Below, piece after piece: positions 1 to 64,000 of a stretch of DNA of 64,000 nt. The notes beneath the pieces are model-generated. The model was given only the letters and a program-made list of their open reading frames with translations, ran no database searches and had not been told where the DNA came from. Within the stretch, counting starts at the first letter, position 1. The number at the start of each line of letters is the position of its first letter. Both the position numbers and the translations under genes were made by a program. The stretch covers positions 296,111 through 360,110 of the forward strand of contig JAJVIK010000008.1 of NCBI GenBank assembly GCA_022072055.1, in the 5' to 3' direction. The stretch comes from a bacterium. GTDB taxonomy: Bacteria; Hinthialibacterota; Hinthialibacteria; OLB16.

Positions 1-933
1 TTCGAAACGGCCGACTCGGTCTCTCACCGCTCCAGTAAAACTTCCCTTGACGTGGCCAAAAAACTCGCTTTCATAAAGTTCCCGGGGGATCGATGCACAA
101 TTGACCTTGATGAGGGGGCGGTTTGATCGCGAGCTGCGGCGGTGGATTTCGCGGGCAACCAATTCCTTTCCAGTTCCACTCTCACCCAGAATTAGAACGG
201 TGGAGTCGGTTGGCGCCACTAGATCGATCTGTTGCGCAATCGACTGAAGCGCGGGACTGTGACCGACCATTTCTCCGAAAGCATGCGTCTGTTGTACTTC
301 TTCCTGGAGATACTCGTTCTCGAGCTCTAATTGTTCACGCAGGGACTGAATCTCCTCCCACGCTCTCGCGTTCGCGATCGCCGAGGCGGCGTGATCGGCG
401 ATCATCCGCATCCAATCCAGACAGGCATCTCCGATGCGCGTTCGACTAAAGAGTCCGAGGACCCCCATCACTTCACCGCGATGAATTAAAGGTTGCCCTC
501 CGAAACCCCGCACGCCCTCGGCCTCCACCCAATCCGGCCGCGCTACCCACTCGCTTTCCACCGAGAGGTCCGGAACCTCGAGCGGCTGGCCGGTCGCGGC
601 AATCCGGCCCACTTTCCGAACACCGATCGGAAAGCGTCGAAAATCTCCATTCAGACGGCGACACCTGTCGTCCGGATCCACGATGGAGTTACCCGCTCCG
701 GCGACTAGATGAAGACAGAAAGACCGGTCGGGACACTCTTTGGCGAGCGGACAGGTTTCGCACCCTTCTCCGGGACGGATTAACCAAATTCGTGCCAGGA
801 CAACCTCCGGCGCCGCACTGAGTCGGGTGACGATAAGGTCGAGCAGACTTTCCAGGTGATGCTCCTGGGCCAAATCGAGTATTAGCCGCTTCGGGTCCGA
901 GAAGAGAGGAGACGTTTTGGGGAATTCGACCAT
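1..933 (-). CDS. sigma-54-dependent transcriptional activator (GAF sensor + AAA+ sigma54-interaction domain), 3' end off window
   Basis: Minus-strand translation from the ATG at 933 reads MVEFPKTSPLF...LIHRGEVMGVLGLF...GESGTGKELVARAIHRRS...KVNCASIPRELYESEFFGHVKGSFTGA. These are the Walker A and GAFTGA signatures of the EBP family. The frame runs past coordinate 1, so the partial gene is missing from the ORF track. Confidence 0.8.
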   Translation of the reverse strand, partial: MVEFPKTSPLFSDPKRLILDLAQEHHLESLLDLIVTRLSAAPEVVLARIWLIRPGEGCETCPLAKECPDRSFCLHLVAGAGNSIVDPDDRCRRLNGDFRRFPIGVRKVGRIAATGQPLEVPDLSVESEWVARPDWVEAEGVRGFGGQPLIHRGEVMGVLGLFSRTRIGDACLDWMRMIADHAASAIANARAWEEIQSLREQLELENEYLQEEVQQTHAFGEMVGHSPALQSIAQQIDLVAPTDSTVLILGESGTGKELVAREIHRRSSRSNRPLIKVNCASIPRELYESEFFGHVKGSFTGAVRDRVGRFE

Positions 934-1147
934 TCCCAAAGCTAACACGAAATATCGAGAAATGGCAACGAAACTCCGTTGTCCAACGAGACATCGTTGC
1001 GGATGAACCTCAAACGATGTGACTTTAACCAATTGTGACTATTGGACTTATCGGTCTCCTACATGGTTGGCACGAACCCCGCACTAATGGGAAGCAAGTC
1101 GGCCAGAGATTCCTGGCGGTCATCCAAAAAGAAAGTGGGAAAAACTC

Positions 1148-1732
1148 ATGAAGAGACTTCAAGCGATCTCAATCGACCAAGCGACCGGTAAAGCGAAGGA
1201 ACTCCTTTCGGGCGTCAAAGCAGAACTCGGTAGGCCTCCCAACCTCCTGCAGGTGATGGCCAACTCACCCGCCGTGTTGGACGCCTACCTCCGTTTCAGC
1301 GCGGCGCTCCAATCCGGCGAACTCTCGGCCAAAGACCGCGAACGCATCGCTCTCGCGGTGGGAGAAGCGAACGCGTGCGAGTACTGCCTTTCCGCTCACT
1401 CCGCGATTGCGAAAAGCGTGGGGCTGACCCCCGATCAGATTGTGTGCGCGAGGCAAGCGCGGCAAGAAGACTCCAGGACAGAGGCACTGCTTCGATTCGC
1501 CCGAGCCGTGGTGGACCACCGGGGCGAAGTATCCGACGAGTCTTTCGAGGCCGTACGGGGCGCGGGTTGGAGCGATGGAGAGATCGCCGAGGTCGTCGCG
1601 AACGTCGCTCTCAACATCTTTACCAACTACATCAACCACGTTGCGGGAACGGAGATTGATTTTCCGATTGCCCTCCCACTGGAAGCAACAAACTCGGGCT
1701 GTTGTTCTAAGGAAAGAGCTTGCGCGGCCTAA
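1148..1732 (+). CDS. carboxymuconolactone decarboxylase / AhpD-like peroxidase family protein
   Basis: 194-aa ORF with the CxxC motif (ANACEYCLSAHS) typical of AhpD/CMD-fold proteins. Confidence 0.7.
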   Translation: MKRLQAISIDQATGKAKELLSGVKAELGRPPNLLQVMANSPAVLDAYLRFSAALQSGELSAKDRERIALAVGEANACEYCLSAHSAIAKSVGLTPDQIVCARQARQEDSRTEALLRFARAVVDHRGEVSDESFEAVRGAGWSDGEIAEVVANVALNIFTNYINHVAGTEIDFPIALPLEATNSGCCSKERACAA

Positions 1733-1802
1733 GTCGTCATGCCGCGCCCAATGGAAGAGGAAGTCCCACCGGTTCGAACCATGAATTCAAGGAGAAAGAC
1801 AA

Positions 1803-2822
1803 ATGAGCCATTACCATACAAAGGCGATCGTCCTGTTCTTGTCGATCGCATCCTTCACATTCGCCCAGTCCGGGCTCTCGTCTCATGCCGCGCAGGCCGA
1901 CCCGGGAAACGGAGTCCGCTATAAGACTGTCGAGGTCCAAGGGCTCGATATTTTCTATCGCGAAGCCGGATCCAAAGACAATCCAACGCTGCTTCTGCTT
2001 CACGGCTTTCCGACCTCTTCGCATATGTTCCGTGATTTGATCCCCCGATTATCCGATCTCTTTCACCTTGTGGCGCCGGATTACCCCGGTTTCGGATACA
2101 GCTCCGCGCCGACTGTCAATGAGTTCGAATACTCCTTTGACAATCTTGCGGATTTGATGGAGAAGTTCACGGCCGCTGTGAGTTTGGAATCGTACAGCCT
2201 CTACCTGATGGATTACGGCGCGCCGATCGGGTTTCGTCTTGCGACCCGTCATCCTGAAAAGGTGGAATCCCTCATCATCCAAAATGGAAACGCCTACGAA
2301 GAGGGACTCCGCGAGTTCTGGGACCCGCTTCGGGCCTATTGGAAGGAGAAGACCGAAATCAACGCCGCGCCATTGAGAGACTTGCTTACAATGGAAGCCA
2401 CAAAGTGGCAGTACACTCAAGGGGTAGGCGACATCGAGAGGATCAGCCCGGACACGTGGGGGCATGTCCAACCGCTCCTGGAGCGTCCCGGAAATAGAGC
2501 GATTCAACTGGAACTGTTTTATAGTTACGGTTCCAATCCGCCACTCTATCCGATTTGGCAAGCGTACTTTAGAAAGTATCAGCCGCCGACTCTGGTCGTG
2601 TGGGGGAAGAACGATCCGATCTTTCCCGCCGAAGGGGCGTACCCGTACAAGCGGGATCTCCAAAATATCGAATTCCATCTGTTGGATACCGGACATTTCG
2701 CGCTTGAAGAGGATGGCGATTTCATCGCCCAAGCCATTCGCCGCTTCCTCGTGAACGGGCCTGAACAGGGTCAGGCGCCAGGTAACCAACGAGATCAAAC
2801 GGCGCGGAAAGATTACCAATGA
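1803..2822 (+). CDS. secreted alpha/beta-hydrolase fold protein (haloalkane dehalogenase/epoxide hydrolase-like)
   Basis: N-terminal signal-like segment and an [10 protein letters not shown]...[10 protein letters not shown] oxyanion/nucleophile-elbow region. 339 aa. Confidence 0.75.
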
Positions 2823-3619
2823 ACGAAAGGAGAACTATCATGAATCTCAATACAAAAACGGCTATCGTCACCGGCGCCGGAAGTGGTATCGGATTGGCCG
2901 TCGCGGAGACTTTTGTTGGGGAAGGAATCAATGTCGTTCTCAATGGCCGCACTGTCGACAAACTGGCGCGGGCCGCCGCCCAGATCGATCAACCCGGTCG
3001 ACTCGCGATCGTCGGGGGCGACATTACACGACCCGAGACCGCCGAGCGTCTAGTTGATGCGGCGGTTGGGCGCTTCGGCCGAGTCGACATCCTCGTGAAC
3101 AACGCGGGAATCTTTCACACCAAATCCTTCACGGAGTATACGGTCGAGGAGCTGGATCTTTTTCTCGGCTATCTGCGTGGGACATTTGTCCTTTCTCAAG
3201 CCGTCGTGCGTCAGATGCGGGCGCGGGGCGAGGGCGGCGTGATCGTCAACATCGGCACGATCCTAACCTCCAACGGTGTTCACGGCGTTCCTTCGAGCGC
3301 CCCCATCGCAGCCAAAGGGGGGATCACCGCGCTCACCAAGAACTTATCGGTCGAACTGGCGAGCGAGGGAATCCGCATTAACGCGGTCGCACCGGGTGTG
3401 GTTCCCACACCGCTTTACGGAGAATTGACCGGTGAACAACTCCAATCTCTAAACCACATGCAACCGCTGGGCCGTTACGGAACTCCGCAGGACATCGCCG
3501 ACGCGGTTCTTTACCTCGTGAAAGCGAGTTGGGTAACCGGCGTCATCCTACCGGTCGATGGCGGTGTCGACGCGGGCGGCGACGGCGCCTACCATGGCGC
3601 GCGCGAAAACGCTGGATGA
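2819..3619 (+). CDS. SDR family NAD(P)-dependent oxidoreductase
   Basis: TGAGSGIG Rossmann motif and NNAG. ATGA overlap with the upstream gene. Confidence 0.85.
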
Positions 3620-3861
3620 CAGCCGTCGCCGGCCATCGGCTTGCGGAGGATATGCTGTATACAGTCGCCTCCCTGCCGCGAGTAGACTGCGAGGGAGGCC
3701 CTCCGTGTCCTTTTGCCGAGGACGTCGATGCGGCCAAGGAGAAGAAGGAGGACGTATTGAGATGCCATCTCCCCTTGCACTATCAGTACTTGTAACCCTT
3801 TGCCCGCCTGAAGCATGTTCGCTTCAGCCTTACCCCATCCAGGCCGACACAGCTGTGTGGG

Positions 3862-4674
3862 ATGGGGGGAACGGCGCAGCCTGTCGAAACACTGCTTGAA
3901 GGTTTGGACCGGAGCCACCTGCGGCGGCAAGAAGTCGAGCAGGTCCTGGCCCAGGGCGCCGAGGCCATCATCTACCTCAATCTGACCCTGTCCGCGCGAC
4001 TGAGAGACCTCCAAGCCGCCCATCCGATTGCGCCCAGCACCCCCTCCAGCCAAATCCCTTCCTTCAAGAAACCCAACTCCGCCACGCGGCGCAAGAAATC
4101 CCCCGGACGCAAACCCGGCCACGAAGGCGCACGGCGTGCGAAGCCGATGCGCATCGAGCGCACCAAAGAGCACACCCTGGAGCGCTGCCCCGAATGCGGC
4201 GGTCCGGTCGCTCCACCCTCCGAGAAACGCTCCCGCGTCATCGAGGACATCCCCGTCGTCCAACCCGAAACCATCGAACACATCATCCCGCGCTGCTATT
4301 GCTCCAATTGCCGCAAACTCGTCGAACCGATCGTGCCCGACGCCATGTCCCAGGCGCGACTCGGTCATCGCGTCGTGGCCCTCTCCGCCTGGCTCCACTA
4401 CGGTCTCGGCAACTCCCTCTCGCAGATCACCGAGGTCCTCAACTCGCATCTCCAGATCAAGATCAACCCCGGCGTGCTCATGCGCAAGAACTCCTTTCAT
4501 AACATGAGCGCCGATGGCGCGACCACTCAGGCCGTCCTCATGACTCTCTACCGCACACTCAAGTTGCGCGGGCGCGATCCCATCGAGACCCTCGTCTCCT
4601 CTCTCCGACGTTACCTCTCCGACAATTTCTCCCTCCCACCCCTCCCAACCGTCAACATCCCTTCAGACGGGTAA
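3862..4674 (+). pseudogene. IS66-family transposase, N-terminal fragment only (truncated remnant)
   Basis: 270 aa with a CPECGG zinc-finger region and IPRCYCSNCRKLVEPIVPDAMSQARLGHRVVALSAWLHYGLGNSLSQI, matching the IS66 TnpC N-terminal/zf/HTH region. A stop follows after about 270 aa, against about 500 aa for intact proteins. No DDE core or tnpA/tnpB is present. Confidence 0.55.
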
Positions 4675-4874
4675 AGGGTTGCAATCGCAGATGGAATCGC
4701 GGGGGGACGTAATGTGTTCCCCTGGAATTGTCTTTTCCAAGAGGCGATCTTCACCCGTGCGCTTGAAGGGGCGTGGGCAATGAGAGGTGTAGGGGGTGTG
4801 GCATGGGAGAGGGATACCGGTCGATGCGGCACTCCATCAAAGACTGATGTGCGTGCGGATCGACTGGGAGATAA

Positions 4875-7313
4875 TCATACGTTGCGTTTTCCTAGGTCCT
4901 TCAAGAGTTGCCCGAAGCCCGTCAGCAATTCGCCGAACTTCTCGGCGGTCGCTTCATCGGGCAGAGAGAATCGGAGCTCAGGCGCTCCCGTTTGCTCCAT
5001 CCGAGCAAGTATATTCGCGAGCGGCAAGGCCGCGACGTTCGGCTTGGAAGGCTCGGCTTGCATCACCTGACCGAGTTTGCCGAGGAATTCGATTCCAGCC
5101 GATATCAACTCGCTCCAGATTTGTTGCTGGGGCACGGGGCTCGGAGCCTGACTTTCCATTTCCTCGGTCGAGGGGTCGGTACTAAGGCTGACATCCCCGT
5201 CCACGTCGGGTGTGGATTCCCGGACGGGAATCGATTCGGACACCTTTTCCACGGTTTCCATGAATCTCTTCATCTTGACGTCGCCGAGGAATACGTTGCT
5301 CTCTCCCCCATCCAAAACTCCCTCGAACATCGCCGATTTGAATTTGAGGACGCCTAACATGCCGTGTTCGATACTTCCTTTCGATATGAAATGGTGAACC
5401 TGAACATGGCGATGTTGCCCGAGGCGATGAACACGCCCGACGCGCTGTTCGAGAACGGCCGGGTTCCAGGGCTGGTCCATGTTGATGACGACAGAGGCCA
5501 TCTGCAGGTTCAGTCCCACTCCACCCGAATCGGTGCAGAGCAGGATGCGGCAACCGGGGTCCTTCTTGAACTGTTCGATGGCCTGTTTGCGCTGCTTGTT
5601 ATCGAGCGAACCATTGTAGTAGCTATAAGGTCGTTTTTCCCCTTCCAACCTGCGGATTAAGAGCTCATGGGTTCCCAGCCATTGGCTGAAGATGACGACC
5701 TTGTTTTCCTCGAATTCGAGGATGTCGTCGAGCAGGATGGCGCACTCGTCCATCTTCGGCCCGTGGTCGGTGACTTTGTCGATCAGATAGGTGCTGTTGG
5801 CCGCCATCCGCATGTACTGAAGCGCGATCATCAGTTTTCGCTTCTCCTGCTCGGTGAGGAACCCTTTGCGGCGCCACTTGGCGACGATATGCGCCACGAT
5901 TTCCCGGTTTTCTTCGTGGATTGCCCGCTGCTGATCTGTCATCTCGAAGAAATAGTGTTTGTCGGTGCGTTCAGGCAATTCCTGGAGCACCTCCTTCTTG
6001 CGTCGCCTGAGCAATACGGGAGACAGCGTCTCTTGAATCCGGTGGAGGTTCCGGTAACCTACGACTTTCCCGGCCTCGTCGGTTTCCTGGTGGTTGCTTA
6101 AGAAACGAAACAAAGGACCGAGGCGGTCGCGGTCGACAAACTCCATGATCGAATGCAGCTCCGCGAGTCGGTTTTCGAGCGGAGTTCCTGTCAGGACGAT
6201 GGCATAATTCGAGCTGATCTTCTTGATCGTTTGCGCGCGGCGGGTTTCCCAGTTCTTGATCCGTTGTGCCTCATCCAAAATGACGACATCCGGATTCCAG
6301 CGGCTAATGGGGTCCAAGTCCCGGTGAACGATTTCGTAGTTGACGATCTTGTACGAGTGATCCTCACGGTACAGATCGCGCCGGGTGACGTACGAACCTT
6401 CAACGACTGCCGCGGTCCGATCGGTGAAACGCAAGATTTCCTCCAACCACTGATGCTTGAGCGCGCTAGGGCACACAACCAACACCCGGTCGGCACCGAC
6501 CGTTTTTGCCAAAATCTCTACGGCGGCGATCGATTGGATCGTCTTGCCTAAACCCATGTCGTCTGCCAGAAGACATCGCCCCACCTTGGCTGCGAAAAGC
6601 GCTCCCCGTTGTTGATACGGATAAAGTTCGACTTTTAAGAGCTTGTCGAATCCTCGTATGGAGCCATTGCTCCGGAATTCCTTATCGATTCTCGAGCGAC
6701 GATTCTCGTCGTCGCGCAGGCGAGCGATAAAATCCAATGCGTCGTCGTAGATCCGAATCTCGTGTTCGGAGGCGGAGGCGGCCCGGACAAACTTTTCGAA
6801 CTCGAAGGCGGTCTCTTCGCGAAAATCTCCTTCACATCCAAAGAATCGTTCGGCTAGAGGTCGCATGGGGGGAGGGAATTCTGATCCGGCTTGAAAACGG
6901 ACTCGGCGCCTGGCCCCGTATTGTAAGAACACTTCCGAAAAGGGCGGGCGAAATCCCTTCTTAAATGCGGCTTTGGCGCCTCGCTTCCGATGCAGTTTGG
7001 CGAGCAACCATTCGATGTGTTTACAGGTTCCGAGTGTGTTGACTGCGAAGTCCGGACAAGAGCAGAAGTTCGTTCCCAGTTCCATCCCACGGACCGCCAC
7101 ACGGTATGTTCGGCCACTCGCGGGATTGGTCACCGCGAATTCGGAGAAGATCGGTTCCTTCCCCAAGTTCTTGAAATCAAACCTCTGTTCGACGGCGTAC
7201 TCACGACGCAGCGCGATCTGCCACTCCTCGAGTGACATCTCTTTGGGCTTGCGTGTGCGCGGAGTGCGTTTGGGGGTCTGCTTCACCCTCCTGCGCATTG
7301 GCTTCTTTCCCAT
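4875..7313 (-). CDS. SNF2-family helicase/ATPase with N-terminal SWIM zinc finger
   Basis: FCSCPDFAVNTLGTCKHIEWLL (SWIM CxC...CxH), LADDMGLGKTIQ (Walker A), VILDEAQRIKN (DEAQ box), helicase-C region. 812 aa. Confidence 0.85.
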   Translation of the reverse strand: MGKKPMRRRVKQTPKRTPRTRKPKEMSLEEWQIALRREYAVEQRFDFKNLGKEPIFSEFAVTNPASGRTYRVAVRGMELGTNFCSCPDFAVNTLGTCKHIEWLLAKLHRKRGAKAAFKKGFRPPFSEVFLQYGARRRVRFQAGSEFPPPMRPLAERFFGCEGDFREETAFEFEKFVRAASASEHEIRIYDDALDFIARLRDDENRRSRIDKEFRSNGSIRGFDKLLKVELYPYQQRGALFAAKVGRCLLADDMGLGKTIQSIAAVEILAKTVGADRVLVVCPSALKHQWLEEILRFTDRTAAVVEGSYVTRRDLYREDHSYKIVNYEIVHRDLDPISRWNPDVVILDEAQRIKNWETRRAQTIKKISSNYAIVLTGTPLENRLAELHSIMEFVDRDRLGPLFRFLSNHQETDEAGKVVGYRNLHRIQETLSPVLLRRRKKEVLQELPERTDKHYFFEMTDQQRAIHEENREIVAHIVAKWRRKGFLTEQEKRKLMIALQYMRMAANSTYLIDKVTDHGPKMDECAILLDDILEFEENKVVIFSQWLGTHELLIRRLEGEKRPYSYYNGSLDNKQRKQAIEQFKKDPGCRILLCTDSGGVGLNLQMASVVINMDQPWNPAVLEQRVGRVHRLGQHRHVQVHHFISKGSIEHGMLGVLKFKSAMFEGVLDGGESNVFLGDVKMKRFMETVEKVSESIPVRESTPDVDGDVSLSTDPSTEEMESQAPSPVPQQQIWSELISAGIEFLGKLGQVMQAEPSKPNVAALPLANILARMEQTGAPELRFSLPDEATAEKFGELLTGFGQLLKDLGKRNV

Positions 7314-7629
7314 GGGTCATCCCGCTCCGATGTCAACGAATCGCCTCAAGGTCTAGGGTCGAGATCTTACCGGAATGGAAGCTCGGATTCGAGCGTCCGC
7401 CTTGCTTTCGAAAACAGGAATCGGATAGGAGATTGTCCTGCCCTTCGCCAGTTGGGCTCTTCGTCTTTGGTCAGTGCAATTCTGGTTCAACTTGGTCTTT
7501 CCCAAACGTGGCTTTTGCGCGGTGGAGGGGTGGTGGGAACGTGGCTCTGGTTTCGATTCATTTGGGAAACCTCGATTGTTCGAGGAAATGGAGTGGCTTC
7601 TGGAGGCCCAGATCCGCTTCCCAAGCCGA

Positions 7630-7662
7630 GGGTCGCGGGTTCGAGCCCCGTTTCCCGCTCCA
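7630..7662 (+). other. tRNA-like 3' fragment (variable loop + T-arm + 3' acceptor strand + encoded CCA); no convincing 5' half
   Basis: GGGTC-GCGGG-TTCGAGC-CCCGT-TTCCCGC-T-CCA closely parallels the 3' half of a tRNA-Asp-type gene (GGGTCGCGGGTTCGAGTCCCGT...CCA). No matching 5' acceptor, D-arm or anticodon arm could be folded within 75-90 nt upstream. A possible 5' partner, GTGGGAA at 7534-7540, would give a 129-nt molecule. Confidence 0.35.
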
Positions 7663-7816
7663 GCCCGCCGCAGCCCCGACCCTCCCTGATCGCTTCCGTG
7701 CGTATCGCCCAATTCACTCGTCCCTCCTGCCAGACCTGTTCCGTGATACAATGCTCTCGTGGCTAAGAAGGATTGGCCACATTTCAAGCCGATATCGCCA
7801 TGAGGAGTTATGCCAG

Positions 7817-8467
7817 ATGTCAAGCGCAGTGGACGGAAATCAGGTTATGGGGGATAGCTCATCGCCTGATGTTTCCAGCGACGGGAGCGATGAGAGGGGC
7901 TTTACAGAGGATGTCGGCGAGCACGAGTTGAGAATCCTTCAAGCCCTTCGCCGAATCATGAGGGCCATCGACCTTCATTCCAGGAATCTGCTTGCGAACC
8001 ACAGAATCACGGGACCCCAGCTGATCACTCTGCTGGCGGTGTTCGAGCGAGGACCCCTGACATCGGCGGAAATAGCGCGCCGGATCCATCTAAGTCCAAG
8101 CACGATGGTGGGAATTCTTGATCGGCTGGAGGAGAAGGCGCTGATCCGACGTGTTCGCCACGAGGAGGATCGACGGAGGATCCTCATTCACCTGACCGAG
8201 AACGGCAGAGAATTATTGAAGAGGGCGCCCTCACCTCTTCAGAGCAGACTTGCCCAAGCGCTATCATCTTTGAGCAGCCTTGAGACGTCCACCATCGCCC
8301 GTTCGCTGGAGCGTGTGGTTGAGCTTATGGGGGCCAGCGCGCTGGATGCGGCCCCGATGTTGGTCTCGGGTCCGATTCGGGAGCAGAATGCCGATCCCCA
8401 ACCGGATCACCCTCGCGCCGCCGGGGACTGTCCGGAAGTGATCCATTCGGAGATGTCCCACATGTGA
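7817..8467 (+). CDS. ectR: MarR-family transcriptional regulator (EctR-like, upstream of ectABCD)
   Basis: wHTH region LRILQALRRIMRAIDLHSRNLLANHRITGPQLITLLAVF...LTSAEIARRIHLSPSTMVGILDRLEEKALIRRVRHEEDRRR. It sits immediately upstream of ectA, as EctR does in methylotrophs. The track ORF from 7232 is most likely an artefactual N-terminal extension. Confidence 0.7.
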   Translation: MSSAVDGNQVMGDSSSPDVSSDGSDERGFTEDVGEHELRILQALRRIMRAIDLHSRNLLANHRITGPQLITLLAVFERGPLTSAEIARRIHLSPSTMVGILDRLEEKALIRRVRHEEDRRRILIHLTENGRELLKRAPSPLQSRLAQALSSLSSLETSTIARSLERVVELMGASALDAAPMLVSGPIREQNADPQPDHPRAAGDCPEVIHSEMSHM

Positions 8468-8590
8468 ACCACTCCCCTGAATTCCTCGAGAATAGAACCT
8501 ACCTGGATACTCTCCCCCTGTCTTGCTTCATCGTAACCTCCCGATGCCCCTTGTCTTGCGCCCAATTGAGTGAATTCCACCGGCTTGATG

Positions 8591-8619
8591 TTGACAAACT
8601 TCAGGGTTGGAAATATGAT
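8591..8619 (+). promoter_or_regulatory. near-consensus sigma70 promoter for ectA: TTGACA-17 nt-TATGAT, with an overlapping ATGAT...ATCAT pseudo-palindrome (candidate EctR operator)
   Basis: TTGACA at 8591-8596, a 17-nt spacer, TATGAT at 8614-8619. Downstream, ATGATTGGTGTACATATCAT is an imperfect inverted repeat that overlaps the -10 element. Confidence 0.5.
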
Positions 8620-8668
8620 TGGTGTACATATCATTTGTGTCGCAGTCAGATCACCTCAAAGGATAAGT

Positions 8669-9208
8669 GTGATTAGCGAACGAAATTCCATTCGTCTCAG
8701 GAAACCTGCCCTAAGCGATGGGCCCCGAATCTGGAGGCTGGTCCGGTCCTGCAGGAACATGGACCTGAACTCCTTGTATTCATATCTCCTTCTTTGCAGC
8801 CACTTCCGGAACACCTGTGTCGTGGCGGAGGCCGATTCGGAGATCGTGGGGTTTGTCTCCGCCTATAAACCTCCCAATGAAAGGGGGGTCCTGTTTGTGT
8901 GGCAGATTGTGGTGAGGGAAGAATCCAGGGGGCGGGGGCTGGCCAAGCGGATGCTGGCCCAAATCCTCCGCTCATCCTCCTGCGGGAACATCCGCTATCT
9001 GAAAACAACGGTTTCGCCTGCCAACCAAGCCTCCAAAGCCCTGTTTCTTTCGATGGCCAGAGAGCTGGGAGCGGCTTGCGCCGAGGAGCCGTTGTTTCCC
9101 GCTGACCTTTTCGAAGATCAAGCGCACGAGGAGGAGAACCTGCTGCTCATCGGGCCATTCAACGACCACAAAGCGCGTCGAAAGGAGGGAAAAGATGAGG
9201 GTCCATGA
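8669..9208 (+). CDS. ectA: L-2,4-diaminobutyrate acetyltransferase
   Basis: IRLRKPALSDGPRIWRLVRSCRNMDLNSLYSYLLLCSHFRNTCVVAE...EIVGFVSAYKPP matches EctA. Start assigned to the GTG at 8669, which is preceded by AAAGGA (SD). The ATG at 8570 lies upstream of or inside the predicted promoter. Confidence 0.8.
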   Translation: MISERNSIRLRKPALSDGPRIWRLVRSCRNMDLNSLYSYLLLCSHFRNTCVVAEADSEIVGFVSAYKPPNERGVLFVWQIVVREESRGRGLAKRMLAQILRSSSCGNIRYLKTTVSPANQASKALFLSMARELGAACAEEPLFPADLFEDQAHEEENLLLIGPFNDHKARRKEGKDEGP

Positions 9209-10541
9209 GAGGCTCGAATCGCAGGTGAGAGGATACTGCCGCTCTTTCCCGACGATCTTCACGACGGCAAAGGGCGCTCAGCTCTTTGACTGGAAAGGCC
9301 GTCGCTACATCGACTTCCTCTGCGGGGCGGGTTCTCTGAACTATGGTCACAACAATCCGGAGATTAAAGAGGCTGTCATCGAGTACCTGCTCAGTGATGG
9401 AATCCTCCATGGACTCGATCTCGCCACCGAGGCGAAGGAACGTTTCTTGGATGTCTTCGAGGGGCTGATCCTCAAACCGCGGAACCTCGAATACAAGATT
9501 CAGTTTACGGGTCCCACCGGCGCCAACGCGGTGGAAGCCGCTTTCAAATTGGTGAGGAAGGCGACGGGCCGGAGGAACATCATTTCCTTCACGAACGGTT
9601 TTCACGGCGTGACCCTGGGGGCTCTTGCCGCGACAGGCAATTCTTACTACCGGCGGGCCGCAGCCACGACCCTTGGCGAAACCACATTCATGCCCTATGA
9701 CGGGTACTTCGGTCCGGACTTCAACACACTCGAATACATCCGGAAGGTCCTGACGGACGGCAGCAGCGGGGTCGATCTCCCCGCGGCGTTCATCGTGGAA
9801 ACGGTTCAAGGCGAAGGCGGCCTGAACGCGGCTTCCGCCGGGTGGCTCCGAGGGCTACAAGCCCTGGGAAGGGAATTGGGGATCCTCCTCATCATCGATG
9901 ACATTCAAGCCGGTTGCGGTCGCACGGGAACTTTCTTCAGCTTCGAGGGTTTCGGGATTATTCCGGACATTGTCCTTCTCTCGAAATCGTTAAGCGGGTA
10001 CGGCCTGCCCATGTCGGTGGTTCTGATCAGGCCAGACTTGGACATCTGGGAACCGGGGGAACACAACGGCACATTTCGCGGAAACAACCTCGCCTTTGTT
10101 TCGGCGGCCAAGGCCATCGAAATTTATTGGGGAGACGATTTGTTCTCTCATGAAATCGGGAAGAAGGCGGAAATCCTTTCGGATCGCCTCGCGGAGATCA
10201 TACCCTTCGACACCGAGGCGGAGTTCGAGCCGAGAGGACGGGGTCTTATCCAAGGGATCGAGTGTGCGCCCGCCTCGATTGCAGACCGGGTGAGCCGAGC
10301 GGCCTTTGAACGAGGGTTGATCATCGAGACATCCGGCGCCGACAGCCAGGTTATCAAGTGCCTCCCGCCGCTGACCATCGAGGTTTCAATCTTGACGAGG
10401 GGGCTGGACATACTTGAGGACAGTCTCCAGGCGGTTCTGACGGATGGAAGCGGGAGGCAATTCCACGCTCCACCTCCGGGGCGTCCTCAGAATTCCCGTT
10501 GGGTCAGCGTTCCGACGGCCACAGAGGTGTACAGCCGATGA
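9195..10541 (+). CDS. ectB: diaminobutyrate--2-oxoglutarate transaminase
   Basis: MRVHERLESQVRGYCRSFPTIF...LNYGHNNPEIKEA and a class-III aminotransferase PLP region. Typical EctB N-terminus. Confidence 0.9.
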   Translation: MRVHERLESQVRGYCRSFPTIFTTAKGAQLFDWKGRRYIDFLCGAGSLNYGHNNPEIKEAVIEYLLSDGILHGLDLATEAKERFLDVFEGLILKPRNLEYKIQFTGPTGANAVEAAFKLVRKATGRRNIISFTNGFHGVTLGALAATGNSYYRRAAATTLGETTFMPYDGYFGPDFNTLEYIRKVLTDGSSGVDLPAAFIVETVQGEGGLNAASAGWLRGLQALGRELGILLIIDDIQAGCGRTGTFFSFEGFGIIPDIVLLSKSLSGYGLPMSVVLIRPDLDIWEPGEHNGTFRGNNLAFVSAAKAIEIYWGDDLFSHEIGKKAEILSDRLAEIIPFDTEAEFEPRGRGLIQGIECAPASIADRVSRAAFERGLIIETSGADSQVIKCLPPLTIEVSILTRGLDILEDSLQAVLTDGSGRQFHAPPPGRPQNSRWVSVPTATEVYSR

Positions 10542-10948
10542 TTGTGCGGACGCTCGAAGAGGTGGCGGGATCGGAGCGGGAGATCAGGACCGAACACTGG
10601 ACGAGCATGCGCCTGCTGCTTGAGGAGGATGGGATGGGATTCTCCCTGCACGAAACCGCCATTATGGCCGGATCGGAGCTCCCCATGACCTATCGGAATC
10701 ATCTCGAGGCGGTTTACTGTGTCGAGGGCCTGGGAGAGGTTGCGGATGTCTCAAGCGGCAAGACCCATCCGATCGGCCCAGGGACCGTCTATGCGCTGAA
10801 CGACCACGACAGCCACATTCTGAAAGCGCTAACGCCCCTTCGACTTGTCTGCGTCTTCAACCCCGCGCTTGTCGGACCTGAGGTTCACGACGAATCCGGA
10901 AGTTACCCTGCTCTCAGCGCCTTTGCGGTCCGGGAGGAGTCCGTATGA
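10538..10948 (+). CDS. ectC: L-ectoine synthase
   Basis: MIVRTLEEV...EHWTSMRLLL..DGMGFSLHETAI.AGSE...YRNHLEAVYCVEG is the EctC cupin. ATGA overlap with ectB. Confidence 0.9.
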   Translation: MIVRTLEEVAGSEREIRTEHWTSMRLLLEEDGMGFSLHETAIMAGSELPMTYRNHLEAVYCVEGLGEVADVSSGKTHPIGPGTVYALNDHDSHILKALTPLRLVCVFNPALVGPEVHDESGSYPALSAFAVREESV

Positions 10949-11862
10949 TTGGGTCGGCAAGAACCACGCCGGACGTCTATCCGTCGCGGAATGGTACCAC
11001 AACAAGCTGGATTCCACGACGCGAGCCGGTGGTATACGGTCCGACCGGTGACATCATCGGACCTCCTCTCGACAGGCAGTCGGTTAGAAGCTACGAAGAG
11101 AGCGGATACGTTGTCCTTGACGGGCTCATCTCGGAGCAAGAAACCACCGCCTTGCGGCGGGAGGTCGAAAGCCTGGCTTCATCGGACTGGGTTCGAGGTC
11201 AGCCATCCTCGGTCACCGAGCCAGGGAGCAATGAGCTGCGCTCTCTCTTCTCGATACACACCCTGTATGCCCCTTTCCGCGAACTCGCCGAGGACCCGCG
11301 CATCTTGGACATCGTCCGGCTTCTCCTGAACGATGAAGTCTATATTCACCAATCCCGAATCAACATCAAGCCCGCGTTCTTCGGGAAGGAGTTCTTCTGG
11401 CACTCGGACTTTGAGACCTGGCATGTCGAGGATGGAATGCCCGGCATGCGGGCGATCAGCTGTTGCATCAACCTAACCGACAACACCCGCTTTAACGGCC
11501 CGCTGATGCTGATTCCAGGCTCTCACAAGCATTTTGTTCCATGTGTGGGGGAAACGCCGCGAGATCATTACAGAGCCTCCCTCAAGAGACAGCAATATGG
11601 GACGCCCGATCCGGGCAGCCTTTCCCGGCTGATTGGAATGGGCGGTATTGTCTCCGTGGAATCGGGGTGCGGATCCGCGCTCTTGTTTGACTGTAACCTA
11701 ATGCATGCGTCCTCGGGTAACCTCTCACCATGGCCGCGCACAAACCTCTTCTTCGTCTATAACGCGGTCTCGAATCAACTAGTGGACCCCTTCTCCGGGC
11801 TACCTCCCCGCCCGGACTTTATCGCAACTCGAGGTGAACCGGCCTCTCTCGGGCGGAGGTGA
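10945..11862 (+). CDS. ectD: ectoine hydroxylase
   Basis: FWHSDFETWHVEDGMPGMRAISCCINLTDNTRFNGPLMLIPGSHK is the EctD signature (phytanoyl-CoA dioxygenase fold). Confidence 0.9.
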   Translation: MIGSARTTPDVYPSRNGTTTSWIPRREPVVYGPTGDIIGPPLDRQSVRSYEESGYVVLDGLISEQETTALRREVESLASSDWVRGQPSSVTEPGSNELRSLFSIHTLYAPFRELAEDPRILDIVRLLLNDEVYIHQSRINIKPAFFGKEFFWHSDFETWHVEDGMPGMRAISCCINLTDNTRFNGPLMLIPGSHKHFVPCVGETPRDHYRASLKRQQYGTPDPGSLSRLIGMGGIVSVESGCGSALLFDCNLMHASSGNLSPWPRTNLFFVYNAVSNQLVDPFSGLPPRPDFIATRGEPASLGRR

Positions 11863-11865
11863 GGA

Positions 11866-12786
11866 ATGCGGCTCCGGGGTCTGCTGTTCACGGTTGTCGC
11901 GGCCGTTCTCCACTGTTCCTGTAGCTCCAATCAGGACCCCGAGGGCGCGGTGGAGGGACGCAAGCAGACCCTTGATCGGATTCGCCGGGAAGGGGTTGTG
12001 CGGATCGGATACGCCAACGAGGCTCCTTACGCATACCTTGATCAATTGTCGGGGCGTGTGACCGGGGAGGCGCCCGAGATTGCCCGCGTGGTCTTGAAGA
12101 GGATGGGGGTGGAGAAGGTCGAAGGGGTCCTTACCGAATTCGGCTCGTTGATCCCGGGATTGAAGGCGAGGAGGTTCGACATCATCGCGGCCGGTATGTA
12201 CATCACGCCGGCGCGGTGCGCGCAAATCCTTTTCTCCAACCCCACTTACAGTGTCGGGGAAGCCTTCATGGTGCTTGCGGGGAATCCGCTTTCCCTCCAC
12301 GGCTACGAGGATGTCGCCGGCAATCCGGAAGCGCGCTTGGGAGTTGTGGCCGGAACGGTCGAGAGAGAGTACGCCAAAAAGTGCGGCATCCCGGATGACA
12401 GAATCCTGATCTTCCCTGATCCCATGAGCGCATTGGCCGGACTGCGCGCGGGAAGGATCGAAGCGTATGGTGGGACAAGCCTTACCATCAACGATCTGAT
12501 GAGCAAGACCACATCAAGCGATATTGAAAGAGCGAATCCTTTCTCGGATCCGATCATCGATGCGAACGCGATCCGCGGGTATGGCGCATTCGGCTTTCGA
12601 CTGGGGGATGAGCCCCTGGTCGAGGCCTTCAACAGGGAATTGGCGGCGTTTATTGGGACTCCTGAACACCTGGATCTCGTCACTCCGTTTGGGTTCGGCA
12701 AGGAAGAGCTTCCGGGGCCGGTCACCGCGGGAGACCTTTGCGGCCGGTCCGCGCGCGCAAAGAGCGGAGACGCCGCGCGGGGGTGA
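11866..12786 (+). CDS. ehuB: ectoine/hydroxyectoine ABC transporter substrate-binding lipoprotein
   Basis: Lipoprotein signal (LHCSCSS) followed by a type-3 solute-binding-protein fold. It lies directly downstream of ectD and upstream of two permeases and an ATPase. Confidence 0.75.
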   Translation: MRLRGLLFTVVAAVLHCSCSSNQDPEGAVEGRKQTLDRIRREGVVRIGYANEAPYAYLDQLSGRVTGEAPEIARVVLKRMGVEKVEGVLTEFGSLIPGLKARRFDIIAAGMYITPARCAQILFSNPTYSVGEAFMVLAGNPLSLHGYEDVAGNPEARLGVVAGTVEREYAKKCGIPDDRILIFPDPMSALAGLRAGRIEAYGGTSLTINDLMSKTTSSDIERANPFSDPIIDANAIRGYGAFGFRLGDEPLVEAFNRELAAFIGTPEHLDLVTPFGFGKEELPGPVTAGDLCGRSARAKSGDAARG

Positions 12787-13457
12787 GTGGAGTGACCATC
12801 GACCTCGAACTCCTGCCGCCGCTCTTCAAGGGTTTGACTGTCACCATTCAGATCTTTTCGGGCGCGGCGGGGGTTGCCGTTGTGGCGGCTTTGGGCGGTG
12901 GGCTGGGGCGACTCTCGGGCAGGTGTTGGATCAGGGCTCCCGCAACATGCTATATCGAAGTGTTTCGCGGGACCTCGGCCTTGGTGCAGCTCTATTGGGT
13001 TTTCTATGTGTTACCTTTCTTCGGAATCGAGATCGGCGCGATGGCCGCCGGGATCCTGGTTCTGGGATTGAACGCGGGCTCGTACGGCGCGGAGATCGTC
13101 CGAGGCTCCATCCTGGCGGTTCCTCGGGGCCAGATCGAAGCCGCCATCGCCCTGAATCTGACCCCCTTTCAGCGGATGTGGAGAATCGTTCTCCCACAGG
13201 CAGCCGCCGCGATGATCCCTCCCGCGACCAACACCCTGATTGAGTTGCTGAAGAACACCTCGCTGGTTTCGCTCATCACCATCGCGGATCTGACATTCCA
13301 AGGGCAGATCATCCGCGCCTCCACCCTGAAGAGCGCTGAAGTGTTCCTCCTGCTGCTCGCCCTCTATCTCGCGCTTTCAATGGTGATTCGAACCTTCATG
13401 CGCCGGATCGAGAAGAGATACTCCTTGAGTTGGAGACCCGTCGGAGGCCTGACGTGA
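12738..13457 (+). CDS. ehuC: amino-acid (ectoine) ABC transporter permease
   Basis: His/Glu/Gln/Arg/opine-family permease (LKGLTVTIQIF...EAA-like loop). The true start may be the GTG near 12792. Confidence 0.75.
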   Translation: MRPVRARKERRRRAGVSGVTIDLELLPPLFKGLTVTIQIFSGAAGVAVVAALGGGLGRLSGRCWIRAPATCYIEVFRGTSALVQLYWVFYVLPFFGIEIGAMAAGILVLGLNAGSYGAEIVRGSILAVPRGQIEAAIALNLTPFQRMWRIVLPQAAAAMIPPATNTLIELLKNTSLVSLITIADLTFQGQIIRASTLKSAEVFLLLLALYLALSMVIRTFMRRIEKRYSLSWRPVGGLT

Positions 13458-14119
13458 GAATCGACTGGGGGGCGGCGTGGAGCGCGCTGCCGGTCTTGCT
13501 TCAGGGACTCCTCGTCACTCTTCAGGTGACTCTTCTCGGGATGTCGCTGGCGCTTCTTCTCGGTCTCGTCTGGACACTGTCCCGGCGATCCCCCCGCCGA
13601 TGGATATCCTATCCGGCGGCTGGGTTCGTTGAGGCGATCCGGAGCACGCCCCTCTTGGTTCAAGTGTACTTCCTGTTCTATGTGCTTCCCAGTTACGGGA
13701 TCAGACTCAGTCCCCTCGCGACTGGGGTGGTCGCCGTGGGGCTGCACTACAGCGCCTATACCTCGGAAGTTTACCGCGCCGGCATCGAGGGGGTCCCGCG
13801 AGGACAGTGGGAAGCCGCGATAGCCCTCAATCTGAGGCCGCTCCAGACCTGGATGTCCATCATCCTTCCCCAAGCCATCCCGCCCGTCATCCCGGCCCTT
13901 GGGAACTATTTCATCGCGATGTTCAAGGACACCCCGATCCTATCGGCGATTGCGGTCCTTGAGGTGATGCAAACCGCCAAAATATTGGGGTCGGAGACGT
14001 TCCGATACCTCGAACCTTTCACTCTTGTCGGACTGCTTTTCCTGGGGTTGAGCCTGGTCGCCGCGGCGTTGGTTCGGTGGGCGGAAAGGAAACTTGGAGT
14101 CCGGAGCGCTTCGCCATGA
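13430..14119 (+). CDS. ehuD: amino-acid (ectoine) ABC transporter permease
   Basis: Second polar-amino-acid permease paralog (LLQGLLVTLQVTLLGM...). Confidence 0.75.
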   Translation: METRRRPDVRIDWGAAWSALPVLLQGLLVTLQVTLLGMSLALLLGLVWTLSRRSPRRWISYPAAGFVEAIRSTPLLVQVYFLFYVLPSYGIRLSPLATGVVAVGLHYSAYTSEVYRAGIEGVPRGQWEAAIALNLRPLQTWMSIILPQAIPPVIPALGNYFIAMFKDTPILSAIAVLEVMQTAKILGSETFRYLEPFTLVGLLFLGLSLVAAALVRWAERKLGVRSASP

Positions 14120-14895
14120 ACCCTCCGCCCATTGTGCGCATCCGTGGTCTGAGCAAGCGCTACGGGGATGTTTCCGTGATCGAGGATTTGGACCTCGACA
14201 TCGCCGCCGGCGAACACCTGGCGGTCATCGGTCCAAGCGGGTCGGGAAAGACCACCTTCTTGCGCGTGCTGATGACACTCGAGCGGCCGGATTCGGGGAC
14301 AATTGAAATCGAAGGGGAAGACCTTTGGCTGATGAAGCGCAACGGGGCCTTGATTCCCGCAAATCCGGCCCACCTGCGTAGGGTCCGGGCAAAAGTCGGA
14401 ATGGTGTTTCAACACTTCAACCTCTTCCCGCACATGACCGCTCTCCGCAATGTAACGGAAGCCCCGATTCATGTGTTGGGGTTATCGCGAGCGCAGGCCG
14501 CCCAACGCGGCGTCGAGCTCCTGGCCAAGGTCGGCCTGGAGGACAAGCTTGACTCCTATCCGCACCAACTGTCCGGCGGACAAAAGCAACGCGTGGCGAT
14601 CGCGAGAGCGTTGGCCATGCAGCCAAAGGTCATGCTCTTCGACGAAGTGACCTCGGCGTTGGACCCCGAACTGGTTGGAGAGGTCTTGGGCGTCCTGCGC
14701 CAAATCGCGCGGGAAACCGAGATGACCATGATCGTGGTGACCCATTTGATGGAGTTTGCGCGAGAGATCGCCAACAGGGTCATCTTTTTCGACAGAGGCA
14801 GGGTCCGCGAGGATGCCCCCCCGGATGAAATCTTCACAAACCCCTCGCATCCAAGAACAAGGGAGTTTCTCAGAGCCGTCCAGCTGACCGCTTGA
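14116..14895 (+). CDS. ehuA: ABC transporter ATP-binding protein
   Basis: GPSGSGKTT Walker A, LSGGQKQRVAIARAL signature, Walker B. Start MNPPPIVRIRGL at 14116 forms an ATGA overlap with ehuD. Confidence 0.85.
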   Translation: MNPPPIVRIRGLSKRYGDVSVIEDLDLDIAAGEHLAVIGPSGSGKTTFLRVLMTLERPDSGTIEIEGEDLWLMKRNGALIPANPAHLRRVRAKVGMVFQHFNLFPHMTALRNVTEAPIHVLGLSRAQAAQRGVELLAKVGLEDKLDSYPHQLSGGQKQRVAIARALAMQPKVMLFDEVTSALDPELVGEVLGVLRQIARETEMTMIVVTHLMEFAREIANRVIFFDRGRVREDAPPDEIFTNPSHPRTREFLRAVQLTA

Positions 14896-14985
14896 ACGAC
14901 AGCTCTCTTTGGTGGAACGTCATACGGAGAAGCTTCCAGGCCGCCGAGCCGCTTGACCACGGTCCGGCGCGTCCGAGTCCGCTTC

Positions 14986-15975
14986 TCAGCGCCGCCGGTC
15001 CTGGTCGTACAGGAAGAAGTTCTCGACCGTGGAAGGGGGATGTCCGATCAGGACTTGACCTCCTTCGGCGCTTACCAGGAAGGGACACCCTCCGGAGCTG
15101 CGAACCTCCGCGTCTTGGAGATTCAGGACCAGGCGCGACCCAATCCCACAAGAAGGGGGAATTGTAAAGTTCAGCCACCCCAATTGAGCGGCCTCAATTC
15201 CCCGAATTTCCTCATCGCCACAAAGGACAAACGAAACAGTCCCGGATGCTTGGCCAAGCGCAACGCTCCACCCTGAGATTCGCGGTGTCGGAAGGAACGA
15301 CTCGAAGAACAGACCGGCGGGGTTGAAGTGGACCTCGCCGGACACCTCGCCAATCCCCGCCCCCATCGAAACCGAAAGAGGAATCCGGACAGTTCCATTG
15401 GGAAAACCGGAGTCCGAGCCGAGTCCGAGCACCAGCGGCGCCTGCGAGGGGAGTTCAGACCCGACACGGAAAAGCGCGTTGTCCGCGAGCAGCCGGTAAC
15501 GAACGCTATTCTCGTCATACCATCGGGCGAGGTGAAAGCAGATCGGCGTGACCGTCCCCACTCCAGCCTCCAGCTTGGGGCTGAGAGTAACCAGAAGAAT
15601 GACCGCCTCGCCGGGAGCGATCAGACCCTCAACATGGGCCAGAGACGCCGCCAGCGTCCCAACCTCCGGGAAGTCATACGCCAAGAGAAAGGACCCAGTC
15701 ATCGTGGCGGTGCGAACCTCATCCATGGAGAGAATGGTGGGATCGTACTCCAATCTGAAATCCCCCCCGGCGAAACCGTCGCCGTCCGATAACCGGATTT
15801 CGATCACCGTCTGTCCGGGATAGACCGCGGCGCCGTTCGTGGCCTCGACAACCCGGTCCAGGGCGCAAGCCGCGGGTGGGCTTACGGGAACTCCCAAGGG
15901 GGAGAACACGGATTGGAGGACTTGCATGCAGACAGAAAGAGTTATCGGATGTTTCATGGCTCCAGTCGGCTCCAA
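14986..15975 (-). CDS. secreted protein with two cohesin-like beta-sandwich domains
   Basis: Signal-like N-terminus. Two repeats carry AGGDFRLEYDPTIL ... ARWYDENSVRY-type motifs shared with three other ORFs in the locus. Confidence 0.6.
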   Translation of the reverse strand: MEPTGAMKHPITLSVCMQVLQSVFSPLGVPVSPPAACALDRVVEATNGAAVYPGQTVIEIRLSDGDGFAGGDFRLEYDPTILSMDEVRTATMTGSFLLAYDFPEVGTLAASLAHVEGLIAPGEAVILLVTLSPKLEAGVGTVTPICFHLARWYDENSVRYRLLADNALFRVGSELPSQAPLVLGLGSDSGFPNGTVRIPLSVSMGAGIGEVSGEVHFNPAGLFFESFLPTPRISGWSVALGQASGTVSFVLCGDEEIRGIEAAQLGWLNFTIPPSCGIGSRLVLNLQDAEVRSSGGCPFLVSAEGGQVLIGHPPSTVENFFLYDQDRRR

Positions 15976-16022
15976 ACGATGAGCGAATCAGTCCGGTTGC
16001 GGCGGGCTTTGAGTTGTCGTGA

Positions 16023-17375
16023 TCACTCCTCTCCCACGCTCTGCCTCCAATACCTGAGAAACTCAAACAGGTCCCGGCTGTCCACCACGCCATCTTTGGT
16101 CAAGTCGGTTTGGAGGAGCGCTCCAATCACTTGGTCGGCGGGGGATTGGCTGGTGGGGGTCACAGTGGGTGAGGGCGTTGGGCTGTCGCTTGGTGAAACT
16201 CCGATGACCACGGGCCAGATGGGAAGCGGGACGAGCGTGGGTTCTCCAATGATCAAGTCTCCCCCGATTTGCGTGGGGTTCGCCTCCACGCTCACCCGTG
16301 TCGGATCCGTGGCGGCGGTGGCTTGAGACAGGTCGGTTGCATCCGGATTCTCCTCGGCGGGATCCTCGGAGGCCGCCTCTCCATCCCCGAGGATCGTCAC
16401 CATTCCATCCTGAGTGACCACCGGGATCGCGCGGCTCATTTCGTCATACATCTTGGCCTCCAAAAATCGAAGGGGCGCAGCGGTCCCTTCGGTCTGAGTG
16501 GAGGAAGCACTCCCCTCGAGGATGAGCAGCGCATCCGGGCCGGGAGGCAGTCCCTCCACGGCGGCCATCGAGATCGAATAGCGGCCCTCTCGCTTCTTCG
16601 AGATCAGAAGAAAGGAGTCCGAGGGGCCAGTCCGTTGCACACTCCTCAAGTCGACCCATGCGGGATCAAAGCCAATTTCAAAGTCGCATCCCGCCACGTT
16701 CACCAGGTCGCTGCACGAAAGCGCGACCTGGAAGCCTTCACCGGGATGAACCTCAGCGGACCCCAGCGCCAAGCGTCGTCCGACCGCGGTCGGAGTGGGG
16801 GTCTGGGTCGTTCGAGCGGTGGGGGTGAGGGTCGCCGGATGTGTCGGGGTCGGGGTTACCGCCGCCTCAGTCGCGGTGGCATCCTCGCGCCAGGTCGGAG
16901 TGGGGGACTCGATGCGGGAAGGCGTTGGGGTCAGGCTCGGCTCGGTCTGTCCCCCTTGGCGATTGGGTTTATCGGCGCCGAGGGACCCGGGATTCCCCGA
17001 TCCCTGGAGGGTGTCCAGGTTCGACCCACGCTTCGGGTCCGCCCGTTCTCCTTCGATCTCCCTGCTTCCTTGGGGAAGCATCCCCTGGCGCGGCGCTTCA
17101 TCCGCGGGGCGTGGATTCAACCATCCGGGAGCCACTCCCACCAGGACCTTTCCGATTGCTCCGATTGCTCCAAGCGCCCTGTCCCATAGAGTCTGAACCC
17201 CCACGGTTGGACCGGCGGCGATCAAGGCGGAGGCCAGGCAAACCCCGAGGGTGATGGCCACCAGCCTAAGGGTCTGTTTGTGAGGCGAAGGGGATTTGGG
17301 TTTCATCTTGCCGCCTCCTGCTTCCAGATTTCCAGGAACCGGATCAGATCCTTTTCGTCCACTTGGCCGCTGCAA
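16023..17375 (-). CDS. signal-anchored protein: Thr/Pro linker + cohesin-like domain + TP linker + C-terminal dockerin-like Ca-loop tail
   Basis: AGCDFEIGFDPAWVDL...YSISMAAVEGL...LRFLEAKMYDE cohesin-like block, and C-terminal DLTKDGVVDSRDLFEFLRYWRQ. The real start is probably the MKPKSPS... Met near 17309. Confidence 0.6.
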   Translation of the reverse strand: MQRPSGRKGSDPVPGNLEAGGGKMKPKSPSPHKQTLRLVAITLGVCLASALIAAGPTVGVQTLWDRALGAIGAIGKVLVGVAPGWLNPRPADEAPRQGMLPQGSREIEGERADPKRGSNLDTLQGSGNPGSLGADKPNRQGGQTEPSLTPTPSRIESPTPTWREDATATEAAVTPTPTHPATLTPTARTTQTPTPTAVGRRLALGSAEVHPGEGFQVALSCSDLVNVAGCDFEIGFDPAWVDLRSVQRTGPSDSFLLISKKREGRYSISMAAVEGLPPGPDALLILEGSASSTQTEGTAAPLRFLEAKMYDEMSRAIPVVTQDGMVTILGDGEAASEDPAEENPDATDLSQATAATDPTRVSVEANPTQIGGDLIIGEPTLVPLPIWPVVIGVSPSDSPTPSPTVTPTSQSPADQVIGALLQTDLTKDGVVDSRDLFEFLRYWRQSVGEE

Positions 17376-18466
17376 TCGAAATCAGCGGGAACGAAGGGGG
17401 TGGGCGAACCGGTCGGGGTGGGGTCGAAACCGGTTGGGGTCGGAGTCGGGTAAGGGGTGGCGCTTGCCGTGGGCTCCGAGGTCGGGGTCGCTGACACCGT
17501 GCCTGTCGGAGTTGCGGTTTCAGGACCAACCGCGACCGTGATCTCTCCGCCCACGCCAGCGGAGGCGAATCCAAAACCCTCGAGGTTTTCGATTCGCACG
17601 CCGGTCAAGGTGATCGGAGAAGCGGTTCCGGGAGTGGCGGACTCCGACACGGCAACCCTCCAATTGCCAAGAAGAAGCGGATCAACCCCCCCGAGCTCGA
17701 CCGGACCTCTGATGTCAAAATGAACTAGTCCATTAAGAGGAAACAGGTCGATTTGCCAGGCGAGCAGGTCGACCGCCGGTTCGAAGCCAACGATTTGGAT
17801 TTGGGTGGGATCAAAAACAAGACCTCCGGAGATGTTCCCGATCGCCTCCGGCATGGAGACCGAGAAGGGGATGGTCGCCTCGTGTCCGGGGGACGCCGTG
17901 GCGGATGAAAGACTGAGTGTCAGGGGGCGTTCCGAAGGGGGAGTCCCCCCCACTCGGAGGAGACCGTTATCCCCGAGAAGCTCGTGGCGGACGCTGGACT
18001 CGTCATACCAGCGCGCCTCGCGGAAGACAATCGGCGAGATTGTCCCTTCGGGAGCATCCACGCCAGCTTGAACCGTGAGGAGAGCGATAGGCGCGGCCCC
18101 CACTCCGGACAGACCTTCGGCAGCGGCCATTGAAATCGAGAAAAGGCCGGATTCCGGTGACCCATGCGCGACCAGGAAGTCTTCGGTGGCTTCGGCGCGG
18201 TCCACATCTTGAATCAGGAGGACCCGGGGATCGAATGAAAGGATGAAATCCCCTCCGGCGAAACCCGCCAGGCTCGAAAGGATCAGGGGAATCTGCACGG
18301 ACTGTCCGGCGGACGCCGCGCCGTTCGCAACCTGGATCACCGCATCCTCCGCCCTGGCGGTCGGCGCGCAAAGCAACAACGAGACAATCCCGAGCAGCAG
18401 CGCCGGGCGCGGGCTGCTCGGGTGTGAAGTGGGCGGTCCGGAGCGGGAAACTTGGGCTGGGCCCAT
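17303..18466 (-). CDS. secreted protein: two cohesin-like domains + TP linker + C-terminal dockerin-like tail
   Basis: AGGDFILSFDPRVL...FSISMAAAEGL...VFREARWYDESSVRHELL, and a C-terminal DFDCSGQVDEKDLIRFLEIWKQ. Confidence 0.6.
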   Translation of the reverse strand: MGPAQVSRSGPPTSHPSSPRPALLLGIVSLLLCAPTARAEDAVIQVANGAASAGQSVQIPLILSSLAGFAGGDFILSFDPRVLLIQDVDRAEATEDFLVAHGSPESGLFSISMAAAEGLSGVGAAPIALLTVQAGVDAPEGTISPIVFREARWYDESSVRHELLGDNGLLRVGGTPPSERPLTLSLSSATASPGHEATIPFSVSMPEAIGNISGGLVFDPTQIQIVGFEPAVDLLAWQIDLFPLNGLVHFDIRGPVELGGVDPLLLGNWRVAVSESATPGTASPITLTGVRIENLEGFGFASAGVGGEITVAVGPETATPTGTVSATPTSEPTASATPYPTPTPTGFDPTPTGSPTPFVPADFDCSGQVDEKDLIRFLEIWKQEAAR

Positions 18467-18563
18467 GTTGGTTCCTTTCGTGCCCCGCTGTGTGAGGTCG
18501 CGGCTGGAGGGAGAGGCCTTGAGCGCTCTCCCTCCAGCCTTCCCAAGCCGGTCCTATGCGCGT

Positions 18564-20219
18564 TCAGCGATTGGAACCGACGGCCTTTCTGAGCATGTAG
18601 ACGGCGTCACCGGAATCGACTCGACCGTCGCCGTTGCAGTCGCCGGAGGCGACCTCTCGAACCCTCAATTGGACTTGTTCTTGGTCGGCGCTGTGACGCA
18701 GGGCGCGGATCGCGTCGCCGGAATCGACTTCACCGTCGCAGACCAGGTCTCCGAGACGGCGACCCCCGGCAACCGTCGCCTGCTCCCTCACCTCGAACCG
18801 GCGCTCTTCTCCCACCGGACCGAGGCCCAGGACCCGACCGTCCTGCCCGAGGGACAGTTCCCGGACTCTCCAGGTGTACTGCCCCAATCCGGGAATCTCG
18901 GTCTCCCAAGTCGCTCCCCTGCAGTGGCGGAAAGCAATCCGGTTTTGGGTGGCATCGCTCACCGACACCAGCGACAGACCTTCCGTTGCGCCTCGATTCC
19001 AGGCGAAGGCAACCGCCGCTTGAGGCCCCGGGAACTCCGTCTGGTTCTCAGCTGAAAGAAGCGTCACCGGATCCCCCATCTCGGGAGGCTCAAGGACTTC
19101 TCCGATCGTGAAATGCCAGGTTTCGGAAAATTCCGTTGGGAGGAGATCCTCCCCATCTTGGATGATGGCTCGGACCTTCCAGCTGTAGCGTTCGTCGAGG
19201 ACCGCTTCGGGAACCACCAGCACATAGCTGGTGGCGTCAGTGAGGATGCTTGTCGGCGGATCCGTAATGCCGTGATGGACCGGGCCCATGGGGTCGCCCC
19301 CCATGGGAGGATCCGCCACCCTGAACTTGATTTCGTAATACACCGCAGTTGGAACTTCGGTCCAACTGAATTCCCCTAAGAGCCCATCCGGGGTTGGGTT
19401 GAGGACAGCCTCATCCGGCGGCGAGATCAATTGGGGCGGTTCCACCGCCGTGGTGACCGGCCCCCAGCAGGCCCCATGGTCTCCGCCATAGTTGTAGTCA
19501 AACTGGATCGGGTCGCACCATTCGCCGGGACCCTCCGCGCCGATCGCGCGCACTCGCAACCGATAGGCGCCCTCCCCGCGATTCGATCCATAACGAGGCC
19601 CCGATCCGACCGCCGTCTGAAATCTCCAGGCCTCACCGCTCACGATTCGGTATTCGGGACCGTTGGAGGTCTCCAGGCAGATTTGGTATTGGAAGGCGCC
19701 GGGCGATCGCCTCCAGCGAAACTCATAGTTGTTGCCCTCAACCAGGTCGTAGCCATCAGCCGGGAACAAGACCTCCGGCTTGCTCGGACCGGGTCCGCCG
19801 GGTGTGATGTCACGGGCTACCGTGAAATACCGGATTTCACTCCACGGTCCGAAGGTGGCATTCTGATGCTTGTGGATGGTGTCCGGATCGGCGTACAGGC
19901 ACCGCACCTCCCAGCCGAAAGTTCCTTCCTCGGAAGTCCCGAAACTCAGGCGATCATGCCGGGCAAAGAGGATGTAGCTTTCAAATTCAAAGGAGGTGGC
20001 GGAAATTCTCACCTCGTAGGCCCATGCGTCCGCCACGGCCTCCCACTTCAGAAACAGCATGCTCGGGCCCGGCCCCAACGCCACATAACCATCCGGCGGA
20101 GAGAGCAAGACCGGCGCGGTTTCATCCGCGATGGCGCGGGTCGGGAGCCAGACCACCATGGCCCAGATTCCGGCGGCCCATGCGATTCCTTTCTTGGCAC
20201 GACTGCTTGCTTTCCACAT
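18564..20219 (-). CDS. secreted protein with about 4 FN3-like repeats and a canonical two-repeat dockerin at the C-terminus
   Basis: Repeats of the form LLSPPDG...W..V..A..YEVRIS. C-terminal GDLVCDGEVDSGDAIRALRHS ... GDCNGDGRVDSGDAVYMLRKAVG has two Ca-loop + helix segments, as in type-I dockerins. Confidence 0.6.
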   Translation of the reverse strand: MWKASSRAKKGIAWAAGIWAMVVWLPTRAIADETAPVLLSPPDGYVALGPGPSMLFLKWEAVADAWAYEVRISATSFEFESYILFARHDRLSFGTSEEGTFGWEVRCLYADPDTIHKHQNATFGPWSEIRYFTVARDITPGGPGPSKPEVLFPADGYDLVEGNNYEFRWRRSPGAFQYQICLETSNGPEYRIVSGEAWRFQTAVGSGPRYGSNRGEGAYRLRVRAIGAEGPGEWCDPIQFDYNYGGDHGACWGPVTTAVEPPQLISPPDEAVLNPTPDGLLGEFSWTEVPTAVYYEIKFRVADPPMGGDPMGPVHHGITDPPTSILTDATSYVLVVPEAVLDERYSWKVRAIIQDGEDLLPTEFSETWHFTIGEVLEPPEMGDPVTLLSAENQTEFPGPQAAVAFAWNRGATEGLSLVSVSDATQNRIAFRHCRGATWETEIPGLGQYTWRVRELSLGQDGRVLGLGPVGEERRFEVREQATVAGGRRLGDLVCDGEVDSGDAIRALRHSADQEQVQLRVREVASGDCNGDGRVDSGDAVYMLRKAVGSNR

Positions 20220-20244
20220 TTTCCTAAATCCTCCCTTTCTCGAT

Positions 20245-21000
20245 TTAGGCCGCCGTATCCTTGCCGCCTATGCCCGAAAGCGGCATGGGAATGGTTCTTA
20301 AGTCCACTTCAACCTCGCTTCCATCCACTCGGTACGCCCTCGCCTCTCGGATTGAGAGCGTGGGTGTTTCTCCTTCGCTTTGTGTTCGAACCGGGATCTC
20401 CAGGATCGGCGCGAGCCCGCTCATTGGGACACCCTGTCCCGCCGCCATGGACACTCGGATCATTCCGTCGCCGACCTTGCTTTCCATCAGGAACCCGCGG
20501 TTGACCTCACCGAGCTTGACCGGATCGGGACTGAGGGTCCTCATGTCATAGACAAGAACCAGATCAAGCGCCGCGATCTCCTCTTTGGCCTCCGCGGCGA
20601 TCCCAAAACCGGTGATGGGCGCAAGGACCGGTGGGGTTTGAAGCCGGACAATTCCAAGGATCAGCAGTGTGGCGCAAACACCCGCGGCGAAGGCCATCCG
20701 CGGTGGACTGGCGAACAATCCGCCTAGCGTGAGCCGCTTCCCGGGATCCCTCGATCCCTTGGTCAAGTCCTCTCGGACCAGGGTCCCGCGGATATCCCGC
20801 AGCAGGGTCTTGGGGGGCGGGACATGCCGGAAGCTTGTCACCAGATTCGATGTACGCCGCATCTCCTGGTACTCCTTCCGGCAGGAAGGACAGATCTCGA
20901 GATGACCGTTCAGCCAGACCTTCTCTTCCTCGGCCAGCTCGTCATCCACCGCCGCCGACACCAGGTCGAGGTCGCATTCCGACGGATTCTTCGTGTGCAT
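20245..21000 (-). CDS. anti-sigma factor (zf-HC2, single TM) whose extracytoplasmic domain is cohesin-like
   Basis: N-terminal C-x22-H-x3-C-x2-C (ECDLDLV...NGHLEICPSC) and a TM segment (AFAAGVCATLLILGIV). The C-terminal part, LVLVYDMRTL...GMIRVSMAAGQGVP...LSIREARAYRVDGSE, aligns with the cohesin-like domains of the four downstream proteins. Confidence 0.7.
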   Translation of the reverse strand: MHTKNPSECDLDLVSAAVDDELAEEEKVWLNGHLEICPSCRKEYQEMRRTSNLVTSFRHVPPPKTLLRDIRGTLVREDLTKGSRDPGKRLTLGGLFASPPRMAFAAGVCATLLILGIVRLQTPPVLAPITGFGIAAEAKEEIAALDLVLVYDMRTLSPDPVKLGEVNRGFLMESKVGDGMIRVSMAAGQGVPMSGLAPILEIPVRTQSEGETPTLSIREARAYRVDGSEVEVDLRTIPMPLSGIGGKDTAA

Positions 21001-21035
21001 CGTCGTTCCTCCCGACTGTGAGGGAGTCCCTTCCG

Positions 21036-21614
21036 CTACAGGATCTCCGCCAACGGACTCAGTTGCTTTCGCAACGCCTGACGGGCGCGTCGCAGACGAC
21101 TGCGGACAGTCTCCAACGGGATTTGCTCCAACTCGGCAATTTCGGCGTAGGAAAGACCCTCGATGTCGCGCAACACCACAGGCGTGCGATAGATGGGATC
21201 CAGGTTGGCCAAAGCCTGTTCCACCTGTTCCACGGTTTCTCTCTCCTCCAAGGCGTCGCGCGGGGACACGACTGTTTCCTCGGGAACGCTAAGTTCGATC
21301 TCGGACCAATCGCTCTCTTCATCGAGAGCGGACCTCCCGGAGCGCGTCTTGTATTTCCTATGATCGAAATGCAGGTTTGTGAGGATTCTTCGGAGCCAAG
21401 CGTGGATGGTTGCTCCATTTCGGCAGCTTGCATTGGACGAAATCGCGCGTAGGGCGGTGGATTGGAGGAGGTCTCGGGCTTCTTCTTCCGATCCGGTGAG
21501 CCGGAAGGCCAGGTTGTAGAGGGGGGGAGCGTGCCGCTCAAAAAGGTCCCCAAAAGCCTGGACATCACCTTTTCTCCATTTTTCCCAAAGAATTTGATCC
21601 ACTTCCGCGCCCAT
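21036..21614 (-). CDS. ECF (sigma-70 family group IV) RNA polymerase sigma factor
   Basis: Region 2 (FERHAPPLYNLAFRLTG), region 4 (LRDIEGLSYAEIAELEQIPLETVRSRLRRARQAL). Immediately upstream of the anti-sigma gene. Confidence 0.85.
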   Translation of the reverse strand: MGAEVDQILWEKWRKGDVQAFGDLFERHAPPLYNLAFRLTGSEEEARDLLQSTALRAISSNASCRNGATIHAWLRRILTNLHFDHRKYKTRSGRSALDEESDWSEIELSVPEETVVSPRDALEERETVEQVEQALANLDPIYRTPVVLRDIEGLSYAEIAELEQIPLETVRSRLRRARQALRKQLSPLAEIL

Positions 21615-21835
21615 CGGTCGGACTCCTTGGCTTCAGTCCCTGGCGCCTTCACTAATAGAAGACGACAATTCCGGCGGGCGGTGTTCAAATTCCTCCTTGG
21701 GGGCATGCAGGCTTCGAGCCAAGTGGGATTGGCCGGAGCCGACGCCAGTCCAGTGTCCATCTTCGCTCACCCTTTGGGTCGGGATGGCGGATCAGTGATT
21801 GCGGGAGGTTTGGGCTGTGTGAGGGGCTATTGGGT

Positions 21836-22363
21836 TTAGCGGGGGATTCGCGATGCTCGCCAGGCGAGCGCCTTGGCTTCCTGTTCCTTGATGAAAGCGT
21901 CTTTTCCATCCATGTAGGCTTGGATGTCCGAGGAGTGTTCCCGCGCGAGGAGCTGTTTGAGTTCGCTGTATCGCTGAGCCGCCTCGGGGTGGGTAATCAT
22001 GTAATCCCGGAACGCGAGATGACGTTCAATTTCCGGGCTGTGAGCCGCGAAGGCATGGACCTGGTGGGTTCTTTCCCCCGATGCGCTGTCCTTGCGGAAA
22101 TACCTGCGGCCCGGAATCCCGAATTCGCCCTTGGCCTCGTATCCGAGGCATTGCATGGAGGAGCTACGTGAATCAAGCTCGTCGATATCACGGACCTCCA
22201 TTAGGATGTCGATGATCGGTTTGGCGGAGATTCCCGGAATCGCGGTGCTGCCGATGTGATGGAGGCGCAGGACGAGGTCGCCCACCGCATCACGGATGAG
22301 TTGGGCTTCGGTCTCAAACTCGCAAGCCCACGCGGGGTCATGTGGGGCGACAATGACTTTCAT
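21836..22363 (-). CDS. GrpB-family protein (UPF0157)
   Basis: Full-length similarity to the GrpB/dephospho-CoA-kinase-associated family (HHIGSTAIPGISAKPIIDIL). Confidence 0.75.
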   Translation of the reverse strand: MKVIVAPHDPAWACEFETEAQLIRDAVGDLVLRLHHIGSTAIPGISAKPIIDILMEVRDIDELDSRSSSMQCLGYEAKGEFGIPGRRYFRKDSASGERTHQVHAFAAHSPEIERHLAFRDYMITHPEAAQRYSELKQLLAREHSSDIQAYMDGKDAFIKEQEAKALAWRASRIPR

Positions 22364-22422
22364 CGGGGAGTGCCGCTCGGATTCTCATACCATACTTCAA
22401 ATCCATCAATCGCTCCTACCCA

Positions 22423-23469
22423 CTAGTTCCTTGGGATCAGCAGGTCCACCAGCAGAACACGATGGTCCGAGATATCCGCGCGATGGACTGAGGCCGAGGC
22501 AACCGTAACATCTTCCGTAACCCAGCACTGATCAATTCGGGAGACAGGAAACTGGTTCGTGATGGTCCGCCCCCAACCGACACCGCGGATAAGCCAGACA
22601 TCCGATAGAAATTCCCTGAGTGGATCGAGTGACCATTGGCTTGCGGGCGTGTTGAAGTCACCCGCCACAATAGAGGAGGGGTTGCCCGTTTCGGCCATCT
22701 GAGCCTGGATCAGTTTCGCCAAACGACCGAATTGTCCCACTCTCTCTTTGTGCCGTCGGACCAGATACTCCCGCTTGTCCCGGGAAAGAGGATTGAGGAC
22801 CAGAGAGGGGACCGCGAGGTGGACATTCGCGAGGAGAAAAGTGCTGCCAGTGGCGGGTTGTACACTGACAATCTGGACCGGCGGCCAGGGACCTACCGGT
22901 TCGGTCGCGAGTGGTTTGAGAGGGTAGCGGGAGAGGATTCCGCAATCCCCCGCATCGAGCCAGTGGAATCCCTTCCAGTATCCCTCGAAGTTTCCCTGCT
23001 CGAGGGTCGGGTCCTGATCCGGAGTCTCTTGAAACAAACAGATGTCGGGTTCATATCCGGCGAGGAATTCCAGACAGCGCGATTGCGCGGACAAGGTCCC
23101 GCTCACATTCCAGGAGGTCAATCGGATACCGATCTCCGCAGTTTCAGCGGAACCCTTCGCACGCGCAGAATCGAGTCGGACGTGAAGGGAGTTTTCCTGA
23201 CTTCGGAACAGCGAGGCCCATTCCTCCGTGCTCCCAAGGAACAGGGCCCAAAGAGAAAAGAGGATCACGCTCTGACGCTTTCCGGCTGCAAAACAAACAA
23301 CCAGAAGGGGAATTAGGAACGCATATGCCCACAGAATCGGAGGCCAGATGGTAAGGTATTCCCCCCACACTGTTCCATCGCCGACAAACAAGTAGAGGAC
23401 GTTGAGGAAAACGAGGGCGCTCCCGACAAGGGCCGAGAGGACAGTTCTCCACCTGCCCACGATGTTCAT
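22423..23469 (-). CDS. membrane-anchored endonuclease/exonuclease/phosphatase (EEP) family protein
   Basis: N-terminal TM helices, then an EEP fold (ICLFQETPD ... VGDFNTPASQW ... DHRVLLVDL). Confidence 0.7.
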   Translation of the reverse strand: MNIVGRWRTVLSALVGSALVFLNVLYLFVGDGTVWGEYLTIWPPILWAYAFLIPLLVVCFAAGKRQSVILFSLWALFLGSTEEWASLFRSQENSLHVRLDSARAKGSAETAEIGIRLTSWNVSGTLSAQSRCLEFLAGYEPDICLFQETPDQDPTLEQGNFEGYWKGFHWLDAGDCGILSRYPLKPLATEPVGPWPPVQIVSVQPATGSTFLLANVHLAVPSLVLNPLSRDKREYLVRRHKERVGQFGRLAKLIQAQMAETGNPSSIVAGDFNTPASQWSLDPLREFLSDVWLIRGVGWGRTITNQFPVSRIDQCWVTEDVTVASASVHRADISDHRVLLVDLLIPRN

Positions 23470-23607
23470 GGTCCTAATATGGTTCCCTCTCTCACATATC
23501 GAATGTCGACTTCCATCACGCCCATCCGGAGGTTCGCCGCCCAGAATGGTGGAAACACTGAGCGAATCCGGATCCCCTCCCGCGCACGGGAGGGATCGGG
23601 GGAGGGT

Positions 23608-24723
23608 TTACTTCAACCGCCATCCGCCGGCGTCCGCCTCCACCGCCCTGTGACCCTTGTTCTCTTCATACACCGCGTGCATCTCCTCAATCGTGTCGAA
23701 GTAGCCCACGATGTGCGCCGCGCTGAAGGATTCCCCCGCCCGGATCGGTTTGCCGTACACCTCCTCGATCATCACAATGATTCCCCCGGGGCGTTGGCTG
23801 CACCAGGCCTCATACACCACTGAAGGATCAAGTGTCAGTCCGGCCAGCCAGGGTCCCTCCTTGCCGCTCCCCTTGTCGCGCAGGTGGTAAGCGCGGATGA
23901 AGGTCTTCGGCGTTTGGTGGGTGTCGCGCCGATATCCGAACTTGAGATCGGGTGGGAAGGGTTCGAAGAATTCGTGCGCGGGGATGCGTACACCTTTTGG
24001 GCCGCTCAGGTAACTCAGATAGATCTCGCTGAAGGTGTCTCCCTTGTCGTGACGGATGCAGCCCGGGGTGTCGTTGCGCAGGAACATCTCGTCGGAATCG
24101 TTGACCGTGTCGATCTTGTCCATCAACACGAAATAGCGCTTGCCCTTGGGGAACACAATCAGCTGGGTCCAACGCGAACCGGGCTTCCGTCCTGGGGCGG
24201 CATATTCGTAATTGTAAGTTGTCTTGACCGCGACAAAGTCGGCGCCCCGGATGACCTCGGGTTGGACCGGTTTCATCCGGTGGCAAAGTTGGGGGCCTTC
24301 GACCATGCGCTTGCGATGGCTGGAGCCGTGAGCCATGAGGGCGTAGTGGCGACGCTCCGGGTCGGTTTCGTTCTCATGCCAGGTGTAGCGCCCGACCCCA
24401 TGCCCATCGGGGGCGATTACCTGATCGCTCCAATCCGCGTCGCTCCCGGCCTCCATCAGCCAATCGATGACCATGAGCCCATCGCCCACCTCGCGGAACC
24501 CGGTGGTCTTGTCGAGAAAGGAGCCTTTCTCAATCCCGGTCATCCAGTGCTTGGGATCCTTCTTGGGAATCACGGCCTCCAGCAGATCGCTCTCAATCTT
24601 GATGGCGCGGTCGTCCTCGATCGCCCGCACCCAAGAGTCGGCGAAGCAGGGGGATGTGAAGGCAAAGAGGATGAAAAAGGTGATGAGAATGGTCATGGGG
24701 GCGTCCTTTGGGGGGAAACACAT
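23608..24723 (-). CDS. secreted hypothetical protein
   Basis: 371-aa ORF with a clear signal peptide (MTILITFFILFAFTSPCFA). No family recognised by eye. Confidence 0.5.
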   Translation of the reverse strand: MCFPPKDAPMTILITFFILFAFTSPCFADSWVRAIEDDRAIKIESDLLEAVIPKKDPKHWMTGIEKGSFLDKTTGFREVGDGLMVIDWLMEAGSDADWSDQVIAPDGHGVGRYTWHENETDPERRHYALMAHGSSHRKRMVEGPQLCHRMKPVQPEVIRGADFVAVKTTYNYEYAAPGRKPGSRWTQLIVFPKGKRYFVLMDKIDTVNDSDEMFLRNDTPGCIRHDKGDTFSEIYLSYLSGPKGVRIPAHEFFEPFPPDLKFGYRRDTHQTPKTFIRAYHLRDKGSGKEGPWLAGLTLDPSVVYEAWCSQRPGGIIVMIEEVYGKPIRAGESFSAAHIVGYFDTIEEMHAVYEENKGHRAVEADAGGWRLK

Positions 24724-25013
24724 AGTTCCGGATTAAGATTTATGCAAACAGTTCGTCCTCTATCAGTTTCAGGTTCTTGTTAACGTAGAACATGTCCGGC
24801 TCTTCTCTCGCCGCGCGGGACCTAATGCGGAAATCCGGATTCTTAGTACTACAATGCTATAGTCGCCTCGGGCAGCATTTAGCGCGGCGCAAGTCGACGC
24901 CAGCGCAGCGTAGATCGCGCAGGCGCTTTTTTCTGTGCGAGCGCGCGGCCTTGGCGTTTTGGTGTTGATGGTAAAGGATCTCCTCGTACGCCTGCTGGAG
25001 GAGTCGGCTTTGT

Positions 25014-25373
25014 TCATGCGGCGATCGGTTCGGATCGAGCTGCGTCTCGATCGCGCGTCTGAGTTGCGAGGGGGTCCAGGCCGAGTTTTTTTTCTCGGAA
25101 CCATTTGGTCTGTTCGGCCAAGAAGTAGAAGCTGATCATCGACAAGATCAAATGCCGAATCCCCGCCTCCAACGCCATCGGCTCCACGCTTTTCCATGGC
25201 GGGTTGCTCAACTGACCGTTCACATAGGCCCTCAAATGCTTGCACGTCCGAGGGTCCTTGATACACCCGTCGAACTTGCGACAAAACCGCCGCAAATCCT
25301 CCCCACGAACTTGCTCGCTTCCCTCTCCATCCCCCATTCCCATTGATTTACAATGGTTTTTCGGCGCAAACAC
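25014..25373 (-). pseudogene. transposase remnant (ISAs1/IS4-like N-terminal DDE_Tnp_1-associated region only)
   Basis: 119 aa with ...IKDPRTCKHLRAYVNGQLS...WFREKKLGL, resembling the N-terminal domain that precedes the DDE domain in ISAs1-type transposases. No catalytic domain follows. Confidence 0.35.
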
Positions 25374-25396
25374 GCCGCGGGTTTAGCGCTGTCGTA

Positions 25397-26380
25397 TTAG
25401 AGGCCTCCATCGATCCTTCTCAGATACTGCAATGCTTTTTGATGGCCTGGTTCCAATTCGAGCACCTTCTCCCAGAATCTCCTGGCCATCTTTGCATTTC
25501 CTAATCTGTAGTGGCAGCCGCCGGTATAGAAGTTCGCTTCGACATGATCGGGATGCCGTCTTAGGATCGACGCGAATGTCTCAACAGCATTCTCATAGTC
25601 CTCCTCCCTTGCCCTCTCAAGACCATCCCGCAGGAGTTCTTCCACGGAGGGCAGAGTGTGGGATAGAGTCGCAATCCCAGTACGAGCTCCCTCTTCTTGT
25701 CGGCGTTTTTCTTCTTCGGCGCGACGTCTCTGTTCCTCGACACGGCGTTTCTCTTCCTCCGCCCGCCGACGTTCCGCTTGGTTGGGGACAGGCACCAACT
25801 TTACTTCGAGCATTTCCAGATCGAACTCGATATTGCCCATGCACGCTATACTGATGGCTAACTGTTTATAGTCGTGTTTGTTAAATGACCACGGACTTAC
25901 GCATGTTGTTACTTTCATCGGTGGCTTGAAGTGGCCAGCTTTAAACAAGGCATTGATGTCGTCCTCCGAGAGGTCATTCCTCTCACCGATGAGCAGGGCC
26001 GTAGCATGATCAGACGCAATCAACACGCGCTTGGTGGGCAAACCCTCCATGCCTGCGGAGGAAATGACTACGACAAGGTTGTATCCGGTTGCCTCAGTTC
26101 TGCCATGCCAGAACAGTAAGTCTCTGCCCGGAAACTGCTGCTTTAGAAAGGCTTTCCATTTATCGCCGCTACTGAATTGCTCAGTCCGTAGTGCAATTCC
26201 GTGTTCCTCATTCCAGGCTAACAAATCGCCATTAAAGCCAAGCGCTTTGTCAGCTTCTGGCAGTAACGCCTTTGGGGGGATCACATGAACCAAACCTGGT
26301 TCACTCTTGTTAAGACGCCCTTGGCCAGTCAAGTCAGTGATAAACAAGAGCGCTGTCTCAATCTGTTGTTTGTTCGGCAC
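25397..26380 (-). CDS. hypothetical protein with charged coiled-coil (RRRAEEEKRR repeats) and C-terminal TPR repeats
   Basis: 327-aa ORF. TPR-like C-terminus (AVETFASILRRHPDHVEANFYTGGCHYRLGNAKMARRFWEKVLELEPGH). Confidence 0.5.
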   Translation of the reverse strand: MPNKQQIETALLFITDLTGQGRLNKSEPGLVHVIPPKALLPEADKALGFNGDLLAWNEEHGIALRTEQFSSGDKWKAFLKQQFPGRDLLFWHGRTEATGYNLVVVISSAGMEGLPTKRVLIASDHATALLIGERNDLSEDDINALFKAGHFKPPMKVTTCVSPWSFNKHDYKQLAISIACMGNIEFDLEMLEVKLVPVPNQAERRRAEEEKRRVEEQRRRAEEEKRRQEEGARTGIATLSHTLPSVEELLRDGLERAREEDYENAVETFASILRRHPDHVEANFYTGGCHYRLGNAKMARRFWEKVLELEPGHQKALQYLRRIDGGL

Positions 26381-26553
26381 AGCTGACCTCCCCTTGACCT
26401 GCCCCCATGAATGGTATTGACTGGGATGTCCGGAAAGCCTGCCCGGATTTCCTTGACAAGTTCGGAGTACCGCCTGCCGTTTGCAGAAGATTCCACCAGG
26501 TCAATGGCTTTCTTGATTATCTTTTCTGTACTGGTCATGCCTATTTGTCTCAT
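26329..26553 (-). CDS. small winged-helix-like ORF, possibly the frameshifted N-terminus of the downstream gene
   Basis: 74 aa (TSTEKIIKKAIDLVESSANGRRYSELVKEIRAGFPDIPVNTIHG). Overlaps the next ORF by 52 nt in another frame. Confidence 0.3.
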   Translation of the reverse strand: MRQIGMTSTEKIIKKAIDLVESSANGRRYSELVKEIRAGFPDIPVNTIHGGRSRGGQLCRTNNRLRQRSCLSLT

Positions 26554-26704
26554 AAAACTTCAATTCTGTCCAACCTCGGAATAATCAATCAATCTCCAAA
26601 TCCCCCCCTTTCACGGCGTCCTCAATTATTCCACCCTTGCGGATCATATGCGACAAGACCGGGCGGTGTCTATCAGAAACCTGCCGGCCTTTCGTGCCCA
26701 AATA

Positions 26705-26902
26705 TCATTTCCCCCTTCTCCCCACCGTTTTCTCCTCCTCCACCTTTAGCGGATGCTCCTTCGCGTCTTTGGCTTGCTCTTTCCATTGCTCGGCCACTGC
26801 GATGGCCTCCGGGCAGCCGACCATGCCATCGCCATCCACATCGAGGACCTGGGTTTGAGCGGTGAAAACAACCAGGATGGAAACGAGGCTCAAGTGTTTC
26901 AT
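26705..26902 (-). CDS. 65-aa secreted mini-protein with a single dockerin-like Ca-loop motif
   Basis: GGAGGTG SD 5 nt before the ATG. MKHLSLVSILVVFTAQTQVLDVDGDGMVGCPEAIAVAEQWKEQ... consists of a signal peptide plus the same D-x-D-G-x-V...W-K/R-Q motif found at the C-termini of the large secreted proteins. Confidence 0.45.
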   Translation of the reverse strand: MKHLSLVSILVVFTAQTQVLDVDGDGMVGCPEAIAVAEQWKEQAKDAKEHPLKVEEEKTVGRRGK

Positions 26903-27075
26903 TCCGACACCTCCAAACGCTAGATTTGGTGGGCGGTCAGGCGGGTTTGCGGAATCGCGCATTGTCTACATGCGCGCGCGTCCATTAAGATACACCGAGT
27001 TCTGGTGAAGTGTAGATGTCGTCAACAGGGAGAGCAAGGAGAGTGGCGGACTCTTCGAGCCATGGTCCTTGGCGC

Positions 27076-27624
27076 TCAGTCGTTCGGGTCCGGATCAACC
27101 GCCTTCGAGAAGTCCTCGATCCGGCCGTCCTCATGGATCATAAAGGACACATGCTTCCTTGACCCGTGCATGGGAAGCAGACTTTGGACCATGACATACT
27201 CGATGAAGGGCGCGCCCTCCTCGGGGATCGGCGCGGGATCCTGGGCCGGAAGAGTGGAGCCGACAAAAAGGAGCCAGCGGGTCTTGCGACCCACGCGATT
27301 CGCGCGATAGGTCCAACACTTGCCATCCGGTCCCACCAGATGCGCCTCCACGGGCTTGCCTTTCTCCAACCGAAGCAGGCCGGGGAGGGTATGAGCGGTC
27401 TGGTTGTACATTCCGGGACCAATCGGTTTGGAGAGGGTCAATTCGATCTTTGCGCGCGCAAAGGCGGCGTCCGCGGGGAGCTCATGCAAGGACTCGGTCA
27501 CGGGCCGTGGCGGGGAGCCAGACCACGCCATCGAATCGGTCCAGGCTTCCGGCGCGGGAACCTCGGGGGACTCCCCCGGGCCTTCGATGCTCGCTCCCGT
27601 GCTTTCCAGGCTTCGCCCCACCAT
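27076..27624 (-). CDS. hypothetical protein (downstream of flgE)
   Basis: ORF on the same strand, 52 nt after flgE. No recognisable family. Confidence 0.35.
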   Translation of the reverse strand: MVGRSLESTGASIEGPGESPEVPAPEAWTDSMAWSGSPPRPVTESLHELPADAAFARAKIELTLSKPIGPGMYNQTAHTLPGLLRLEKGKPVEAHLVGPDGKCWTYRANRVGRKTRWLLFVGSTLPAQDPAPIPEEGAPFIEYVMVQSLLPMHGSRKHVSFMIHEDGRIEDFSKAVDPDPND

Positions 27625-27676
27625 TCACTCCGAAGATTGCGGGGGGCGGGACTGGACCCGCCCCCCCAGACATGGC

Positions 27677-29866
27677 CTATCGAATCAGATTCACCAGTTC
27701 CTGCAACACCTGGTCCCCGGTGGTGATGACCCGCGCGTTGGCCTGGAAGGCGCGCTGAGCAAGGATCAGGCTCACAAACTCCTCGGAGATATCCACGTTG
27801 GAGAGTTCCAGTTCGCTGGAGGCGATGTCTCCCCGCGCGAGCGTTCCTGGAGTCCCGAGCACCGGGTCGCCCGAGTTGCTGGACTGAACGAAGAGGTTAT
27901 CGCCCCTTCGCAGCAAGCCCCCCTCGTTGGCGAAACTGGCAAGCAGGATTTGGGCGAGGGTCCGCGTGGTGCCGTTCGAGAACACCCCGGTGATGGTTCC
28001 ATCCGGCCCGATGTTGATGGTTTCCAGTCGCCCCACCGGGCTGCCGTCCTGCGCCAGGATCGCGGCGCTGGTGGCGGAGGCGTTCTGGGTCACATCCGTG
28101 AAGTCGAACTCGATGGTGAGCGAATCCACGCCGCCGTTGGCGGGATCGGTCCCATCCGGGTCGAACTGTATCACCGGGTTGCCCGTGAGGATGTTGCCGT
28201 TGTCATCGGTTCCGTAGTTGTCGAAGTTTCCATTGGCCAGGAACACCAGCCGCCCGGTCGCGGCGGTCGGCGGGCTATCGTCCGAGTGCGGCACGATAAC
28301 CTGGTAGTTCCAGGAGTTGAGCAGGGCGTTGGCGGTGTGGAAGGTGTTCGTGCCGGTGATGCCTCCGGCGGTGACCGAAAACCCATCGGTTGTGGAGGAA
28401 AGTCCGAAGTCACGCTCGTTGAACAGACGGGTGATCGCTCCGGAAGCGCTGGCCGTCCCGGCGTTGACTCCATCGTCGTCGGTGTGAATCCGCACATTGG
28501 TGAGCGCGGCCGTGGGGGAGCTGATCCGGAAGGAGCCATCGGGGAGGAGCGACACGGTGATGTCCGTGGCGCCGGCAATGGTGTTGAGCTGGGTTTCGAG
28601 GTTGGCGCGGAGGTCCTCGAGTGTGGTGTTCGCGCCGACCGCGGTGACCAGGGTGTCGGTGGCGGTGGTGGTGGCGCCGATGGTGGAGCCGGCGGCGATT
28701 ACGATACTCGTGGTTCCGGCGGTGACCCCAAGCGAACGTCCCTCACTGTCAAACAGAGAGGTGAGCAGGTCCGTGGCTTCGCCCGGGACCCTGCGGGTGT
28801 CACGCGCAAAGGTGGTCACCACGGTCCGAGCGTTGCCTTGGGAATCGTACACCTCGGTGGAACTGGTGGCGTCCGCCTGACGGAACACCCGGGTGGTGGT
28901 GCCGGTGTTGGCGGTCACATCGATGTCCCCATCCAATTCGCCATCGCTGAAGATTCGGCGAATGGCGGTTTTCTCACCCCCGTTGATGTCCACGGCCGTA
29001 ACCTGCAGGTCGGTGAGGGTTTCGGCGCCCGCCTCAATTCGAAGGGCGCCCGTGGAATCGACGACCACATCCAGGGTGGTGCTTCCAGTAAGGCTCCGGA
29101 GGGCGTCACGCAGGCTAGCGGCCAGATCGCCGAGCGATGTGGATTGGGAGATCGTGAGCACATCGGTCGAACTGAACGTCACGGGAACCCCCGGAGGAAC
29201 CGTGTTGTATGTTCCGCCCGAGATGCGGATCGTGTCGCCCGCGTTCAGGCCGAGTGGCTGTCCCTGGTCATCAAACAGGGTGGCCAGGGTGTTCAAAGAG
29301 CTAGCCCCCGAGGGTTGGGCGTTCGTGCTCAGGTTCCCGCCCAACGTCGCGGTCTGGGTGGGGATGGCATCCGACAGGCTGTTGAAGTCAATCTGGATCG
29401 CGCTCGGCGGTAGGGTCGTGTCGATTTCGCCCTGACTGTTGGCGACCTGGCCGAGCAGGCGGAAACCGTTCCCGGGGCGTGTGATGAACCCTTCCTCATC
29501 CAACCCGAAGTTGCCCGCGCGGGTGAAGAAGGTTCCGCCCGCTCCATCGCTGAGGGCGAAGAATCCGCCGCCGCGAATGGCGAGATCGAGTAACCGCCCG
29601 GTCTGTTGGGGGCTTCCCTGTGTGAAGACCGTGTCGATCGCGTCGGTCCTCACCCCCAGGCCGATCTGTCGTGGGTTAATGCCGCCACGACCGCCGGTGG
29701 CGCCGGCCGCGCCCGAAAGCGTCTGGCTGAACAGGTCCGAAAAAGTCAGCCGGGCCCGACGATATCCGGTGGTGTTCACATTGGCGATGTTGTTACCGAT
29801 CGTGTCGATGGCGTTTGCCTGTCCGCGCAGACCGGAGATGCCTGAGTACAAGGACCTGATTGTCAT
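27677..29866 (-). CDS. flgE: flagellar hook protein FlgE (unusually long, 729 aa)
   Basis: N-terminus MTIRSLYSGISGLRGQANAIDTIGNNIANVNTTGYRRARLTFSDLF and C-terminus ELSNVDISEEFVSLILAQRAFQANARVITTGDQVLQELVNL are the conserved Flg rod/hook terminal segments. Confidence 0.85.
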   Translation of the reverse strand: MTIRSLYSGISGLRGQANAIDTIGNNIANVNTTGYRRARLTFSDLFSQTLSGAAGATGGRGGINPRQIGLGVRTDAIDTVFTQGSPQQTGRLLDLAIRGGGFFALSDGAGGTFFTRAGNFGLDEEGFITRPGNGFRLLGQVANSQGEIDTTLPPSAIQIDFNSLSDAIPTQTATLGGNLSTNAQPSGASSLNTLATLFDDQGQPLGLNAGDTIRISGGTYNTVPPGVPVTFSSTDVLTISQSTSLGDLAASLRDALRSLTGSTTLDVVVDSTGALRIEAGAETLTDLQVTAVDINGGEKTAIRRIFSDGELDGDIDVTANTGTTTRVFRQADATSSTEVYDSQGNARTVVTTFARDTRRVPGEATDLLTSLFDSEGRSLGVTAGTTSIVIAAGSTIGATTTATDTLVTAVGANTTLEDLRANLETQLNTIAGATDITVSLLPDGSFRISSPTAALTNVRIHTDDDGVNAGTASASGAITRLFNERDFGLSSTTDGFSVTAGGITGTNTFHTANALLNSWNYQVIVPHSDDSPPTAATGRLVFLANGNFDNYGTDDNGNILTGNPVIQFDPDGTDPANGGVDSLTIEFDFTDVTQNASATSAAILAQDGSPVGRLETINIGPDGTITGVFSNGTTRTLAQILLASFANEGGLLRRGDNLFVQSSNSGDPVLGTPGTLARGDIASSELELSNVDISEEFVSLILAQRAFQANARVITTGDQVLQELVNLIR

Positions 29867-29925
29867 TGAAATGCTCCTCCTTCTATCGTTTCATCCCATT
29901 TCTGGAAGCTTCACTCGCTCGAATT

Positions 29926-30663
29926 TCACCCGTTGCCCCGGACCGCGAGCACGCTCGCGAGTTCCACGGAGGTGGATCCGACAGAGATCAGGGTGGTCTG
30001 GCCTCGGAAATCGATCCCGGTGACAGTGCCCACCAGGCTCGTGTCCAAAGCGGTCGATTGCTCCCCTGAGATGGCTTGAACTTCGACCCTGGCGGTCCCG
30101 GGTGGGAGCGGGTTGCCGTCACCATCCTCCTGCGGAACGTCGACATACACACGCCCGCCCTCGACTCGAACTCCTTCGGGGGGATCGGCGGGATTGAAGG
30201 TGGTCTCGAAGATGGTCTGACCCGATTCGCCCTTGAGGCGAAGCGTGATCTGCTCGGCGCCCCCATCCGGGAGATCGAACACAATCTGTTCGTCGCCCGC
30301 GCCCCCGACCTGGACCGTGTCGGACTCCACCTCAACCTCCTTCCCGATCAGCCCCACCGCCGTTGCGTTGATGTTGGTCTGCTGAAACGCGAGGCTCGCC
30401 GCGAGCAGATCGGCGATTTCCGAGAGCTCGCCCAGGCCCTGCATGCTGTCCTCGATCTCCCGGAGCTCATCCAGCGAGCTGAATGAGGTCAGCTGCTGGA
30501 CGAATTCCTCGTTGGTCAGCGGTTCGAGAGGGTCCTGGTTCTGAAGTTGGGCCACCAGGAGACGCAGAAATCCCTCTTGGTCGATGGTGGAAGAAGGGGT
30601 CCGCGTGGTTTCGGTGGGGGTGGTCCCGCCCGGGACACTGAAGATTGGGTTGACTGTCGGCAT
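29926..30663 (-). CDS. flgD: flagellar hook assembly/capping protein FlgD
   Basis: FLRLLVAQLQNQDPLEP motif and a C-terminal FlgD Ig-like region. Confidence 0.8.
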   Translation of the reverse strand: MPTVNPIFSVPGGTTPTETTRTPSSTIDQEGFLRLLVAQLQNQDPLEPLTNEEFVQQLTSFSSLDELREIEDSMQGLGELSEIADLLAASLAFQQTNINATAVGLIGKEVEVESDTVQVGGAGDEQIVFDLPDGGAEQITLRLKGESGQTIFETTFNPADPPEGVRVEGGRVYVDVPQEDGDGNPLPPGTARVEVQAISGEQSTALDTSLVGTVTGIDFRGQTTLISVGSTSVELASVLAVRGNG

Positions 30664-30698
30664 GGCGTTCTCCTCTCAGCTCAGGGGGCGCAGGTTAC

Positions 30699-32999
30699 TC
30701 AAGCGTATCGGTCCCAGCGCGCCCGGTTTCGCTCCTCTTGGGATGGGTGCTCTCGTTGATTCGGATTCCGCGAACCCCGCTCCTGGTTCGGTCCCTCGGG
30801 ACTTGAGTCGGCCTGTCTACTCCAGGCGTCCCGCGCCGCTCCCTGGCGGCTTGTGTCGGGGAATGTTTCAGAGCCTGTCGAGCGCACCACCACTTGCTCC
30901 ACCCGAAGCCCGGCGTCTGCGAGGATGGTTTGGAGCTGGGAGACGTGGCGGCTGAGCGCCTCGCGGGTGGTTTCCACGCTGGCGCGGAATTCGGCGGTCA
31001 GCCCATTCTGGGTTTGCGTAACCCTCAGATGGACTTCGCCCAGGTTTTCCGGAACCAGACGGATGCGGATTTCGGAGGCTCCTCCTTGTGTTTGAACTCG
31101 CGCGGCGTGGATGACCTGATCGAGGATCCGCGCTTCGCGGACTCGGGTCGCTTGCGATTCCGCCCGGCCTTGAGTCGAGACCGCCTCGGAGTCGACGACA
31201 CGAAGTTCCACCGTGGTGGACACAGGCGCCGTAGCCCCTTCGCGAATTGGCGCGTGGGCGCCTCGATCCGGGTTGCCTGCTGATTCGGGAGCCGCATGCC
31301 GGTTGACACTCGTGGCGCCCGCGAGAACGGATGTATTCTGATTTCTTGAACTGCCGGGATCGCCCTGGCTCTCCCTCACAGCCGATTCGAGGGATTCGGG
31401 GGCCGCGGATTCGGGAGGCGGCGAGGGCTGAGGCTTGGCGAGTCCCTCCGAACGCGGGATGGGAAGGATCGTGGGTTCAGCTTCGGAGTTTGTGAGCGAA
31501 GGGTTGAGGTTCGGGCGTGACGATGTGGAGGGAGCCTGCTCCTCCGTGGAGCCAACCGAATCCACGACCAGCCGTATATCCGCGGGAGGAGCCGAATGAA
31601 CCGACGGGACAGTTGTTGGAGTGGCGGAACCCGGCGGCGCCCCGATTGGACCCCGGTGGACTAAGTCCGCCGCGGGCGCGAGTGAGGCAATCCGAGGAAC
31701 GCCCACATCGGGAGGGACTGAACCCACCGGCTCTGAGTAGGTTCCCAAACGGGATGAGGTGGTCCCCGTGGGAAGCGGTTCGAACCCCTCGGCGCTTGCT
31801 GTTGAGGCGGTCGCGCGCGCCACCACCGCATGGACCTGAACCGGGAGCGGCCGCGTGGATGGCCGGTTGACTCGAATGCTTTCAAGGGATCCCGCGAGAG
31901 CGCGGAGCTGCTCGGCGATGTCCCCCACAACCAGGCGCACTGAAACCTGTGTGTTCCCTTCGGCGCCTTGGCGGGGCGTCGCCGTCGCCTGGTCCGCGGA
32001 TTCCAGCGGCGTCTCAGACCTCGGAATCCATGTCTCGGAGAGAGCCGCCGGAAGCGGAACGCGGATGATTGGAGCATCCCCGGGTTTGAGCGGGTTCGAC
32101 GGAACGGGCTGCGCGCCTCCTATGCCAACCTCCGCCAAGAGGTCACGGATTCCGGGTGTGACGATCTCCTCGGTTTCAGTCGGATCGAGGAAAGGGACTG
32201 TTGGATTTGCCAGGATCGCGGTATCCGAGTCCAGCGGCGTTGTGTTGATGGGGTTGAAGAACAGGTCGAGTCCCCCGGTGGTGCCGGTTGACTGAGGGAG
32301 CGTTTCGTCGATGGGTTCCGGAAGCGGAGCTCGTAGCACCAGGATCGGTTCGGGAGCTGCGGGCGCAATGGGGCTTCGTTGAGTGAACGAAAACTCCGAA
32401 ACCACACGCGCGACCGGATGGTCCGAGGGAATATTGGGCTCCGACGGGATTTCGGAAGTGGCGATGAGCGCTGTCTCCCCCTCGGAGGGCTGTGTGACTT
32501 CAAGTCGTGGAGCCGAGGGATTGGCGGGGAGCTGGGGAACAATCAGGTATGCGACAACCTCACCCTCCGCGGGTTCCGTTGAGGGTGTGGGTTCGCCCTT
32601 CAGAAGGTCCTCGGTTTCTTCCGGGGAAAGGGGGCGAAGTTGGACCTCTTCGAGGAGGCCGGTTAAGGCATCCGCGGTGGCCGCGAGCCTGCGCGCTCGA
32701 GGAGCGGAGAAATCCTCAAGGACCGCGGGCTGATCCGCCCGCGGGAGCTGGAGGAACGCGGCAAAGCCTGCCCCGGTGGGAAGGTTCTGCAGTTCAGGCA
32801 ACCTGCCGAAGGCGGTTGGTCTGGGAATTCTCGACCCCGCCAGCCCATCCTGGAGAGACCCGGAATTGAAGGGGATTTGCGCCAATCCGACGCCCATAAG
32901 CGCTCTCTTTCGCCGCGCGGAGTCCCTGCTCCTTGGCGCGGGGTGAAGTTCTCTTGGGCAAGGCGCGTGCCAGGGGATCCCCGTTCGGGCTTTGATCAA
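30699..32999 (-). CDS. fliK: flagellar hook-length control protein FliK (766 aa, Pro/Ser-rich N-terminal region)
   Basis: The C-terminal domain IRIRLVPENLGEVHLRVTQTQNGLTAEFRASVETTREALSRHVSQLQTILADAGLRVEQ matches the Flg_hook/FliK C-terminal domain. Gene order fliK-flgD-flgE. Confidence 0.7.
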   Translation of the reverse strand: MIKARTGIPWHAPCPRELHPAPRSRDSARRKRALMGVGLAQIPFNSGSLQDGLAGSRIPRPTAFGRLPELQNLPTGAGFAAFLQLPRADQPAVLEDFSAPRARRLAATADALTGLLEEVQLRPLSPEETEDLLKGEPTPSTEPAEGEVVAYLIVPQLPANPSAPRLEVTQPSEGETALIATSEIPSEPNIPSDHPVARVVSEFSFTQRSPIAPAAPEPILVLRAPLPEPIDETLPQSTGTTGGLDLFFNPINTTPLDSDTAILANPTVPFLDPTETEEIVTPGIRDLLAEVGIGGAQPVPSNPLKPGDAPIIRVPLPAALSETWIPRSETPLESADQATATPRQGAEGNTQVSVRLVVGDIAEQLRALAGSLESIRVNRPSTRPLPVQVHAVVARATASTASAEGFEPLPTGTTSSRLGTYSEPVGSVPPDVGVPRIASLAPAADLVHRGPIGAPPGSATPTTVPSVHSAPPADIRLVVDSVGSTEEQAPSTSSRPNLNPSLTNSEAEPTILPIPRSEGLAKPQPSPPPESAAPESLESAVRESQGDPGSSRNQNTSVLAGATSVNRHAAPESAGNPDRGAHAPIREGATAPVSTTVELRVVDSEAVSTQGRAESQATRVREARILDQVIHAARVQTQGGASEIRIRLVPENLGEVHLRVTQTQNGLTAEFRASVETTREALSRHVSQLQTILADAGLRVEQVVVRSTGSETFPDTSRQGAARDAWSRQADSSPEGPNQERGSRNPNQREHPSQEERNRARWDRYA

Positions 33000-33135
33000 A
33001 ACAGGGCGCTTTAGGTTCCTTTGCGGTTGTGTTAGCTTGCGAGCAGAGTGGGGCGCTCGCGCATTGATGGTCGTTCGGCGGCGAGAAACGCCCTGGGAGT
33101 TTCGATTTCATTTCAGATTCCACAGGAGAGGCGAC

Positions 33136-34404
33136 ATGGATCACAGCGACAAAGGTTTGACCCGGAGGGACTTCACCAAGGTGGCCGCGGGCGCGGCCGC
33201 GAGCTTCGCGATCTTATCGGGGCGCCCCGGAAAGGCCGACGCGAACGTGGACACGCTCAAGGTGGGTCTCCTGGGGTGCGGGGGACGCGGGACCTCGGCC
33301 GCGATCAACATTCTCGAAGGGGACAACAATGTTCAACTGGTGGCGATGGCCGATGTCTTCGCGGACCGTCTGAACTCCTCTCGTGAGAAGATCAAGAACA
33401 GCGAGAAGGAGTTGGTCGCCAAGGGTTATGCGGTGGAGGATGACCACTGTTTCACCGGCTTGGACGCCTATGAGAAGATTCTACAGACCGACATCGACAT
33501 CCTGCTGGAGGCCACCCTTCCTTACTCCCGCTCCATCCACCTGCTCGCGGCCGCCAAGGCCGGAAAGCACATCTTCACCGAAAAGCCGGTGGCGGTGGAC
33601 CCGACCGGGATTCGACGGGTCCTCGAGGCCGCCAAAATCTGCGAGGAAAAGAAGAAATGCGTGGTCGCCGGCACCCAACGCCGCCACCACCGCCCCTACA
33701 TGGAGACCATCAAGAAGCTGCATGACGGCGCGATTGGAGAGGTTGTCGCCCTGCGCGCCTATTGGTGCGGGACTCTCCCCTTCTGTCACGATCGCAAACC
33801 CGGTTGGACCGACCTGGAGTACCGTCTGCGCAACTGGATCAACTACTGCTGGACCTCGGGAGACAACATTGTCGAGCAGCACATCCACAACCTGGATGTC
33901 TGCAACTGGGTGATGAACGGCCATCCGGTGTCGGTGCTGGCCTCGGGCGGAAGGGTCTGGAAGCCGCGCGAGGAGAAATACGGCGACCTGTGGGATAACT
34001 TCAGCTGCGACTATGAGTATCCCAACGGGGTGCACATGGCGAGTTTCTCGCGCCATTGGGATGGCTGCGCCGAGAATGTCTCCGAAGCGGCTGTGGGAAC
34101 CAAGGGCAAGAGCACTTGCCGGGACCTGGCCCCGGGCGTGGATGAGACCTCGGGGTACATCTGGGAGCACCGCGACCTGGTGGCCGCGATCCGAGGCAAC
34201 GCCCCCTACCTGAACGAGCTTCAGCGCGTGGCCGAGAGCACCATGACCGCGATCATGGGACGCATGGCGGCCTACAGCGGGAAGCTGGTCACTTGGGATG
34301 ACGCCCTCAACTCCGACCTGAGCATCGTGCCGGATGTGGTCGCGTGGGATCGCCCCTATCCGGTTGGCCCGATTCCGATTCCGGTGGACAAGAGCAAGTA
34401 TTGA
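33136..34404 (+). CDS. Gfo/Idh/MocA family oxidoreductase with twin-arginine signal
   Basis: GGAGAGG SD 6 nt before ATG 33136. TRRDFTKVAAGAAASFAIL is a TAT motif. VGLLGCGGRG Rossmann. The track's start at 32992 is unlikely. Confidence 0.8.
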   Translation: MDHSDKGLTRRDFTKVAAGAAASFAILSGRPGKADANVDTLKVGLLGCGGRGTSAAINILEGDNNVQLVAMADVFADRLNSSREKIKNSEKELVAKGYAVEDDHCFTGLDAYEKILQTDIDILLEATLPYSRSIHLLAAAKAGKHIFTEKPVAVDPTGIRRVLEAAKICEEKKKCVVAGTQRRHHRPYMETIKKLHDGAIGEVVALRAYWCGTLPFCHDRKPGWTDLEYRLRNWINYCWTSGDNIVEQHIHNLDVCNWVMNGHPVSVLASGGRVWKPREEKYGDLWDNFSCDYEYPNGVHMASFSRHWDGCAENVSEAAVGTKGKSTCRDLAPGVDETSGYIWEHRDLVAAIRGNAPYLNELQRVAESTMTAIMGRMAAYSGKLVTWDDALNSDLSIVPDVVAWDRPYPVGPIPIPVDKSKY

Positions 34405-34468
34405 GGCATGCTGAGGCGAGTGGAGGGCGGGACTTGTCCGCCCTCCACTCGCGGAAGAAGGTGAAATC

Positions 34469-34978
34469 ATGTCGACCCCGATCAAGCCGGAGCTGGGAGA
34501 GACACCTCAGGGTGGCGTCCGCTTGGAGCCGGGACTGCGTGAGCGCTGGGGGAGGCAACGGATGGGGCGAGTCAGAGTTCCCATAACAATCCGAAATTCG
34601 GATGATCTGGCGGCGGTACGTCGAAACCTGATTTCCGAAGAGCAAGTGCGTTCGCTGACAGTTGAGGGCTTCGTGGACACCGGGGCAAACTTCCTCTGCC
34701 TACCAAAATCGATGGTCCAGCGCCTAGGCTTGGTGTATCGAGAGACCCTGCTGGTGCGGACCGCGAACGGGCCAGTCAACCGAAACCTCTTTGTTGGCGC
34801 GGAAGTGGGAATCCAAGGGCGCTCTCTTCCGTCCGCGGTCATGGAGATTGACGAGGACATGCCTCCGCTCATCGGGGTTTTGGTTTTGGAAATGCTTGAT
34901 TTTGTTGTGGATCCGGGCGGTGAGAGGCTTATTCCGAATCCCGAGCATGGTGGGGACTGGATGGCGGACATCTACTAA
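34469..34978 (+). CDS. retropepsin-like aspartic protease (clan AA)
   Basis: VDTGANFLCLP contains the D-T/S-G-A catalytic motif in a retropepsin-like context. 169 aa. Confidence 0.65.
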   Translation: MSTPIKPELGETPQGGVRLEPGLRERWGRQRMGRVRVPITIRNSDDLAAVRRNLISEEQVRSLTVEGFVDTGANFLCLPKSMVQRLGLVYRETLLVRTANGPVNRNLFVGAEVGIQGRSLPSAVMEIDEDMPPLIGVLVLEMLDFVVDPGGERLIPNPEHGGDWMADIY

Positions 34979-35271
34979 GACCCTATCTACGGTCCGCTCC
35001 ACTACGCCAGGGTCGCCATTTCTCACCTTTAGGGAATTCCGTACTTGACACCCCCGCGTTTCCCGCCGGATAATAAACAAGCGTATGAGAGACTCAGCGC
35101 CGAGCCGAAGTCCTCGGTCGAATCTATATTTCCAGGGAGCGCCTGTCCGGCTCGCCCACGTTTCCACATCGCCCATTGCAGACCCTTCCGCGCCTCTCGC
35201 CGAATTGAACATCCCTTCCCTGATTACAACCTTCTCCACCCTTTTGGCGACCTCGGCCCATCCCCAGCTCC

Positions 35272-36246
35272 ATGACTGAACACACCCATTTGATTCGTCT
35301 CAGGGACTCGCGCGAAAGCGTGGCGGTCTACGGGAACCTCGACGAAAACCTTCGTTTGATTGAAGAGGAGTTCGAGGCTCACCTGATCGCGCGCGGGGAG
35401 CAGCTTCGCATCCAGGGCGGAGTGGAGCAGGTGGACTTGGTGCGCCAAGTGATCGAGGGCTTGCGCGGCATCGCGCAGACCCGCGCGGTGGTCGATTTGC
35501 AGAATGTCCGCGACCTGATCCGAATGGTGAAGGCCAAGAGCCCTGTCCCGGTGCGCGAGGTGCTGGAGGACTCGATTCAGGTCAACGGACAGCACCGCAA
35601 GATCAAGCCGAAAACAGTCGGCCAGAAGCGCTATATCGACGCCATCCGTCAAAACGACATCGTGTTCGGGATCGGACCGGCGGGGACCGGAAAGACTTAC
35701 CTTGCGATGGCCTGCGCGGTGCACGCCCTGATTAACCGCAAGGTCAAGCGGATTGTGCTCGCGCGCCCGGCGGTCGAGGCGGGGGAATCGCTCGGCTTTC
35801 TGCCGGGAGACCTTTACGAGAAGGTGAACCCGTACCTGCGCCCGCTGTATGACGCTCTCTATGACATGATGGAGTTCGAGAAGGTCAACCGTCTCATGCA
35901 GCAGGGTCAGATCGAGGTCGCGCCGCTGGCGTTCATGCGCGGCAGGACCCTCAACGATTCCTTTGTGGTGTTGGATGAGGCGCAGAACACCACGCGCGAG
36001 CAGATGAAGATGTTTCTCACCCGCCTGGGGTATGACTCCAAGGCGGTGGTTACCGGGGATGTGACTCAGATCGATCTCCCGCAGCAGAAGGTGAGCGGCC
36101 TGATCGACGCGATCGGGGTGCTCAAGGGAATCCGCGGCCTGGAGATGGTCTGGCTGGGCCGTGGGGATGTGGTCCGGCACCCGCTGGTTCAGGAGATCAT
36201 CCGAGCCTATGAAGAGGCGGATTCGCCGGAGGCGGCCAAGCTATGA
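35272..36246 (+). CDS. phoH: PhoH-family ATPase
   Basis: GPAGTGKTYLAMA Walker A. Full-length PhoH/YbeZ similarity. Confidence 0.9.
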   Translation: MTEHTHLIRLRDSRESVAVYGNLDENLRLIEEEFEAHLIARGEQLRIQGGVEQVDLVRQVIEGLRGIAQTRAVVDLQNVRDLIRMVKAKSPVPVREVLEDSIQVNGQHRKIKPKTVGQKRYIDAIRQNDIVFGIGPAGTGKTYLAMACAVHALINRKVKRIVLARPAVEAGESLGFLPGDLYEKVNPYLRPLYDALYDMMEFEKVNRLMQQGQIEVAPLAFMRGRTLNDSFVVLDEAQNTTREQMKMFLTRLGYDSKAVVTGDVTQIDLPQQKVSGLIDAIGVLKGIRGLEMVWLGRGDVVRHPLVQEIIRAYEEADSPEAAKL

Positions 36247-38567
36247 GCGGCCCGCTTTCGGTTCCTGATTTCGACGCCCCCCGCTCGGCGAGGCGCGGAG
36301 GGGATGCCAGGCGGCTGACACTCGGCCACGCCGCGGTGTTCCTGGGGGCGCTTGCGCTGATCACTCTCGCGAGCCTCCCGCCGCGTCCCAACCCGGAACG
36401 GTTGCTCGACATGCGGGTCGGCGAGGCCGCCACAAGAAGCGTGCTCGCCCCCTTCCCTCTCAAGGTTCTGGACGTGGAGAAAACCGAGCTGCGTCGCAAG
36501 GAGGCCGCCGACAAGACTCCGCCCACCTACAGGCCAAGGCCGGAGGCGGCGATGCGCGCGCGACTCAAATGGGAAACCCTCGTCGCTTTGGTCGAGGACG
36601 AGAAAGTCCTCCCAGTGACCGATGAGGCGATCATCCATGAGGCCCGCGCTTTCCTGGCGAGCCTTACGGACGCCGACCAAAAGCTGCTCAAGCGGAAGCT
36701 CGCCGATGGGAACTGGCGCGGTTCGGTCCTTTCCAGATTCACCCGCGCCCTGGAGGAAAAGGAGATCGTGGCGATTGACCCACAGGAGCAGACCGAGGCG
36801 CCCGCGAACGGCGCCCCTGTGCTCTGGCGTCTAAGGGAGCCGGATGGTTCATTGCAGGATCGGGTCAGCTGGGTCTCGGTCGAATCGGTCACCCAGCAGG
36901 CCGAGGTCCTGGGAAGGACTCTACTCGAATTCGATTTCGGGGCGGATGAGAAGGCCAAGCCGTTGGCGATGTCCCTGGCGGCGGCGTTCATCGAGCCGAA
37001 TCTGGAATTCGATGCGGTGGCGACCGAAGCGGACCGCCTCATTGCCCGCGCCTCGGTTCCATCGGTGTCGATTGAATTCAAGCAGAACCAGCGCTTGGTC
37101 GCGCGCGGAGAGTTGGTCACCGAGGACCAGAAGCGGGCCCTTGCGGAGCTCAGCGCGCGGATGCAGTCCCGCCTCGGGGATGTTCTCGGGCGCATGCTGC
37201 TGATCGCGGTGATGCTCGGGGTGATTTTTGTGTATCTGCGGCGGAATCACGCCGTCATCTACCACAATCTTCCTCGTTTAGCGGCGTTCTTGGGCCAGAT
37301 CACGTTGGTGGCTTGGAGTGGCCTGGTGGTTGCCTGGGGGGTCGAGTTCAATGCCTTTCAGGGGAGCGAGGAATCGGTCGGCATGGTCGGACTCGTGGTC
37401 CCGGTGGCCTCGGCGGGGATCATGATCTCCCTCCTGGAAAACTCGCGCCTCGCGCTCTTCTCGGTGATCATGAGCTCCTTCCTGGTGGGGATCCAGTTCA
37501 ACTGGGGCTTCGAGATTCTGCTGACCCTTGCCTTGACCGGAATCCTGGCGGTCTTCCAGCTGGCCGGGATCTCGCGCAGGAGCCAAGTGTACTGGGTGAT
37601 TCCGTGGATTCTCGGCGCGGGGGGGCTGATGATCACGGGGGTGCACATGATCCTGTACCCCTCCTGGGAGGCCGCGCGGCACTACCTGGGGAGCCTCATG
37701 TGGGGCTGGATGTTCCTGGGAATCAACGCCATGCTGTCGGTCGGCATCGCCCTCCTGCTTCTTCCGATGCTGGAGGATTTGCTGGGAATCACCACAATCT
37801 TCAAGCTGCGCGAAGTCTCCACCTATCACCCACTCCTGCGCCAGCTTGAGGAAAAAGCCCCCGGGACCTATTACCACTCCCTGAATGTCAGCGCCCTTGC
37901 GGAGTCGGCGGCGGGGGCGATTGGAGCCAACGCGGTCCTGGTCAAGGTCGGGGCGTATTATCACGACATCGGGAAGATGGAGAAGCCGAGTTATTTCGTG
38001 GAAAACCAGTTCACGGAGGAGGATCGCCGCAAACACTCCAAGATTTCCCCGCACATGAGCTGCCTGATCATCCGGAACCATGTCAAACTGGGAATCGAGA
38101 TGGCCCGCGAGCAGCGCTTGCCCGAGGCGATCATCCCGTTCATCGCCGAGCATCACGGCACCACCCTGCTTTCCTATTTCTACGATCAGGCCCGGGCGGA
38201 GGATCCGCACGGCACGGTCTCCGAGGCGGATTTCCGCTACCCCGGCCCCAAGCCGCAGACCATCGAAAGCGCGGTCTTGATGCTGGCCGACACCATCGAG
38301 GCGGCCTCTCGAACCATGAAGCTCGTGGGCGAAGGAGAGATTCGCGTTTTCGTGAAGCGGATCATCAACGACAAGATGGTCGATGGCCAATTTGACGAAT
38401 GTAATCTGACATTCCGCCAACTGCGTATCCTGTCCGATTCCTTCACTCGGACCCTCCGGACCATGATGCACCGTCGCATCGCCTACCCCTCGATGCCGGA
38501 GGTGGAGCGCGTTCCGGGCGAGCCGAAGGAAGAAAAAGTTCAACCGCTGTTCAGCCGGGGGGCATGA
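36243..38567 (+). CDS. 7TM-receptor with intracellular HD hydrolase domain (YqfF/PgpH-like)
   Basis: Multiple TM helices, then an HD domain (YYHDIGK ... FIAEHHGT). ATGA overlap with phoH. Confidence 0.85.
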   Translation: MSGPLSVPDFDAPRSARRGGDARRLTLGHAAVFLGALALITLASLPPRPNPERLLDMRVGEAATRSVLAPFPLKVLDVEKTELRRKEAADKTPPTYRPRPEAAMRARLKWETLVALVEDEKVLPVTDEAIIHEARAFLASLTDADQKLLKRKLADGNWRGSVLSRFTRALEEKEIVAIDPQEQTEAPANGAPVLWRLREPDGSLQDRVSWVSVESVTQQAEVLGRTLLEFDFGADEKAKPLAMSLAAAFIEPNLEFDAVATEADRLIARASVPSVSIEFKQNQRLVARGELVTEDQKRALAELSARMQSRLGDVLGRMLLIAVMLGVIFVYLRRNHAVIYHNLPRLAAFLGQITLVAWSGLVVAWGVEFNAFQGSEESVGMVGLVVPVASAGIMISLLENSRLALFSVIMSSFLVGIQFNWGFEILLTLALTGILAVFQLAGISRRSQVYWVIPWILGAGGLMITGVHMILYPSWEAARHYLGSLMWGWMFLGINAMLSVGIALLLLPMLEDLLGITTIFKLREVSTYHPLLRQLEEKAPGTYYHSLNVSALAESAAGAIGANAVLVKVGAYYHDIGKMEKPSYFVENQFTEEDRRKHSKISPHMSCLIIRNHVKLGIEMAREQRLPEAIIPFIAEHHGTTLLSYFYDQARAEDPHGTVSEADFRYPGPKPQTIESAVLMLADTIEAASRTMKLVGEGEIRVFVKRIINDKMVDGQFDECNLTFRQLRILSDSFTRTLRTMMHRRIAYPSMPEVERVPGEPKEEKVQPLFSRGA

Positions 38568-38592
38568 ATCCCTCCGAGGGCCTCTCCAAGCC

Positions 38593-39012
38593 ATGAGCGT
38601 GGAAATCCAGGACGACCAAGATGTCCCCATCGACAAGCGCCGCCTCAAGAAGCGGCTTGCGGCCGCGTTGCGCAAGGCGGGCCTCCCGGACTCCGAGGTG
38701 AGCGTGCTGCTCACCGATGACGAGCGCATGACCGAATTGAACCGAACCTATCGGAGCCTCGACAAGACCACGGACGTGCTTTCGTTTCCCCTGGCGGAGG
38801 AGGAAGATTCACCCCTGGCCGCCTTTCTCGGGGACATCGTGATCTCGGTCCCCACCGCCCAGCGTCAGGCCCGGGAGTCGAAAGTGACTCTCGTTGAGGA
38901 GGTGGAGAACCTGGCGCTGCACGGTCTGCTCCACTTGTTGGGACGCGATCACGAAAGCGAGGGTTGGGAATCCTGGCGAGCGGCCTTGGCGGAGATCACC
39001 CCCGATGAGTGA
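38593..39012 (+). CDS. ybeY: rRNA maturation endoribonuclease YbeY
   Basis: HGLLHLLGRDHE metal-binding motif. 139 aa. Confidence 0.9.
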   Translation: MSVEIQDDQDVPIDKRRLKKRLAAALRKAGLPDSEVSVLLTDDERMTELNRTYRSLDKTTDVLSFPLAEEEDSPLAAFLGDIVISVPTAQRQARESKVTLVEEVENLALHGLLHLLGRDHESEGWESWRAALAEITPDE

Positions 39013-40336
39013 CGGCATGATGCTGTTCGTGGAGGGGGGCTTGGTGCTCTTTTCCATTCTGTTATCGGCTTTTTTCAGCGGGTCAGAAACCGCGCTGACC
39101 TCGATCAGCGCGGTGCGGATCAACCAGATCGCGGGCCGGGACAACGAGAAACATCCGCTTTTTGACTGGCTGCGTCACCCGACGAAGTACCTCACCACGC
39201 TGCTCGTCGGCAACAACATCGTGAACATCGGCGGCTCGCTGGTGGGCGGGGACTTTTCCCGTCGGCTGCTGCTGATGCTTTATCCGGGGCATCCCAACAT
39301 CGAGGCGCTTTCCACGGGCGTGGCCTTTGTGACCATGACCTGCCTGATTCTGATCTTCGGCGAGATCATCCCCAAGAGCTACTCGCGTCACCACTGCGAG
39401 ACAGTCGCGCCCCGGGTGGTCGCGCCGCTGGGGTTTCTGTATCGGATTCTGAAGTATCCGATCCGCCTGTGCATCCTGATCTCCAACACGATCATTCGCC
39501 TTTTCGGAGGCGAGACCACCAAGGAGGTTCCCTTCGTGACCTCGGATGACCTCAAGCTGATGATCGAGGTCGGGGAGAAACAGGGGCTGTTGGACATCGA
39601 CGAGCGCGAGATGCTCCATTCGATCTTCGAGCTTTCCGAGACTCAGGTCCGCGAGGTCATGACCCCTCGCGTGGAGATGGTGTATGTCCGCGTGAACGAT
39701 TCCCTCGAAACCGTGCTGAGGACCTTCAAGGAGCATGACTTTTCGCGACTGCCGGTGATCGACGACAATCGCGACAACGTGGTCGGAGTTCTGTACATGA
39801 AGGACCTGATTCACCATGTTCAGGATGGCGCCGCTCAAAACGACCTGGTGAGGCGGCTCAAACGCCCCCCGCTCTTCGTGCCTGAAACCAAGCGCGTGGA
39901 TGATGTTCTCAAGCAGTTCCAATCCTCCAAGATGCACATGGCGATCGTGGTGGACGAGTACGGGGGCACCTCGGGCCTGGTCACCATCGAGGACATCCTC
40001 GAGGAGATCGTGGGCGAGATTCAGGATGAGTTTGACGAGGAAGAGCCGGAGATTGTGGCCGGCGGAACCGGCGAGTGGATTGTGGACGCCACTGTGGACC
40101 CCGAGGACCTGGAGGATGCCCTAGGGATGGATTGGCCGGAGGAGGAGCACAAGTTCGACAGCGTGGCCGGCCTGCTGCTGGACCAGGTTGGAGACCTTCC
40201 CAAGGTCGGCGAAATCGTGGAGTGGAAAGGGCTGCGTTTCACCATCCTGGAGGCCGACGAACGCCGCATCACCAGGGTCCGGGTGGAGAGGCATGCCCCC
40301 GAGGAGGTGGTCGAGGTGGAGGAGCCGGAGCCTTGA
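39005..40336 (+). CDS. CNNM/CorC-family hemolysin-like transporter-associated protein (DUF21 + CBS pair + CorC_HlyC)
   Basis: N-terminal TM DUF21, CBS pair and a C-terminal transporter-associated domain. The start at 39005 overlaps the ybeY stop. Confidence 0.85.
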
Positions 40337-40496
40337 TCCGGCTCTCCCATAGGATTGCGGCAAGCGTGTTGCTATACTTTTCCGAGAAAGTCGGGAAACT
40401 TAATGGTTTTAGCGAATTGGATGGACTTCATCTGAACTGAACCCTCAGTGGATATAGATTGGCGGAATTGCGCCGGGAAGGGGTAAGGAGAGTCGA

Positions 40497-41087
40497 ATGC
40501 TTTCACAACCGACCCTGGTTCTGAACCGGTCGTGGCAGGCGATCTGCACGACGAGCGTTCGCCACGCCATTATCCTGGTGTACACCGGGCGAGCGAAGTT
40601 TATCGCCCCGGACACCTATGAGCTCCACGACCTGGAGTCCTGGTCGGATCTGGCGCGCTTTGCCAAGGGTCCGTTGATCCATGGGGTCAACCTGGCCCTT
40701 CCGGTCCCGGAGGTGGTCATCCTCACCGAGACCAATGTTTACCCGCAGCCCAAGGTGGTCTTCTCGCGCCGGAACATCTTCAAGCGAGACCATTACACCT
40801 GCCAATACTGCGGGGCTCGACCGAGGCTCCAGGAGCTCACCATCGACCATGTGCTTCCTCGCTCACAGGGCGGGCGAAGCACATGGGAAAACTGCGTGGT
40901 TTCCTGCCGGGGCTGCAACGAGGACAAAGGGAACCGCACTCCGGAGGAGGCCGGGTTGAAGATCCATGTCAAGCCGCGCCGTCCCGCTTGGCTGCCGTTT
41001 GTCACCCAGAACAACGGTCTTCGCCCAAGCTGGGAGAAGTTCATCGGCGACCTGTACTGGAACGTCGAACTGGATCAGTCCGAATAG
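40497..41087 (+). CDS. HNH endonuclease family protein
   Basis: CQYCGARP...IDHVLPRSQGGRSTWENCVVSCRGCNEDKGNRTPEE is an HNH motif with two CxxC pairs. Confidence 0.8.
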   Translation: MLSQPTLVLNRSWQAICTTSVRHAIILVYTGRAKFIAPDTYELHDLESWSDLARFAKGPLIHGVNLALPVPEVVILTETNVYPQPKVVFSRRNIFKRDHYTCQYCGARPRLQELTIDHVLPRSQGGRSTWENCVVSCRGCNEDKGNRTPEEAGLKIHVKPRRPAWLPFVTQNNGLRPSWEKFIGDLYWNVELDQSE

Positions 41088-41107
41088 GATCCTCCCAAGG
41101 GGCGCCG

Positions 41108-42913
41108 TTATCTGGCGCACACGATCCGGAACCCAACATACCCGCTGGGCGGAGTTTTCGGTGTGACCGCCACGCGCCAATCGCAGCGCAGGGACTCCAA
41201 TCGGTCCTTCCAGGTTCCTCCGCGATAGACGAGTTCCTTGCGAGGCCCCGGCTCGCACCACTCCCCGACATTCCCGGCCAGATCGTGGATGCCGAGCTGA
41301 TTCGGTTTGAAACTTCCAACTTCGAAGGTTCCGCCGTGGTCTCCGCCGCCGAAATTGGCGTAAGCGGCCGCTTCCTCCGGAGATTCCCCCCAAACATACC
41401 GCCCCGAACCCCCGGCCCGGCAGGCGGCCTCCCATTCTTCTTCCGTGGGCAGGCGAACTTCTTTCCCGAAATGGGATGAGAGCCTTCGGCAGAACTCCCG
41501 GCAGTCCTCCAGCGAGACATTCTCAACCGGGTAGCGCGCCCCCTTGATCTTCGAGGGGTCGAGCGGGAGGTCGTGTTTCGAGACCGGAAGCCCCGCGACC
41601 ACGCTCCCCCACTCCGATTGAGTGATCTCATATTTCCCGATCCGAATCGGACTTCCCGGCAGTTCGACCAACTCAATCCGTTCGCCGCTGGGAAGCGGGA
41701 TGCCCGCGGTGGTCGTGGCCGGGGCGGGCGGCTCCTCAATGAGCGGAGGAGGAGGAGGAAGCGCGGGAAGAGGTGGGGAAACCAGCACATTGCCCAGATC
41801 CAGGACCTGCCCCTCTACAATCTTGATCTCGCCGCGCACTTCCGAGGGGGGTAGGTTCGGCGCCTGAATCCTCAGGCCAGGATAGGTTCCCACCACGAGC
41901 TTGAGCGAGAACGCCCCTTGGATGTCGGCCTCGCCGGCGCGGTCCGTGCCAATCGGGCCCACGCGCGCGCCCCGCAGCGGCGCTTGGGTCGCGGTATCCA
42001 GCAGGATGCCTTTGAGCTCGCCCTCCGGGAGTCGACGGGGCACCAGGATGAACTCCCCGCCCCGGTGGTCGGTCTCAAAGATCGCGCCCATCTGCGGGGA
42101 CTGGGAGGCGTTGCGGGCGATGTCCACCTTCACTTGGTTGAAAACCTGCGAGGAATCCGTCCAACCGCGAGGCGGGTTCTCCAGGGCCTTCAGGAAGTAG
42201 TGCGCGAAGACACTGTGCCCCTCGAACCCTTCGGCGGTCACCGGTTCATCCCCACCGGAGGCCAGGACCAATCGCGATTTCTTCTTGAGGGCCTCGGTCA
42301 CATAGCGGTCCAGTTCCCCCTCGGCCGGCTCCACGGTAACCCCCTTTTCGGCGAACAGACGCCCGGAGAAGCAGGAGTCGCAGACCACCCAGATGTGCCG
42401 CGCCTTCATCGCGCGAACATAGCGCTGGATGCGGTCGCTGGCGATGAAATCAACCTCGCTCTTTCCTTCCACCGGAACCCAGAAAGCATCCCCGGTGAGG
42501 TCATCCTTGGTCCCATGCCCCGAGAAATAGATGAGCAGACTGTTCTCTTCGGTCAGGTTGGAGGCCAGGTCTCGGAGGGAGTCAATGATCGCCTGCTGGG
42601 TCGCGCTTTCATCATAGAGCTCGATGATCCGCTCGAAGCCATACTTGTCGCGGAGCAACGCGGCCAGGGAGCGGGAGTCATGAACGCAATTGGAAAGCGG
42701 GGTGTGGAACCGGTACTTGTCGATCCCGATGACCAAGGCCCATTGACGGCCCACGCCGCCGGTCCATTCCGGCGCGCCGGGAGCCTCCACCGCGACCCCC
42801 TTGAGGTCCTCCGCCGCGGACGGAATACAAAGCCCCAACGCAATGAGTAAACCGAGGAGCTGGGTCATGGCCGGTCTCGTGCATATTCTTTCCCTTTGAT
42901 GGGGCCCTCGCAA
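41108..42913 (-). CDS. secreted caspase-like (peptidase C14) domain fused to a C-terminal FGE-sulfatase/SUMF1-like domain
   Basis: Signal peptide. Caspase His/Cys dyad context (LLIYFSGHG ... VVCDSCFSG). C-terminal IRIGKYEITQSEW...RLPTEEEWEAACRAGG...GNVGEWCEP...YRGGTW...GFRIVCAR are FGE-family hallmarks. Confidence 0.75.
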   Translation of the reverse strand: MRGPHQRERICTRPAMTQLLGLLIALGLCIPSAAEDLKGVAVEAPGAPEWTGGVGRQWALVIGIDKYRFHTPLSNCVHDSRSLAALLRDKYGFERIIELYDESATQQAIIDSLRDLASNLTEENSLLIYFSGHGTKDDLTGDAFWVPVEGKSEVDFIASDRIQRYVRAMKARHIWVVCDSCFSGRLFAEKGVTVEPAEGELDRYVTEALKKKSRLVLASGGDEPVTAEGFEGHSVFAHYFLKALENPPRGWTDSSQVFNQVKVDIARNASQSPQMGAIFETDHRGGEFILVPRRLPEGELKGILLDTATQAPLRGARVGPIGTDRAGEADIQGAFSLKLVVGTYPGLRIQAPNLPPSEVRGEIKIVEGQVLDLGNVLVSPPLPALPPPPPLIEEPPAPATTTAGIPLPSGERIELVELPGSPIRIGKYEITQSEWGSVVAGLPVSKHDLPLDPSKIKGARYPVENVSLEDCREFCRRLSSHFGKEVRLPTEEEWEAACRAGGSGRYVWGESPEEAAAYANFGGGDHGGTFEVGSFKPNQLGIHDLAGNVGEWCEPGPRKELVYRGGTWKDRLESLRCDWRVAVTPKTPPSGYVGFRIVCAR

Positions 42914-42982
42914 GCCGCGCCGCGAGAGCCCGGGGTCTCCCAGGAAAGTGACGATCCAACGCGGGGGATTTGCCAGATCGCG

Positions 42983-44617
42983 CTACCGATCAAGAAACGC
43001 TTCGGCTAGTCGGATCGAGTGCTCGCGAATCCTCGGATGGGCATCCGAAAGGCAGGCGAGGACGGTATCCTCATCCAGCGCGGATAGCCCCTCCAGGGTC
43101 CAGAGGGCATGAAGCCTTCCGAGCGGATTCGGATCGGAGGTCGCCATTGCCTTGAGAAGCGGCGCGGTCTCTCTGGCCTCCCGCTCCAGAAGCAGACGTT
43201 GCGCGGTGAGACGGACCCAGGCGTTTCCATCCGCAAGCTTCGCAACCAAATCCTCCGAGGTAAGCCCGCCGAGCATCGGCGGCCTGTACGGTTCTCGATG
43301 GCTGTCGGGAACGATCCGGTAGATGCGCCCCCTGTCCGCCCCCGCGCGCAGGTCCAGCTTGGCGAGAATGTCCTCGGGAATCGAGGCGGCGGTTTCGATG
43401 ATCTCGCGGTAGAAATCGAGCAGATACAGCGCGCCATCCGGTCCCAGGTGAAGGTTCACCGGACGGAACCACGAGTCGGTGGAGCGGAGAAACTCGGTTT
43501 CGCGGTCGGGCCGTGAGGCGCGCAGGCTCGCTCCGACCTCGGAAAGGGTGTCGCGGTGAACCAGGTTGTGGGCGGCATCGCACACAAACAGGCTCCCGCG
43601 ATGCGATTCGGGGAAGAGCTCCGCGAGATACGCGGTCACCCCGCAGGCGGCTGTGAAATACCCGGAGACCTGCAGTTGGCTCGGGCGAAACTTGTCGGCC
43701 TCCTTGGCGGCGCGACGGCTGGTGCGCTCGATGCGCCAAGCCTGCGGGCGGCTGATCGGAAAGACCGGGGCATCCGGCTGTCCATGATCGGAGATGTCTT
43801 CCCCCATCGCGCTCACCGCGAGATAAGGGTTCCGAGCCACATAGCGCTCGGCCAAGACCACATGCATCACATGAGTTTCGTTCTGGCTGACAAACTTTCG
43901 TCCCCACTGGTCGAAGGCGAGTCCAAATCCGCCGGGAAGCTGGCGCGCCTCCGCTTCATAAGACCCATCCGACGGCTGAATCCGCAAATCCCTTCCCGAA
44001 AGATCGACTGTGGGCGCATCCGCGCGGGATGGGTCCTTGACCTTGCCCCCGCCATGCCCATTGGCCGAGTGCAGCCAGTTGTCGAGTCCCCACGCCAGGT
44101 TGTTGAAACGGTGCTCGGCGTTCCCCTGGCCGAATCCGGCGAGCACCACCCGGCGCTCATCGGCGCGGCCATCCCCATCGGTGTCCTTCAAGTAAAGGAG
44201 GTCCGGGGTGCACATCGCAAACAGGCCGCCCTTGTAAGGCGCAAGCCCGCTCGGAAAGGAAAGCCCTGTGGCGAAAACCGTTGAGCGCTCGATCCGGCCA
44301 TCCCCATCCCGGTCTTCGAGCCTGCGAATGGTGGCCTGGGTCCCCGGCTCCAGCGCCGGAAGGACCTCCATCTCGCGCATCTCCGCCACATACACCGCGC
44401 CGTTCTCATCGAAGGTGATCGCCACCGGATCAACCACATCCGGCTCGGCGGCGAAGACCTCGATCTTGAAACCGTCTTCAATCTGGATCTGAGCGCGGGA
44501 CTCCTCCGGGGAGAAGGGCTGCGCGATCGCGGGAACGGCAAGCAGGACGGAAATCAACCGAGCCGCGCGTGTGAGCAAGCGGTGGATCCTCCGGGGTCGA
44601 ATCTCACGCATCTTCAT
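42983..44617 (-). CDS. PVC-type secreted beta-propeller (sugar-dehydrogenase-like) + HEAT-repeat protein
   Basis: Signal peptide. KDTDGDGRADERRVVLAGFG... propeller blades paralogous to the N-terminus of the ORF at 46083..49523. HEAT-like C-terminus. Confidence 0.7.
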   Translation of the reverse strand: MKMREIRPRRIHRLLTRAARLISVLLAVPAIAQPFSPEESRAQIQIEDGFKIEVFAAEPDVVDPVAITFDENGAVYVAEMREMEVLPALEPGTQATIRRLEDRDGDGRIERSTVFATGLSFPSGLAPYKGGLFAMCTPDLLYLKDTDGDGRADERRVVLAGFGQGNAEHRFNNLAWGLDNWLHSANGHGGGKVKDPSRADAPTVDLSGRDLRIQPSDGSYEAEARQLPGGFGLAFDQWGRKFVSQNETHVMHVVLAERYVARNPYLAVSAMGEDISDHGQPDAPVFPISRPQAWRIERTSRRAAKEADKFRPSQLQVSGYFTAACGVTAYLAELFPESHRGSLFVCDAAHNLVHRDTLSEVGASLRASRPDRETEFLRSTDSWFRPVNLHLGPDGALYLLDFYREIIETAASIPEDILAKLDLRAGADRGRIYRIVPDSHREPYRPPMLGGLTSEDLVAKLADGNAWVRLTAQRLLLEREARETAPLLKAMATSDPNPLGRLHALWTLEGLSALDEDTVLACLSDAHPRIREHSIRLAEAFLDR

Positions 44618-46086
44618 TCCCTCATGAACGCCAGCAAGTCGGCCATGTCCCGCGGCGTGAGCCCTTCCTCGAGCTTCGCGGGCATCAGCGAAAGCGAGGT
44701 GTCGCGGATTTCCGCGATGTTCTGGCGCAGCACGGTGGTGTCTTCGCCACCCGCCGCGCGGATGATCAAGCTGGTCGGTCCGCTCACAGCGAGGATTCCG
44801 CTCAGCACCTCGCCATCCACGGTCTCCACCACATATTGGGTGTATCCCGGAGCCACCACGCGATTAGGATACAGAATACTGACCAGGAGGCTGTCCGGCG
44901 GGTTGGATTTGACCGCCGCCCAATCGGGACCGAGCTGGAACCCCACCTCCCCCACCTTGTGACACTGCGCGCAGCGCTCCTTGTGAATCGCCGCGCCGCG
45001 ACTCGGATCGCCCTGGAGCTCAAGGGCCGAGCGGAAGCGCTCGTAAATCGCCGGGTCCTCGCTCTTGTCCGGTTGGCCGAAGAGACGTTTGGAGGCGGCG
45101 ACCACCTCAGGGTCCGGATAGTTCGCCAATTGGTTCTGGCGCGGGGCATCGACCACCGAGGCGGGGATATCGCCCTGTTCGATGGCCGCAAGCAACCGGA
45201 CCAGACGTTCCCTTCGCGCGAAAAACTCCCGCAGAGCGGCCTCCTTGGCCTTGGGGGAAAGCTCCCGCCAATGAGCAAGGAGGATTTCTGTCGCGGAGAC
45301 CCCCGCGGTTTCGACCAGCACCTCCAGCGCGGCAAGTTCCACCGCCTCGGGCTGAAGCGCGCTGAGGAGCCCCTCCAAGGTCGATTGAGTCTTGGAGATA
45401 TCCGCGAGACGCAGACGCTGGATGGACTCGATCCGCTCCGCTTCCGGCTTCTCCTCGTTGCGGGCGGTCGCCAAATCCCTTTCCAGTGATTCCGTCGAGG
45501 TCTGTGTTTCAGCAGATTGAATCCGACCCGCGATTCGAATCGCCGAGTCTCGGACCTCCGCGAGCGGATCCGCCAAGAGTCTGGAGAGAGACTCGCCCGC
45601 GCCTGGAACCGGAATCACCTCGCCGCCCGCCAGGTCAAGCCCCGCGCTCAGGCCCGCCAGCGCGGCGGTCTTGCCCTCTTTGTTCTTATCGGAGTCCAGA
45701 TTGACCACCGCGGACAGCGTGCGGGCGATCTCCTCCGGCAGCTTTCTCGCGCCGATCACCCGCGCGAGCTCGCGTAGGAATTCGGGGATTCCCTCCGGGG
45801 GTTCCGATTGGCCAAGCGCGGCGGAAAGCGCCTGGAAAAGCGGAACACAGACCTCCCTCGCGGAGCTGAGAATCGCGGTCCGCGCCCAGCGGTCGGAGGA
45901 GTCTTGCAGCGCGATTCGCGCGAGGGCGTTCACCTTGGCCTCGGAGGAGGGGAGTTCTCCCAAGGTGAGGGCAAGCTGGAAGCGCACGCGCGGGTCAGGG
46001 TCCTCCACCATCCGGACCAAACGATCCTCCAGCGCGCCGCCCAGGGCGGGTCCGGCCAGGAGTAGCAATGCGAGCAGTCGATTCAT
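44614..46086 (-). CDS. secreted HEAT-repeat + cytochrome c domain protein
   Basis: Signal peptide, HEAT repeats, CAQCHKVGE heme-binding motif. ATGA overlap with the downstream gene. Paralogous to the middle/C-terminal part of the fused 1146-aa protein. Confidence 0.7.
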   Translation of the reverse strand: MNRLLALLLLAGPALGGALEDRLVRMVEDPDPRVRFQLALTLGELPSSEAKVNALARIALQDSSDRWARTAILSSAREVCVPLFQALSAALGQSEPPEGIPEFLRELARVIGARKLPEEIARTLSAVVNLDSDKNKEGKTAALAGLSAGLDLAGGEVIPVPGAGESLSRLLADPLAEVRDSAIRIAGRIQSAETQTSTESLERDLATARNEEKPEAERIESIQRLRLADISKTQSTLEGLLSALQPEAVELAALEVLVETAGVSATEILLAHWRELSPKAKEAALREFFARRERLVRLLAAIEQGDIPASVVDAPRQNQLANYPDPEVVAASKRLFGQPDKSEDPAIYERFRSALELQGDPSRGAAIHKERCAQCHKVGEVGFQLGPDWAAVKSNPPDSLLVSILYPNRVVAPGYTQYVVETVDGEVLSGILAVSGPTSLIIRAAGGEDTTVLRQNIAEIRDTSLSLMPAKLEEGLTPRDMADLLAFMRE

Positions 46087-49000
46087 TTGCCGTTGACCAC
46101 CAGCACCCTTCCGGCGGATCCGGGCGACTCTTGGGCGAGCAGCAGCAAGCCCTTCGCGCCACGCGCCTTCTTATCGATCCGGAAGGTGAGCTGACGAATC
46201 CCCCGTTCCAGGGTCACCAAGGTGTTCTTGCTCACCTCGACCGGTGAGTTGTCCACCCACAGCGAAAGCCCCTCGGCGGAGTTCAACTCAAAGCGAACCT
46301 CGCCGGGCGAGGTGACCTCCACCTCGCAGCGCGCGAACGCGGCGCTTTCATCCCCGCCGAAATCCTCCGCCGGGAGGATGCCCGAAACCTTGCCATAAGC
46401 CGGGGTCCAAAGGTATGGCCCACCCTCGGAAAGGACCCCCTCCAAGGGGTCCGGTTCAGACCCGGCGGGCATCTCGGCCACACGCTCCAACACACGCCAC
46501 CTTCGGACCACCGGGATGTTCGGAGTGGAATAGGGTCCCGACTTGCCGAGCTCGGAAAGGAAGCGCACCAGGTCCACCAGCTCGGATCGTGTGAGCAGGT
46601 CCGCGAGCCCGTTGGGCATGAGCGAGCCGGTGTCGCGACGGTTCTCGATGTCGTCCTTGGAGATGGGGATCTCATCCTCGACCTGGTCGCGCAAGACCAC
46701 CTCGTTTTCGGTCTCGCGCAAGAGAGTCCCGTGGTAGGAGGCCCCATCGATGGTTTCGATCAGTTGGGCGGCATAACCTTCGCGGACCGCCTTGCCGGGG
46801 GCAAGGATGGAGTCCACGAGGTAATCCGGTTGGGAGCTCACCCCAATCCCGGCCAGGTCGGGCGCGACCTGGCCCCCGCCTCCGGCGATGGCATGGCACT
46901 GAAGGCAGCTCAAATCCGCGCGGCGAAACACCGCTTCCCCTTTTTCGGGGTCGCCTTTCTCGGCAATCTCCGCGAGCAGCGCCTTCATCTCCTCCACGTT
47001 CAGTTCCCTGGCGGAGGCGGTGATTCCCGCGGATTGGGTCAGGACCTGGATAAGGGCCTGGTCTTGAGCGCCGACCGAGTAGAGATGCCGAAGGGCAAGC
47101 TTGGCCACATCGCTGTCCAGCGGTTGCCGTGCGACGGATGCAGCAAGCGCGGCGCCAAGCGCTTCCCCGCCCCCTTTCCGTTCGCGGAAGGCGGCCAAGA
47201 GTTCCGCCGGGTTCGGATCGCCGGGAGTCAAATCGGCGAGCAGCCTCGCGCCGAGCTCCGCGGCCATCCCAAGGTCCACTCCGATCAGGCCGCGAACCGC
47301 GGCGAGACGAAGCGGCTTCGGTTCGCCGACGCCTGCGAGTCGCTCCAAGATCGCGCCGCCGGCCTCCCCGCCGAGGTCCCCAAGCGCCTCCGCCGCCGCG
47401 CCGCGAACCTCCGCCGACCTTGAAGCGGAGAGCGCGATCTCCGAAATCGGGTTCCGAAGCTCCTCCAGTTTCCAGGCCCCCGCGAGACGAAGCGCCTCGC
47501 TGGCGAGCGAGGAATGCTCGTGGGTCAGATAAGCGCGCAACGCCTCGGCGGCGTTATCCGGACGCACCTCTCGTTCACGAGAGCGAGCGCGCAGCTCGGC
47601 AAAGACCCGCGCCTGGAGACTCAGGACCCCAGTATCCGGAATGGGCTGGACCTTCGGTTCAGGTTGGCTGGTGTAAAGCGTTGGGGCCAAAAGCTCCGCG
47701 AGCTCCCTCGGACCGCCAAGCGCCGCCACCATCAGCAGGATCTGCTCGCGACGTTCCGGGGAGGCCTCGCCCTTTTTGAGGATGTTCAGCAGAGGACGGA
47801 CCGCCCCCTCGGAGCGCACCGCCTGAAGCGCGAAGGAAAGGCGCTTTGAGTCGCCGCCGAAGGTGGTCTCCCCCGCCTCGAAGGAGGGCATCCAGTTTCT
47901 TTCGAGGGCGATGGCGGTGTTGCGCAGCGCGAATTCCAGGTAACGGTCCATCGGCTTGTACACCGCGAGCGTGGCGATTTCGATGGAGCGCGGGTCCGGG
48001 ACGAACGACAACGCGACCACGGCCTCCAGGCGCACACGCGGGTGCTCATCGCGAACGGCGCGTTCGAGAAGCGCAAGCGGCTCCTCGACCCGATCCAGCC
48101 AGTAGCGGAGCACGCGCACCGCCGCGGCCCGCGCGCGCGGGTCCGCGGAGGTCAGCTCCTGTTCCAGCAACGCGGGGTTGGCTCGGTCGATGGTCTGATG
48201 GGTCCAAAGCGCCTCCAATCGATGATGTTCAAACTCCGGGTCCTTGACTTCGAGCGCGGCGGTCCATTCGCGCAACTCCGTTTCGACTCGATCCGGGTCC
48301 AGGTCATAGAGGACCCGCCGGGCGTGGTGACGTTCGTAATCGACGGGGGACTTGAGGTATTCGAGAATTTCCGCGATGGATTTCCCCTCATAGACCGGCG
48401 GTTGAAGAAGCGGCTCTCCCTTGCGGGTGATCCGCCAGATGCGACCGTGGGTCTTGTCGCGCCGCGGGTCGCGGAAGTTGTACTGCATGTGCCCGATGAT
48501 CGGGTTGTACCAGTCGGCGATGTAAATCGCGCCATCGGGTCCCATCTTCACATCCACCGGGCGGAAGTACTCCTCGGTGGAGACAACGAGCGGCTCCATT
48601 TCCTTGGCGGAGAAACCGGAGCTGTCCTCGCTGAACTTGTAGCGGTGAACCACTCGGTTCTTGAAGGCGTTGAGGATCATGTCCCCTTGCCAGTCCTCGG
48701 GCCAATGCGCGCCGCTCACAAACTCGATCCCGCAGGACTTCGGCGCGCCCGGCATGAGCGGGTAATCGCCCCGCAACTTGGTGTTCACCTGGCCGGGGAG
48801 GAGATAGAAGATGTTGCCGCCGGGCGCCTCGGTCAGGAAATCCTGCCCCCAGCGGTCGAAGGCCAGGCCCCAGGGGTTGGCGAAGCCTTGTTGGACCCAA
48901 AGACCGAGCTTGAGCTTGCGCGGCTGAAACTCGAACACCCCGCCATCGTTGAGGCGCACCACGCCATGCGGGGTTTCGACCTGGGTGTGGAGAAAGATCC

Positions 49001-49523
49001 CCGACATGAAGTGCAGCAGTCCGCCGGGACTCCATTTCCAGGCCGAGATCGCGTGGTGGTTGTCCTCGGTTCCGAAGCCGGAGAGGACCACATGCTTCTC
49101 ATCAGCGACATCATCCCCATCGGTGTCCTTGAGAAACAACAGATCGGGAGGATTGGCCACATACACCCCGCCATCACCGAACTCGAATCCAGTGGGCACC
49201 AACAAGCCTTCGTAAAAGACGGTGGACTTGTCGGCGGTCCCATCCCGGTCGGTGTCCTCGAGAATCACCAGCGTGTCATGAGGACGTTCGCCCGGGGTGA
49301 TTTGCGGATAAGAGTAGGAGCAGATCGCCCAGAGTCGCCCTTTGGAGTCGAAGGCGGTCTGAATCGGGTTGACCACCATCGGTTCATGCGCGAAGCAGTT
49401 GACCTCCAGCCCCTCCTGGACCTTGAAGCCGGAGAGCTCAATCGCGGGATCGGTGGGTTGGGCGGCGGCGCTTAAAGAGCCGACAGCGATGAGAAGCAGA
49501 AATGGGCGGAGCAGGGATTTCAT
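46083..49523 (-). CDS. secreted fused beta-propeller + HEAT + cytochrome c (CLQCH) protein, 1146 aa
   Basis: N-terminal propeller (LKDTDGDDVADEKHVVLSGFG), HEAT repeats, CLQCHAIAGGGG heme motif, and a C-terminal domain of about 230 aa. Confidence 0.75.
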   Translation of the reverse strand: MKSLLRPFLLLIAVGSLSAAAQPTDPAIELSGFKVQEGLEVNCFAHEPMVVNPIQTAFDSKGRLWAICSYSYPQITPGERPHDTLVILEDTDRDGTADKSTVFYEGLLVPTGFEFGDGGVYVANPPDLLFLKDTDGDDVADEKHVVLSGFGTEDNHHAISAWKWSPGGLLHFMSGIFLHTQVETPHGVVRLNDGGVFEFQPRKLKLGLWVQQGFANPWGLAFDRWGQDFLTEAPGGNIFYLLPGQVNTKLRGDYPLMPGAPKSCGIEFVSGAHWPEDWQGDMILNAFKNRVVHRYKFSEDSSGFSAKEMEPLVVSTEEYFRPVDVKMGPDGAIYIADWYNPIIGHMQYNFRDPRRDKTHGRIWRITRKGEPLLQPPVYEGKSIAEILEYLKSPVDYERHHARRVLYDLDPDRVETELREWTAALEVKDPEFEHHRLEALWTHQTIDRANPALLEQELTSADPRARAAAVRVLRYWLDRVEEPLALLERAVRDEHPRVRLEAVVALSFVPDPRSIEIATLAVYKPMDRYLEFALRNTAIALERNWMPSFEAGETTFGGDSKRLSFALQAVRSEGAVRPLLNILKKGEASPERREQILLMVAALGGPRELAELLAPTLYTSQPEPKVQPIPDTGVLSLQARVFAELRARSREREVRPDNAAEALRAYLTHEHSSLASEALRLAGAWKLEELRNPISEIALSASRSAEVRGAAAEALGDLGGEAGGAILERLAGVGEPKPLRLAAVRGLIGVDLGMAAELGARLLADLTPGDPNPAELLAAFRERKGGGEALGAALAASVARQPLDSDVAKLALRHLYSVGAQDQALIQVLTQSAGITASARELNVEEMKALLAEIAEKGDPEKGEAVFRRADLSCLQCHAIAGGGGQVAPDLAGIGVSSQPDYLVDSILAPGKAVREGYAAQLIETIDGASYHGTLLRETENEVVLRDQVEDEIPISKDDIENRRDTGSLMPNGLADLLTRSELVDLVRFLSELGKSGPYSTPNIPVVRRWRVLERVAEMPAGSEPDPLEGVLSEGGPYLWTPAYGKVSGILPAEDFGGDESAAFARCEVEVTSPGEVRFELNSAEGLSLWVDNSPVEVSKNTLVTLERGIRQLTFRIDKKARGAKGLLLLAQESPGSAGRVLVVNGK

Positions 49524-49623
49524 GGCGGACCTCGGGAGAATGGATGACGCCGGACTTATTCCGGCGCTTCATCTTGAGGAGATAATTTGGAGTCCAGCGC
49601 CAAAGCGCCGTCGTGAGTCAATC

Positions 49624-49857
49624 TCAGGATTCCCATGAATCCCGCTCTTTGCGAATGTGGTCATCGATCTCCTCGGTGGACCCATAGAGACCCCGGGCAA
49701 TCCCAAACAGGTCTGAGAAACGCGCGCTTCCTTTGTCCGCCTGCTGCTCCGCCAGCACGATCACCTCAGCGGTTCCCCCTTCGGGAAGCTCCGGCGAGCG
49801 GGTTTCAATGGTTCCCCCGGGCTGAATTGTCACGGTCTTCCGGATTGCCGCGATCAT
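49624..49857 (-). CDS. small antitoxin-like protein (DUF104/AF2212-type fold), orphan
   Basis: KTVTIQPGGTIETRSPELPEGGTAEVIVLAEQ fits the ...G.i.lP..lpeG..v.V... pattern of VapB-like small antitoxins. No PIN partner lies adjacent. Confidence 0.4.
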   Translation of the reverse strand: MIAAIRKTVTIQPGGTIETRSPELPEGGTAEVIVLAEQQADKGSARFSDLFGIARGLYGSTEEIDDHIRKERDSWES

Positions 49858-49952
49858 GGTTCATGTCCTTTCATGGGGTGGCCAATGAACCGGAAATCCC
49901 CGCCTCTTCCGCGACCTTCTCGTAGCCGAAGCAGTCCATCTTAGCAGCCTCA

Positions 49953-52073
49953 TCAATTCGGATCATCCTTCTTTCGCAGGCTCACCCGCACTGGTTCGGG
50001 GACCGCGAGGCGCGAAATCTCCGCCTCCTTCTCCGCGATCAGCCGCTCGAATTCGTCCATCTCCGCCGGAAATTGATCGTTGCCGGCGTTGCCCTGCCCA
50101 TCGGGATCCCCGCTGCTCTTGGAGCGCCGCCCATAGATGTACTCCCCGTTGTGGGCGCGCCAGCGGAAAAAGAACAGTTGGTTCTTCTCCACCACAAGCC
50201 GGCGCACCTGTTCGGTTTGCTCCTCGGCTCCGAACGGGGTGGGGAGGTTGACCCCCTTCTCCAGAAACTCCGAGGGGAGGGTGAGTTCCGGCGCCTTCCC
50301 GTTGAATGCCACGGTATACTTTCCCGGCTCCAGCCCCTCAACCCGCAAGAGGGCGCACCCGGGAGGCTCTCGGCCCTTGTCGCTTCCCTTCCGCCAGACC
50401 TGACTGGGCGGGACCATCGGAGGTGGAAGGAATGGAAAATCAACGGCCAGCTCAACCCCCTCCGGGCCGCGCTCCACTTTCGGGATCGCCTTCCCGGCCA
50501 GCGTGGCCGAACCCCTCCTCGCGTCCACCTCCAACCTCAGGTCCGGTCCTTGGAGACCGAGCTGTTCCAACACCCGGTTCGCGGCGCGCCAGTACCCTCG
50601 CGCGTTCAAATGGATCCCATTCTCGGTTAGAAATTCCCTTTCCGCGGACCCTTGAGGGGATAGGTCGCAGAGGTCCACGAACCGGCAGCCTTGCTCGCGC
50701 GCCAAACCGCTGATCGCGGATCGATATTCCGCGAGGATCCGGTTCCTGCTCGACTGATCCGGCAGCGGCGGACCCAAATCCTCTAGTGTGATCGGCGAAA
50801 GCAGCGCGATTTCGCGCGGGTCGAAGGCCCGCGCGCGGGCAAGGATGGAGGTGTAGCCCGCCAGGAACTCCGGGATCCCTTCCACTCCCTGATCGAAGGC
50901 CGAGTTCATCCCATAGGCCAGGATGAACACGTTCGGCTGGAACGGTTCCAGATGGGTTTCGAGCTCGCCGAAGTTCAGCGGGCGCGCCTGAATGCGGACC
51001 GTGTCCCCCGCCCAGGAATAGTTCCGGAATCGAATTCCGCGTCCCGGAAAACGCAGGGTAAGCAAGGTCTCGATGTACCCGTCATAGCGCTCGCGGTCGA
51101 GCAGGTTCTCGCCGATCAGCGCCACCCGGTCCCCATCCTGGAGCTCGAACTGAAGCGAACCGTGCTTCTCCTTGGCCGATTCCGGGAGAATCGGTTTCCC
51201 CAGCGCCCAATGGATGCCATTGAACACCAGGCGACGAAAGGCGGGGACCTCGAAATCCTCCGGGTGTCCGATGGTGGTCATGAACACCTTGCCGCCGCCC
51301 GGATGGGTCCGTGTCCAGGCCACGGGGTTGAGGTCCCGTTCCGCCTCGGGCTTCTGGCTTGGCCCCACCGATTTCCCGATCAGGAGAATTTCGGCGTCCT
51401 TGGGGGGATACTCCGGGCGGACCTGATAGAGCCAGGAGCGCACATGGAAGGACGGGTCGACCCCGGAGAGGATCGGGTTGCCTTCCGCGCCGGGGACCAC
51501 CGAGACATCGGTGCTCGATTCATGCCCGTAGTGGTGAATCCAGGGGGCGCCCAGAACCCGCGCCCCAAAGGCGTTCCAGTGCTCCGCGAGCGGGTCTCCG
51601 GAGGCATAGTTGAAGGCATGGGTGGAGGTCCGAAACGCAACGATGGGTTTCCCGGAGTCGAGGTATTCCTGCAGTGACTTCACCTGTTCTTCGGGGAAAG
51701 TGCGGAAACGCATGTAGACCACCAGCAGGTCGGCATCTTTGAGGGCCTCAAGCCCGGGCATGTCGTTGAGGCGCTTTCCGGCCTCGGGCTTCCAGACACT
51801 GGTCATGTTCTTGTCGTGGAGGAGGGTGGTTTTCATCCCGAAACGGCTCTCCAGTTCCTTGGCGATGCCCGGCATGGTGACCTCGGACTTGTATTCATCC
51901 TCGCCGATCAGGAAGAGGACATGGGCCGGGTCCGCCGCTCGCGCCGCAAGGGATGCGTAGAGGGGGATGAGGAAAGCCAGGAACAGGGAAGTGAGCGGGC
52001 GTGGGCTGGGGTGTGACATTCCGGTCCCTCCTTGGAGTGGGGCATTGTGACACTGGAAAACCTGGGGGCGCAA
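49953..52073 (-). CDS. secreted ThuA-like (class-I glutamine-amidotransferase-like) + SGNH/GDSL hydrolase fusion
   Basis: ThuA region (VLFLIGEDEYKSE...GKPIVAFRTSTHAF...TTIGHPEDF), then an SGNH-like block (RVALIGENLLDRERY...NYSWAGDTV). The start is more likely the Met near 52019 (MSHPSPRPLTSLFLAFLIPL signal). Confidence 0.7.
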   Translation of the reverse strand: MRPQVFQCHNAPLQGGTGMSHPSPRPLTSLFLAFLIPLYASLAARAADPAHVLFLIGEDEYKSEVTMPGIAKELESRFGMKTTLLHDKNMTSVWKPEAGKRLNDMPGLEALKDADLLVVYMRFRTFPEEQVKSLQEYLDSGKPIVAFRTSTHAFNYASGDPLAEHWNAFGARVLGAPWIHHYGHESSTDVSVVPGAEGNPILSGVDPSFHVRSWLYQVRPEYPPKDAEILLIGKSVGPSQKPEAERDLNPVAWTRTHPGGGKVFMTTIGHPEDFEVPAFRRLVFNGIHWALGKPILPESAKEKHGSLQFELQDGDRVALIGENLLDRERYDGYIETLLTLRFPGRGIRFRNYSWAGDTVRIQARPLNFGELETHLEPFQPNVFILAYGMNSAFDQGVEGIPEFLAGYTSILARARAFDPREIALLSPITLEDLGPPLPDQSSRNRILAEYRSAISGLAREQGCRFVDLCDLSPQGSAEREFLTENGIHLNARGYWRAANRVLEQLGLQGPDLRLEVDARRGSATLAGKAIPKVERGPEGVELAVDFPFLPPPMVPPSQVWRKGSDKGREPPGCALLRVEGLEPGKYTVAFNGKAPELTLPSEFLEKGVNLPTPFGAEEQTEQVRRLVVEKNQLFFFRWRAHNGEYIYGRRSKSSGDPDGQGNAGNDQFPAEMDEFERLIAEKEAEISRLAVPEPVRVSLRKKDDPN

Positions 52074-52399
52074 GCGGAGAAACGGGCAATTTCAGGATTT
52101 CCACTTGGCTTGGTCGGGAAGGACCGTTAGCCCGGGAATACCCCGGCGTCCCTCGACTTTCCCCTGCCGATGGATACACCGATGGGGGGCCTCTCCGACG
52201 CGGAGGTGGGTACCGTGGTATGGCCGCTGAGCTGAGAATCCCTGCTCGCGTCAGCGGGCAGTTGCAGATGCATCGTGGTGCGACTATGAGAGCAGGCATT
52301 TTCCGGGTGGCCAAAAGAGCGATCTAGCTTTAACCTCGACGACATCGCTGCCGGTTCAGTATCCATCGCAGCCAGTCCAGTCGAGGAGGTGGCCACGCC

Positions 52400-55300
52400 A
52401 TGAAACCGAAATTGGGACTGATTCTGGTCTTGATCGTCCTCCCTGTGGCGGGAGTTCAGAAGGTGGCCGCCCAGCCCGAAGCTCTGTTCATCGGATCCGC
52501 CGTCAAGTTCATTTACGTGGACGGGAACTTTGATTTCATGGGGCCGAGCACGCCCTCATGCGCGGAGGGGCTGGCAAATTCCGATGGCGGGAACGATCCG
52601 CTGAGCCCGCTTGGACCTCCCCCAACCCTCAACTCCGGGACCGAACTGTATGTCCCGACCTTTCTCAAGGGTGGGCTTTTCACGGGAACCCAAATCGCGG
52701 TCCAGAATGTCGGGGACGCCTCCTCGGTGGTCCGCATCTTTTACTTCGATGAATCCGAGAATTTCATGGGCTGCGACTCGGGGATTGTCACTCCGGGGTC
52801 CTCTCACGTGTTCGACACCGCCGGGATCCAGGTGGATTTCGGCTGCGCCATCATTCAATCGCTCGACCCGGACTCGATTCCGCTTCAAGATCGCTTTGAT
52901 TGCGTGGGCGAACCAGTCCCCTTCAAGAGGAAAGAAGGGGAGAAACTCGCTTTTGTCCCCGGCCCTCCAATCACCGCTCAAGTTCAAATCAACCATGGAA
53001 CAACCTCGCCGGGGGAGCCGGTTCGGGCCACGACTTTCAACGCGTTCTCGGACCGGATGGGGGATGTCAATTTCCAGAGCAATCGCCTGCGCTACATGCT
53101 TCCCCGGGTGGTGACATCGGCCACCCAAACCACCCTCTTCAATGTTTTCAACACAACCCCGCAGGCGACCATCGTGGACCTCACCTACCGGGATGAAGCC
53201 AGTGGCGCGGTGATCCACTCGGCGAGCCTCTATCTGACCGGGTATGACACCCAACCCTACAACGTGAGGGATGTGCTTCAGCAGGATTTCCATGGATCGG
53301 TGATTCTGGAAGTGACGGATGGAGTCGAGACGCCCTTGGCGATTGTCGCCCATCGGGTCAACCTCTCGCCGCTCCTGGTGGGGAGCTACCTCGCGGTCCC
53401 CCTGAATAGCGGAAACTTCGACTACAGCGCCTCGGACCGCGCCTTCGCCCCGATCTCATACGAGCCGGGATCGGAGACTCAGGTCACGCTGGCGAATGTG
53501 GAGAGCTCCACCGAGGACTACACGGTGCAGATCCGTGACTCTTTCGGGGATGTCCTTTCCACTCGGATGGTGACGCTTGGTCCGGAACGCACCGAGACCC
53601 TTTCCTTCCCGGATCCGGGAACATCCGCCGGGCCGCGAGTCGGGTTTGTGCGGATCGACGGAACGGATGAGTTCCACGCGGTCCTCTTCCAGCGTTTCGA
53701 GGACAACACCGAGACCCTCGGTCAATGGGTCACCTATAACATCCACAGCGGCGATGAAACCGTGGGATTCACTCCCTTCGGAGAGAAAGGGAGTCTTCCC
53801 GAGGAGAACGGCGCGGCGGATCTCCTCGCGCTCCCGATGGCGGGGAAACTGGATGCTGCTCACGGACGGGTGACTGAAATCCTCCTCAGCAATCTGAATC
53901 CGCTTCCCGGACTCTCCGCCGCGAACATCCATGTCTATGACAGCGCGGGACTCCGGGATGTTCACTGCGTGCTGCTCCAACCCCTTGAGACCCTTCGCGT
54001 TCCAGTCGATTTCCCTCGCCTCGGCGAAGGGGCGCTGGCCTCGATTGTCATCAAGGGCGCCTCCACCAGCCAAAGGCCGAGCGTGGGGATGAATCAGTTC
54101 AACACCTTCGCCCTCGCGGCGGTGGCGATCCAACGAAATGTGTCCCTTCCCGATCCTCCCGATGCCTCGGTGGAACTCGCCCCCGGCGGCAACGATGTTT
54201 CCGCGTCCTTCGCGGGGAGGTTTGCGTTGGATAATCCGGACAACGGTCCGTATACCCTGTTTTTCCCTGACCTCCGAGGCTCAGCGGACTCCGAGGGTCC
54301 GATGGATGCGCTGAGCTTCCAAGTGATCGGCGATCCGGGGGCTCCGGGAACTCAGATCGGGGTGATCTTCTTCAGCGAGTCGGATGTGGTTGGAACAACA
54401 GTCTCGCCTGTCCTGGCTTATCCGGCGGGCTTTCGCGTGGAGCCGGAGGATATTCCCTCTCAAGCGCGCAGCGCGGCGGCTTTTTCACTGATCGCCAACG
54501 GCACCGCCGCCCTGGGCTTCTCCGCCATCGACAGACTTAACGTATACGCCTTGTTCCGTCATGTTTTCGAGGCCGGAACGCCCCTCCTGGTCCCCTATGG
54601 TCCGATCTCGGGGGTGGCCGAGCGGAATGCACCCTCGGCGTCGGGGGACGGTGGACGGGTCCTTGCCGCTTATGAGTCGATTCCGGACTCGGGCCTGGGG
54701 ACCTTGGATCCGGTCTACTCCGGGTACGCTTATCACCTGCCCTTGCTTCTGGCGGATGAGGGGTTTGACGCCACGCTCACCATTCAGAACGCGGGGCTGT
54801 TCCCCGGCGCGGTCGAGGTCATCCTGCGACGTGAAGGAGCGCTCAAGTCCTCGCCCCTTGTCCGCTCCTTGAAGGACCTCCTTCCGATGGAAGCCGCATT
54901 GGGCGAAAAGCTCCTTCTCTCGAGCGCGGACCAGGTGATCCACCTCGACCCTCTTCGCCCTGGGACCTCCCAGTCGTTGCGCGTGTCGGAGATCGTGGGA
55001 GCCGGATTTCGAGGAAGCGCGGTGATTCGCTCCGCGCAGCCGCTGGCGGTGATGGCCCAGCTTGAAAGCGGCGGGACATCCGCAGCGTACACCGCCGAGC
55101 CTTACGAGCTCAGATATGTCTTCAATGGGATCCCCTTCTTCAGCGAGGGATCCCAGGCCGCTTACTGCCCGCTCATCTTGGACCGCGGGCACGGATGGGA
55201 CACCGGAATCATTGTCCAGAACCTGAACAAACTGGTGGACGCCAAGGTGCGGGTGGACCTTTACTCCAACGCGGGCGAGGTCCTTGAAACGCGGAGTGGG

Positions 55301-56350
55301 TTCATCGCGCCAGGCTCCTCGGCAAGGTTTGATTTCCCCGCGAGCGCGAATGAGATCGATCAGGAGCCGAGCGCCTCGAACTGGCTCCAGGTCATCTCGG
55401 AGGAGATCTGGCAGGAGGGGACCCCTCAAGCTCTTTCCAGCAATATCGCCGTGGTGGCGCACTTGGTGAGAGGCAATGACTCCGGGTGTGTACTGGAATC
55501 GGTCCTCTACAACGCCCTTTCGGAGGGGGAGGCGTTCAACTGGCCCGGAGTCCTGAACGGGGCCGGGACAAGGCACCTGCTGATCCCCTCCTTCCAGAAG
55601 AGTTTCGGAGAGGGACAAGTGAGCAGCGTGGTTTCCGTTGTGAATGTGAACCCGCACCAAGGCTCCAGCACGCTTTCCAATGTCCGCTTTCTGGGGGATG
55701 GCTTCACCACCAATCTGAGCTCGATCTCGGTTCCCCATCGCGAGTCCTTCTTTCTCGATTCGGCAAACTTGCTGGGAATCCCCCCCGGATCCGCGGGGGT
55801 CCTGGCCATGAGCGCCCTGCCCGCGGGCAGCGGCCAGGTGGCCGGTCCCGGTTTCGCGGCGATGGTCCTCCATCGCGCCGAGGGATTGCTCCCTCACCTC
55901 CCCTGCGATGCCACGCCACCAACATCGACACCCACCGATTCTCCCACAGAGACTCCTTCTTTCACGGGCACGCCCACCTCTCCCCCCACCGAGACTCCAA
56001 CCGGCACCCCATCTTTGGTTTCCACCGAAACCGCCACGATCACGGACACCCCCTCCTCGACCGTCACTCCGACCGAGGCGCTCGTGGTCCCAACCGAGAC
56101 CCCCACATTCACCTCTGAGGGACCGACGCCCACGGACACCCTCGGGGGACCGAGCCCGACCGCCAGCCCAAGCCCCACCGAAACCCTGGTGGGACCGAGC
56201 CCCACGCCAACAAATATGTTCGAAGGCCCAACGCCCACAGCAACCCCGACGGAGGATGAGCTTCACCGCGCGGACATCAATCGGAATGGTCGGGTGGATG
56301 AGGAGGACTTGCTGCTGTTGCTCAAGTACTGGTTTCAGTTGGTGGACTGA
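52400..56350 (+). CDS. 1316-aa secreted protein: at least 7 CARDB-like beta-sandwich repeats + Thr/Pro-rich linker + C-terminal dockerin-like tail
   Basis: Signal peptide. Recurrent repeats of about 100 aa (IAVQNVGDAS..., VTLANVESST..., LTIQNAGLFP..., IIVQNLNKLV..., SVVSVVNVNP...). TPT/SPT linker. C-terminal DINRNGRVDEEDLLLLLKYWFQLVD. Confidence 0.7.
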   Translation: MKPKLGLILVLIVLPVAGVQKVAAQPEALFIGSAVKFIYVDGNFDFMGPSTPSCAEGLANSDGGNDPLSPLGPPPTLNSGTELYVPTFLKGGLFTGTQIAVQNVGDASSVVRIFYFDESENFMGCDSGIVTPGSSHVFDTAGIQVDFGCAIIQSLDPDSIPLQDRFDCVGEPVPFKRKEGEKLAFVPGPPITAQVQINHGTTSPGEPVRATTFNAFSDRMGDVNFQSNRLRYMLPRVVTSATQTTLFNVFNTTPQATIVDLTYRDEASGAVIHSASLYLTGYDTQPYNVRDVLQQDFHGSVILEVTDGVETPLAIVAHRVNLSPLLVGSYLAVPLNSGNFDYSASDRAFAPISYEPGSETQVTLANVESSTEDYTVQIRDSFGDVLSTRMVTLGPERTETLSFPDPGTSAGPRVGFVRIDGTDEFHAVLFQRFEDNTETLGQWVTYNIHSGDETVGFTPFGEKGSLPEENGAADLLALPMAGKLDAAHGRVTEILLSNLNPLPGLSAANIHVYDSAGLRDVHCVLLQPLETLRVPVDFPRLGEGALASIVIKGASTSQRPSVGMNQFNTFALAAVAIQRNVSLPDPPDASVELAPGGNDVSASFAGRFALDNPDNGPYTLFFPDLRGSADSEGPMDALSFQVIGDPGAPGTQIGVIFFSESDVVGTTVSPVLAYPAGFRVEPEDIPSQARSAAAFSLIANGTAALGFSAIDRLNVYALFRHVFEAGTPLLVPYGPISGVAERNAPSASGDGGRVLAAYESIPDSGLGTLDPVYSGYAYHLPLLLADEGFDATLTIQNAGLFPGAVEVILRREGALKSSPLVRSLKDLLPMEAALGEKLLLSSADQVIHLDPLRPGTSQSLRVSEIVGAGFRGSAVIRSAQPLAVMAQLESGGTSAAYTAEPYELRYVFNGIPFFSEGSQAAYCPLILDRGHGWDTGIIVQNLNKLVDAKVRVDLYSNAGEVLETRSGFIAPGSSARFDFPASANEIDQEPSASNWLQVISEEIWQEGTPQALSSNIAVVAHLVRGNDSGCVLESVLYNALSEGEAFNWPGVLNGAGTRHLLIPSFQKSFGEGQVSSVVSVVNVNPHQGSSTLSNVRFLGDGFTTNLSSISVPHRESFFLDSANLLGIPPGSAGVLAMSALPAGSGQVAGPGFAAMVLHRAEGLLPHLPCDATPPTSTPTDSPTETPSFTGTPTSPPTETPTGTPSLVSTETATITDTPSSTVTPTEALVVPTETPTFTSEGPTPTDTLGGPSPTASPSPTETLVGPSPTPTNMFEGPTPTATPTEDELHRADINRNGRVDEEDLLLLLKYWFQLVD

Positions 56351-56388
56351 CCGAATGAATGTCGACAGGGGTGTCGCGCGCGGCTCGG

Positions 56389-58518
56389 TTAGTCGCGGCA
56401 TGGTTTGGTCAAGTCCCGTCGATAGAGTTCCCCGTGGACCCTGCGCGCGGCCACGACCATCTCAGGATAGGGCGTGTCGGTCACATCCACGAAGCCGATG
56501 TTGTAGTTCTCGCCATCGAACCAACGCCCGGTGATCGGTTCATCCACATACTGAAACCAGTGACATCCCACCACCGAGGAACATTCGAGGGCGGAGCGGA
56601 CATAGCGCTCGAAGGCTTCCGCGCGCTCCGCCTGGCTCTCGGTGGGAACAAGCCCCGGGTGAAACATCCCGCGATCCATCGCGCCGAAGTGGAACTCCCC
56701 GATCAGAGCCGGTCTTCCGATCTCACCCAACATCCCGCAAATCTCCTCATCAATCCCCGCGGTGTAAATATTGAAGCTGACCACATCCGCGAATTCGGCG
56801 CAGGCTCGAACCGCCGGGCCGGGACGAGTGGAGAATCGGCAACCGAGATAGAGCTGATGGGGGGCGTGCTTGGCGAGCATCACGCGAATGGTCTCGAAAT
56901 AGACTCGCGCGAACTCGCTCACAAATTCATCCAGATCCGCCCCCGCGGTGACACTCAGCGGTTCCGGGGCGCGCAAAGCCTCCCAGCTCGCGGCCTGTGT
57001 TCCCCAGCGCGCATTGAGGGACTCGATGGAGGGATGCTTCGAGCGGAGCTTGCGGATCAGCGCCTTGCGCGCCGGTTGGTCCGCGGAGCACGAAAGCACC
57101 CCCTTCTGGACGGTCTCCCACGAAAGCTCGTTGTCTGAGAAAAAGCCGATGCAAAGCGGCGAGGCGGAATGGCGTTCGGCCACTCCCGCCACGGCTTCAT
57201 CCACAATGTCCGCAAATAGCGGGTCATACACATCCACCATCGCACCCCAGTAGCCATAGGCTCCATCCAGACGGCGTAGCTTGCTCGGCAGATGGAGCGA
57301 GGCCACATAGGGGAGCCCGTTATCCAGAGCCACATCGGTCTCCGACCAATTCCCCACCGTGTTGAAGCCCCAGGCGCGAAGTCGCCTCGCGGTCACCGAC
57401 TTCCAGGCGTCGCGCCACTTCTCGCCATGCTTGCGGTGCAAGTTCGCGCGGTAAAAGCTGAAGGTTCTTCCCTTGCCCCCGATGATGTCCGCCATGCTGT
57501 GCGCGCCCTCGACTCGACCGAAATACTTCGAGAAGGGATCGCCCGATTCCTCGGGTAGCCAATCAAACCAATCGGCGCGTTTCTCGACAAAAGTTTGCTC
57601 CCAGGCCCCCACACAGTCGATCCCGGCAGAGAAGAAAAGGTTGCCTTCCGGGGTCACCAACCACCATCGGCCATCCCGTTTCTCGGTCCGGAACCAACCG
57701 GTGGCCTCCAGCTTCGGTCCGCCCTTCCAGCCCGCGAACCGGTCGTGGTCACTCCACGCCTCGGTAGAGGAGAGCATCCGCTCCTCCTCGACCGCGCGCG
57801 CGCGCAGCTCCTCTTCGCCGGACAGCTTCCCCGGCCAGGTGGCGTGCTTGTATTGGCCGAATCGGTCCACAAAGGGAAGCGGCAAATCCGCGCCCGCCTT
57901 CCCGCCCGCGCCGAAGAGACGGAAGCCATGGAGGAAAAGCCGGTGTTCACGCTCCGGCATGGGGAGAAAAACCTGGAAGGCGACGACCCGTGAGAGGTCA
58001 ATCTCCGCGCCGGTTCCGACCGGACCGGTTTCGGGGAGGCCGCGCATGCCCCACAGGCGCTCGCTCTGTCCCGTGTTGAAGATCAGCCGAAGGGGGGTGA
58101 GCTTTCCGGGAGCGGCGAGCGCCGTGGCGGTGTTGCAGTGTTCGAGTCCGTTCGCGCCCTCATTGTCGACGCGCATGGAAACTCGGATCGGGACTGTCTC
58201 CGGGTTTTCGATCTCCACCTCGACTCCGAGATAGCCCGACCAGTCCCAGCCATCCTGAGGAGCCCTGAACTCCACGTTCGGCCAGTCGGCTTTGAGGAAT
58301 TCGACGGCAAGCTGGGCTGTTCCGTTCCGTGAGACCGTTTCGGCGCGCGAGTTGTTCTGGACCAGGCGCGACGGCAGGGAGCCGGGCGAAAGCTCCACCA
58401 GCGGGCGGAATTCATCGCCCACCGCCCTTGGCGCGAGGGCCGCGCTCAGGAATCCGGCCACAGAGACCGCGAGGACCCAACCACTTGGCGCAAGGCCAAG
58501 TCGAGAGCTCCCCTTCAC
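56389..58518 (-). CDS. secreted TIM-barrel glycoside-hydrolase-like protein (GH42/GH50-related by motif; family uncertain)
   Basis: Signal peptide. AWGFNTVGNW and FSDNELSW-type motifs typical of clan GH-A hydrolases. 709 aa. Confidence 0.5.
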   Translation of the reverse strand: MKGSSRLGLAPSGWVLAVSVAGFLSAALAPRAVGDEFRPLVELSPGSLPSRLVQNNSRAETVSRNGTAQLAVEFLKADWPNVEFRAPQDGWDWSGYLGVEVEIENPETVPIRVSMRVDNEGANGLEHCNTATALAAPGKLTPLRLIFNTGQSERLWGMRGLPETGPVGTGAEIDLSRVVAFQVFLPMPEREHRLFLHGFRLFGAGGKAGADLPLPFVDRFGQYKHATWPGKLSGEEELRARAVEEERMLSSTEAWSDHDRFAGWKGGPKLEATGWFRTEKRDGRWWLVTPEGNLFFSAGIDCVGAWEQTFVEKRADWFDWLPEESGDPFSKYFGRVEGAHSMADIIGGKGRTFSFYRANLHRKHGEKWRDAWKSVTARRLRAWGFNTVGNWSETDVALDNGLPYVASLHLPSKLRRLDGAYGYWGAMVDVYDPLFADIVDEAVAGVAERHSASPLCIGFFSDNELSWETVQKGVLSCSADQPARKALIRKLRSKHPSIESLNARWGTQAASWEALRAPEPLSVTAGADLDEFVSEFARVYFETIRVMLAKHAPHQLYLGCRFSTRPGPAVRACAEFADVVSFNIYTAGIDEEICGMLGEIGRPALIGEFHFGAMDRGMFHPGLVPTESQAERAEAFERYVRSALECSSVVGCHWFQYVDEPITGRWFDGENYNIGFVDVTDTPYPEMVVAARRVHGELYRRDLTKPCRD

Positions 58519-58721
58519 CGCTGTATCTCGCGCTCGAATATCAGCTCAAAGAACTTGGCCGCTCCATACACCGCGATTCCAGGGGCAAAGATTTGGACAA
58601 GCCTCCACCCATCGCGCGCGTGCTCGTGCACGGTGGATTGATAGTTCTCAAGCGCGGCCTTCCTGACACCCACATACCCTTCTCCCAAGCGGACAAACTT
58701 GTACTCGTATCGAGAAGCCAT
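58515..58721 (-). CDS. DUF4177 domain protein
   Basis: MASRYEYKFVRL... matches the short DUF4177 family. Confidence 0.55.
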   Translation of the reverse strand: MASRYEYKFVRLGEGYVGVRKAALENYQSTVHEHARDGWRLVQIFAPGIAVYGAAKFFELIFEREIQR

Positions 58722-58727
58722 GCGCGT

Positions 58728-60068
58728 TCACACCTCCGGCAGTTTCCAAGGGGCGCGATATTCGCGACCGACCCACCTGTTGGCCTCCTCGTCCCCGATA
58801 ATCTGCTCTTTCTCGGCATCCCAGAAGATCCGCCGCCCCACCCGCAGGGCGATGTTGGCGAGGTGGCAGGCGATCATCGAGTTGTGCCCGATCTCAACCT
58901 CGGAGTGCGGTTGCTCCCGGCTGCGCACACAGTCGATGAAGTTCTTGATATGGTCAAAATGGAAGTCATCGAACGAGCGGCGCCGAGGAACCCCAATCGC
59001 CTTGTAATCGCGCGGCTTGTCGATGGCCGAGGTTTCCGGCCAGACCTCCCATTGGTGACGGTCCACGATGAGGATCCCCTCGTTGCCGTGAAAGGCCACT
59101 CCATGCTCGCGGTCGAACGGACCGCGGCCGACCCCCACGGCGTGCTCCCAGATCAAGTTCCAACCGTCGTATTCGAGGATCGACTGCTGGGTGTCCGGGG
59201 TCTCCATCGCATCATTGGGGTAGCCGTATTTCCCGCCGATGGCCATCGCCGATTTGGGCGCGAGGACATCCATGCCGAAGTTGGCGATATCGAGCATGTG
59301 CGCGCCCCAGTCTGTCATCAGGCCGCCGGAGTAGTCCCAGTACCAGCGGAAGTTGAAGTGACAGCGGTTCTTGTTGTAGGGCCGCGCGGGGGCCGGACCG
59401 AGCCAAAAATCCCAATCCAAGTTCTCGGGCGGATCCTCGTCCGCGACGGGGGGCAGCTCCCCCTTCCAGTCCAGGTACGCCCAAGCCTTGACCAGCCGGA
59501 TCTGCCCGAGCTTTCCGGACTTCACATACTCGATGGCCTCCCGATAGTGTTTGGCGCTGCGCTGCTGGGTGCCCATCTGCACAATCCGGTTGTTGGCGCG
59601 AGCGGCTTTGACCATGGCGCGGCCTTCCGCGACGGAAAGCGCGAGCGGCTTCTCAACATAAACATCCTTGCCCGCCTGGCACGCCAGAATGGTGGGGATC
59701 GCGTGCCAATGATCGGGAGTGGCGACAATCACCACATCGATGTCCTTGCGGTCGATGACTTCGCGGAAATCCTTGTGGGTGTCGGGCCGCTTGCCCCGGT
59801 TCTTCTCCAAATCGTCGGCGGTCTTGGCCAAGTGCTCGGTGTCGACATCGCACAAGGCGAGACATTCGACCCCATCGATCTTGAGCATCTGTTTGAGGTC
59901 GGCGTTCCCCTGGCCGCCGCATCCGATCAGCGCGACCGAAATCTTGTCGTTGGCGGCGACCTTCTCCTTGTCTTCGGATGCGGCCGGAAGAGCGGTGGAA
60001 AGCGCCCCCGCCCCGGCGGCAATGAGCGTGCTGTCCTGAATAAAATTCCTGCGCGTGAATTTCTTCAT
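58728..60068 (-). CDS. Gfo/Idh/MocA family oxidoreductase with TAT signal
   Basis: MKKFTRRNFIQDSTLIAAGAGAL TAT motif. VALIGCGGQG Rossmann. Confidence 0.8.
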   Translation of the reverse strand: MKKFTRRNFIQDSTLIAAGAGALSTALPAASEDKEKVAANDKISVALIGCGGQGNADLKQMLKIDGVECLALCDVDTEHLAKTADDLEKNRGKRPDTHKDFREVIDRKDIDVVIVATPDHWHAIPTILACQAGKDVYVEKPLALSVAEGRAMVKAARANNRIVQMGTQQRSAKHYREAIEYVKSGKLGQIRLVKAWAYLDWKGELPPVADEDPPENLDWDFWLGPAPARPYNKNRCHFNFRWYWDYSGGLMTDWGAHMLDIANFGMDVLAPKSAMAIGGKYGYPNDAMETPDTQQSILEYDGWNLIWEHAVGVGRGPFDREHGVAFHGNEGILIVDRHQWEVWPETSAIDKPRDYKAIGVPRRRSFDDFHFDHIKNFIDCVRSREQPHSEVEIGHNSMIACHLANIALRVGRRIFWDAEKEQIIGDEEANRWVGREYRAPWKLPEV

Positions 60069-60155
60069 GGTGGCCTCCGTGAGTTGAGATCAAAGGAATG
60101 GTACGACTCCGCTTGAGGGGAGAGCAGGGCCAATTTGAAAGCACCGGACTTCTCG

Positions 60156-60842
60156 CTACTCGCGCGGATGGCGCGGGGGTTCAGCCCCGATGGCGCCCTG
60201 ATGGCCGTGGTCCCCTTCAGGGTGGCTGATCAGCATGGGATCTCCTCCCGCGGCCTCAAACACCGCCTCCGCATAGTGGATAAACCGGACATAGGCTTCC
60301 ACGAACTCACGCCCCGCGGCAAGGTCGGAGGATGGATGTTTCCGCGTTAGAGTCACCTTTTCAAAGCGTTCGGAAAGACCCTCTTCAAGCTGGGTCGCGA
60401 GCAACGTGTGCAAGGCTTCGAGCGAGCCGGTCTCAATCGCTCGGTCCGCGGCGGGGATGGCGGGACCAAGGTCCCTTCCCGCCGGTTTGAGTCCGGTAAA
60501 GGGCTCCCCTTCGCCCGCGCGATGAAGTCGAACCACTGTCTCGAAGAAGAATGCATCCGCGAGGGACTTGGCTTCCTCTCCAAGCTTCCGGACCGCAAGA
60601 GTCCTCGACAAGGCGCCGCGGACCTCGGCCTCATCCTGTTCCGCAACCCAGATCAGCGCCAGGTTGGGGTCCCCCTGCTCAATCGCTTGTCTTGCGGCGG
60701 CCACCACCGGGCCATCGAGGCTATCGCAGTGCGCGAAGACCGGCACGCCCCGCGTGGCCATGCACATCACGGCCACAACCGCAATGGTCCCAAAGCGCCC
60801 TCTGTCACTCCTTCTCATGGCCGATATCTCCTTTCTGTCCAC
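60156..60842 (-). CDS. secreted hypothetical protein
   Basis: 228-aa ORF with a signal-like N-terminus. No family recognised. Confidence 0.4.
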   Translation of the reverse strand: MDRKEISAMRRSDRGRFGTIAVVAVMCMATRGVPVFAHCDSLDGPVVAAARQAIEQGDPNLALIWVAEQDEAEVRGALSRTLAVRKLGEEAKSLADAFFFETVVRLHRAGEGEPFTGLKPAGRDLGPAIPAADRAIETGSLEALHTLLATQLEEGLSERFEKVTLTRKHPSSDLAAGREFVEAYVRFIHYAEAVFEAAGGDPMLISHPEGDHGHQGAIGAEPPRHPRE

Positions 60843-61038
60843 TCCACGACCGGATCAAGTCGTCTTCGGGTAGGGCGCCGCCTCGGGAGGTCGAACTCCA
60901 CCGATTCCATATATCCGGCGGAAGGCTTCGATATCCCTCTTATGGTCGCCATGGAGTCGAACTTTGAGCCTCGCCGGGGCGCATGAGGATGAACTCCTTG
61001 CCCCTCGCGACTTGTCACGGGATGAAGCCAACGCGGCT

Positions 61039-61809
61039 CTAACCGGCGTTTCTCTCACGCAGCAAGCGGTCCATCTTCTGGGCGTCCTGAGGGGTGTCCA
61101 CTCCGAAGGAGCGGTAAGGGGTCACGAGCACCCGGATTGGGATGCCGTTTTCAAGCGCCCGGAGTTGCTCCAGCTTCTCGAGGTTCTCGAGCTTCCCCTG
61201 CGGCAGGCGGACAAACTCGCGAAGGGTCTTGGGGGTGTATGCATAGATTCCGATGTGATGGTGATAGGCTGTCTCCGTGCCCTCGCGCGGATAGGGAATC
61301 GGAGCGCGCGAGAAATAGAGGGCGTTGGAGCGATTGTCGAAGACCACCTTGACCTTGGCGGGGTCCAGCGCCTCCGCGGGTGAAAGCGGATGAGAAAGGG
61401 TGGCCATCTGCGGAGAGTCGGGACCATTGAATAGCGCGGCGATCTGGTCGATGGCATCTGGTTCGGTCATCGGCTCGTCCCCTTGGACATTGATGACCAC
61501 ATCGGGATTGCCTTCCCCGAGGGCCTCGGCGATGCGGTCTGTGCCGGAGGGGTGATTCGGGGAAGTCAGGACCGCCTCGCCCCCGAATCCCTGGACCACA
61601 TCCACAATCCGCTGGTCATCGGTGGCCACGACCACGCGCTCCACCGAGGGGGCTTTTCGGGCCCCTTCCACAACCCACTGGATCATGGGTTTTCCGGCCA
61701 GTTGAATCAGCGGCTTTCCGGGGAGTCGGGTGGAATCGAAACGGGCAGGAATATAGCACCACGCGCGCACGGTCAGGACCTCCTCAACGGTCAGAAATCG
61801 ATTCCGCAA
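61039..61809 (-). CDS. kdsB: 3-deoxy-manno-octulosonate cytidylyltransferase
   Basis: CYIPARFDSTRLPGKPL...VVATDDQRI...VINVQGDEP is the KdsB signature. Confidence 0.9.
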   Translation of the reverse strand: MRNRFLTVEEVLTVRAWCYIPARFDSTRLPGKPLIQLAGKPMIQWVVEGARKAPSVERVVVATDDQRIVDVVQGFGGEAVLTSPNHPSGTDRIAEALGEGNPDVVINVQGDEPMTEPDAIDQIAALFNGPDSPQMATLSHPLSPAEALDPAKVKVVFDNRSNALYFSRAPIPYPREGTETAYHHHIGIYAYTPKTLREFVRLPQGKLENLEKLEQLRALENGIPIRVLVTPYRSFGVDTPQDAQKMDRLLRERNAG

Positions 61810-61824
61810 ACCAACGCCGACGGT

Positions 61825-62871
61825 TCAACAGGCCGCGGCGGAAAAGGTCGTCTCCGAGTCCGCCTCAGGGGGGACCTTTGAGGCCCGCGACGGGTTCCGA
61901 AAAGGGACCGGTTTGCGCCTTGGCTCCTCAAACTCCCCAATCGCGCGGAACTTGGAATATCGGGCGGCAACCAGTTGATCCACTGGGACCTTTTCCAGCT
62001 CCTCAAGGTTGGAGAGGATCGCCTCCCTCAAGTTGTCGGCGGTCTCGCGCCAATCCTGGTGGGCGCCGCCGATCGGTTCGGCCACGACCTCATCCACCAC
62101 GCCGAGCTGGAGCAAATCATCGGCCGTGATCTTCATCGAAGAGACCGCCGCCGAAGCCTTCGCGCGGTCCTTGAACAGAATCGCCGCGCAGGCTTCCGGG
62201 GTGCAGACCGCGTAGTAGGCGTTTTGCAGGAGCAAGACCCGGTCCCCGACTCCGATGGCCAAGGCCCCGCCGCTGCCCCCCTCGCCGGTCACGGTCACAA
62301 TAACCGGGGTTTTGAGCCGCGCCATGCGCATCAGGTTCCGCGCGATCGCCTCGGCCTGACCGCGCTCCTCCGCGCCGATGCCGGGATAGGCCCCCGCACT
62401 GTCGATGAAGCACAAAATCGGCTTCTTGAAGCGCTCGGCGAGCTCCATGAGACGAAGCGCCTTGCGGAAGCCCTCGGGGTTCGGCATCCCAAAGTTGCGC
62501 TTGATGTTCTCCTCGGTGTCGCGCCCCTTGAGGTGACCGACCACCATGACCGTCCGGTCCTCGATGGTCGCGAATCCGCCGATGATCGCCGGGTCATCCC
62601 CATACAGACGGTCCCCATGCAGCTCCACGAAATCGGTCATCATCAGGCGGATGTAATCCGGACAATAAGGCCGGTCCGGGTGACGGGCCAGCTGGATCCG
62701 CTGGTACGGGGTGAGGCTGTAAAAGATGTCGCGGACCAGTTGGTGGCGCCTGCGGCGGAGGGCGTCGATCTCACCCTCCATGTCCAACCCGGTCTTTTGC
62801 GCGTAATCGAGTTGCTGCTGGATGATGCGGTCCAGCTCTTCGATCGGACGTTCAAAGTCGAGGTAGCGCAC
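61825..62871 (-). CDS. accA: acetyl-CoA carboxylase carboxyltransferase subunit alpha
   Basis: MRYLDFERPIEELDRII... and ...FIDSAGAYPGIGAEERGQAEAIARNL are the AccA signatures. Confidence 0.9.
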   Translation of the reverse strand: MRYLDFERPIEELDRIIQQQLDYAQKTGLDMEGEIDALRRRRHQLVRDIFYSLTPYQRIQLARHPDRPYCPDYIRLMMTDFVELHGDRLYGDDPAIIGGFATIEDRTVMVVGHLKGRDTEENIKRNFGMPNPEGFRKALRLMELAERFKKPILCFIDSAGAYPGIGAEERGQAEAIARNLMRMARLKTPVIVTVTGEGGSGGALAIGVGDRVLLLQNAYYAVCTPEACAAILFKDRAKASAAVSSMKITADDLLQLGVVDEVVAEPIGGAHQDWRETADNLREAILSNLEELEKVPVDQLVAARYSKFRAIGEFEEPRRKPVPFRNPSRASKVPPEADSETTFSAAAC

Positions 62872-63128
62872 CCGAAGTGTCTCCCTTCAGTGTTGGTTTG
62901 GCCGGTGATGGGTGAGTTCTGGCGGCATGCGGCAACGGTACGCTAACAGTATCTTCCGGGAAGGGAACCGATGTCAACGTGAAGATGAAGAAAGCCTACT
63001 TACCGGAGATTCCCCTTGGGCGGATCGGGAAGGGGTGGACAAGGGCGAACGGTGTGGTTTATTGTCATGGTGGCTAGAAGCACTGCTCTGGCCCATTGAT
63101 CTCTTCCATCTTTTCATGGAGTAGTAGT

Positions 63129-63338
63129 ATGCGTCGCGCAACCATCACCCTCCCAAGCGATCTCCTGGAAGCGCTCTCGTCTGTCGTTGAGGCCAAGAGC
63201 AAGACCGAGGCGGTGCTGATTGCCATCCGGGACGAGATTCGGCGCAAGAAACTCGCTCGGATTCAGACTCTGGCCGGGCGACTGGAATTTGGACCCTCCG
63301 CCGAGGAATTGAGGCACTCCGATGAACGACTCGGCTGA
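63129..63338 (+). CDS. vapB: type II antitoxin (VapB-like)
   Basis: A short ORF (MRRATITLPSDLLEAL...) overlapping the start of a PIN-domain gene by about 17 nt. Confidence 0.55.
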   Translation: MRRATITLPSDLLEALSSVVEAKSKTEAVLIAIRDEIRRKKLARIQTLAGRLEFGPSAEELRHSDERLG

Positions 63339-63738
63339 GGTCCTGGTCGACACCTCGGCCTGGATCGACTACTTCCGAGGGAAGGAGCCGTGTCGCCCGA
63401 TTGTCGCCTCCCTGCTGGAAAGAGATTGTATCTTCTGCGCGGGTCTGGTCTTGGCGGAGCTTATCCAAGGGGCGAAAGGGGAGACCGAGCTTGAGGTCCT
63501 GCGGGACTTCCCGCGTGTATTCCGGTTTCTCCCCGAAACGACCGAGGCTTGGGTCGAGGCTGGGGAACTCTCACGGCGGCTCCGGGTCAAGGGTAAGACG
63601 GTTGGGCTCTCCGACTGTTTCCTCGCGGTTCTGGCCGCCAAAGCCGGCGCTCGGATACTCACGCGGGATCACCACTTCCGCATCCTTGCCCCGGAGGCCG
63701 GAGTCTCGCTCTACACAAGCCCGCGTCTTGGCCCCTGA
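63322..63738 (+). CDS. vapC: PIN-domain toxin VapC
   Basis: VLVDTSAWIDYF ... LSDCFLAVLAAKAGARILTRDHHF carries the PIN acidic residues. Confidence 0.8.
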   Translation: MNDSAEVLVDTSAWIDYFRGKEPCRPIVASLLERDCIFCAGLVLAELIQGAKGETELEVLRDFPRVFRFLPETTEAWVEAGELSRRLRVKGKTVGLSDCFLAVLAAKAGARILTRDHHFRILAPEAGVSLYTSPRLGP

Positions 63739-63739
63739 C

Positions 63740-64000
63740 TCAACCTCTGGAATCCCCGCGGGCTAGGGCCGCCCTTGCGCTCGGGCTGGAGAGATTCAGC
63801 CATTCGATCCCGACCTTGCCGAGGGCGTAACCCAACTCCTTGAGGTGGTCGCCATAGGACAGCATCCAGTGGAACCCGACCATCTCGCGCGCGAGCAGGT
63901 CACAATCCCCTTCAACCGAAACATCCACCTGTGAGCGGCAGATGTCATGAAGGGGGTTGGCGAGGACCTTGCCCCGGAAGCCGATCCAGCGTTTGGCCCC
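63740..64000 (-). CDS. hypothetical protein, 5' end off window
   Basis: The minus-strand frame stays open from the window edge down to the stop at 63740. No family recognised. Confidence 0.3.
   Translation of the reverse strand, partial: GAKRWIGFRGKVLANPLHDICRSQVDVSVEGDCDLLAREMVGFHWMLSYGDHLKELGYALGKVGIEWLNLSSPSARAALARGDSRG

What the first reader, a model, noticed from the sequence alone, without database searches (positions are those of the whole stretch)
14986..21614. ECF sigma / anti-sigma pair wired to a tandem array of cohesin-like and dockerin-like secreted proteins (candidate surface-assembly regulon)
Six co-directional genes on the minus strand are packed with small gaps or overlaps: ECF sigma (21036-21614), zf-HC2 anti-sigma (20245-21000), an FN3-repeat protein ending in a canonical two-segment dockerin (18564-20219), two proteins made of cohesin-like domains, TP-rich linkers and a single dockerin-like Ca-loop tail (17303-18466; 16023-17375), and a double cohesin-like protein with no tail (14986-15975). 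All the cohesin-like domains share visible motifs (AGGDF.L.FDP..L, SISMAA.EGL, F.EA+.YDE). Cohesin/dockerin pairs are the glue of clostridial cellulosomes. A compact locus that combines them with a dedicated ECF signalling pair, in what looks like a PVC-type genome, is not a described arrangement as far as I can judge from the sequence alone. Function and novelty are both inference.
Basis: partly seen in the sequence, partly recalled or inferred. Interest (0 to 1): 0.78.

Follow-up and report, generated by a model that had tools for sequence, protein, structure and literature searches.

The report
Sigma-factor operon with cohesin-tipped anti-sigma sensor
A rare operon in an uncultured Omnitrophota bacterium couples a stress-type sigma factor to a small set of "molecular Velcro" (cohesin/dockerin) proteins, and the membrane sensor that holds the sigma factor in check carries a cohesin module on its outer end, so protein docking may itself be the signal that controls the genes.

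Summary
Six co-directional minus-strand genes sit at the stated coordinates. Two start codons are probably a little further in (P5 at 17306, P6 at 15957). They encode an ECF sigma factor, a zinc-finger anti-sigma, a protein with four FN3-like repeats and a two-segment dockerin (P3), and three cohesin proteins (P4, P5, P6). Predicted structures of P4 and of the anti-sigma match solved cohesins and little else.

The cassette recurs as a unit, with different flanking genes, in about ten lineages. It is preceded by a conserved ECF-type promoter (TGAACAC-N14-GTCGTCT). The P3 dockerin is its most conserved part (75 % identity, against 53 % for sigma).

An exhaustive search of 1.84 billion proteins found only about ten such anti-sigmas. 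I found no description in the literature.

Best reading: a self-regulated, non-catalytic cohesin–dockerin assembly whose state is read by the anti-sigma through cohesin–dockerin binding. That binding is inferred, not shown. I rate it a new variant of known kinds, of moderate to high interest.

The parts
21662..21687 (-). ECF-type promoter motif TGAACAC-N14-GTCGTC, 48 nt upstream of the sigma ATG
   Evidence: The same motif with identical spacing occurs in 11 of 11 instances across the cassettes. In L014 it lies between the sigma and anti-sigma genes. It is the only convincing copy in the 64-kb window. The other hit, at 5488-5512, is at chance level (0.72 expected) and lies inside a helicase gene.
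21036..21614 (-). ECF (group IV) sigma factor, 192 aa
   Evidence: Pfam Sigma70_r2, r4_2 and Sigma70_ECF. TIGR02937 sigma70-ECF scores 92.6 bits against a cut-off of 42.9.
20245..21000 (-). Anti-sigma factor, 251 aa. It has an N-terminal zinc-binding anti-sigma domain (20821-21000), one transmembrane helix (20641-20694) and a C-terminal type-A cohesin module (20281-20628).
18564..20219 (-). P3: secreted protein, 551 aa, with four FN3-like repeats and a C-terminal two-segment dockerin (18567-18758)
   Evidence: Dockerin_1 scores 22.8 bits here and 16-23 bits in 7 of 7 orthologues. fn3 hits 6 of 7. In the PDB profile search the C-terminus hits only dockerins. The dockerin is the most conserved segment of the cassette: 75 % mean identity, 35 of 64 columns invariant.
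18502..18539 (-). Conserved GC-rich hairpin (14-17 bp) 25 nt after the P3 stop, without a U-tract
   Evidence: Folding energy -47.7 kcal/mol, z -2.5. It is conserved in 5 cassettes, with compensatory changes at 5 pairs. It follows P3 even where the next gene differs (L003).
17303..18466 (-). P4: secreted protein, 387 aa, with a type-A cohesin (17942-18346), a type-B cohesin (17528-17932), a Thr/Pro linker and a single calcium-loop-plus-helix tail (17306-17392)
   Evidence: Cohesin scores 35.1 bits. The AF2 model has pLDDT 80. Foldseek matches the cohesin dyad 3l8q at E 2.6e-14 and type-I cohesins at TM about 0.8. The PDB profile search returns cohesins only.
16023..17306 (-). P5: 427 aa, with an N-terminal signal anchor, about 140 aa of disordered spacer, a type-A cohesin (16377-16781), a linker and a single calcium-loop tail (16026-16112). 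Its start codon overlaps the P4 stop (ATGA).
   Evidence: Cohesin scores 22.4 bits. The type-A HMM gives E 7e-64 for the window protein (which is in the seed) and 1e-17 to 1e-37 for its orthologues. The ATGA overlap is kept in every cassette. The anchor is inferred from a long hydrophobic region with Pro after it in 3 of 4 orthologues.
14986..15957 (-). P6: secreted protein, 323 aa, with type-A (15454-15858) and type-B (15034-15444) cohesins and no tail. It is absent from one cassette (L017).
   Evidence: Cohesin scores 26.0 bits. It is 37 % identical to P4 over 283 aa. HMM typing is, and one search shows the L017 cassette without it.
52400..56350 (+). Possible client: a 1316-aa secreted protein with a Thr/Pro linker and the same single-segment tail (56267-56347, ADINRNGRVDEEDLLLLLKYWFQLVD)
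   Evidence: Found by a regex scan. Dockerin_1 scores 16.4 bits against profile positions 27-55, with no other domain. Similar tails occur on proteins encoded beside the cassette in L003, L007 and L008.

Best explanation
**What it is.** This is a self-contained, self-regulated operon for a small, non-catalytic cohesin–dockerin assembly on the outer side of the cytoplasmic membrane. Its assembly state is read by the anti-sigma factor through a cohesin–dockerin contact.

**Shown**
- An ECF sigma factor and a zinc-finger (class I) anti-sigma factor head the operon, behind a conserved ECF-type promoter.
- The anti-sigma crosses the membrane once and ends in a cohesin module. That module is of the same subtype (type A) as one module in each of P4, P5 and P6.
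- P3, always the third gene, is a secreted FN3-like protein. Its dockerin is nearly invariant and is the most constrained sequence in the cassette.
- P4 and P5 carry a single dockerin-like segment (a 'half-dockerin'), and their genes are always translationally coupled.
- None of the six proteins carries a recognisable catalytic domain.

**Inferred**
- The P3 dockerin binds type-A cohesins, including the one on the anti-sigma.
- In that case P3 acts as a co-regulator, as RseB does in the rpoE-rseA-rseB order. The scaffold cohesins on signal-anchored P5 and on soluble P4 and P6 compete for it.
- The anti-sigma is then occupied or vacant according to how many free dockerin and cohesin sites exist. 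That would set sigma release and operon transcription, a supply-and-demand feedback.
- The half-dockerin tails probably form a second specificity for the two type-B cohesins. They may also recruit other tail-bearing secreted proteins.
- I cannot predict whether the feedback is positive or negative.
For: - **Genes and domains:**
- **Retained contact residue.** The invariant beta-3 Asp (P4 D73 = anti-sigma D146) aligns with Asp39 of the C. thermocellum cohesin. Asp39 is a residue that contacts the dockerin recognition pair (PMC5772552).
- **Symmetrical dockerin.** P3 has an identical, invariant Ser-Gly at recognition positions 10-11 of both segments.
- **Conservation ranking.** P3 dockerin 75 %, tails 56-57 %, sigma 53 %, type-A cohesins 43-48 % (the anti-sigma's own module 36 %), type-B 32 %.
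- **Synteny.** The sigma / anti-sigma / P3 triad is invariant in 10 lineages with unrelated flanks, while the order and number of cohesin genes vary.
- **Promoter and hairpin:**
- **Rarity.** Only 13 proteins score below E 1e-30 among 1.84 billion representatives. All other hits match only the zinc-finger/N-terminal part, apart from one multi-cohesin protein (P0099) hit through the cohesin part.
Against: - No binding test or complex prediction could be run, so which dockerin-like element binds which cohesin is a guess.
- The anti-sigma cohesin is trimmed to about 112 aa. It matches only positions 23-115 of the 135-position type-A profile, and Pfam's Cohesin model does not detect it.
- The first segment of the P3 dockerin lacks a canonical calcium ligand (Val at loop position 3).
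- The motifs shared by type-A modules also occur in an unrelated multi-cohesin protein (P0099). They may therefore reflect fold rather than a shared partner.
- The location (periplasm or cell surface) and the triggering signal are unknown.
- There are no expression data.
Confidence: 0.55

Rival explanations
1. A regulated scaffold for displaying enzymes or other clients, in the manner of a cellulosome or 'planctosome'. P4, P5 and P6 would be scaffoldins that display dockerin- or tail-bearing proteins encoded elsewhere. The sigma/anti-sigma pair would sense an external substrate, as clostridial RsgI sensors do, and the anti-sigma cohesin would merely tether a sensor or client. This can be true together with the best explanation.
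For: - The same half-dockerin tail ends a 1316-aa secreted protein in the window, and occurs on proteins encoded beside the cassette in L003, L007 and L008.
- A neighbouring gene in L014 has a weak Dockerin_1 hit.
- Across the DNA held here there is roughly one extra tail per 30 kb, which suggests many clients per genome (an extrapolation).
- Cellulosome-like systems have been proposed in Planctomycetes and Cloacimonadota.
Against: - No catalytic or carbohydrate-binding domain is present on any cassette protein, or on the tail-bearing window protein.
- The only full dockerin of the cassette sits on a non-catalytic FN3-like protein that never leaves the sigma/anti-sigma pair.
- No ECF promoter copy lies upstream of the candidate client in the window.
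Confidence: 0.2
2. The cohesin folds here are not dockerin receptors. The anti-sigma C-domain would be a beta-sandwich sensor for a non-protein ligand (glycan, lipid or envelope damage). P4, P5 and P6 would be adhesin-like or envelope-structural proteins under ordinary ECF envelope-stress control. The calcium-loop tails would be plain calcium-binding or envelope-anchoring motifs.
For: - The anti-sigma domain is trimmed and invisible to Pfam's Cohesin model.
- Known anti-sigma sensors that control cellulosome genes bind carbohydrates.
- Single EF-hand-like loops are common calcium sites.
Against: - A near-invariant dockerin is encoded right next to the anti-sigma in 10 of 10 lineages. That is hard to explain if nothing in the cassette binds it.
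- The Asp that aligns with the dockerin-contact residue Asp39 is invariant.
Confidence: 0.2
3. P4 and P5 form an obligate heterodimer. Their two half-dockerin tails would pair into one split dockerin (an EF-hand pair), which plugs into a cohesin (type B, or the anti-sigma's). Complex formation itself would then be the event that is sensed.
For: - The P4 stop and P5 start overlap (ATGA or equivalent) in every cassette, even where the gene order is permuted.
- Both tails are conserved, at 56-57 % identity.
- Each matches only the second half of the Dockerin_1 profile when detectable.
- EF-hand-type motifs normally function in pairs (general knowledge).
Against: - The same tail occurs singly on unrelated proteins.
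- No structural test was possible.
- The recognition positions of the tails vary.
Confidence: 0.15

Closest known systems
Clostridial sigma-I / RsgI systems that regulate cellulosome genes (C. thermocellum, A. cellulolyticus, P. cellulosolvens)
   Same: An alternative sigma factor is held by a single-pass membrane anti-sigma whose extracytoplasmic module senses something outside. The output is expression of cohesin/dockerin components.
   Different: - The sigma here is ECF type, not sigma-I.
- The anti-sigma has a zf-HC2 domain, not an RsgI N-domain.
- The sensor is a cohesin. The sensors listed for those RsgI proteins are CBM3, CBM42, CBM35, PA14 and GH modules, plus an Fn3-like sensor known to me only from a reference title.
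- Regulator and structural genes form one operon.
- The host is an Omnitrophota bacterium.
- No enzymes are involved.
E. coli sigma-E / RseA / RseB (rpoE-rseA-rseB)
   Different: - There is no sequence relationship between P3 and RseB, or between the two periplasmic domains.
- The proposed contact is cohesin–dockerin.
- Three further cohesin proteins are co-transcribed as potential competitors.
Non-cellulosomal cohesin–dockerin systems (Archaeoglobus fulgidus cohesin 2xdh, Clostridium perfringens toxin-complex cohesins 2jh2/2vo8, the proposed 'planctosome')
   Same: Cohesin and dockerin modules are used outside cellulose degradation. These are the best structural matches of the anti-sigma domain. 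A system has also been proposed in the related phylum Planctomycetota.
   Different: - None of these is reported as fused to, or co-transcribed with, a sigma/anti-sigma pair.
- Here the partners carry no enzymes.
- Single-segment tails are present.
FecI/FecR/FecA-type cell-surface signalling
   Same: An ECF sigma is controlled by an anti-sigma whose periplasmic domain binds a small docking domain of a partner protein (established knowledge). The logic is the same: a protein–protein contact serves as the signal.
   Different: There is no FecR domain and no TonB-dependent transducer. The docking pair is cohesin–dockerin.

Membership tests
ECF (group IV) sigma factor | Only sigma-2 and sigma-4 regions, matching the ECF family models | tested here: met
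   Sigma70_r2 44.5 bits, r4_2 61.1 bits, Sigma70_ECF 35.6 bits. TIGR02937 scores 92.6 bits against a cut-off of 42.9.
ECF (group IV) sigma factor | Co-transcribed cognate anti-sigma and an autoregulatory AAC(-35)/CGT(-10) promoter | tested here: met
   The anti-sigma gene starts 35 nt downstream of the sigma gene. TGAACAC-N14-GTCGTCT is conserved with fixed spacing in 11 of 11 instances. Promoter activity itself was not tested.
Class I zinc-binding anti-sigma factor (zf-HC2 / ZAS) | H-x3-C-x2-C motif with an upstream Cys/His ligand in a helical anti-sigma domain | tested here: met
Class I zinc-binding anti-sigma factor (zf-HC2 / ZAS) | Binds and inhibits its sigma factor | not testable with these tools
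   This needs two-hybrid, pull-down or reporter assays.
Cohesin (PF00963) | Sequence match to the family model above its curated cut-off | tested here: inconclusive
   P4 (35.1 bits) and P6 (26.0 bits) are above the 24.1-bit cut-off. P5 (22.4 bits) is just below it. The anti-sigma is not detected by Pfam. The anti-sigma and P5 are linked to P4 by blastp and by the type-A HMM.
Cohesin (PF00963) | Nine-stranded jelly-roll fold of solved cohesins | tested here: met
Cohesin (PF00963) | Calcium-dependent binding of a dockerin on the 8-3-6-5 sheet | not testable with these tools
   The only indirect evidence is the invariant beta-3 Asp that aligns with the contact residue Asp39.
Dockerin type I (PF00404) | Two tandem ~22-residue segments, each a calcium-binding loop plus helix | tested here: met
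   This applies to P3 only. It has two segments, DLVCDGEVDSGD… and DCNGDGRVDSGD…. Dockerin_1 scores 22.8 bits in the window against a cut-off of 22.9, 23.2 bits in the L008 orthologue, and hits 7 of 7 orthologues. Segment 1 has Val at loop position 3.
Dockerin type I (PF00404) | Duplicated segment, tested for the P4 and P5 tails | tested here: not met
   P4, P5 and the 1316-aa protein each have one loop plus helix. Where detectable, they match only profile positions 27-55 at 16-18 bits. They are dockerin-like half-modules, not dockerins.
Cellulosome / cellulosome-like enzyme complex | Dockerin-bearing catalytic subunits and a substrate-binding module on the scaffoldin | tested here: not met
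   No catalytic domain or CBM was found on any cassette protein, or on the tail-bearing window protein. Only 64 kb of the genome was examined.
Sigma-I / RsgI | Sigma-I-type sigma factor and an RsgI N-terminal anti-sigma domain | tested here: not met
   The sigma matches ECF models and the anti-sigma matches zf-HC2.
FecIRA-type cell-surface signalling | FecR-type regulator and a TonB-dependent transducer | tested here: not met
   No FecR or TonB-dependent receptor domain was found in any cassette protein.

The most novel reading that the evidence does not exclude
Cohesin–dockerin binding is used here as a transmembrane signalling switch. The anti-sigma's cohesin competes with scaffold cohesins for one invariant dockerin (P3), so the cell transcribes the operon according to how many docking sites are free. 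This would be the first case of the cellulosome 'glue' acting as a sensor input. It would also be a new class of ECF anti-sigma sensor domain, possibly governing a large set of proteins that carry a previously unrecognised half-dockerin tail.
Probability: 0.35. Interest if true: 0.8.

Novelty: new variant of a known kind. Interest (0 to 1): 0.66.

Why it matters
- **A new role for cohesin–dockerin pairs.** They are known as very tight assembly glue, and ECF anti-sigma factors as modular sensors. A natural fusion of the two would show that a docking event can serve directly as a regulatory input. It would give a compact self-measuring circuit for building extracytoplasmic complexes.
- **An entry point into an uncultured phylum.** The cassette gives a defined six-gene route into the cell-envelope biology of Omnitrophota.
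- **A possible targeting tag.** It points to a half-dockerin tail that may address many secreted proteins.
- **Parts for synthetic biology.** It offers an orthogonal sigma/anti-sigma/promoter set with a protein-ligand-gated sensor.
- **Directly testable.** All components are small and soluble or single-pass, so the proposal can be tested in vitro and in E. coli.

Tried and rejected
1. **Word-indexed protein search with the anti-sigma alone.** It found only 2 proteins and understated the family. A profile search and the exhaustive search corrected this.
2. **Other copies of the ECF promoter in the window.** The only other hit (5488-5512, minus strand) is at chance level and lies inside an SNF2 helicase gene. 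I rejected it as a regulon member.
3. **Sigma-70 promoters and intrinsic terminators inside the cassette.** None of either was convincing.
4. **AFDB fold search** for other cohesin-bearing anti-sigmas. The library was unavailable.
5. **Profile of P3 against the PDB.** It gave only weak FN3 and dockerin hits, so the fold of the P3 body stays untested.
6. **P0135,** a 250-aa anti-sigma whose match ran into the C-domain. On reading the sequence, its C-terminus is unrelated.
7. **Two papers were not held**: Peer et al. 2009, and the Fn3-like RsgI sensor paper.
8. **Cellulosome membership.** Rejected, because no catalytic or carbohydrate-binding module was found.
9. **Complex prediction** (cohesin with dockerin).

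Full report
**1. Observation**

Pfam gives the following:
- Sigma (21036-21614): Sigma70_r2, r4_2 and ECF.
- Anti-sigma (20245-21000): zf-HC2.
- P3 (18564-20219): Dockerin_1 at 22.8 bits, 0.1 bit under the curated cut-off.
- P4 (17303-18466): Cohesin, 35.1 bits.
- P5: Cohesin, 22.4 bits, just under the 24.1-bit cut-off.
- P6: Cohesin, 26.0 bits.

NCBIfam confirms an ECF-family sigma factor (TIGR02937, 92.6 bits against a cut-off of 42.9).

The public annotation of an almost identical contig starts P5 at ATG 17306, overlapping the P4 stop as ATGA, and P6 at ATG 15957. I adopt both starts.

The organism is an uncultured Candidatus Omnitrophica/Omnitrophota MAG.

**2.

- A local all-against-all comparison showed that anti-sigma residues ~98-234 are homologous to the first cohesin of P4 (28 % over 159 aa, E 1e-8), and also to P5 and P6.
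- An HMM built from the three 'type-A' modules of the window (P4d1, P5d, P6d1) hits the C-terminal domain of all 8 anti-sigma orthologues tested (E 1e-5 to 1e-14). An HMM of the 'type-B' modules (P4d2, P6d2) hits none of them.
- An AlphaFold2 model built on 9 family members has pLDDT about 90 over residues 129-240.
- All of its top 50 Foldseek PDB hits are cohesins.
- The N-terminal part of the same model matches the anti-sigma domains of RslA, RsiW and MucA.
- C9, H33, C37 and C40 are invariant. That is the complete zinc-binding anti-sigma motif.

The protein is therefore a class I anti-sigma domain, one transmembrane helix, and an outward-facing cohesin. The cohesin is somewhat trimmed, at about 112 aa.

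**3. The other proteins**

- *P4.* The model (pLDDT 80) has two beta-sandwich domains, a disordered Thr/Pro linker and a C-terminal helix. It matches a solved cohesin dyad (E 2.6e-14) and single type-I cohesins at TM about 0.8, rmsd 2.2-2.6 Å. Its family profile hits nothing but cohesins in the PDB.
- *P3.* It and its orthologues hit Dockerin_1 in 7 of 7 cases (16-23 bits, one above the cut-off). They hit fn3 in 6 of 7, one above the cut-off. The dockerin has two segments. The second is canonical and the first has Val at calcium-loop position 3. Both carry the same invariant Ser-Gly at the recognition positions 10-11.
- *P4 and P5 tails.* Each ends in a single calcium loop plus helix: DFDxxGxVDxxDLIrFLExW in P4 and DLxxDGxVxxxDLxEFxxxW in P5. 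By definition these are not dockerins, which are duplicated. I call them half-dockerins.
- *P5 anchor.* P5 has a long N-terminal hydrophobic segment followed by Pro in 3 of 4 orthologues. From this I infer an uncleaved signal anchor.
- *Export signals.* P3, P4 and P6 have ordinary signal peptides, judged from the sequence.
- *No enzymes.* No catalytic or carbohydrate-binding domain is present anywhere in the cassette.

**4. Conservation and rarity**

- The cassette recurs as a unit in about ten lineages: the window, L008 (Omnitrophota OLB16-2), L007, L006/L011, L003/L004/L005/L010, L009, L012/L013, L014/L015, L016 and L017. The flanking genes differ each time.
- The sigma / anti-sigma / P3 triad is invariant. 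The cohesin genes can be permuted (P6-P4-P5 in L003 and L014), and P6 can be missing (L017). P4 and P5 always stay adjacent and translationally coupled.
- Only 3 of 185,579 species-representative genomes carry a P3 relative.
- An exhaustive HMMER scan of 1.84 billion representative proteins with the anti-sigma profile found 13 proteins below E 1e-30. About ten are full-length and three are fragments. Apart from one multi-cohesin protein (P0099), hit through the cohesin part, every other hit matched only the zinc-finger/N-terminal part.
- Mean pairwise identity across cassettes ranks as follows: P3 dockerin 75 % (35 of 64 columns invariant), half-dockerin tails 56-57 %, sigma 53 %, P3 repeats 44-53 %, type-A cohesins 43-48 % (the anti-sigma's own module 36 %), type-B cohesins 32 %.
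- A dockerin more constrained than the sigma factor is what one expects if it has to fit several different partners.

**5. Regulation**

- Upstream of the operon lies TGAACAC-N14-GTCGTCT. It has identical spacing in all 11 instances found across the cassettes. It follows the classic ECF pattern of AAC at -35 and CGT at -10 (established knowledge).
- In the window it sits at 21662-21687, 48 nt before the sigma ATG, and is the only convincing copy in 64 kb.
- In L014 the motif lies between the sigma and anti-sigma genes. Its constant companion is therefore the anti-sigma / P3 / cohesin block.
- L006 has a second copy in front of a small secreted protein.
- No sigma-70-like promoter was found inside the cassette.
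- A 14-17-bp GC hairpin without a U-tract follows the P3 stop in five cassettes, with compensatory changes at five pairs. It probably sets the ratio between the regulatory triad and the downstream cohesin genes. That is an inference.

**6. Mechanism**

*Shown.* This is an autoregulation-type ECF operon whose anti-sigma sensor domain is a paralogue of the cohesins it controls. It sits next to a near-invariant dockerin.

*Supporting detail.* The invariant beta-3 Asp of all type-A modules (P4 D73, anti-sigma D146) aligns with Asp39 of the C. thermocellum cohesin. Asp39 is one of four residues that contact the dockerin recognition pair (PMC5772552).

*Inferred.*
- The P3 dockerin binds type-A cohesins, including the anti-sigma's. 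P3 would then act like RseB in the rpoE-rseA-rseB arrangement.
- The scaffold cohesins on membrane-anchored P5 and on soluble P4 and P6 compete for it.
- The occupancy of the anti-sigma would then report the balance of free dockerins and free cohesins, and would tune sigma release.
- The two half-dockerin tails and the two type-B cohesins may form a second specificity.
- The same tail ends a 1316-aa secreted protein in the window (52400-56350), and occurs on proteins beside the cassette in other genomes. Further clients are therefore likely.

I put 0.55 on this docking-as-signal model. The bare description (an ECF-controlled, non-catalytic cohesin–dockerin operon with a cohesin-bearing anti-sigma) I consider well established.

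*Rivals.*
- An enzyme- or client-display scaffold with substrate sensing. This is compatible with the model above, but no enzymes were seen.
- Cohesin folds that do not bind dockerins. The invariant adjacent dockerin and the exclusively cohesin structural neighbours argue against it.
- A split dockerin formed by the P4 and P5 tails.

**7. Comparison with what is known**

- *Sigma-I/RsgI.* This is the nearest functional analogue. It controls clostridial cellulosome genes through anti-sigma factors whose listed outer modules are CBM3, CBM35, CBM42, PA14 or GH. An Fn3-like sensor is known to me only from a reference title. None of the listed modules is a cohesin. That system also fails the membership tests here: the sigma is ECF type and the anti-sigma is zf-HC2.
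- *Sigma-E/RseA/RseB and FecIRA.* These are analogues in logic only.
- *Non-cellulosomal cohesin–dockerin systems.* They are known in archaea, in C. perfringens, in Planctomycetes ('planctosome') and in Cloacimonadota. None is reported as linked to a sigma/anti-sigma pair.
- *Literature searches.* Full-text searches for anti-sigma with cohesin/dockerin, for ECF with cohesin domain, for cohesin-like with anti-sigma factor, and for Omnitrophota with dockerin found no description of this arrangement.

**8. Verdict**

The feature is real, conserved and rare. It is a new variant of known kinds: ECF signalling and cohesin–dockerin assembly. The new element is a cohesin as the anti-sigma sensor domain. 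Interest 0.66. If cohesin–dockerin docking is shown to gate the sigma factor, the interest would be about 0.8.

Noticed in passing
window 52400-56350 (+): A 1316-aa secreted protein with no recognisable domain. It ends in a Thr/Pro-rich linker and the same single calcium-loop-plus-helix tail as P4 and P5 (ADINRNGRVDEEDLLLLLKYWFQLVD). It may be a client of the cohesin proteins.
   Followed up: partly
L003 9095-10261 (-); L007 8938-9765 (-); L008 1-741 (-): Proteins encoded within a few kb of the cassette in other genomes also carry one dockerin-like segment. The L003 protein has weak multihaem cytochrome c hits, and its segment lies near the N-terminus. The L007 protein has the segment at its C-terminus.
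   Followed up: partly
L006 3612-3637 (+): A second full copy of the ECF promoter motif lies about 150 nt upstream of a 155-aa secreted protein of unknown family, 1.5 kb from the cassette. It may be an extra regulon member.
   Followed up: partly
L014 7934-7959 (+): In this lineage the ECF promoter motif lies between the sigma and anti-sigma genes rather than upstream of sigma. The sigma gene may therefore not be autoregulated there.
   Followed up: partly
window 20248-20280 (-), anti-sigma residues 241-251: The anti-sigma ends in …PM-x8-(K/L)(D/N)T(A/T)A in the closer orthologues. More distant family members end differently. A small non-polar C-terminus could be a protease or PDZ recognition tag, but this is speculation.
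   Followed up: no
window 13022 / L002 9628: The public contig JABWAZ010000061.1 is 99.9 % identical to the window from 22650 down to 13022. It then diverges inside an ABC permease gene, and the public annotation shows an acyl-CoA dehydrogenase/permease fusion there. This is either an assembly chimera in one of the two assemblies or a strain rearrangement.
   Followed up: partly
window 27677-32999 (-): A flagellar hook cluster (FlgE 729 aa, FlgD, FliK). This Omnitrophota lineage appears to be flagellated.
   Followed up: no
window 41108-49523 (-): A caspase-like peptidase C14 fused to an FGE-sulfatase domain (601 aa). It is followed by three genes: two DUF7133/HEAT-repeat proteins (544 aa and 1146 aa) with a HEAT-repeat/cytochrome c protein (490 aa) between them. 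The 1146-aa protein also has weak cytochrome c hits.
   Followed up: no
P0099 (899 aa, from the search; sequence): A protein from an unknown organism with about six tandem cohesins. They carry the same AGGD / ISIA / AELY(D/N)E motifs as the type-A modules, so type A belongs to a wider non-cellulosomal cohesin subfamily.
   Followed up: no

Follow-up and report, generated by a model that had tools for sequence, protein, structure and literature searches.

Candidate single-repeat dockerins at the C-termini of secreted proteins and a conserved cohesin operon in a genome labelled Candidatus Omnitrophica

Functional single-repeat dockerins have until now been demonstrated in one rumen bacterium only. 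The group-2 dockerins of R. flavefaciens (RfDoc2), the only proven natural representatives, comprise two helices in ~45 residues with a single loop and pair up in antiparallel orientation on a single cohesin (PDB 9GVB), providing crystallographic precedent for the dimerisation of half-dockerins (PMC12270676). Engineered half-dockerins from three species retain binding, and for most of the artificial versions a loss of affinity or aggregation was reported (PMC12270676). Canonical type I dockerins (PF00404, Dockerin_1; e.g., C. thermocellum 1OHZ and 3UL4) possess two segments with D/N at positions 1, 3, 5, 9 and 12, each followed by a helix, and GC-type (NF041540) and 'LLxxWG' dockerins, mostly of Planctomycetota, likewise possess two segments, often bracketed by Cys. 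Non-cellulosomal cohesin-dockerin systems were reportedly described by Peer et al. in 2009. One such system is known from Cloacimonadota (PMC8542988).

The window analysed here, a stretch of 64,000 nucleotides, contains three open reading frames whose products share the C-terminal motif D-x-x-x-x-G-x-V-D-x-x-D-L-x-x-x-L-x-x-W-x-Q, preceded by a Pro/Thr-rich linker and followed by the stop codon after 3-5 residues: DFDCSGQVDEKDLIRFLEIWKQ (17318-17383, minus strand, ORF 17303-18466), DLTKDGVVDSRDLFEFLRYWRQ (16041-16106, minus strand, ORF 16023-17375) and DINRNGRVDEEDLLLLLKYWFQ (56273-56338, plus strand, ORF 52400-56350). The last of these lies outside the interval 16023-20219 given by the first-pass annotation, which had reported near-identical tails at the ends of three secreted proteins; all three are present as quoted, and the final Q of the motif is not retained in every orthologue. 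At the DNA level, a degenerate version of the motif matched at exactly these sites and in none of 100 dinucleotide-preserving shuffles (mean 0.00), and a tail HMM retrieved just the three tails (50-62 bits) from the six-frame translation, followed by both dockerin segments of a 551-aa ORF at 6-8 bits. The tails are termed A (PADFDCSGQVDEKDLIRFLEIWKQEAAR; 17306..17389, minus strand), B (QTDLTKDGVVDSRDLFEFLRYWRQSVGEE; 16026..16112, minus strand) and C (RADINRNGRVDEEDLLLLLKYWFQLVD; 56267..56347, plus strand).

Judged by profile comparison, the tails are homologous to dockerin segments. They match one half of Dockerin_1 (positions 2-23 or 31-55 of 57) below the cut-off, i.e., positions 2-23 in case of tail B and 31-55 in case of tail C (22.4 bits), and align below cut-off with half of the NF041540 model (15.2 bits, cut-off 29; positions 37-64 of 67 only, as for tail B). 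The best PDB matches of the tail profile are dockerins of cohesin-dockerin complexes (E 1e-6 to 2e-5), each matched on both segments, whereas calmodulin and troponin C appear at E of at least 0.2; no 9GVB chain was among the best PDB matches. With phmmer, tail C retrieved the C. thermocellum type I dockerins 3ul4_B (9e-8), 4fl4_A and 1ohz_B from the PDB. The tails share with canonical type I dockerins the ligand positions, the subsequent helix and the C-terminal location behind a Pro/Thr linker, but comprise one of the two segments and no connecting helix. When 1.84 billion proteins were searched exhaustively by profile, 8747 matches were obtained at E <= 1e-3; the top ones contain 2-6 tail-like segments spaced by 25-33 residues, corresponding to the normal dockerin layout, and single-stretch matches were confined to orthologues of the tail-A protein. 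In a genome scan, W-containing dockerin segments resembling the tails occurred mostly in Planctomycetota. The segment PADF[DN]GDGxVDxxDLxxLLxxW of the two-segment GC-type and 'LLxxWG' dockerins is nearly identical to the tails; these dockerins are probably their evolutionary source.

The tail-A protein (387 aa; 17303..18466, minus strand) consists of a signal peptide, two cohesins (17951-18346 and 17531-17929, both minus strand; Pfam Cohesin, 35.1 bits), a Pro/Thr linker and the single dockerin segment. Its AF2 model displays two beta-sandwiches (pLDDT > 90), matched in Foldseek by the cohesin dyad 3l8q and by single cohesins at TM 0.8, followed by 40 disordered linker residues and the tail (pLDDT 71-81) with a helix formed by residues 371-386. 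The tail-B protein (427 aa; 16023..17306, minus strand), for which the true start of the 450-aa ORF is likely the ATG at 17306, begins with a membrane anchor or signal (hydrophobic peak at residues 15-29), followed by a long linker, one cohesin (16392-16787, minus strand; Pfam Cohesin, 22.4 bits), a further linker and the single segment. This cohesin aligns with cohesin 1 of the A family (hhalign probability 99.5%, E 4e-22); the view that the three cargoes are unrelated is therefore not tenable for the 387-aa and 450-aa proteins, which have a homologous cohesin domain in common. The ATG of the tail-B gene overlaps the stop codon of the tail-A gene as ATGA, and such an overlap (ATGA or TAATG) occurs in 5/5 loci: the two genes are translationally coupled. 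The tail-C protein (1316 aa; 52400..56350, plus strand) comprises a signal peptide, a large domain of unknown family, a Pro/Thr linker and the single segment; the sole homologue found (P0161, 41% identity) has identical architecture.

The tail-A and tail-B genes belong to a six-gene operon in the order ECF sigma factor, anti-sigma factor, double-dockerin protein, tail-A dyad, tail-B membrane-anchored cohesin and tail-less dyad. The ECF sigma factor (192 aa; 21036..21614, minus strand; Pfam Sigma70_r2, Sigma70_r4_2 and Sigma70_ECF) has counterparts at the corresponding position in lineages L001, L122 and L126. The anti-sigma factor (251 aa; 20245..21000, minus strand; Pfam zf-HC2 and NCBIfam anti-sigma matches) contains one transmembrane helix (~residues 101-121, hydrophobic peak at residue 104) and an outer domain (residues 142-224; 20329-20577, minus strand) that aligns with the cohesin-dyad family (hhalign probability 91.6%, E 8e-7, 34% identity); its AF2 model is of low confidence and all-beta beyond the helix. 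The secreted 551-aa protein (18564..20219, minus strand), with a signal-like hydrophobic stretch at the N-terminus, ends in a full two-segment dockerin (~18567-18758; Dockerin_1 at residues 490-541, 22.8 bits versus a cut-off of 22.9), in agreement with the duplicated dockerin ascribed to it by the first-pass annotation; both segments are almost invariant in L001, L122 and L126. The tail-less dyad (329 aa; 14986..15975, minus strand; Pfam Cohesin, 26 bits) is paralogous to the tail-A protein (hhalign probability 100%, E 2e-45, 37% identity over 283 columns) and carries a linker or tail in none of the lineages compared (window, L001, L122, L126 and L128). The entire operon is kept in the window, L001, L122 and L126, and its downstream part is present in L128; it is conserved across at least four diverged lineages and holds six cohesin-like modules in every copy. 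As in other non-cellulosomal cohesin-dockerin systems, the modules occur outside cellulose degraders and in proteins without carbohydrate-active enzymes; the present system differs in its compact conserved operon led by an ECF sigma/anti-sigma pair, in the cohesin-like domain of the anti-sigma factor and in the half size of two of its three dockerins.

In 11 orthologues with identities down to 35%, tail A occurs once, at the C-terminus; none of them has a second dockerin segment, and the upstream linker varies in length. With 63.9% mean pairwise identity the tail is the best-conserved region of the protein, compared to 56% and 40% for the cohesins, and D362, F363, V369, D373, L374, F377, L378, W381 and E384 are invariant. 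Tails are likewise present in the tail-B orthologues of L001, L122, L126 and L128. Strong purifying selection acts on the tail, and A and B are distinct types, each conserved. Type-specific charged residues are E18 and E23 in tail A, and E15 and R/K18 in tail B; these positions classically serve cohesin recognition.

We consider the tails to be probably naturally truncated single-repeat dockerins serving as docking modules for cohesins rather than as export or sorting signals. The half-profile and PDB matches, the single segment of the orthologues and the cohesins in the same proteins and operon agree with the half-dockerin reading already offered by the first-pass annotation, and Dockerin_1 does not explain every case as an ordinary duplicated dockerin. 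Each tail (~25 residues) would form a 12-residue EF-hand-type Ca2+ loop (ligands at 1, 3, 5, 9 and 12) and one amphipathic helix, tethered by a flexible Pro/Thr linker to the C-terminal end of its Sec-exported carrier. The hydrophobic face of the lone helix (L13, F/L16, L17 and W20) could hardly be buried unaided, and the tail may fold on a partner, presumably a cohesin domain, with Ca2+ present. By analogy to the R. flavefaciens group-2 crystal, two antiparallel tails on one cohesin face would most likely mimic a full dockerin, and two tails may thus possibly occupy each cohesin. Docking of this kind would connect the proteins that bear cohesins, giving an assembly associated with the envelope.

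Like the tails, RfDoc2 is a naturally truncated dockerin at the C-terminus and possesses only one Ca2+ loop; one of its members is joined to a cohesin-like module. It differs, however, in its loop-helix-loop-helix organization, in Gly-Arg at positions 10/11, in its descent from group-4 dockerins, and in its cellulosomal context in a Gram-positive rumen bacterium; the tails are non-cellulosomal, variable at 10/11, closer to the W-containing segments, and encoded as two conserved types by coupled genes. Several observations count against the docking reading: the proven natural module has two helices in ~45 residues as opposed to one helix in ~25; the majority of artificial half-dockerins in the RfDoc2 study bound poorly or aggregated; tail B has Thr at the third loop position and does not fit the PROSITE EF-hand pattern, and positions 10/11 are not conserved; and cohesin genes adjoin neither the tail-C protein gene nor the gene of a tailed cargo in L126.

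Alternatively, two tails, either A and B or two of one type, might form a Ca2+-dependent two-EF-hand bundle cross-linking their carriers independently of cohesins. EF-hands are usually paired, and peptides of a single EF-hand form dimers when Ca2+ is present, as in case of troponin C site III peptides. This habit, the exposed hydrophobic helix face, the two tail types from coupled genes and 39 contacts between the two dockerin copies in 9GVB are in line with such pairing. However, we regard it as unlikely, since the tails are far closer to dockerins than to other EF-hands, the six cohesin-like modules per operon copy would keep only one dockerin partner, and a tail is also borne by a cytochrome, the L126 cargo and the tail-C protein, none of which has a partner gene coupled to its own.

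Somewhat less probable still is the reading as a generic EF-hand that binds Ca2+ to stabilise or regulate its carrier (e.g., by extracellular Ca2+-dependent folding) without a specific protein partner. Tails A and C fit the PROSITE loop pattern, and Pfam EF-hand matches the tails weakly (E 0.005-0.1). Yet the tail cannot directly stabilise the folded domains because of the 40-residue disordered linker between them, the invariance covers helix residues and not the loop alone, and type-specific helix residues are kept.

The first-pass annotation had also considered a new C-terminal tag for sorting or anchoring, along the lines of PEP-CTERM or the T9SS C-terminal domain; such a signal would be read by machinery of its own, as in PEP-CTERM/exosortase. 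Indeed, 19/20 collected tail instances are terminal, and, as with PEP-CTERM, LPXTG and T9SS signals, the tail follows a low-complexity (Pro/Thr) linker and occurs on several unrelated secreted cargoes. This reading is very improbable: sorting-signal families gave no match to the tails at E <= 10; the acidic tails (net charge -1 to -6) have neither a transmembrane helix with basic tail nor a beta-sandwich C-terminal domain; and the last 45 residues lack a hydrophobic segment or basic cluster (maximal KD15 of 0.7 versus > 2.2 in the operon's real membrane segments). Moreover, a multi-haem cytochrome encoded on a related contig bears the segment at its mature N-terminus, right behind the signal peptide, another orthologue continues for 21 residues after the tail, and the tail is, by sequence, homologous to a known binding module.

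Functionless remnants of decaying full dockerins, or assembly and frameshift artefacts, are hardly credible and already contradicted by the tail conservation: single or half-degenerate segments do occur now and then in Planctomycetota dockerins, but the variable-length linker bears no trace of a second segment, the tail is the part of the protein conserved best, and the same architecture recurs in independent assemblies from NCBI, ENA, JGI and Logan.

The motif D-x4-G-x-V-D-x2-D-L-x3-L-x2-W-x-Q occurs exactly three times in the window (61 % G+C), at 16041-16106 (-; tail B), 17318-17383 (-; tail A) and 56273-56338 (+; tail C), each copy being preceded by a Pro/Thr-rich linker and followed by a stop codon 3-5 residues downstream. 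The degenerate DNA pattern of the motif found no match in 100 shuffles of the window, and an HMM of the tail applied to the six-frame translation scored the three tails at 50-62 bits and all else at ≤8 bits. Thus, the recurrent C-terminal tail noticed in the first-pass annotation is real, although tail C, which terminates a 1316-aa protein (52400-56350, +), lies outside the region to which the observation had been assigned. A degenerate tail was sought on the 329-aa neighbour of the other two carriers and in other frames downstream, without result, and no tails were found in the 3 kb beyond one window edge. Proteins of the window carry the NCBI label 'Candidatus Omnitrophica bacterium'; protein P0001 corresponds to HUU16_05105 on a 369-kb contig.

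Tails A and B are encoded in an operon on the (-) strand, the genes of which are transcribed in the order (i) ECF sigma factor (21036-21614), (ii) anti-sigma factor (20245-21000), (iii) 551-aa double-dockerin protein (18564-20219), (iv) tail-A cohesin dyad (387 aa; 17303-18466), (v) tail-B cohesin protein (16023-17306) and (vi) tail-less dyad (329 aa; 14986-15975). Profile and structure matches identify the carriers of tails A and B as proteins with cohesin domains, which are nine-stranded β-sandwiches. Pfam Cohesin (PF00963) scored the 387-aa, 329-aa and 450-aa (tail B) reading frames with 35.1, 26.0 and 22.4 bits, respectively, the former two exceeding the cut-off of 24.1 bits. In case of the 387-aa protein, Foldseek retrieved the cohesin dyad 3l8q as well as single cohesins at TM 0.8 (rmsd 2.2-2.6 Å), and the AlphaFold2 model consists of two β-sandwiches (pLDDT >90) and a disordered linker (residues 316-355). 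The likely start of the 450-aa ORF is the ATG at 17306, yielding a 427-aa protein in which an N-terminal membrane anchor and long linkers accompany a single cohesin; the latter is homologous to cohesin 1 of the dyad (hhalign 99.5 %). Two of the three cargoes, initially regarded as unrelated, therefore share a homologous cohesin domain. The 329-aa neighbour is a paralogue of the dyad devoid of the tail.

The anti-sigma factor is a zf-HC2 protein with one transmembrane helix and an outer domain that likewise shows homology to cohesin 1 (hhalign probability 91.6 %, E 8e-7); an AlphaFold2 model built from two sequences reached a mean pLDDT of 45. The literature searched yielded no anti-sigma factor with a cohesin as its sensor domain. 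Counterparts are encoded in the related loci L001 (1795-2550), L122 (5970-6734) and L126 (2468-3220), and the C-terminus of the protein is conserved as GGKDTAA (window, the homologue P0163 and L126), RKDTTA (L122) or LNTTA (L001).

The operon is present with all six genes in L001, L122 and L126, and its downstream part also in L128; in L001, the tail-less dyad occupies an earlier position. Where the tail-A gene ends and the tail-B gene begins, stop and start codon overlap, the sequence being ATGA in the window (17303-17306, -), L001 (6449-6452), L122 (9615-9618) and L128 (1988-1991), and TAATG in L126 (6159). The overlap indicates that the two half-dockerin genes are translationally coupled. 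In place of linker and tail, the tail-less dyad (window end 14986-15030, -; L122, 11168-12139; L126, 7457-8413; L001, 4329-5333; L128, 2-877) has a short conserved aromatic motif (VENFFLYD, VGNWRLYD, VENCFLLE, LVNSWVDY or LVNSWEEY). A distant relative, P0012 (L123, 10001-13762), contains three tandem cohesins and a Cys-rich C-terminal domain of ~150 residues, of which the next gene encodes a near-identical copy.

When aligned, the tails show a Ca2+-binding loop of 12 residues, in which positions 1, 3, 5, 9 and 12 are Asp/Asn. The PROSITE EF-hand loop pattern (PS00018) fits tails A and C; in tail B, loop position 3 is Thr. The loop is directly followed by an α-helix (F-hand), which spans residues 371-386 in the AlphaFold2 model of the tail-A protein (pLDDT of the tail 71-81). 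When 12 tails were combined into a profile and compared with all solved structures, dockerins were the best matches (5lxv_B, 4fl4_A, 3ul4_B and 1ohz_B; E 1e-6 to 1e-5), all originating from cohesin-dockerin complexes and each matched by the profile in both segments. Tail C alone aligned with a dockerin of C. thermocellum over loop and helix up to the chain end (E 9e-8).

Pfam Dockerin_1 (PF00404) does not explain all instances as ordinary duplicated dockerins. Isolated tails B and C aligned to one half of the family profile only (positions 2-23 and 31-55, respectively), scoring 15.4 and 22.4 bits and hence below the gathering threshold of 22.9 bits, and tail A was not matched at all; the full-length proteins yielded no score or 16.4 bits. 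Likewise, the GC-type dockerin model NF041540 (NCBIfam) recognized tail B only (15.2 bits versus a cut-off of 29 bits; positions 37-64 of 67), i.e., short of a full-length match. The two tandem segments, 25-33 residues apart and joined by a linker helix, that define Dockerin_1 are missing from the tails, since the tail HMM detects a single segment per tail protein. With regard to EF-hands, the picture is mixed: the loop pattern fits tails A and C, their matches to Pfam EF-hand (PF00036) are weak (12-17 bits versus cut-offs near 25), AlphaFold2 predicts no entering helix for the tail-A protein, and solved EF-hand proteins matched more poorly than dockerins, calmodulin appearing only at E ≥ 0.2.

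A new C-terminal sorting or anchoring tag (PEP-CTERM, LPXTG and similar, or the C-terminal domain of the T9SS), as which the placement of the tails had also been read, is rejected, since none of the sorting-signal families among the NCBIfam models matched the tail proteins at E ≤ 10, the tails are acidic, and the last 45 residues of these proteins contain no hydrophobic segment (maximum 15-residue Kyte-Doolittle value 0.07-0.65, as compared to >2.2 for true membrane segments of the operon). Furthermore, the supposedly strict terminal position applies only as a rule. In L001, a protein of 388 aa (9095-10261, -), in which eight CxxCH haem motifs occur, carries the single segment ADLDGNGIVDSEDLILMMDQWK directly behind its signal peptide, i.e., at the N-terminus of the mature protein, and in the L126 orthologue of the tail-B protein 21 residues follow the tail. 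Beside the L126 operon, a further unrelated cargo (8938-9765, -) ends in a Pro/Thr linker and the single tail DINQDGEVNADDLLILLNQWRIK. These three cases point to a portable, usually terminal module that is not read from the C-terminus.

The single-repeat dockerin reading thus agrees best with the half-profile matches, the structural matches and the absence of a second segment. An exhaustive search of 1.84 billion representatives with the tail profile yielded 8747 proteins at E ≤ 1e-3, the best-scoring of which have 2-6 segments spaced 25-33 residues apart, i.e., the ordinary paired layout; segment-count parity by score threshold proved too noisy. Among the best 150 of these 8747 proteins, only tail A orthologues contained a single stretch. 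This paired layout and the dockerin matches argue that the tail is homologous to one dockerin segment and that its single state is the exception.

Eleven orthologues of the tail-A dyad, taken from assemblies of NCBI, ENA, JGI and Logan and sharing as little as 35 % identity, all terminate with one segment behind a linker that varies in length, and a second dockerin segment was sought in them without success. D362, F363, V369, D373, L374, F377, L378, W381 and E384 are invariant among the 11 tails. Mean pairwise identity in this family is 63.9 % for the tail, 56.2 % for cohesin 1, 40.5 % for cohesin 2 and 37.1 % for the linker. Judged from this sequence conservation, tail A is truly single and under selection. 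Tail B is retained in L001, L122, L126 and L128, and tail C in P0161, the sole homologue found of the 1316-aa protein (41 % identity). In the searches for homologues, only one relative was obtained with the 1316-aa protein and likewise only one with the anti-sigma factor, and a metagenome search with alignment A1 for related loci gave two short loci only. Across lineages, tail types A and B differ in charged residues (E18 and E23 versus E15 and R/K18). In type I dockerins, cohesin recognition is classically assigned to positions 10, 11, 17, 18 and 22; the type-specific residues lie at or beside these positions.

Homology, architecture, conservation and gene coupling of the tails are direct observations; from these we infer binding to cohesins, the identity of the partner and the stoichiometry. 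Most likely, the tails represent Ca2+-dependent minimal dockerins for the cohesins of the operon. A lone amphipathic helix (L13, F/L16, L17 and W20 on one face) would not suffice to build a dockerin core, so that a partner surface would be needed, and a single cohesin may serve as platform for tails A and B together. One may further speculate on a self-sensing envelope circuit, in which the translationally coupled genes would supply tails A and B in equal amounts and the two would join on one cohesin face to form the equivalent of a complete dockerin ('split dockerin'). The anti-sigma factor would offer one of the available cohesin faces with its outer domain, and the ECF sigma factor driving the operon would be informed, via cohesin-dockerin engagement, of how the complex is assembled. 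We consider this full scheme rather improbable; if true, neither a signalling cohesin nor a heteromeric dockerin would have a precedent.

A precedent for binding by single-loop modules is provided by the group-2 dockerins of Ruminococcus flavefaciens, which possess one Ca2+ loop each and bind the cohesin ScaE, two copies being arranged antiparallel on one cohesin in crystal structure 9GVB and thereby mimicking a full dockerin (Duarte et al. 2025, PMC12270676). Of the other dockerins, three still bind when engineered to half size, though many halves lose affinity, and halving can double the load per cohesin (PMC12270676). The tails resemble group-2 dockerins in the single loop and the C-terminal position, as far as the sequences allow comparison. 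However, the latter comprise ~45 residues in a loop-helix-loop-helix arrangement with the extra helix 4 of group 4 and have Gly-Arg at positions 10/11, whereas the tails extend only 3-5 residues beyond their single helix and have E-K, S-R, E-E, Q-T and others at these positions. Moreover, no group-2 or group-4 chains were among the best PDB matches of the tails. The tails therefore belong to neither Dockerin_1 nor group 2, though likened to both in their putative mode of working. Since group-2 modules are held to be the sole known functional, naturally truncated dockerins (PMC12270676), the tails constitute a further natural series, which is independent of the first and shorter still: a novel truncated dockerin variety that is non-cellulosomal and linked to an ECF sigma factor. 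They are strongly conserved, occur in two matched types on cohesin-carrying proteins and are far removed from cellulose degradation. Should they bind as proposed, the lower size limit of dockerins would drop to ~25 residues, new orthogonal parts for designer scaffolds would become available, and cohesin-dockerin pairs would have a role in envelope assembly, possibly in sigma-factor signalling, in uncultured Omnitrophota.

A scan of genome contigs with the degenerate pattern gave at least 119 stretches, mostly from Planctomycetota and mostly ordinary two-segment dockerins with a first segment ending in 'WGQ'. The tails resemble one unit of such 'PADF[DN]GDGxVD...LLxxW' dockerins, and the scan showed the tail-like segment to be a generic dockerin unit, true singles being rare among the matches listed. 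Genuine single segments of Planctomycetota are C-terminal and flanked by Cys (C-x-G-D...W-x-Q-x-C) in L065 and L070, and N-terminal in L033 and L075, where they directly follow the signal peptide ahead of IPT-like repeats. Sumerlaeota and one Planctomycetota MAG possess dockerins with one intact Ca2+ loop and two helices, the second loop being replaced, e.g., ...VDFQDFVALLENWGQEYMGYFMDFGAFMALLENWG (L034, 1504-1569 and 4276-4341; L066, 239-304; L108; L021, L022, L037 and L071); these correspond to the loop-helix-loop-helix form reported for group 2 of R. flavefaciens.

The 551-aa protein of the operon is composed of ~4 repeats of a ~100-residue module without Pfam family (signature P-x-L-x-S-P-P-D-G ... 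W-x-x-V-x-G-A-x-x-Y-E-[VI]). The Trp present in the single tails is absent from its dockerin helices (AIRALRHS and AVYMLRKAVG), suggesting that these form a specificity class of their own. Elsewhere, the window encodes the flagellar proteins FlgE (hook) and FliK (hook length), a fusion of a caspase (Peptidase_C14) with an FGE-sulfatase domain, a 7TM-HD receptor and three DUF7133/HEAT/cytochrome c proteins (jointly 27677-32999, -; 41108-42913, -; 42983-49523, -; and 36243-38567, +).

Follow-up and report, generated by a model that had tools for sequence, protein, structure and literature searches.

An ECF anti-sigma factor with a cohesin-like ectodomain encoded in a conserved cohesin-dockerin gene cassette

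The question raised by this locus is what an anti-sigma factor could monitor with an extracytoplasmic domain that resembles the cohesin modules encoded beside it. The gene concerned occupies positions 20245..21000 on the minus strand of the 64-kb stretch of DNA that was analysed (referred to here as the window), and encodes a protein of 251 aa whose family is named in public records only as "zf-HC2 domain-containing" or "hypothetical". We found that residues 12-41 match the Pfam zf-HC2 model with 33.5 bits (cutoff 22.2), and a Pfam scan of the protein at E≤1 returned nothing besides zf-HC2. The cytoplasmic anti-sigma domain (residues 9-80; 20761..20976, minus strand) contains the ZAS zinc motif H33-x3-C37-x2-C40 together with C9; H33, C37 and C40 do not vary among 10 family representatives, and C9 hardly varies. 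The best PDB sequence match of a profile of the anti-sigma family was the anti-sigma domain of RsiW (5wuq, E 1.2e-10), followed by RslA and DdvA. An AlphaFold model, built on an alignment of family members only, comprised four cytoplasmic helices, a disordered linker, one transmembrane helix, eight β-strands and a disordered tail of 11 residues, the transmembrane helix at residues 101-121 (20638..20700, minus strand) being the hydrophobic segment MAFAAGVCATLLILGIVRL. The N-terminal zf-HC2 finger and single transmembrane helix claimed in the preliminary description were thus borne out by Pfam and by the model, and the product is, judging from its sequence, a single-pass anti-sigma factor of the ZAS/zf-HC2 class. 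At residue 188 (20437-20439, minus strand), the window encodes G and the database protein P0001, whose match is listed as 100% identity, has A.

An ECF sigma factor of 192 aa is encoded at 21036..21614 on the same strand, 35 nt upstream of the anti-sigma gene, and the two genes directly adjoin in every related locus. This protein matches Pfam Sigma70_r2, r4_2 and Sigma70_ECF, as well as NCBIfam TIGR02937 with 92.6 bits (cutoff 42.9); it has regions 2 and 4 only, as is characteristic of ECF factors, and its nearest models are of the SigE/SigW/RpoE types. Approximately 72 nt upstream of the sigma start codon lies the ECF-type motif TGAACAC-N16-GTCGT(C) (21662..21687, minus strand), TGAACAC-N16-GTCGTC being a typical ECF -35/-10 pair. 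The motif was present at equal distance in all 13 related loci examined, and a loose form of the pattern had one further match only in the 64-kb window; in locus L006, it sits within an over-long annotated ORF. We infer from its sequence and position that the motif acts as a promoter and, since a typical ECF -35/-10 pair stands upstream of the sigma gene, the whole cassette may reasonably be supposed to be autoregulated. The genes of the window cassette stand close together, with gaps of 35, 25, 97 and 47 nt. No terminators or sigma-70 promoters above shuffled expectation were detected inside it, which fits, if weakly, a single operon.

Four proteins are encoded downstream of the anti-sigma gene, all on the minus strand. 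P551 (18564..20219), which starts 25 nt downstream of the anti-sigma gene, has a signal peptide, roughly four non-cohesin modules without a confident domain match, and a C-terminal two-repeat dockerin at residues 485-551 (18567..18767; GDLVCDGEVDSGDAIRALRHS ... GDCNGDGRVDSGDAVYMLRKAVGSNR); no cohesin was found in it by Pfam and domain analysis. P387 (17303..18466) consists of a signal peptide, the cohesins CohA (residues 38-176) and CohB (178-315), a Pro/Thr linker and a single-repeat dockerin tail, ADFDCSGQVDEKDLIRFLEIWKQE. P450 (16023..17306) has an N-terminal membrane anchor, a long disordered region, a cohesin at residues 196-332 (ORF numbering) and a single-repeat dockerin tail, TDLTKDGVVDSRDLFEFLRYWRQ; its true start is M24, giving a protein of 427 aa, and orthologues begin at the equivalent Met. 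The stop codon of P387 overlaps this likely true start in an ATGA (17303-17306, minus strand), as it does in loci L002, L003 and L014, suggesting translational coupling. P329 (14986..15975) carries CohA (37-175) and CohB (177-314) without a dockerin, and this protein and its dockerin-less orthologues end in a conserved C-terminal motif (VENFFLYD, NWRLYD or SWRLYD; NW(R)LYD). Besides that of the anti-sigma factor, the window cassette therefore contains five cohesin modules, on three proteins. Against Pfam PF00963 (cutoff 24.1), P387 reached 35.1 bits and P329 26.0 bits, which identifies them as true cohesins, and P450 reached 22.4 bits, just under the cutoff.

The dockerin of P551 scored 22.8 bits against Pfam Dockerin_1 (PF00404) over residues 490-541, 0.1 under the cutoff of 22.9; both of its ~22-residue repeats of a calcium loop plus a helix are visible, and orthologues carry precomputed PF00404 matches. 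Its helices, DSGDAIRALRHS and DSGDAVYMLRKAV, are nearly invariant between loci, and the dockerin as a whole is nearly invariant where the anti-sigma identity to the window is just 24-38%, with the second repeat being 92% conserved. The tail of P387 has the consensus ADFD..G.VD..DL..FL..W.QE, unlike that of P450, which reads TDL..DG.V...DLF.F.R.W; single-repeat dockerins are functional in R. flavefaciens (PMC12270676). No enzyme domains are present in the cassette products, and the cassette therefore appears to build a non-catalytic cohesin-dockerin assembly.

The preliminary description had claimed that the extracytoplasmic region of the anti-sigma factor aligns residue for residue with cohesin-like modules of all four downstream proteins, and had staked the claim on a significant relationship in pairwise and profile comparison. 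Both comparisons gave one. In BLASTP, the C-terminal ~130 aa matched the N-terminal cohesin of P387 with E 4e-8 (31% over 108 aa), the cohesin of P450 with E 5e-5 (33% over 105 aa) and the first cohesin of P329 with E 0.003, and in hhalign an anti-sigma pair aligned with three neighbour cohesins at 95.4% probability (E 1.8e-8, 84 columns). The likeness thus holds for P387, P450 and P329, and fails for P551, which has a dockerin but no cohesin; the wording "residue for residue" overstated an actual identity of 25-33%, and the "B" modules of P387 and P329 share just ~11% identity with the anti-sigma domain. Homology was demonstrated via paralogues and profiles, because Pfam Cohesin (PF00963) misses the anti-sigma factor on its own, with the gathering score not reached and no match at E≤1. 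An independent HMM, trained on non-anti-sigma cohesins alone from 6 loci, matched all 10 anti-sigma family representatives with 27-58 bits, and gave the window ectodomain 41.0 bits, as compared with 7.9 bits for the best of 2000 shuffles. A profile made from anti-sigma sequences only found the cohesin 2xdh with E 0.0055.

The fold of this region is in agreement with its sequence relationships. The domain spans residues 129-240 (20281..20616, minus strand), starting ~8 residues past the transmembrane helix. With paralogues in the alignment, AlphaFold gave a model with pLDDT 85 and pTM 0.78, for which 50 of the 50 Foldseek matches listed were cohesins; for the model made without paralogues, the first 43 matches were cohesins. 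The structure model of the periplasmic domain, proposed in the preliminary description as a further check, therefore matches PDB cohesins whether or not paralogues are in the alignment, and shows the cohesin β-sandwich. It departs from the nine strands of that fold in that eight are predicted, since the first ~10-15 cohesin residues are missing in every family member and the transmembrane helix runs almost directly into strand 2. The sandwich is nevertheless closed in the model without a partner, and its edge strands have pLDDT above 90. These models make the ectodomain a divergent cohesin-superfamily member that lacks strand 1 and sits right on the membrane. The C-terminal tail (residues 241-251, ...GGKDTAA; 20248..20280, minus strand) is predicted to be disordered (pLDDT below 50) and ends in A or V in 10 of 10 lineages, in 8 of them as [TS][TAS]A; we may speculate that it is a degron, or a handle for a C-terminal-processing, tail-specific or PDZ protease.

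That the similarity arose by chance or from composition would agree with the missing Pfam Cohesin match of the anti-sigma factor taken alone, but this is vanishingly improbable given the 41 bits against at most 7.9 in the shuffles, the matching of all 10 family members by the independent profile, and structural matches that are cohesins only; we regard such an artefact as ruled out by the independent profile, the shuffles and the fold matches. Taken together, these results show that the C-terminal region of the anti-sigma factor is homologous to the cohesin modules of its neighbours, and that the homology reaches to the fold.

A word-indexed protein search with the anti-sigma factor found only itself and one relative with 48% identity. 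An exhaustive search of 1.84 billion representatives yielded ten clusters (50% identity) with full-length matches of 243-270 aa, and the named members were all from "Candidatus Omnitrophica/Omnitrophota" MAGs. Among the best 150 matches of the exhaustive search, an anti-sigma domain and a cohesin were combined only in the 10 family representatives, the remaining cohesin matches being multi-cohesin scaffoldin-like proteins. Narrower yields came from a protein search with a mixed cohesin alignment (one partial protein only) and from a locus search with a 5-sequence anti-sigma alignment (one GTDB species genome only). In every locus with enough sequence, we found an ECF sigma factor, the anti-sigma-cohesin, a ~550-aa protein, and two or three cohesin proteins. 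The gene order was identical in the 8 loci with an intact anti-sigma gene, all short contigs were consistent with it, and the genes flanking the cassette were unrelated from locus to locus. P551 follows directly after the anti-sigma factor, and follows the sigma/anti-sigma pair in each of three extra loci examined; its family comprises nine clusters of about 551-557 aa, one of them truncated to 393 aa. When identities to the window were computed over five related loci, P551 was the best-conserved cassette protein (42-67%), with 46-63% for the sigma factor, 28-48% for the cohesin proteins and 24-38% for the anti-sigma factor. The six-gene cassette, composed of the ECF sigma factor, the anti-sigma-cohesin, P551 and three cohesin proteins behind the putative promoter, is thus conserved.

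In a neighbour-joining tree of all cohesin modules, four clades were resolved (anti-sigma, CohA, TMcoh and CohB), each of which spans all lineages. The separateness of the anti-sigma clade across all lineages marks these cohesins as an old, maintained paralogue and rules out a recent duplication in situ as their source. Paralogous cassettes with a degraded anti-sigma gene were observed in loci L015 (3402-3791) and L016 (2751-3497). In L016, an in-frame TAA just past the transmembrane helix splits off the cohesin part, and in L015 an in-frame deletion has cost the protein helix 4, the transmembrane helix and the N-terminal half of its cohesin. Both loci have an intact promoter and intact genes for the sigma factor, the P551-like protein and the cohesin proteins. 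L015 shares the assembly GCA_964481775.1 with L013, whose cassette is intact. Related organisms also encode P0012 and P0020, proteins of ~900 aa with five tandem CohA-like cohesins that score up to 354 bits against the cassette cohesin profile, and scaffoldin-like proteins therefore exist in this group.

As to what the ectodomain might bind, the motifs common to the anti-sigma cohesin and to CohA/TMcoh lie on strands 3, 5, 6 and 8 (IAaLDLV..FDP, FLM, G.lRVSMAs and ARAY). In solved cohesin complexes, strands 3, 5, 6 and 8 form the sheet that binds dockerin. The invariant D146, on strand 3, aligns with the Asp of ANCDF ("NCDF") in the C. thermocellum CipA cohesin 1aoh, and thereby takes the place of the dockerin-contacting Asp39 of C. 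thermocellum cohesin. There, Asn37 and Asp39 contact the Ser/Thr motif of the dockerin (PMC5772552). The strand-8 motif is specific to each class, being ARAYR.DG in the anti-sigma cohesins, ARWYDE.S in CohA and AK[ML]YD..S in TMcoh, which hints that dockerin specificity may differ between the cohesin classes.

The interpretation in the preliminary description is supported in part: the homology holds, and the suggestion that the sensor may bind the dockerin tails of its own operon, or compete for them, fits this evidence and the conservation of the cassette. A proteolytic step is proposed here because the nearest types to the cytoplasmic domain and the sigma factor, RsiW/SigW and RseA/RpoE, are under the control of regulated proteolysis. 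In the mechanism that we prefer, the membrane-seated cohesin of the anti-sigma factor would bind a cassette dockerin on its strand 8-3-6-5 face, the candidate partner being the two-repeat dockerin of P551 or one of the single-repeat dockerin tails. Occupancy of this socket would either protect the anti-sigma factor from regulated proteolysis, of the kind that RsiW and RseA undergo, or trigger it. The released sigma factor would then drive the cassette from its own promoter, so that sigma activity and autoregulated cassette transcription would track the free versus the assembled dockerin partner, and an envelope structure of cohesins and dockerins, itself non-catalytic, would in this way be given a feedback or a checkpoint on its assembly. 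We put the probability of this reading, namely a ZAS-type ECF anti-sigma factor that has an old and dedicated paralogue of the operon cohesins as its sensor and acts through a dockerin-responsive mechanism, at roughly 45%. More tentatively, and at odds that we would call somewhat unfavourable, the membrane-seated cohesin may be a transmembrane switch that reports whether its dockerin partner is free or assembled and sets the ECF sigma factor for the whole assembly kit. The partner in such a switch would probably be P551 or a single-repeat dockerin protein, and the cohesin-dockerin structure would then monitor itself, in a lineage that is uncultured and possibly host-dependent.

Several observations weigh against the dockerin-responsive mechanism. 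The predicted lack of strand 1 and the start of the domain ~8 residues from the membrane could restrict the access of a dockerin, and the strand-8 motif differs from those of the other cohesins, so that specificity may differ as well. The Pfam Cohesin model, too, misses the domain. Binding to CohA or TMcoh alone could explain the conserved dockerin of P551. L015 and L016 retain P551 and the cohesin proteins despite their degraded anti-sigma genes, and no protease is encoded in the cassette.

Other functions of the anti-sigma cohesin can be envisaged. It might mainly tether the complex to the inner membrane or titrate dockerins, with sigma release driven otherwise, for instance by a general stress on the envelope or by redox chemistry at the zinc site of the ZAS domain. 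P450, which is also membrane-anchored, has a related cohesin, making membrane tethering a theme of the cassette, and the complete ZAS motif with its extra conserved Cys is in keeping with a redox input. However, a plain anchor needs no fusion to an anti-sigma factor, and yet the fusion occurs in 10 of 10 divergent lineages and is maintained as a separate cohesin clade; moreover, most ZAS proteins are not redox sensors, which counts against the redox variant. We therefore consider a tether or decoy unlikely. Rather improbable in our estimation is a ligand other than a dockerin, such as another cohesin, a peptide that replaces strand 1 in donor-strand style, or an envelope glycan. The family-wide absence of strand 1 leaves room for such a ligand, as do the class-specific strand-8 motif and the conserved non-dockerin ending of the P329-type proteins; against it, AlphaFold closes the eight-strand sandwich with confident edge strands and no partner, and the conserved residues are those common to dockerin-binding cohesins. 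The cohesin fold might even have no ligand and merely keep site-2 proteolysis from occurring until it is cut away by an unrelated protease, as many anti-sigma ectodomains act as plugs (RsiW, RseA) and the short disordered tail with its terminal A or V is conserved. This would leave unexplained why a paralogue of the interaction modules from the very same operon should serve as the plug, and why it keeps the surface motifs of those modules across 24-47% sequence divergence, and we judge it quite improbable. We retain the dockerin-responsive mechanism as the preferred reading.

The architecture can be compared with several known systems. As in RsiW and RseA, a cytoplasmic zf-HC2 domain, a single transmembrane helix and a small extracytoplasmic domain are encoded directly after an ECF sigma factor, and the order of sigma, anti-sigma and secreted partner resembles rpoE-rseA-rseB, P551 holding the position that rseB has after rseA; in contrast, the ectodomain here is a cohesin, unrelated to those of RsiW or RseA. 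The FecA-FecR-FecI system likewise has an ECF anti-sigma ectodomain that senses by protein-protein contact with a co-encoded envelope protein, but the present cassette is without a TonB-dependent transducer or FecR domain, and its contact module would be cohesin-dockerin. Non-cellulosomal cohesins from Archaeoglobus fulgidus (2xdh) and Clostridium perfringens (2jh2, 2vo8), organisms without cellulosomes, are among the best structural and sequence matches, and they have no enzymes attached; they are nine-stranded and soluble or secreted, whereas the anti-sigma cohesin is without strand 1 and fused to a transmembrane anti-sigma factor. The tails of P387 and P450 are, like the "group 2" dockerins of R. 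flavefaciens, one calcium loop plus one helix (PMC12270676), although the two have no sequence relationship outside the EF-hand-like loop, and the putative dockerin tails of P387/P450 end in a conserved W-x-Q.

The preliminary description had drawn an analogy with the SigI/RsgI pairs of C. thermocellum, in which RsgI combines an N-terminal domain, an Asn-Pro autocleaving periplasmic domain and carbohydrate-binding sensors (PMC10328401). The analogy stands at the conceptual level, in that the outer domain of the anti-sigma factor is borrowed from the cellulosome-style toolkit under its control (PMC10328401). It does not extend to the components: the partner here is an ECF sigma factor and not SigI, only the ZAS-type zf-HC2 domain and no RsgI N-domain was found by Pfam, the Asn-Pro autocleavage motif is absent from residues 120-251 of the anti-sigma factor, and a cohesin stands where RsgI has its carbohydrate-binding sensor, so that a protein (dockerin) rather than a polysaccharide is predicted as the ligand.

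Full-text searches of the literature brought up papers on cellulosomes and RsgI but none that describes an anti-sigma factor carrying a cohesin, and the papers found on Omnitrophota mention dockerins in giant proteins but not the cohesin/anti-sigma cassette. The combination of an anti-sigma factor with a cohesin is a real, conserved and rare architecture, one that adds a new type of sensor to a familiar class of regulator. To our knowledge, cohesin-dockerin binding has so far been seen only as structural glue. Anti-sigma factors are built of modules, and from each newly found sensor domain one learns what the bacterium monitors; here, the sensor is the interaction module used by the regulated genes themselves. 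If the dockerin-responsive mechanism is true, we would have here a first instance of a transcriptional circuit fed by cohesin-dockerin recognition, and a counterpart to the RsgI factors that senses protein instead of polysaccharide. The system, small and self-contained, consists of six genes with a defined promoter motif and offers three candidate dockerins; it should therefore be rebuildable in E. coli despite the uncultured state of its host, and it could supply an orthogonal, ligand-gated sigma/anti-sigma switch for synthetic biology.

Elsewhere in the window, a 601-aa protein (41108-42913, minus strand) combines caspase-like Peptidase_C14 and FGE-sulfatase domains, and is unrelated to the anti-sigma cohesin. 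A secreted protein of 1316 aa (52400-56350, plus strand), without a Pfam match, ends in a single-repeat dockerin-like tail, ADINRNGRVDEEDLLLLLKYWFQLVD, at 56273-56350; this tail resembles those of P387 and P450, suggesting that dockerin-like tails, and with them possible cohesin clients, occur outside the cassette.
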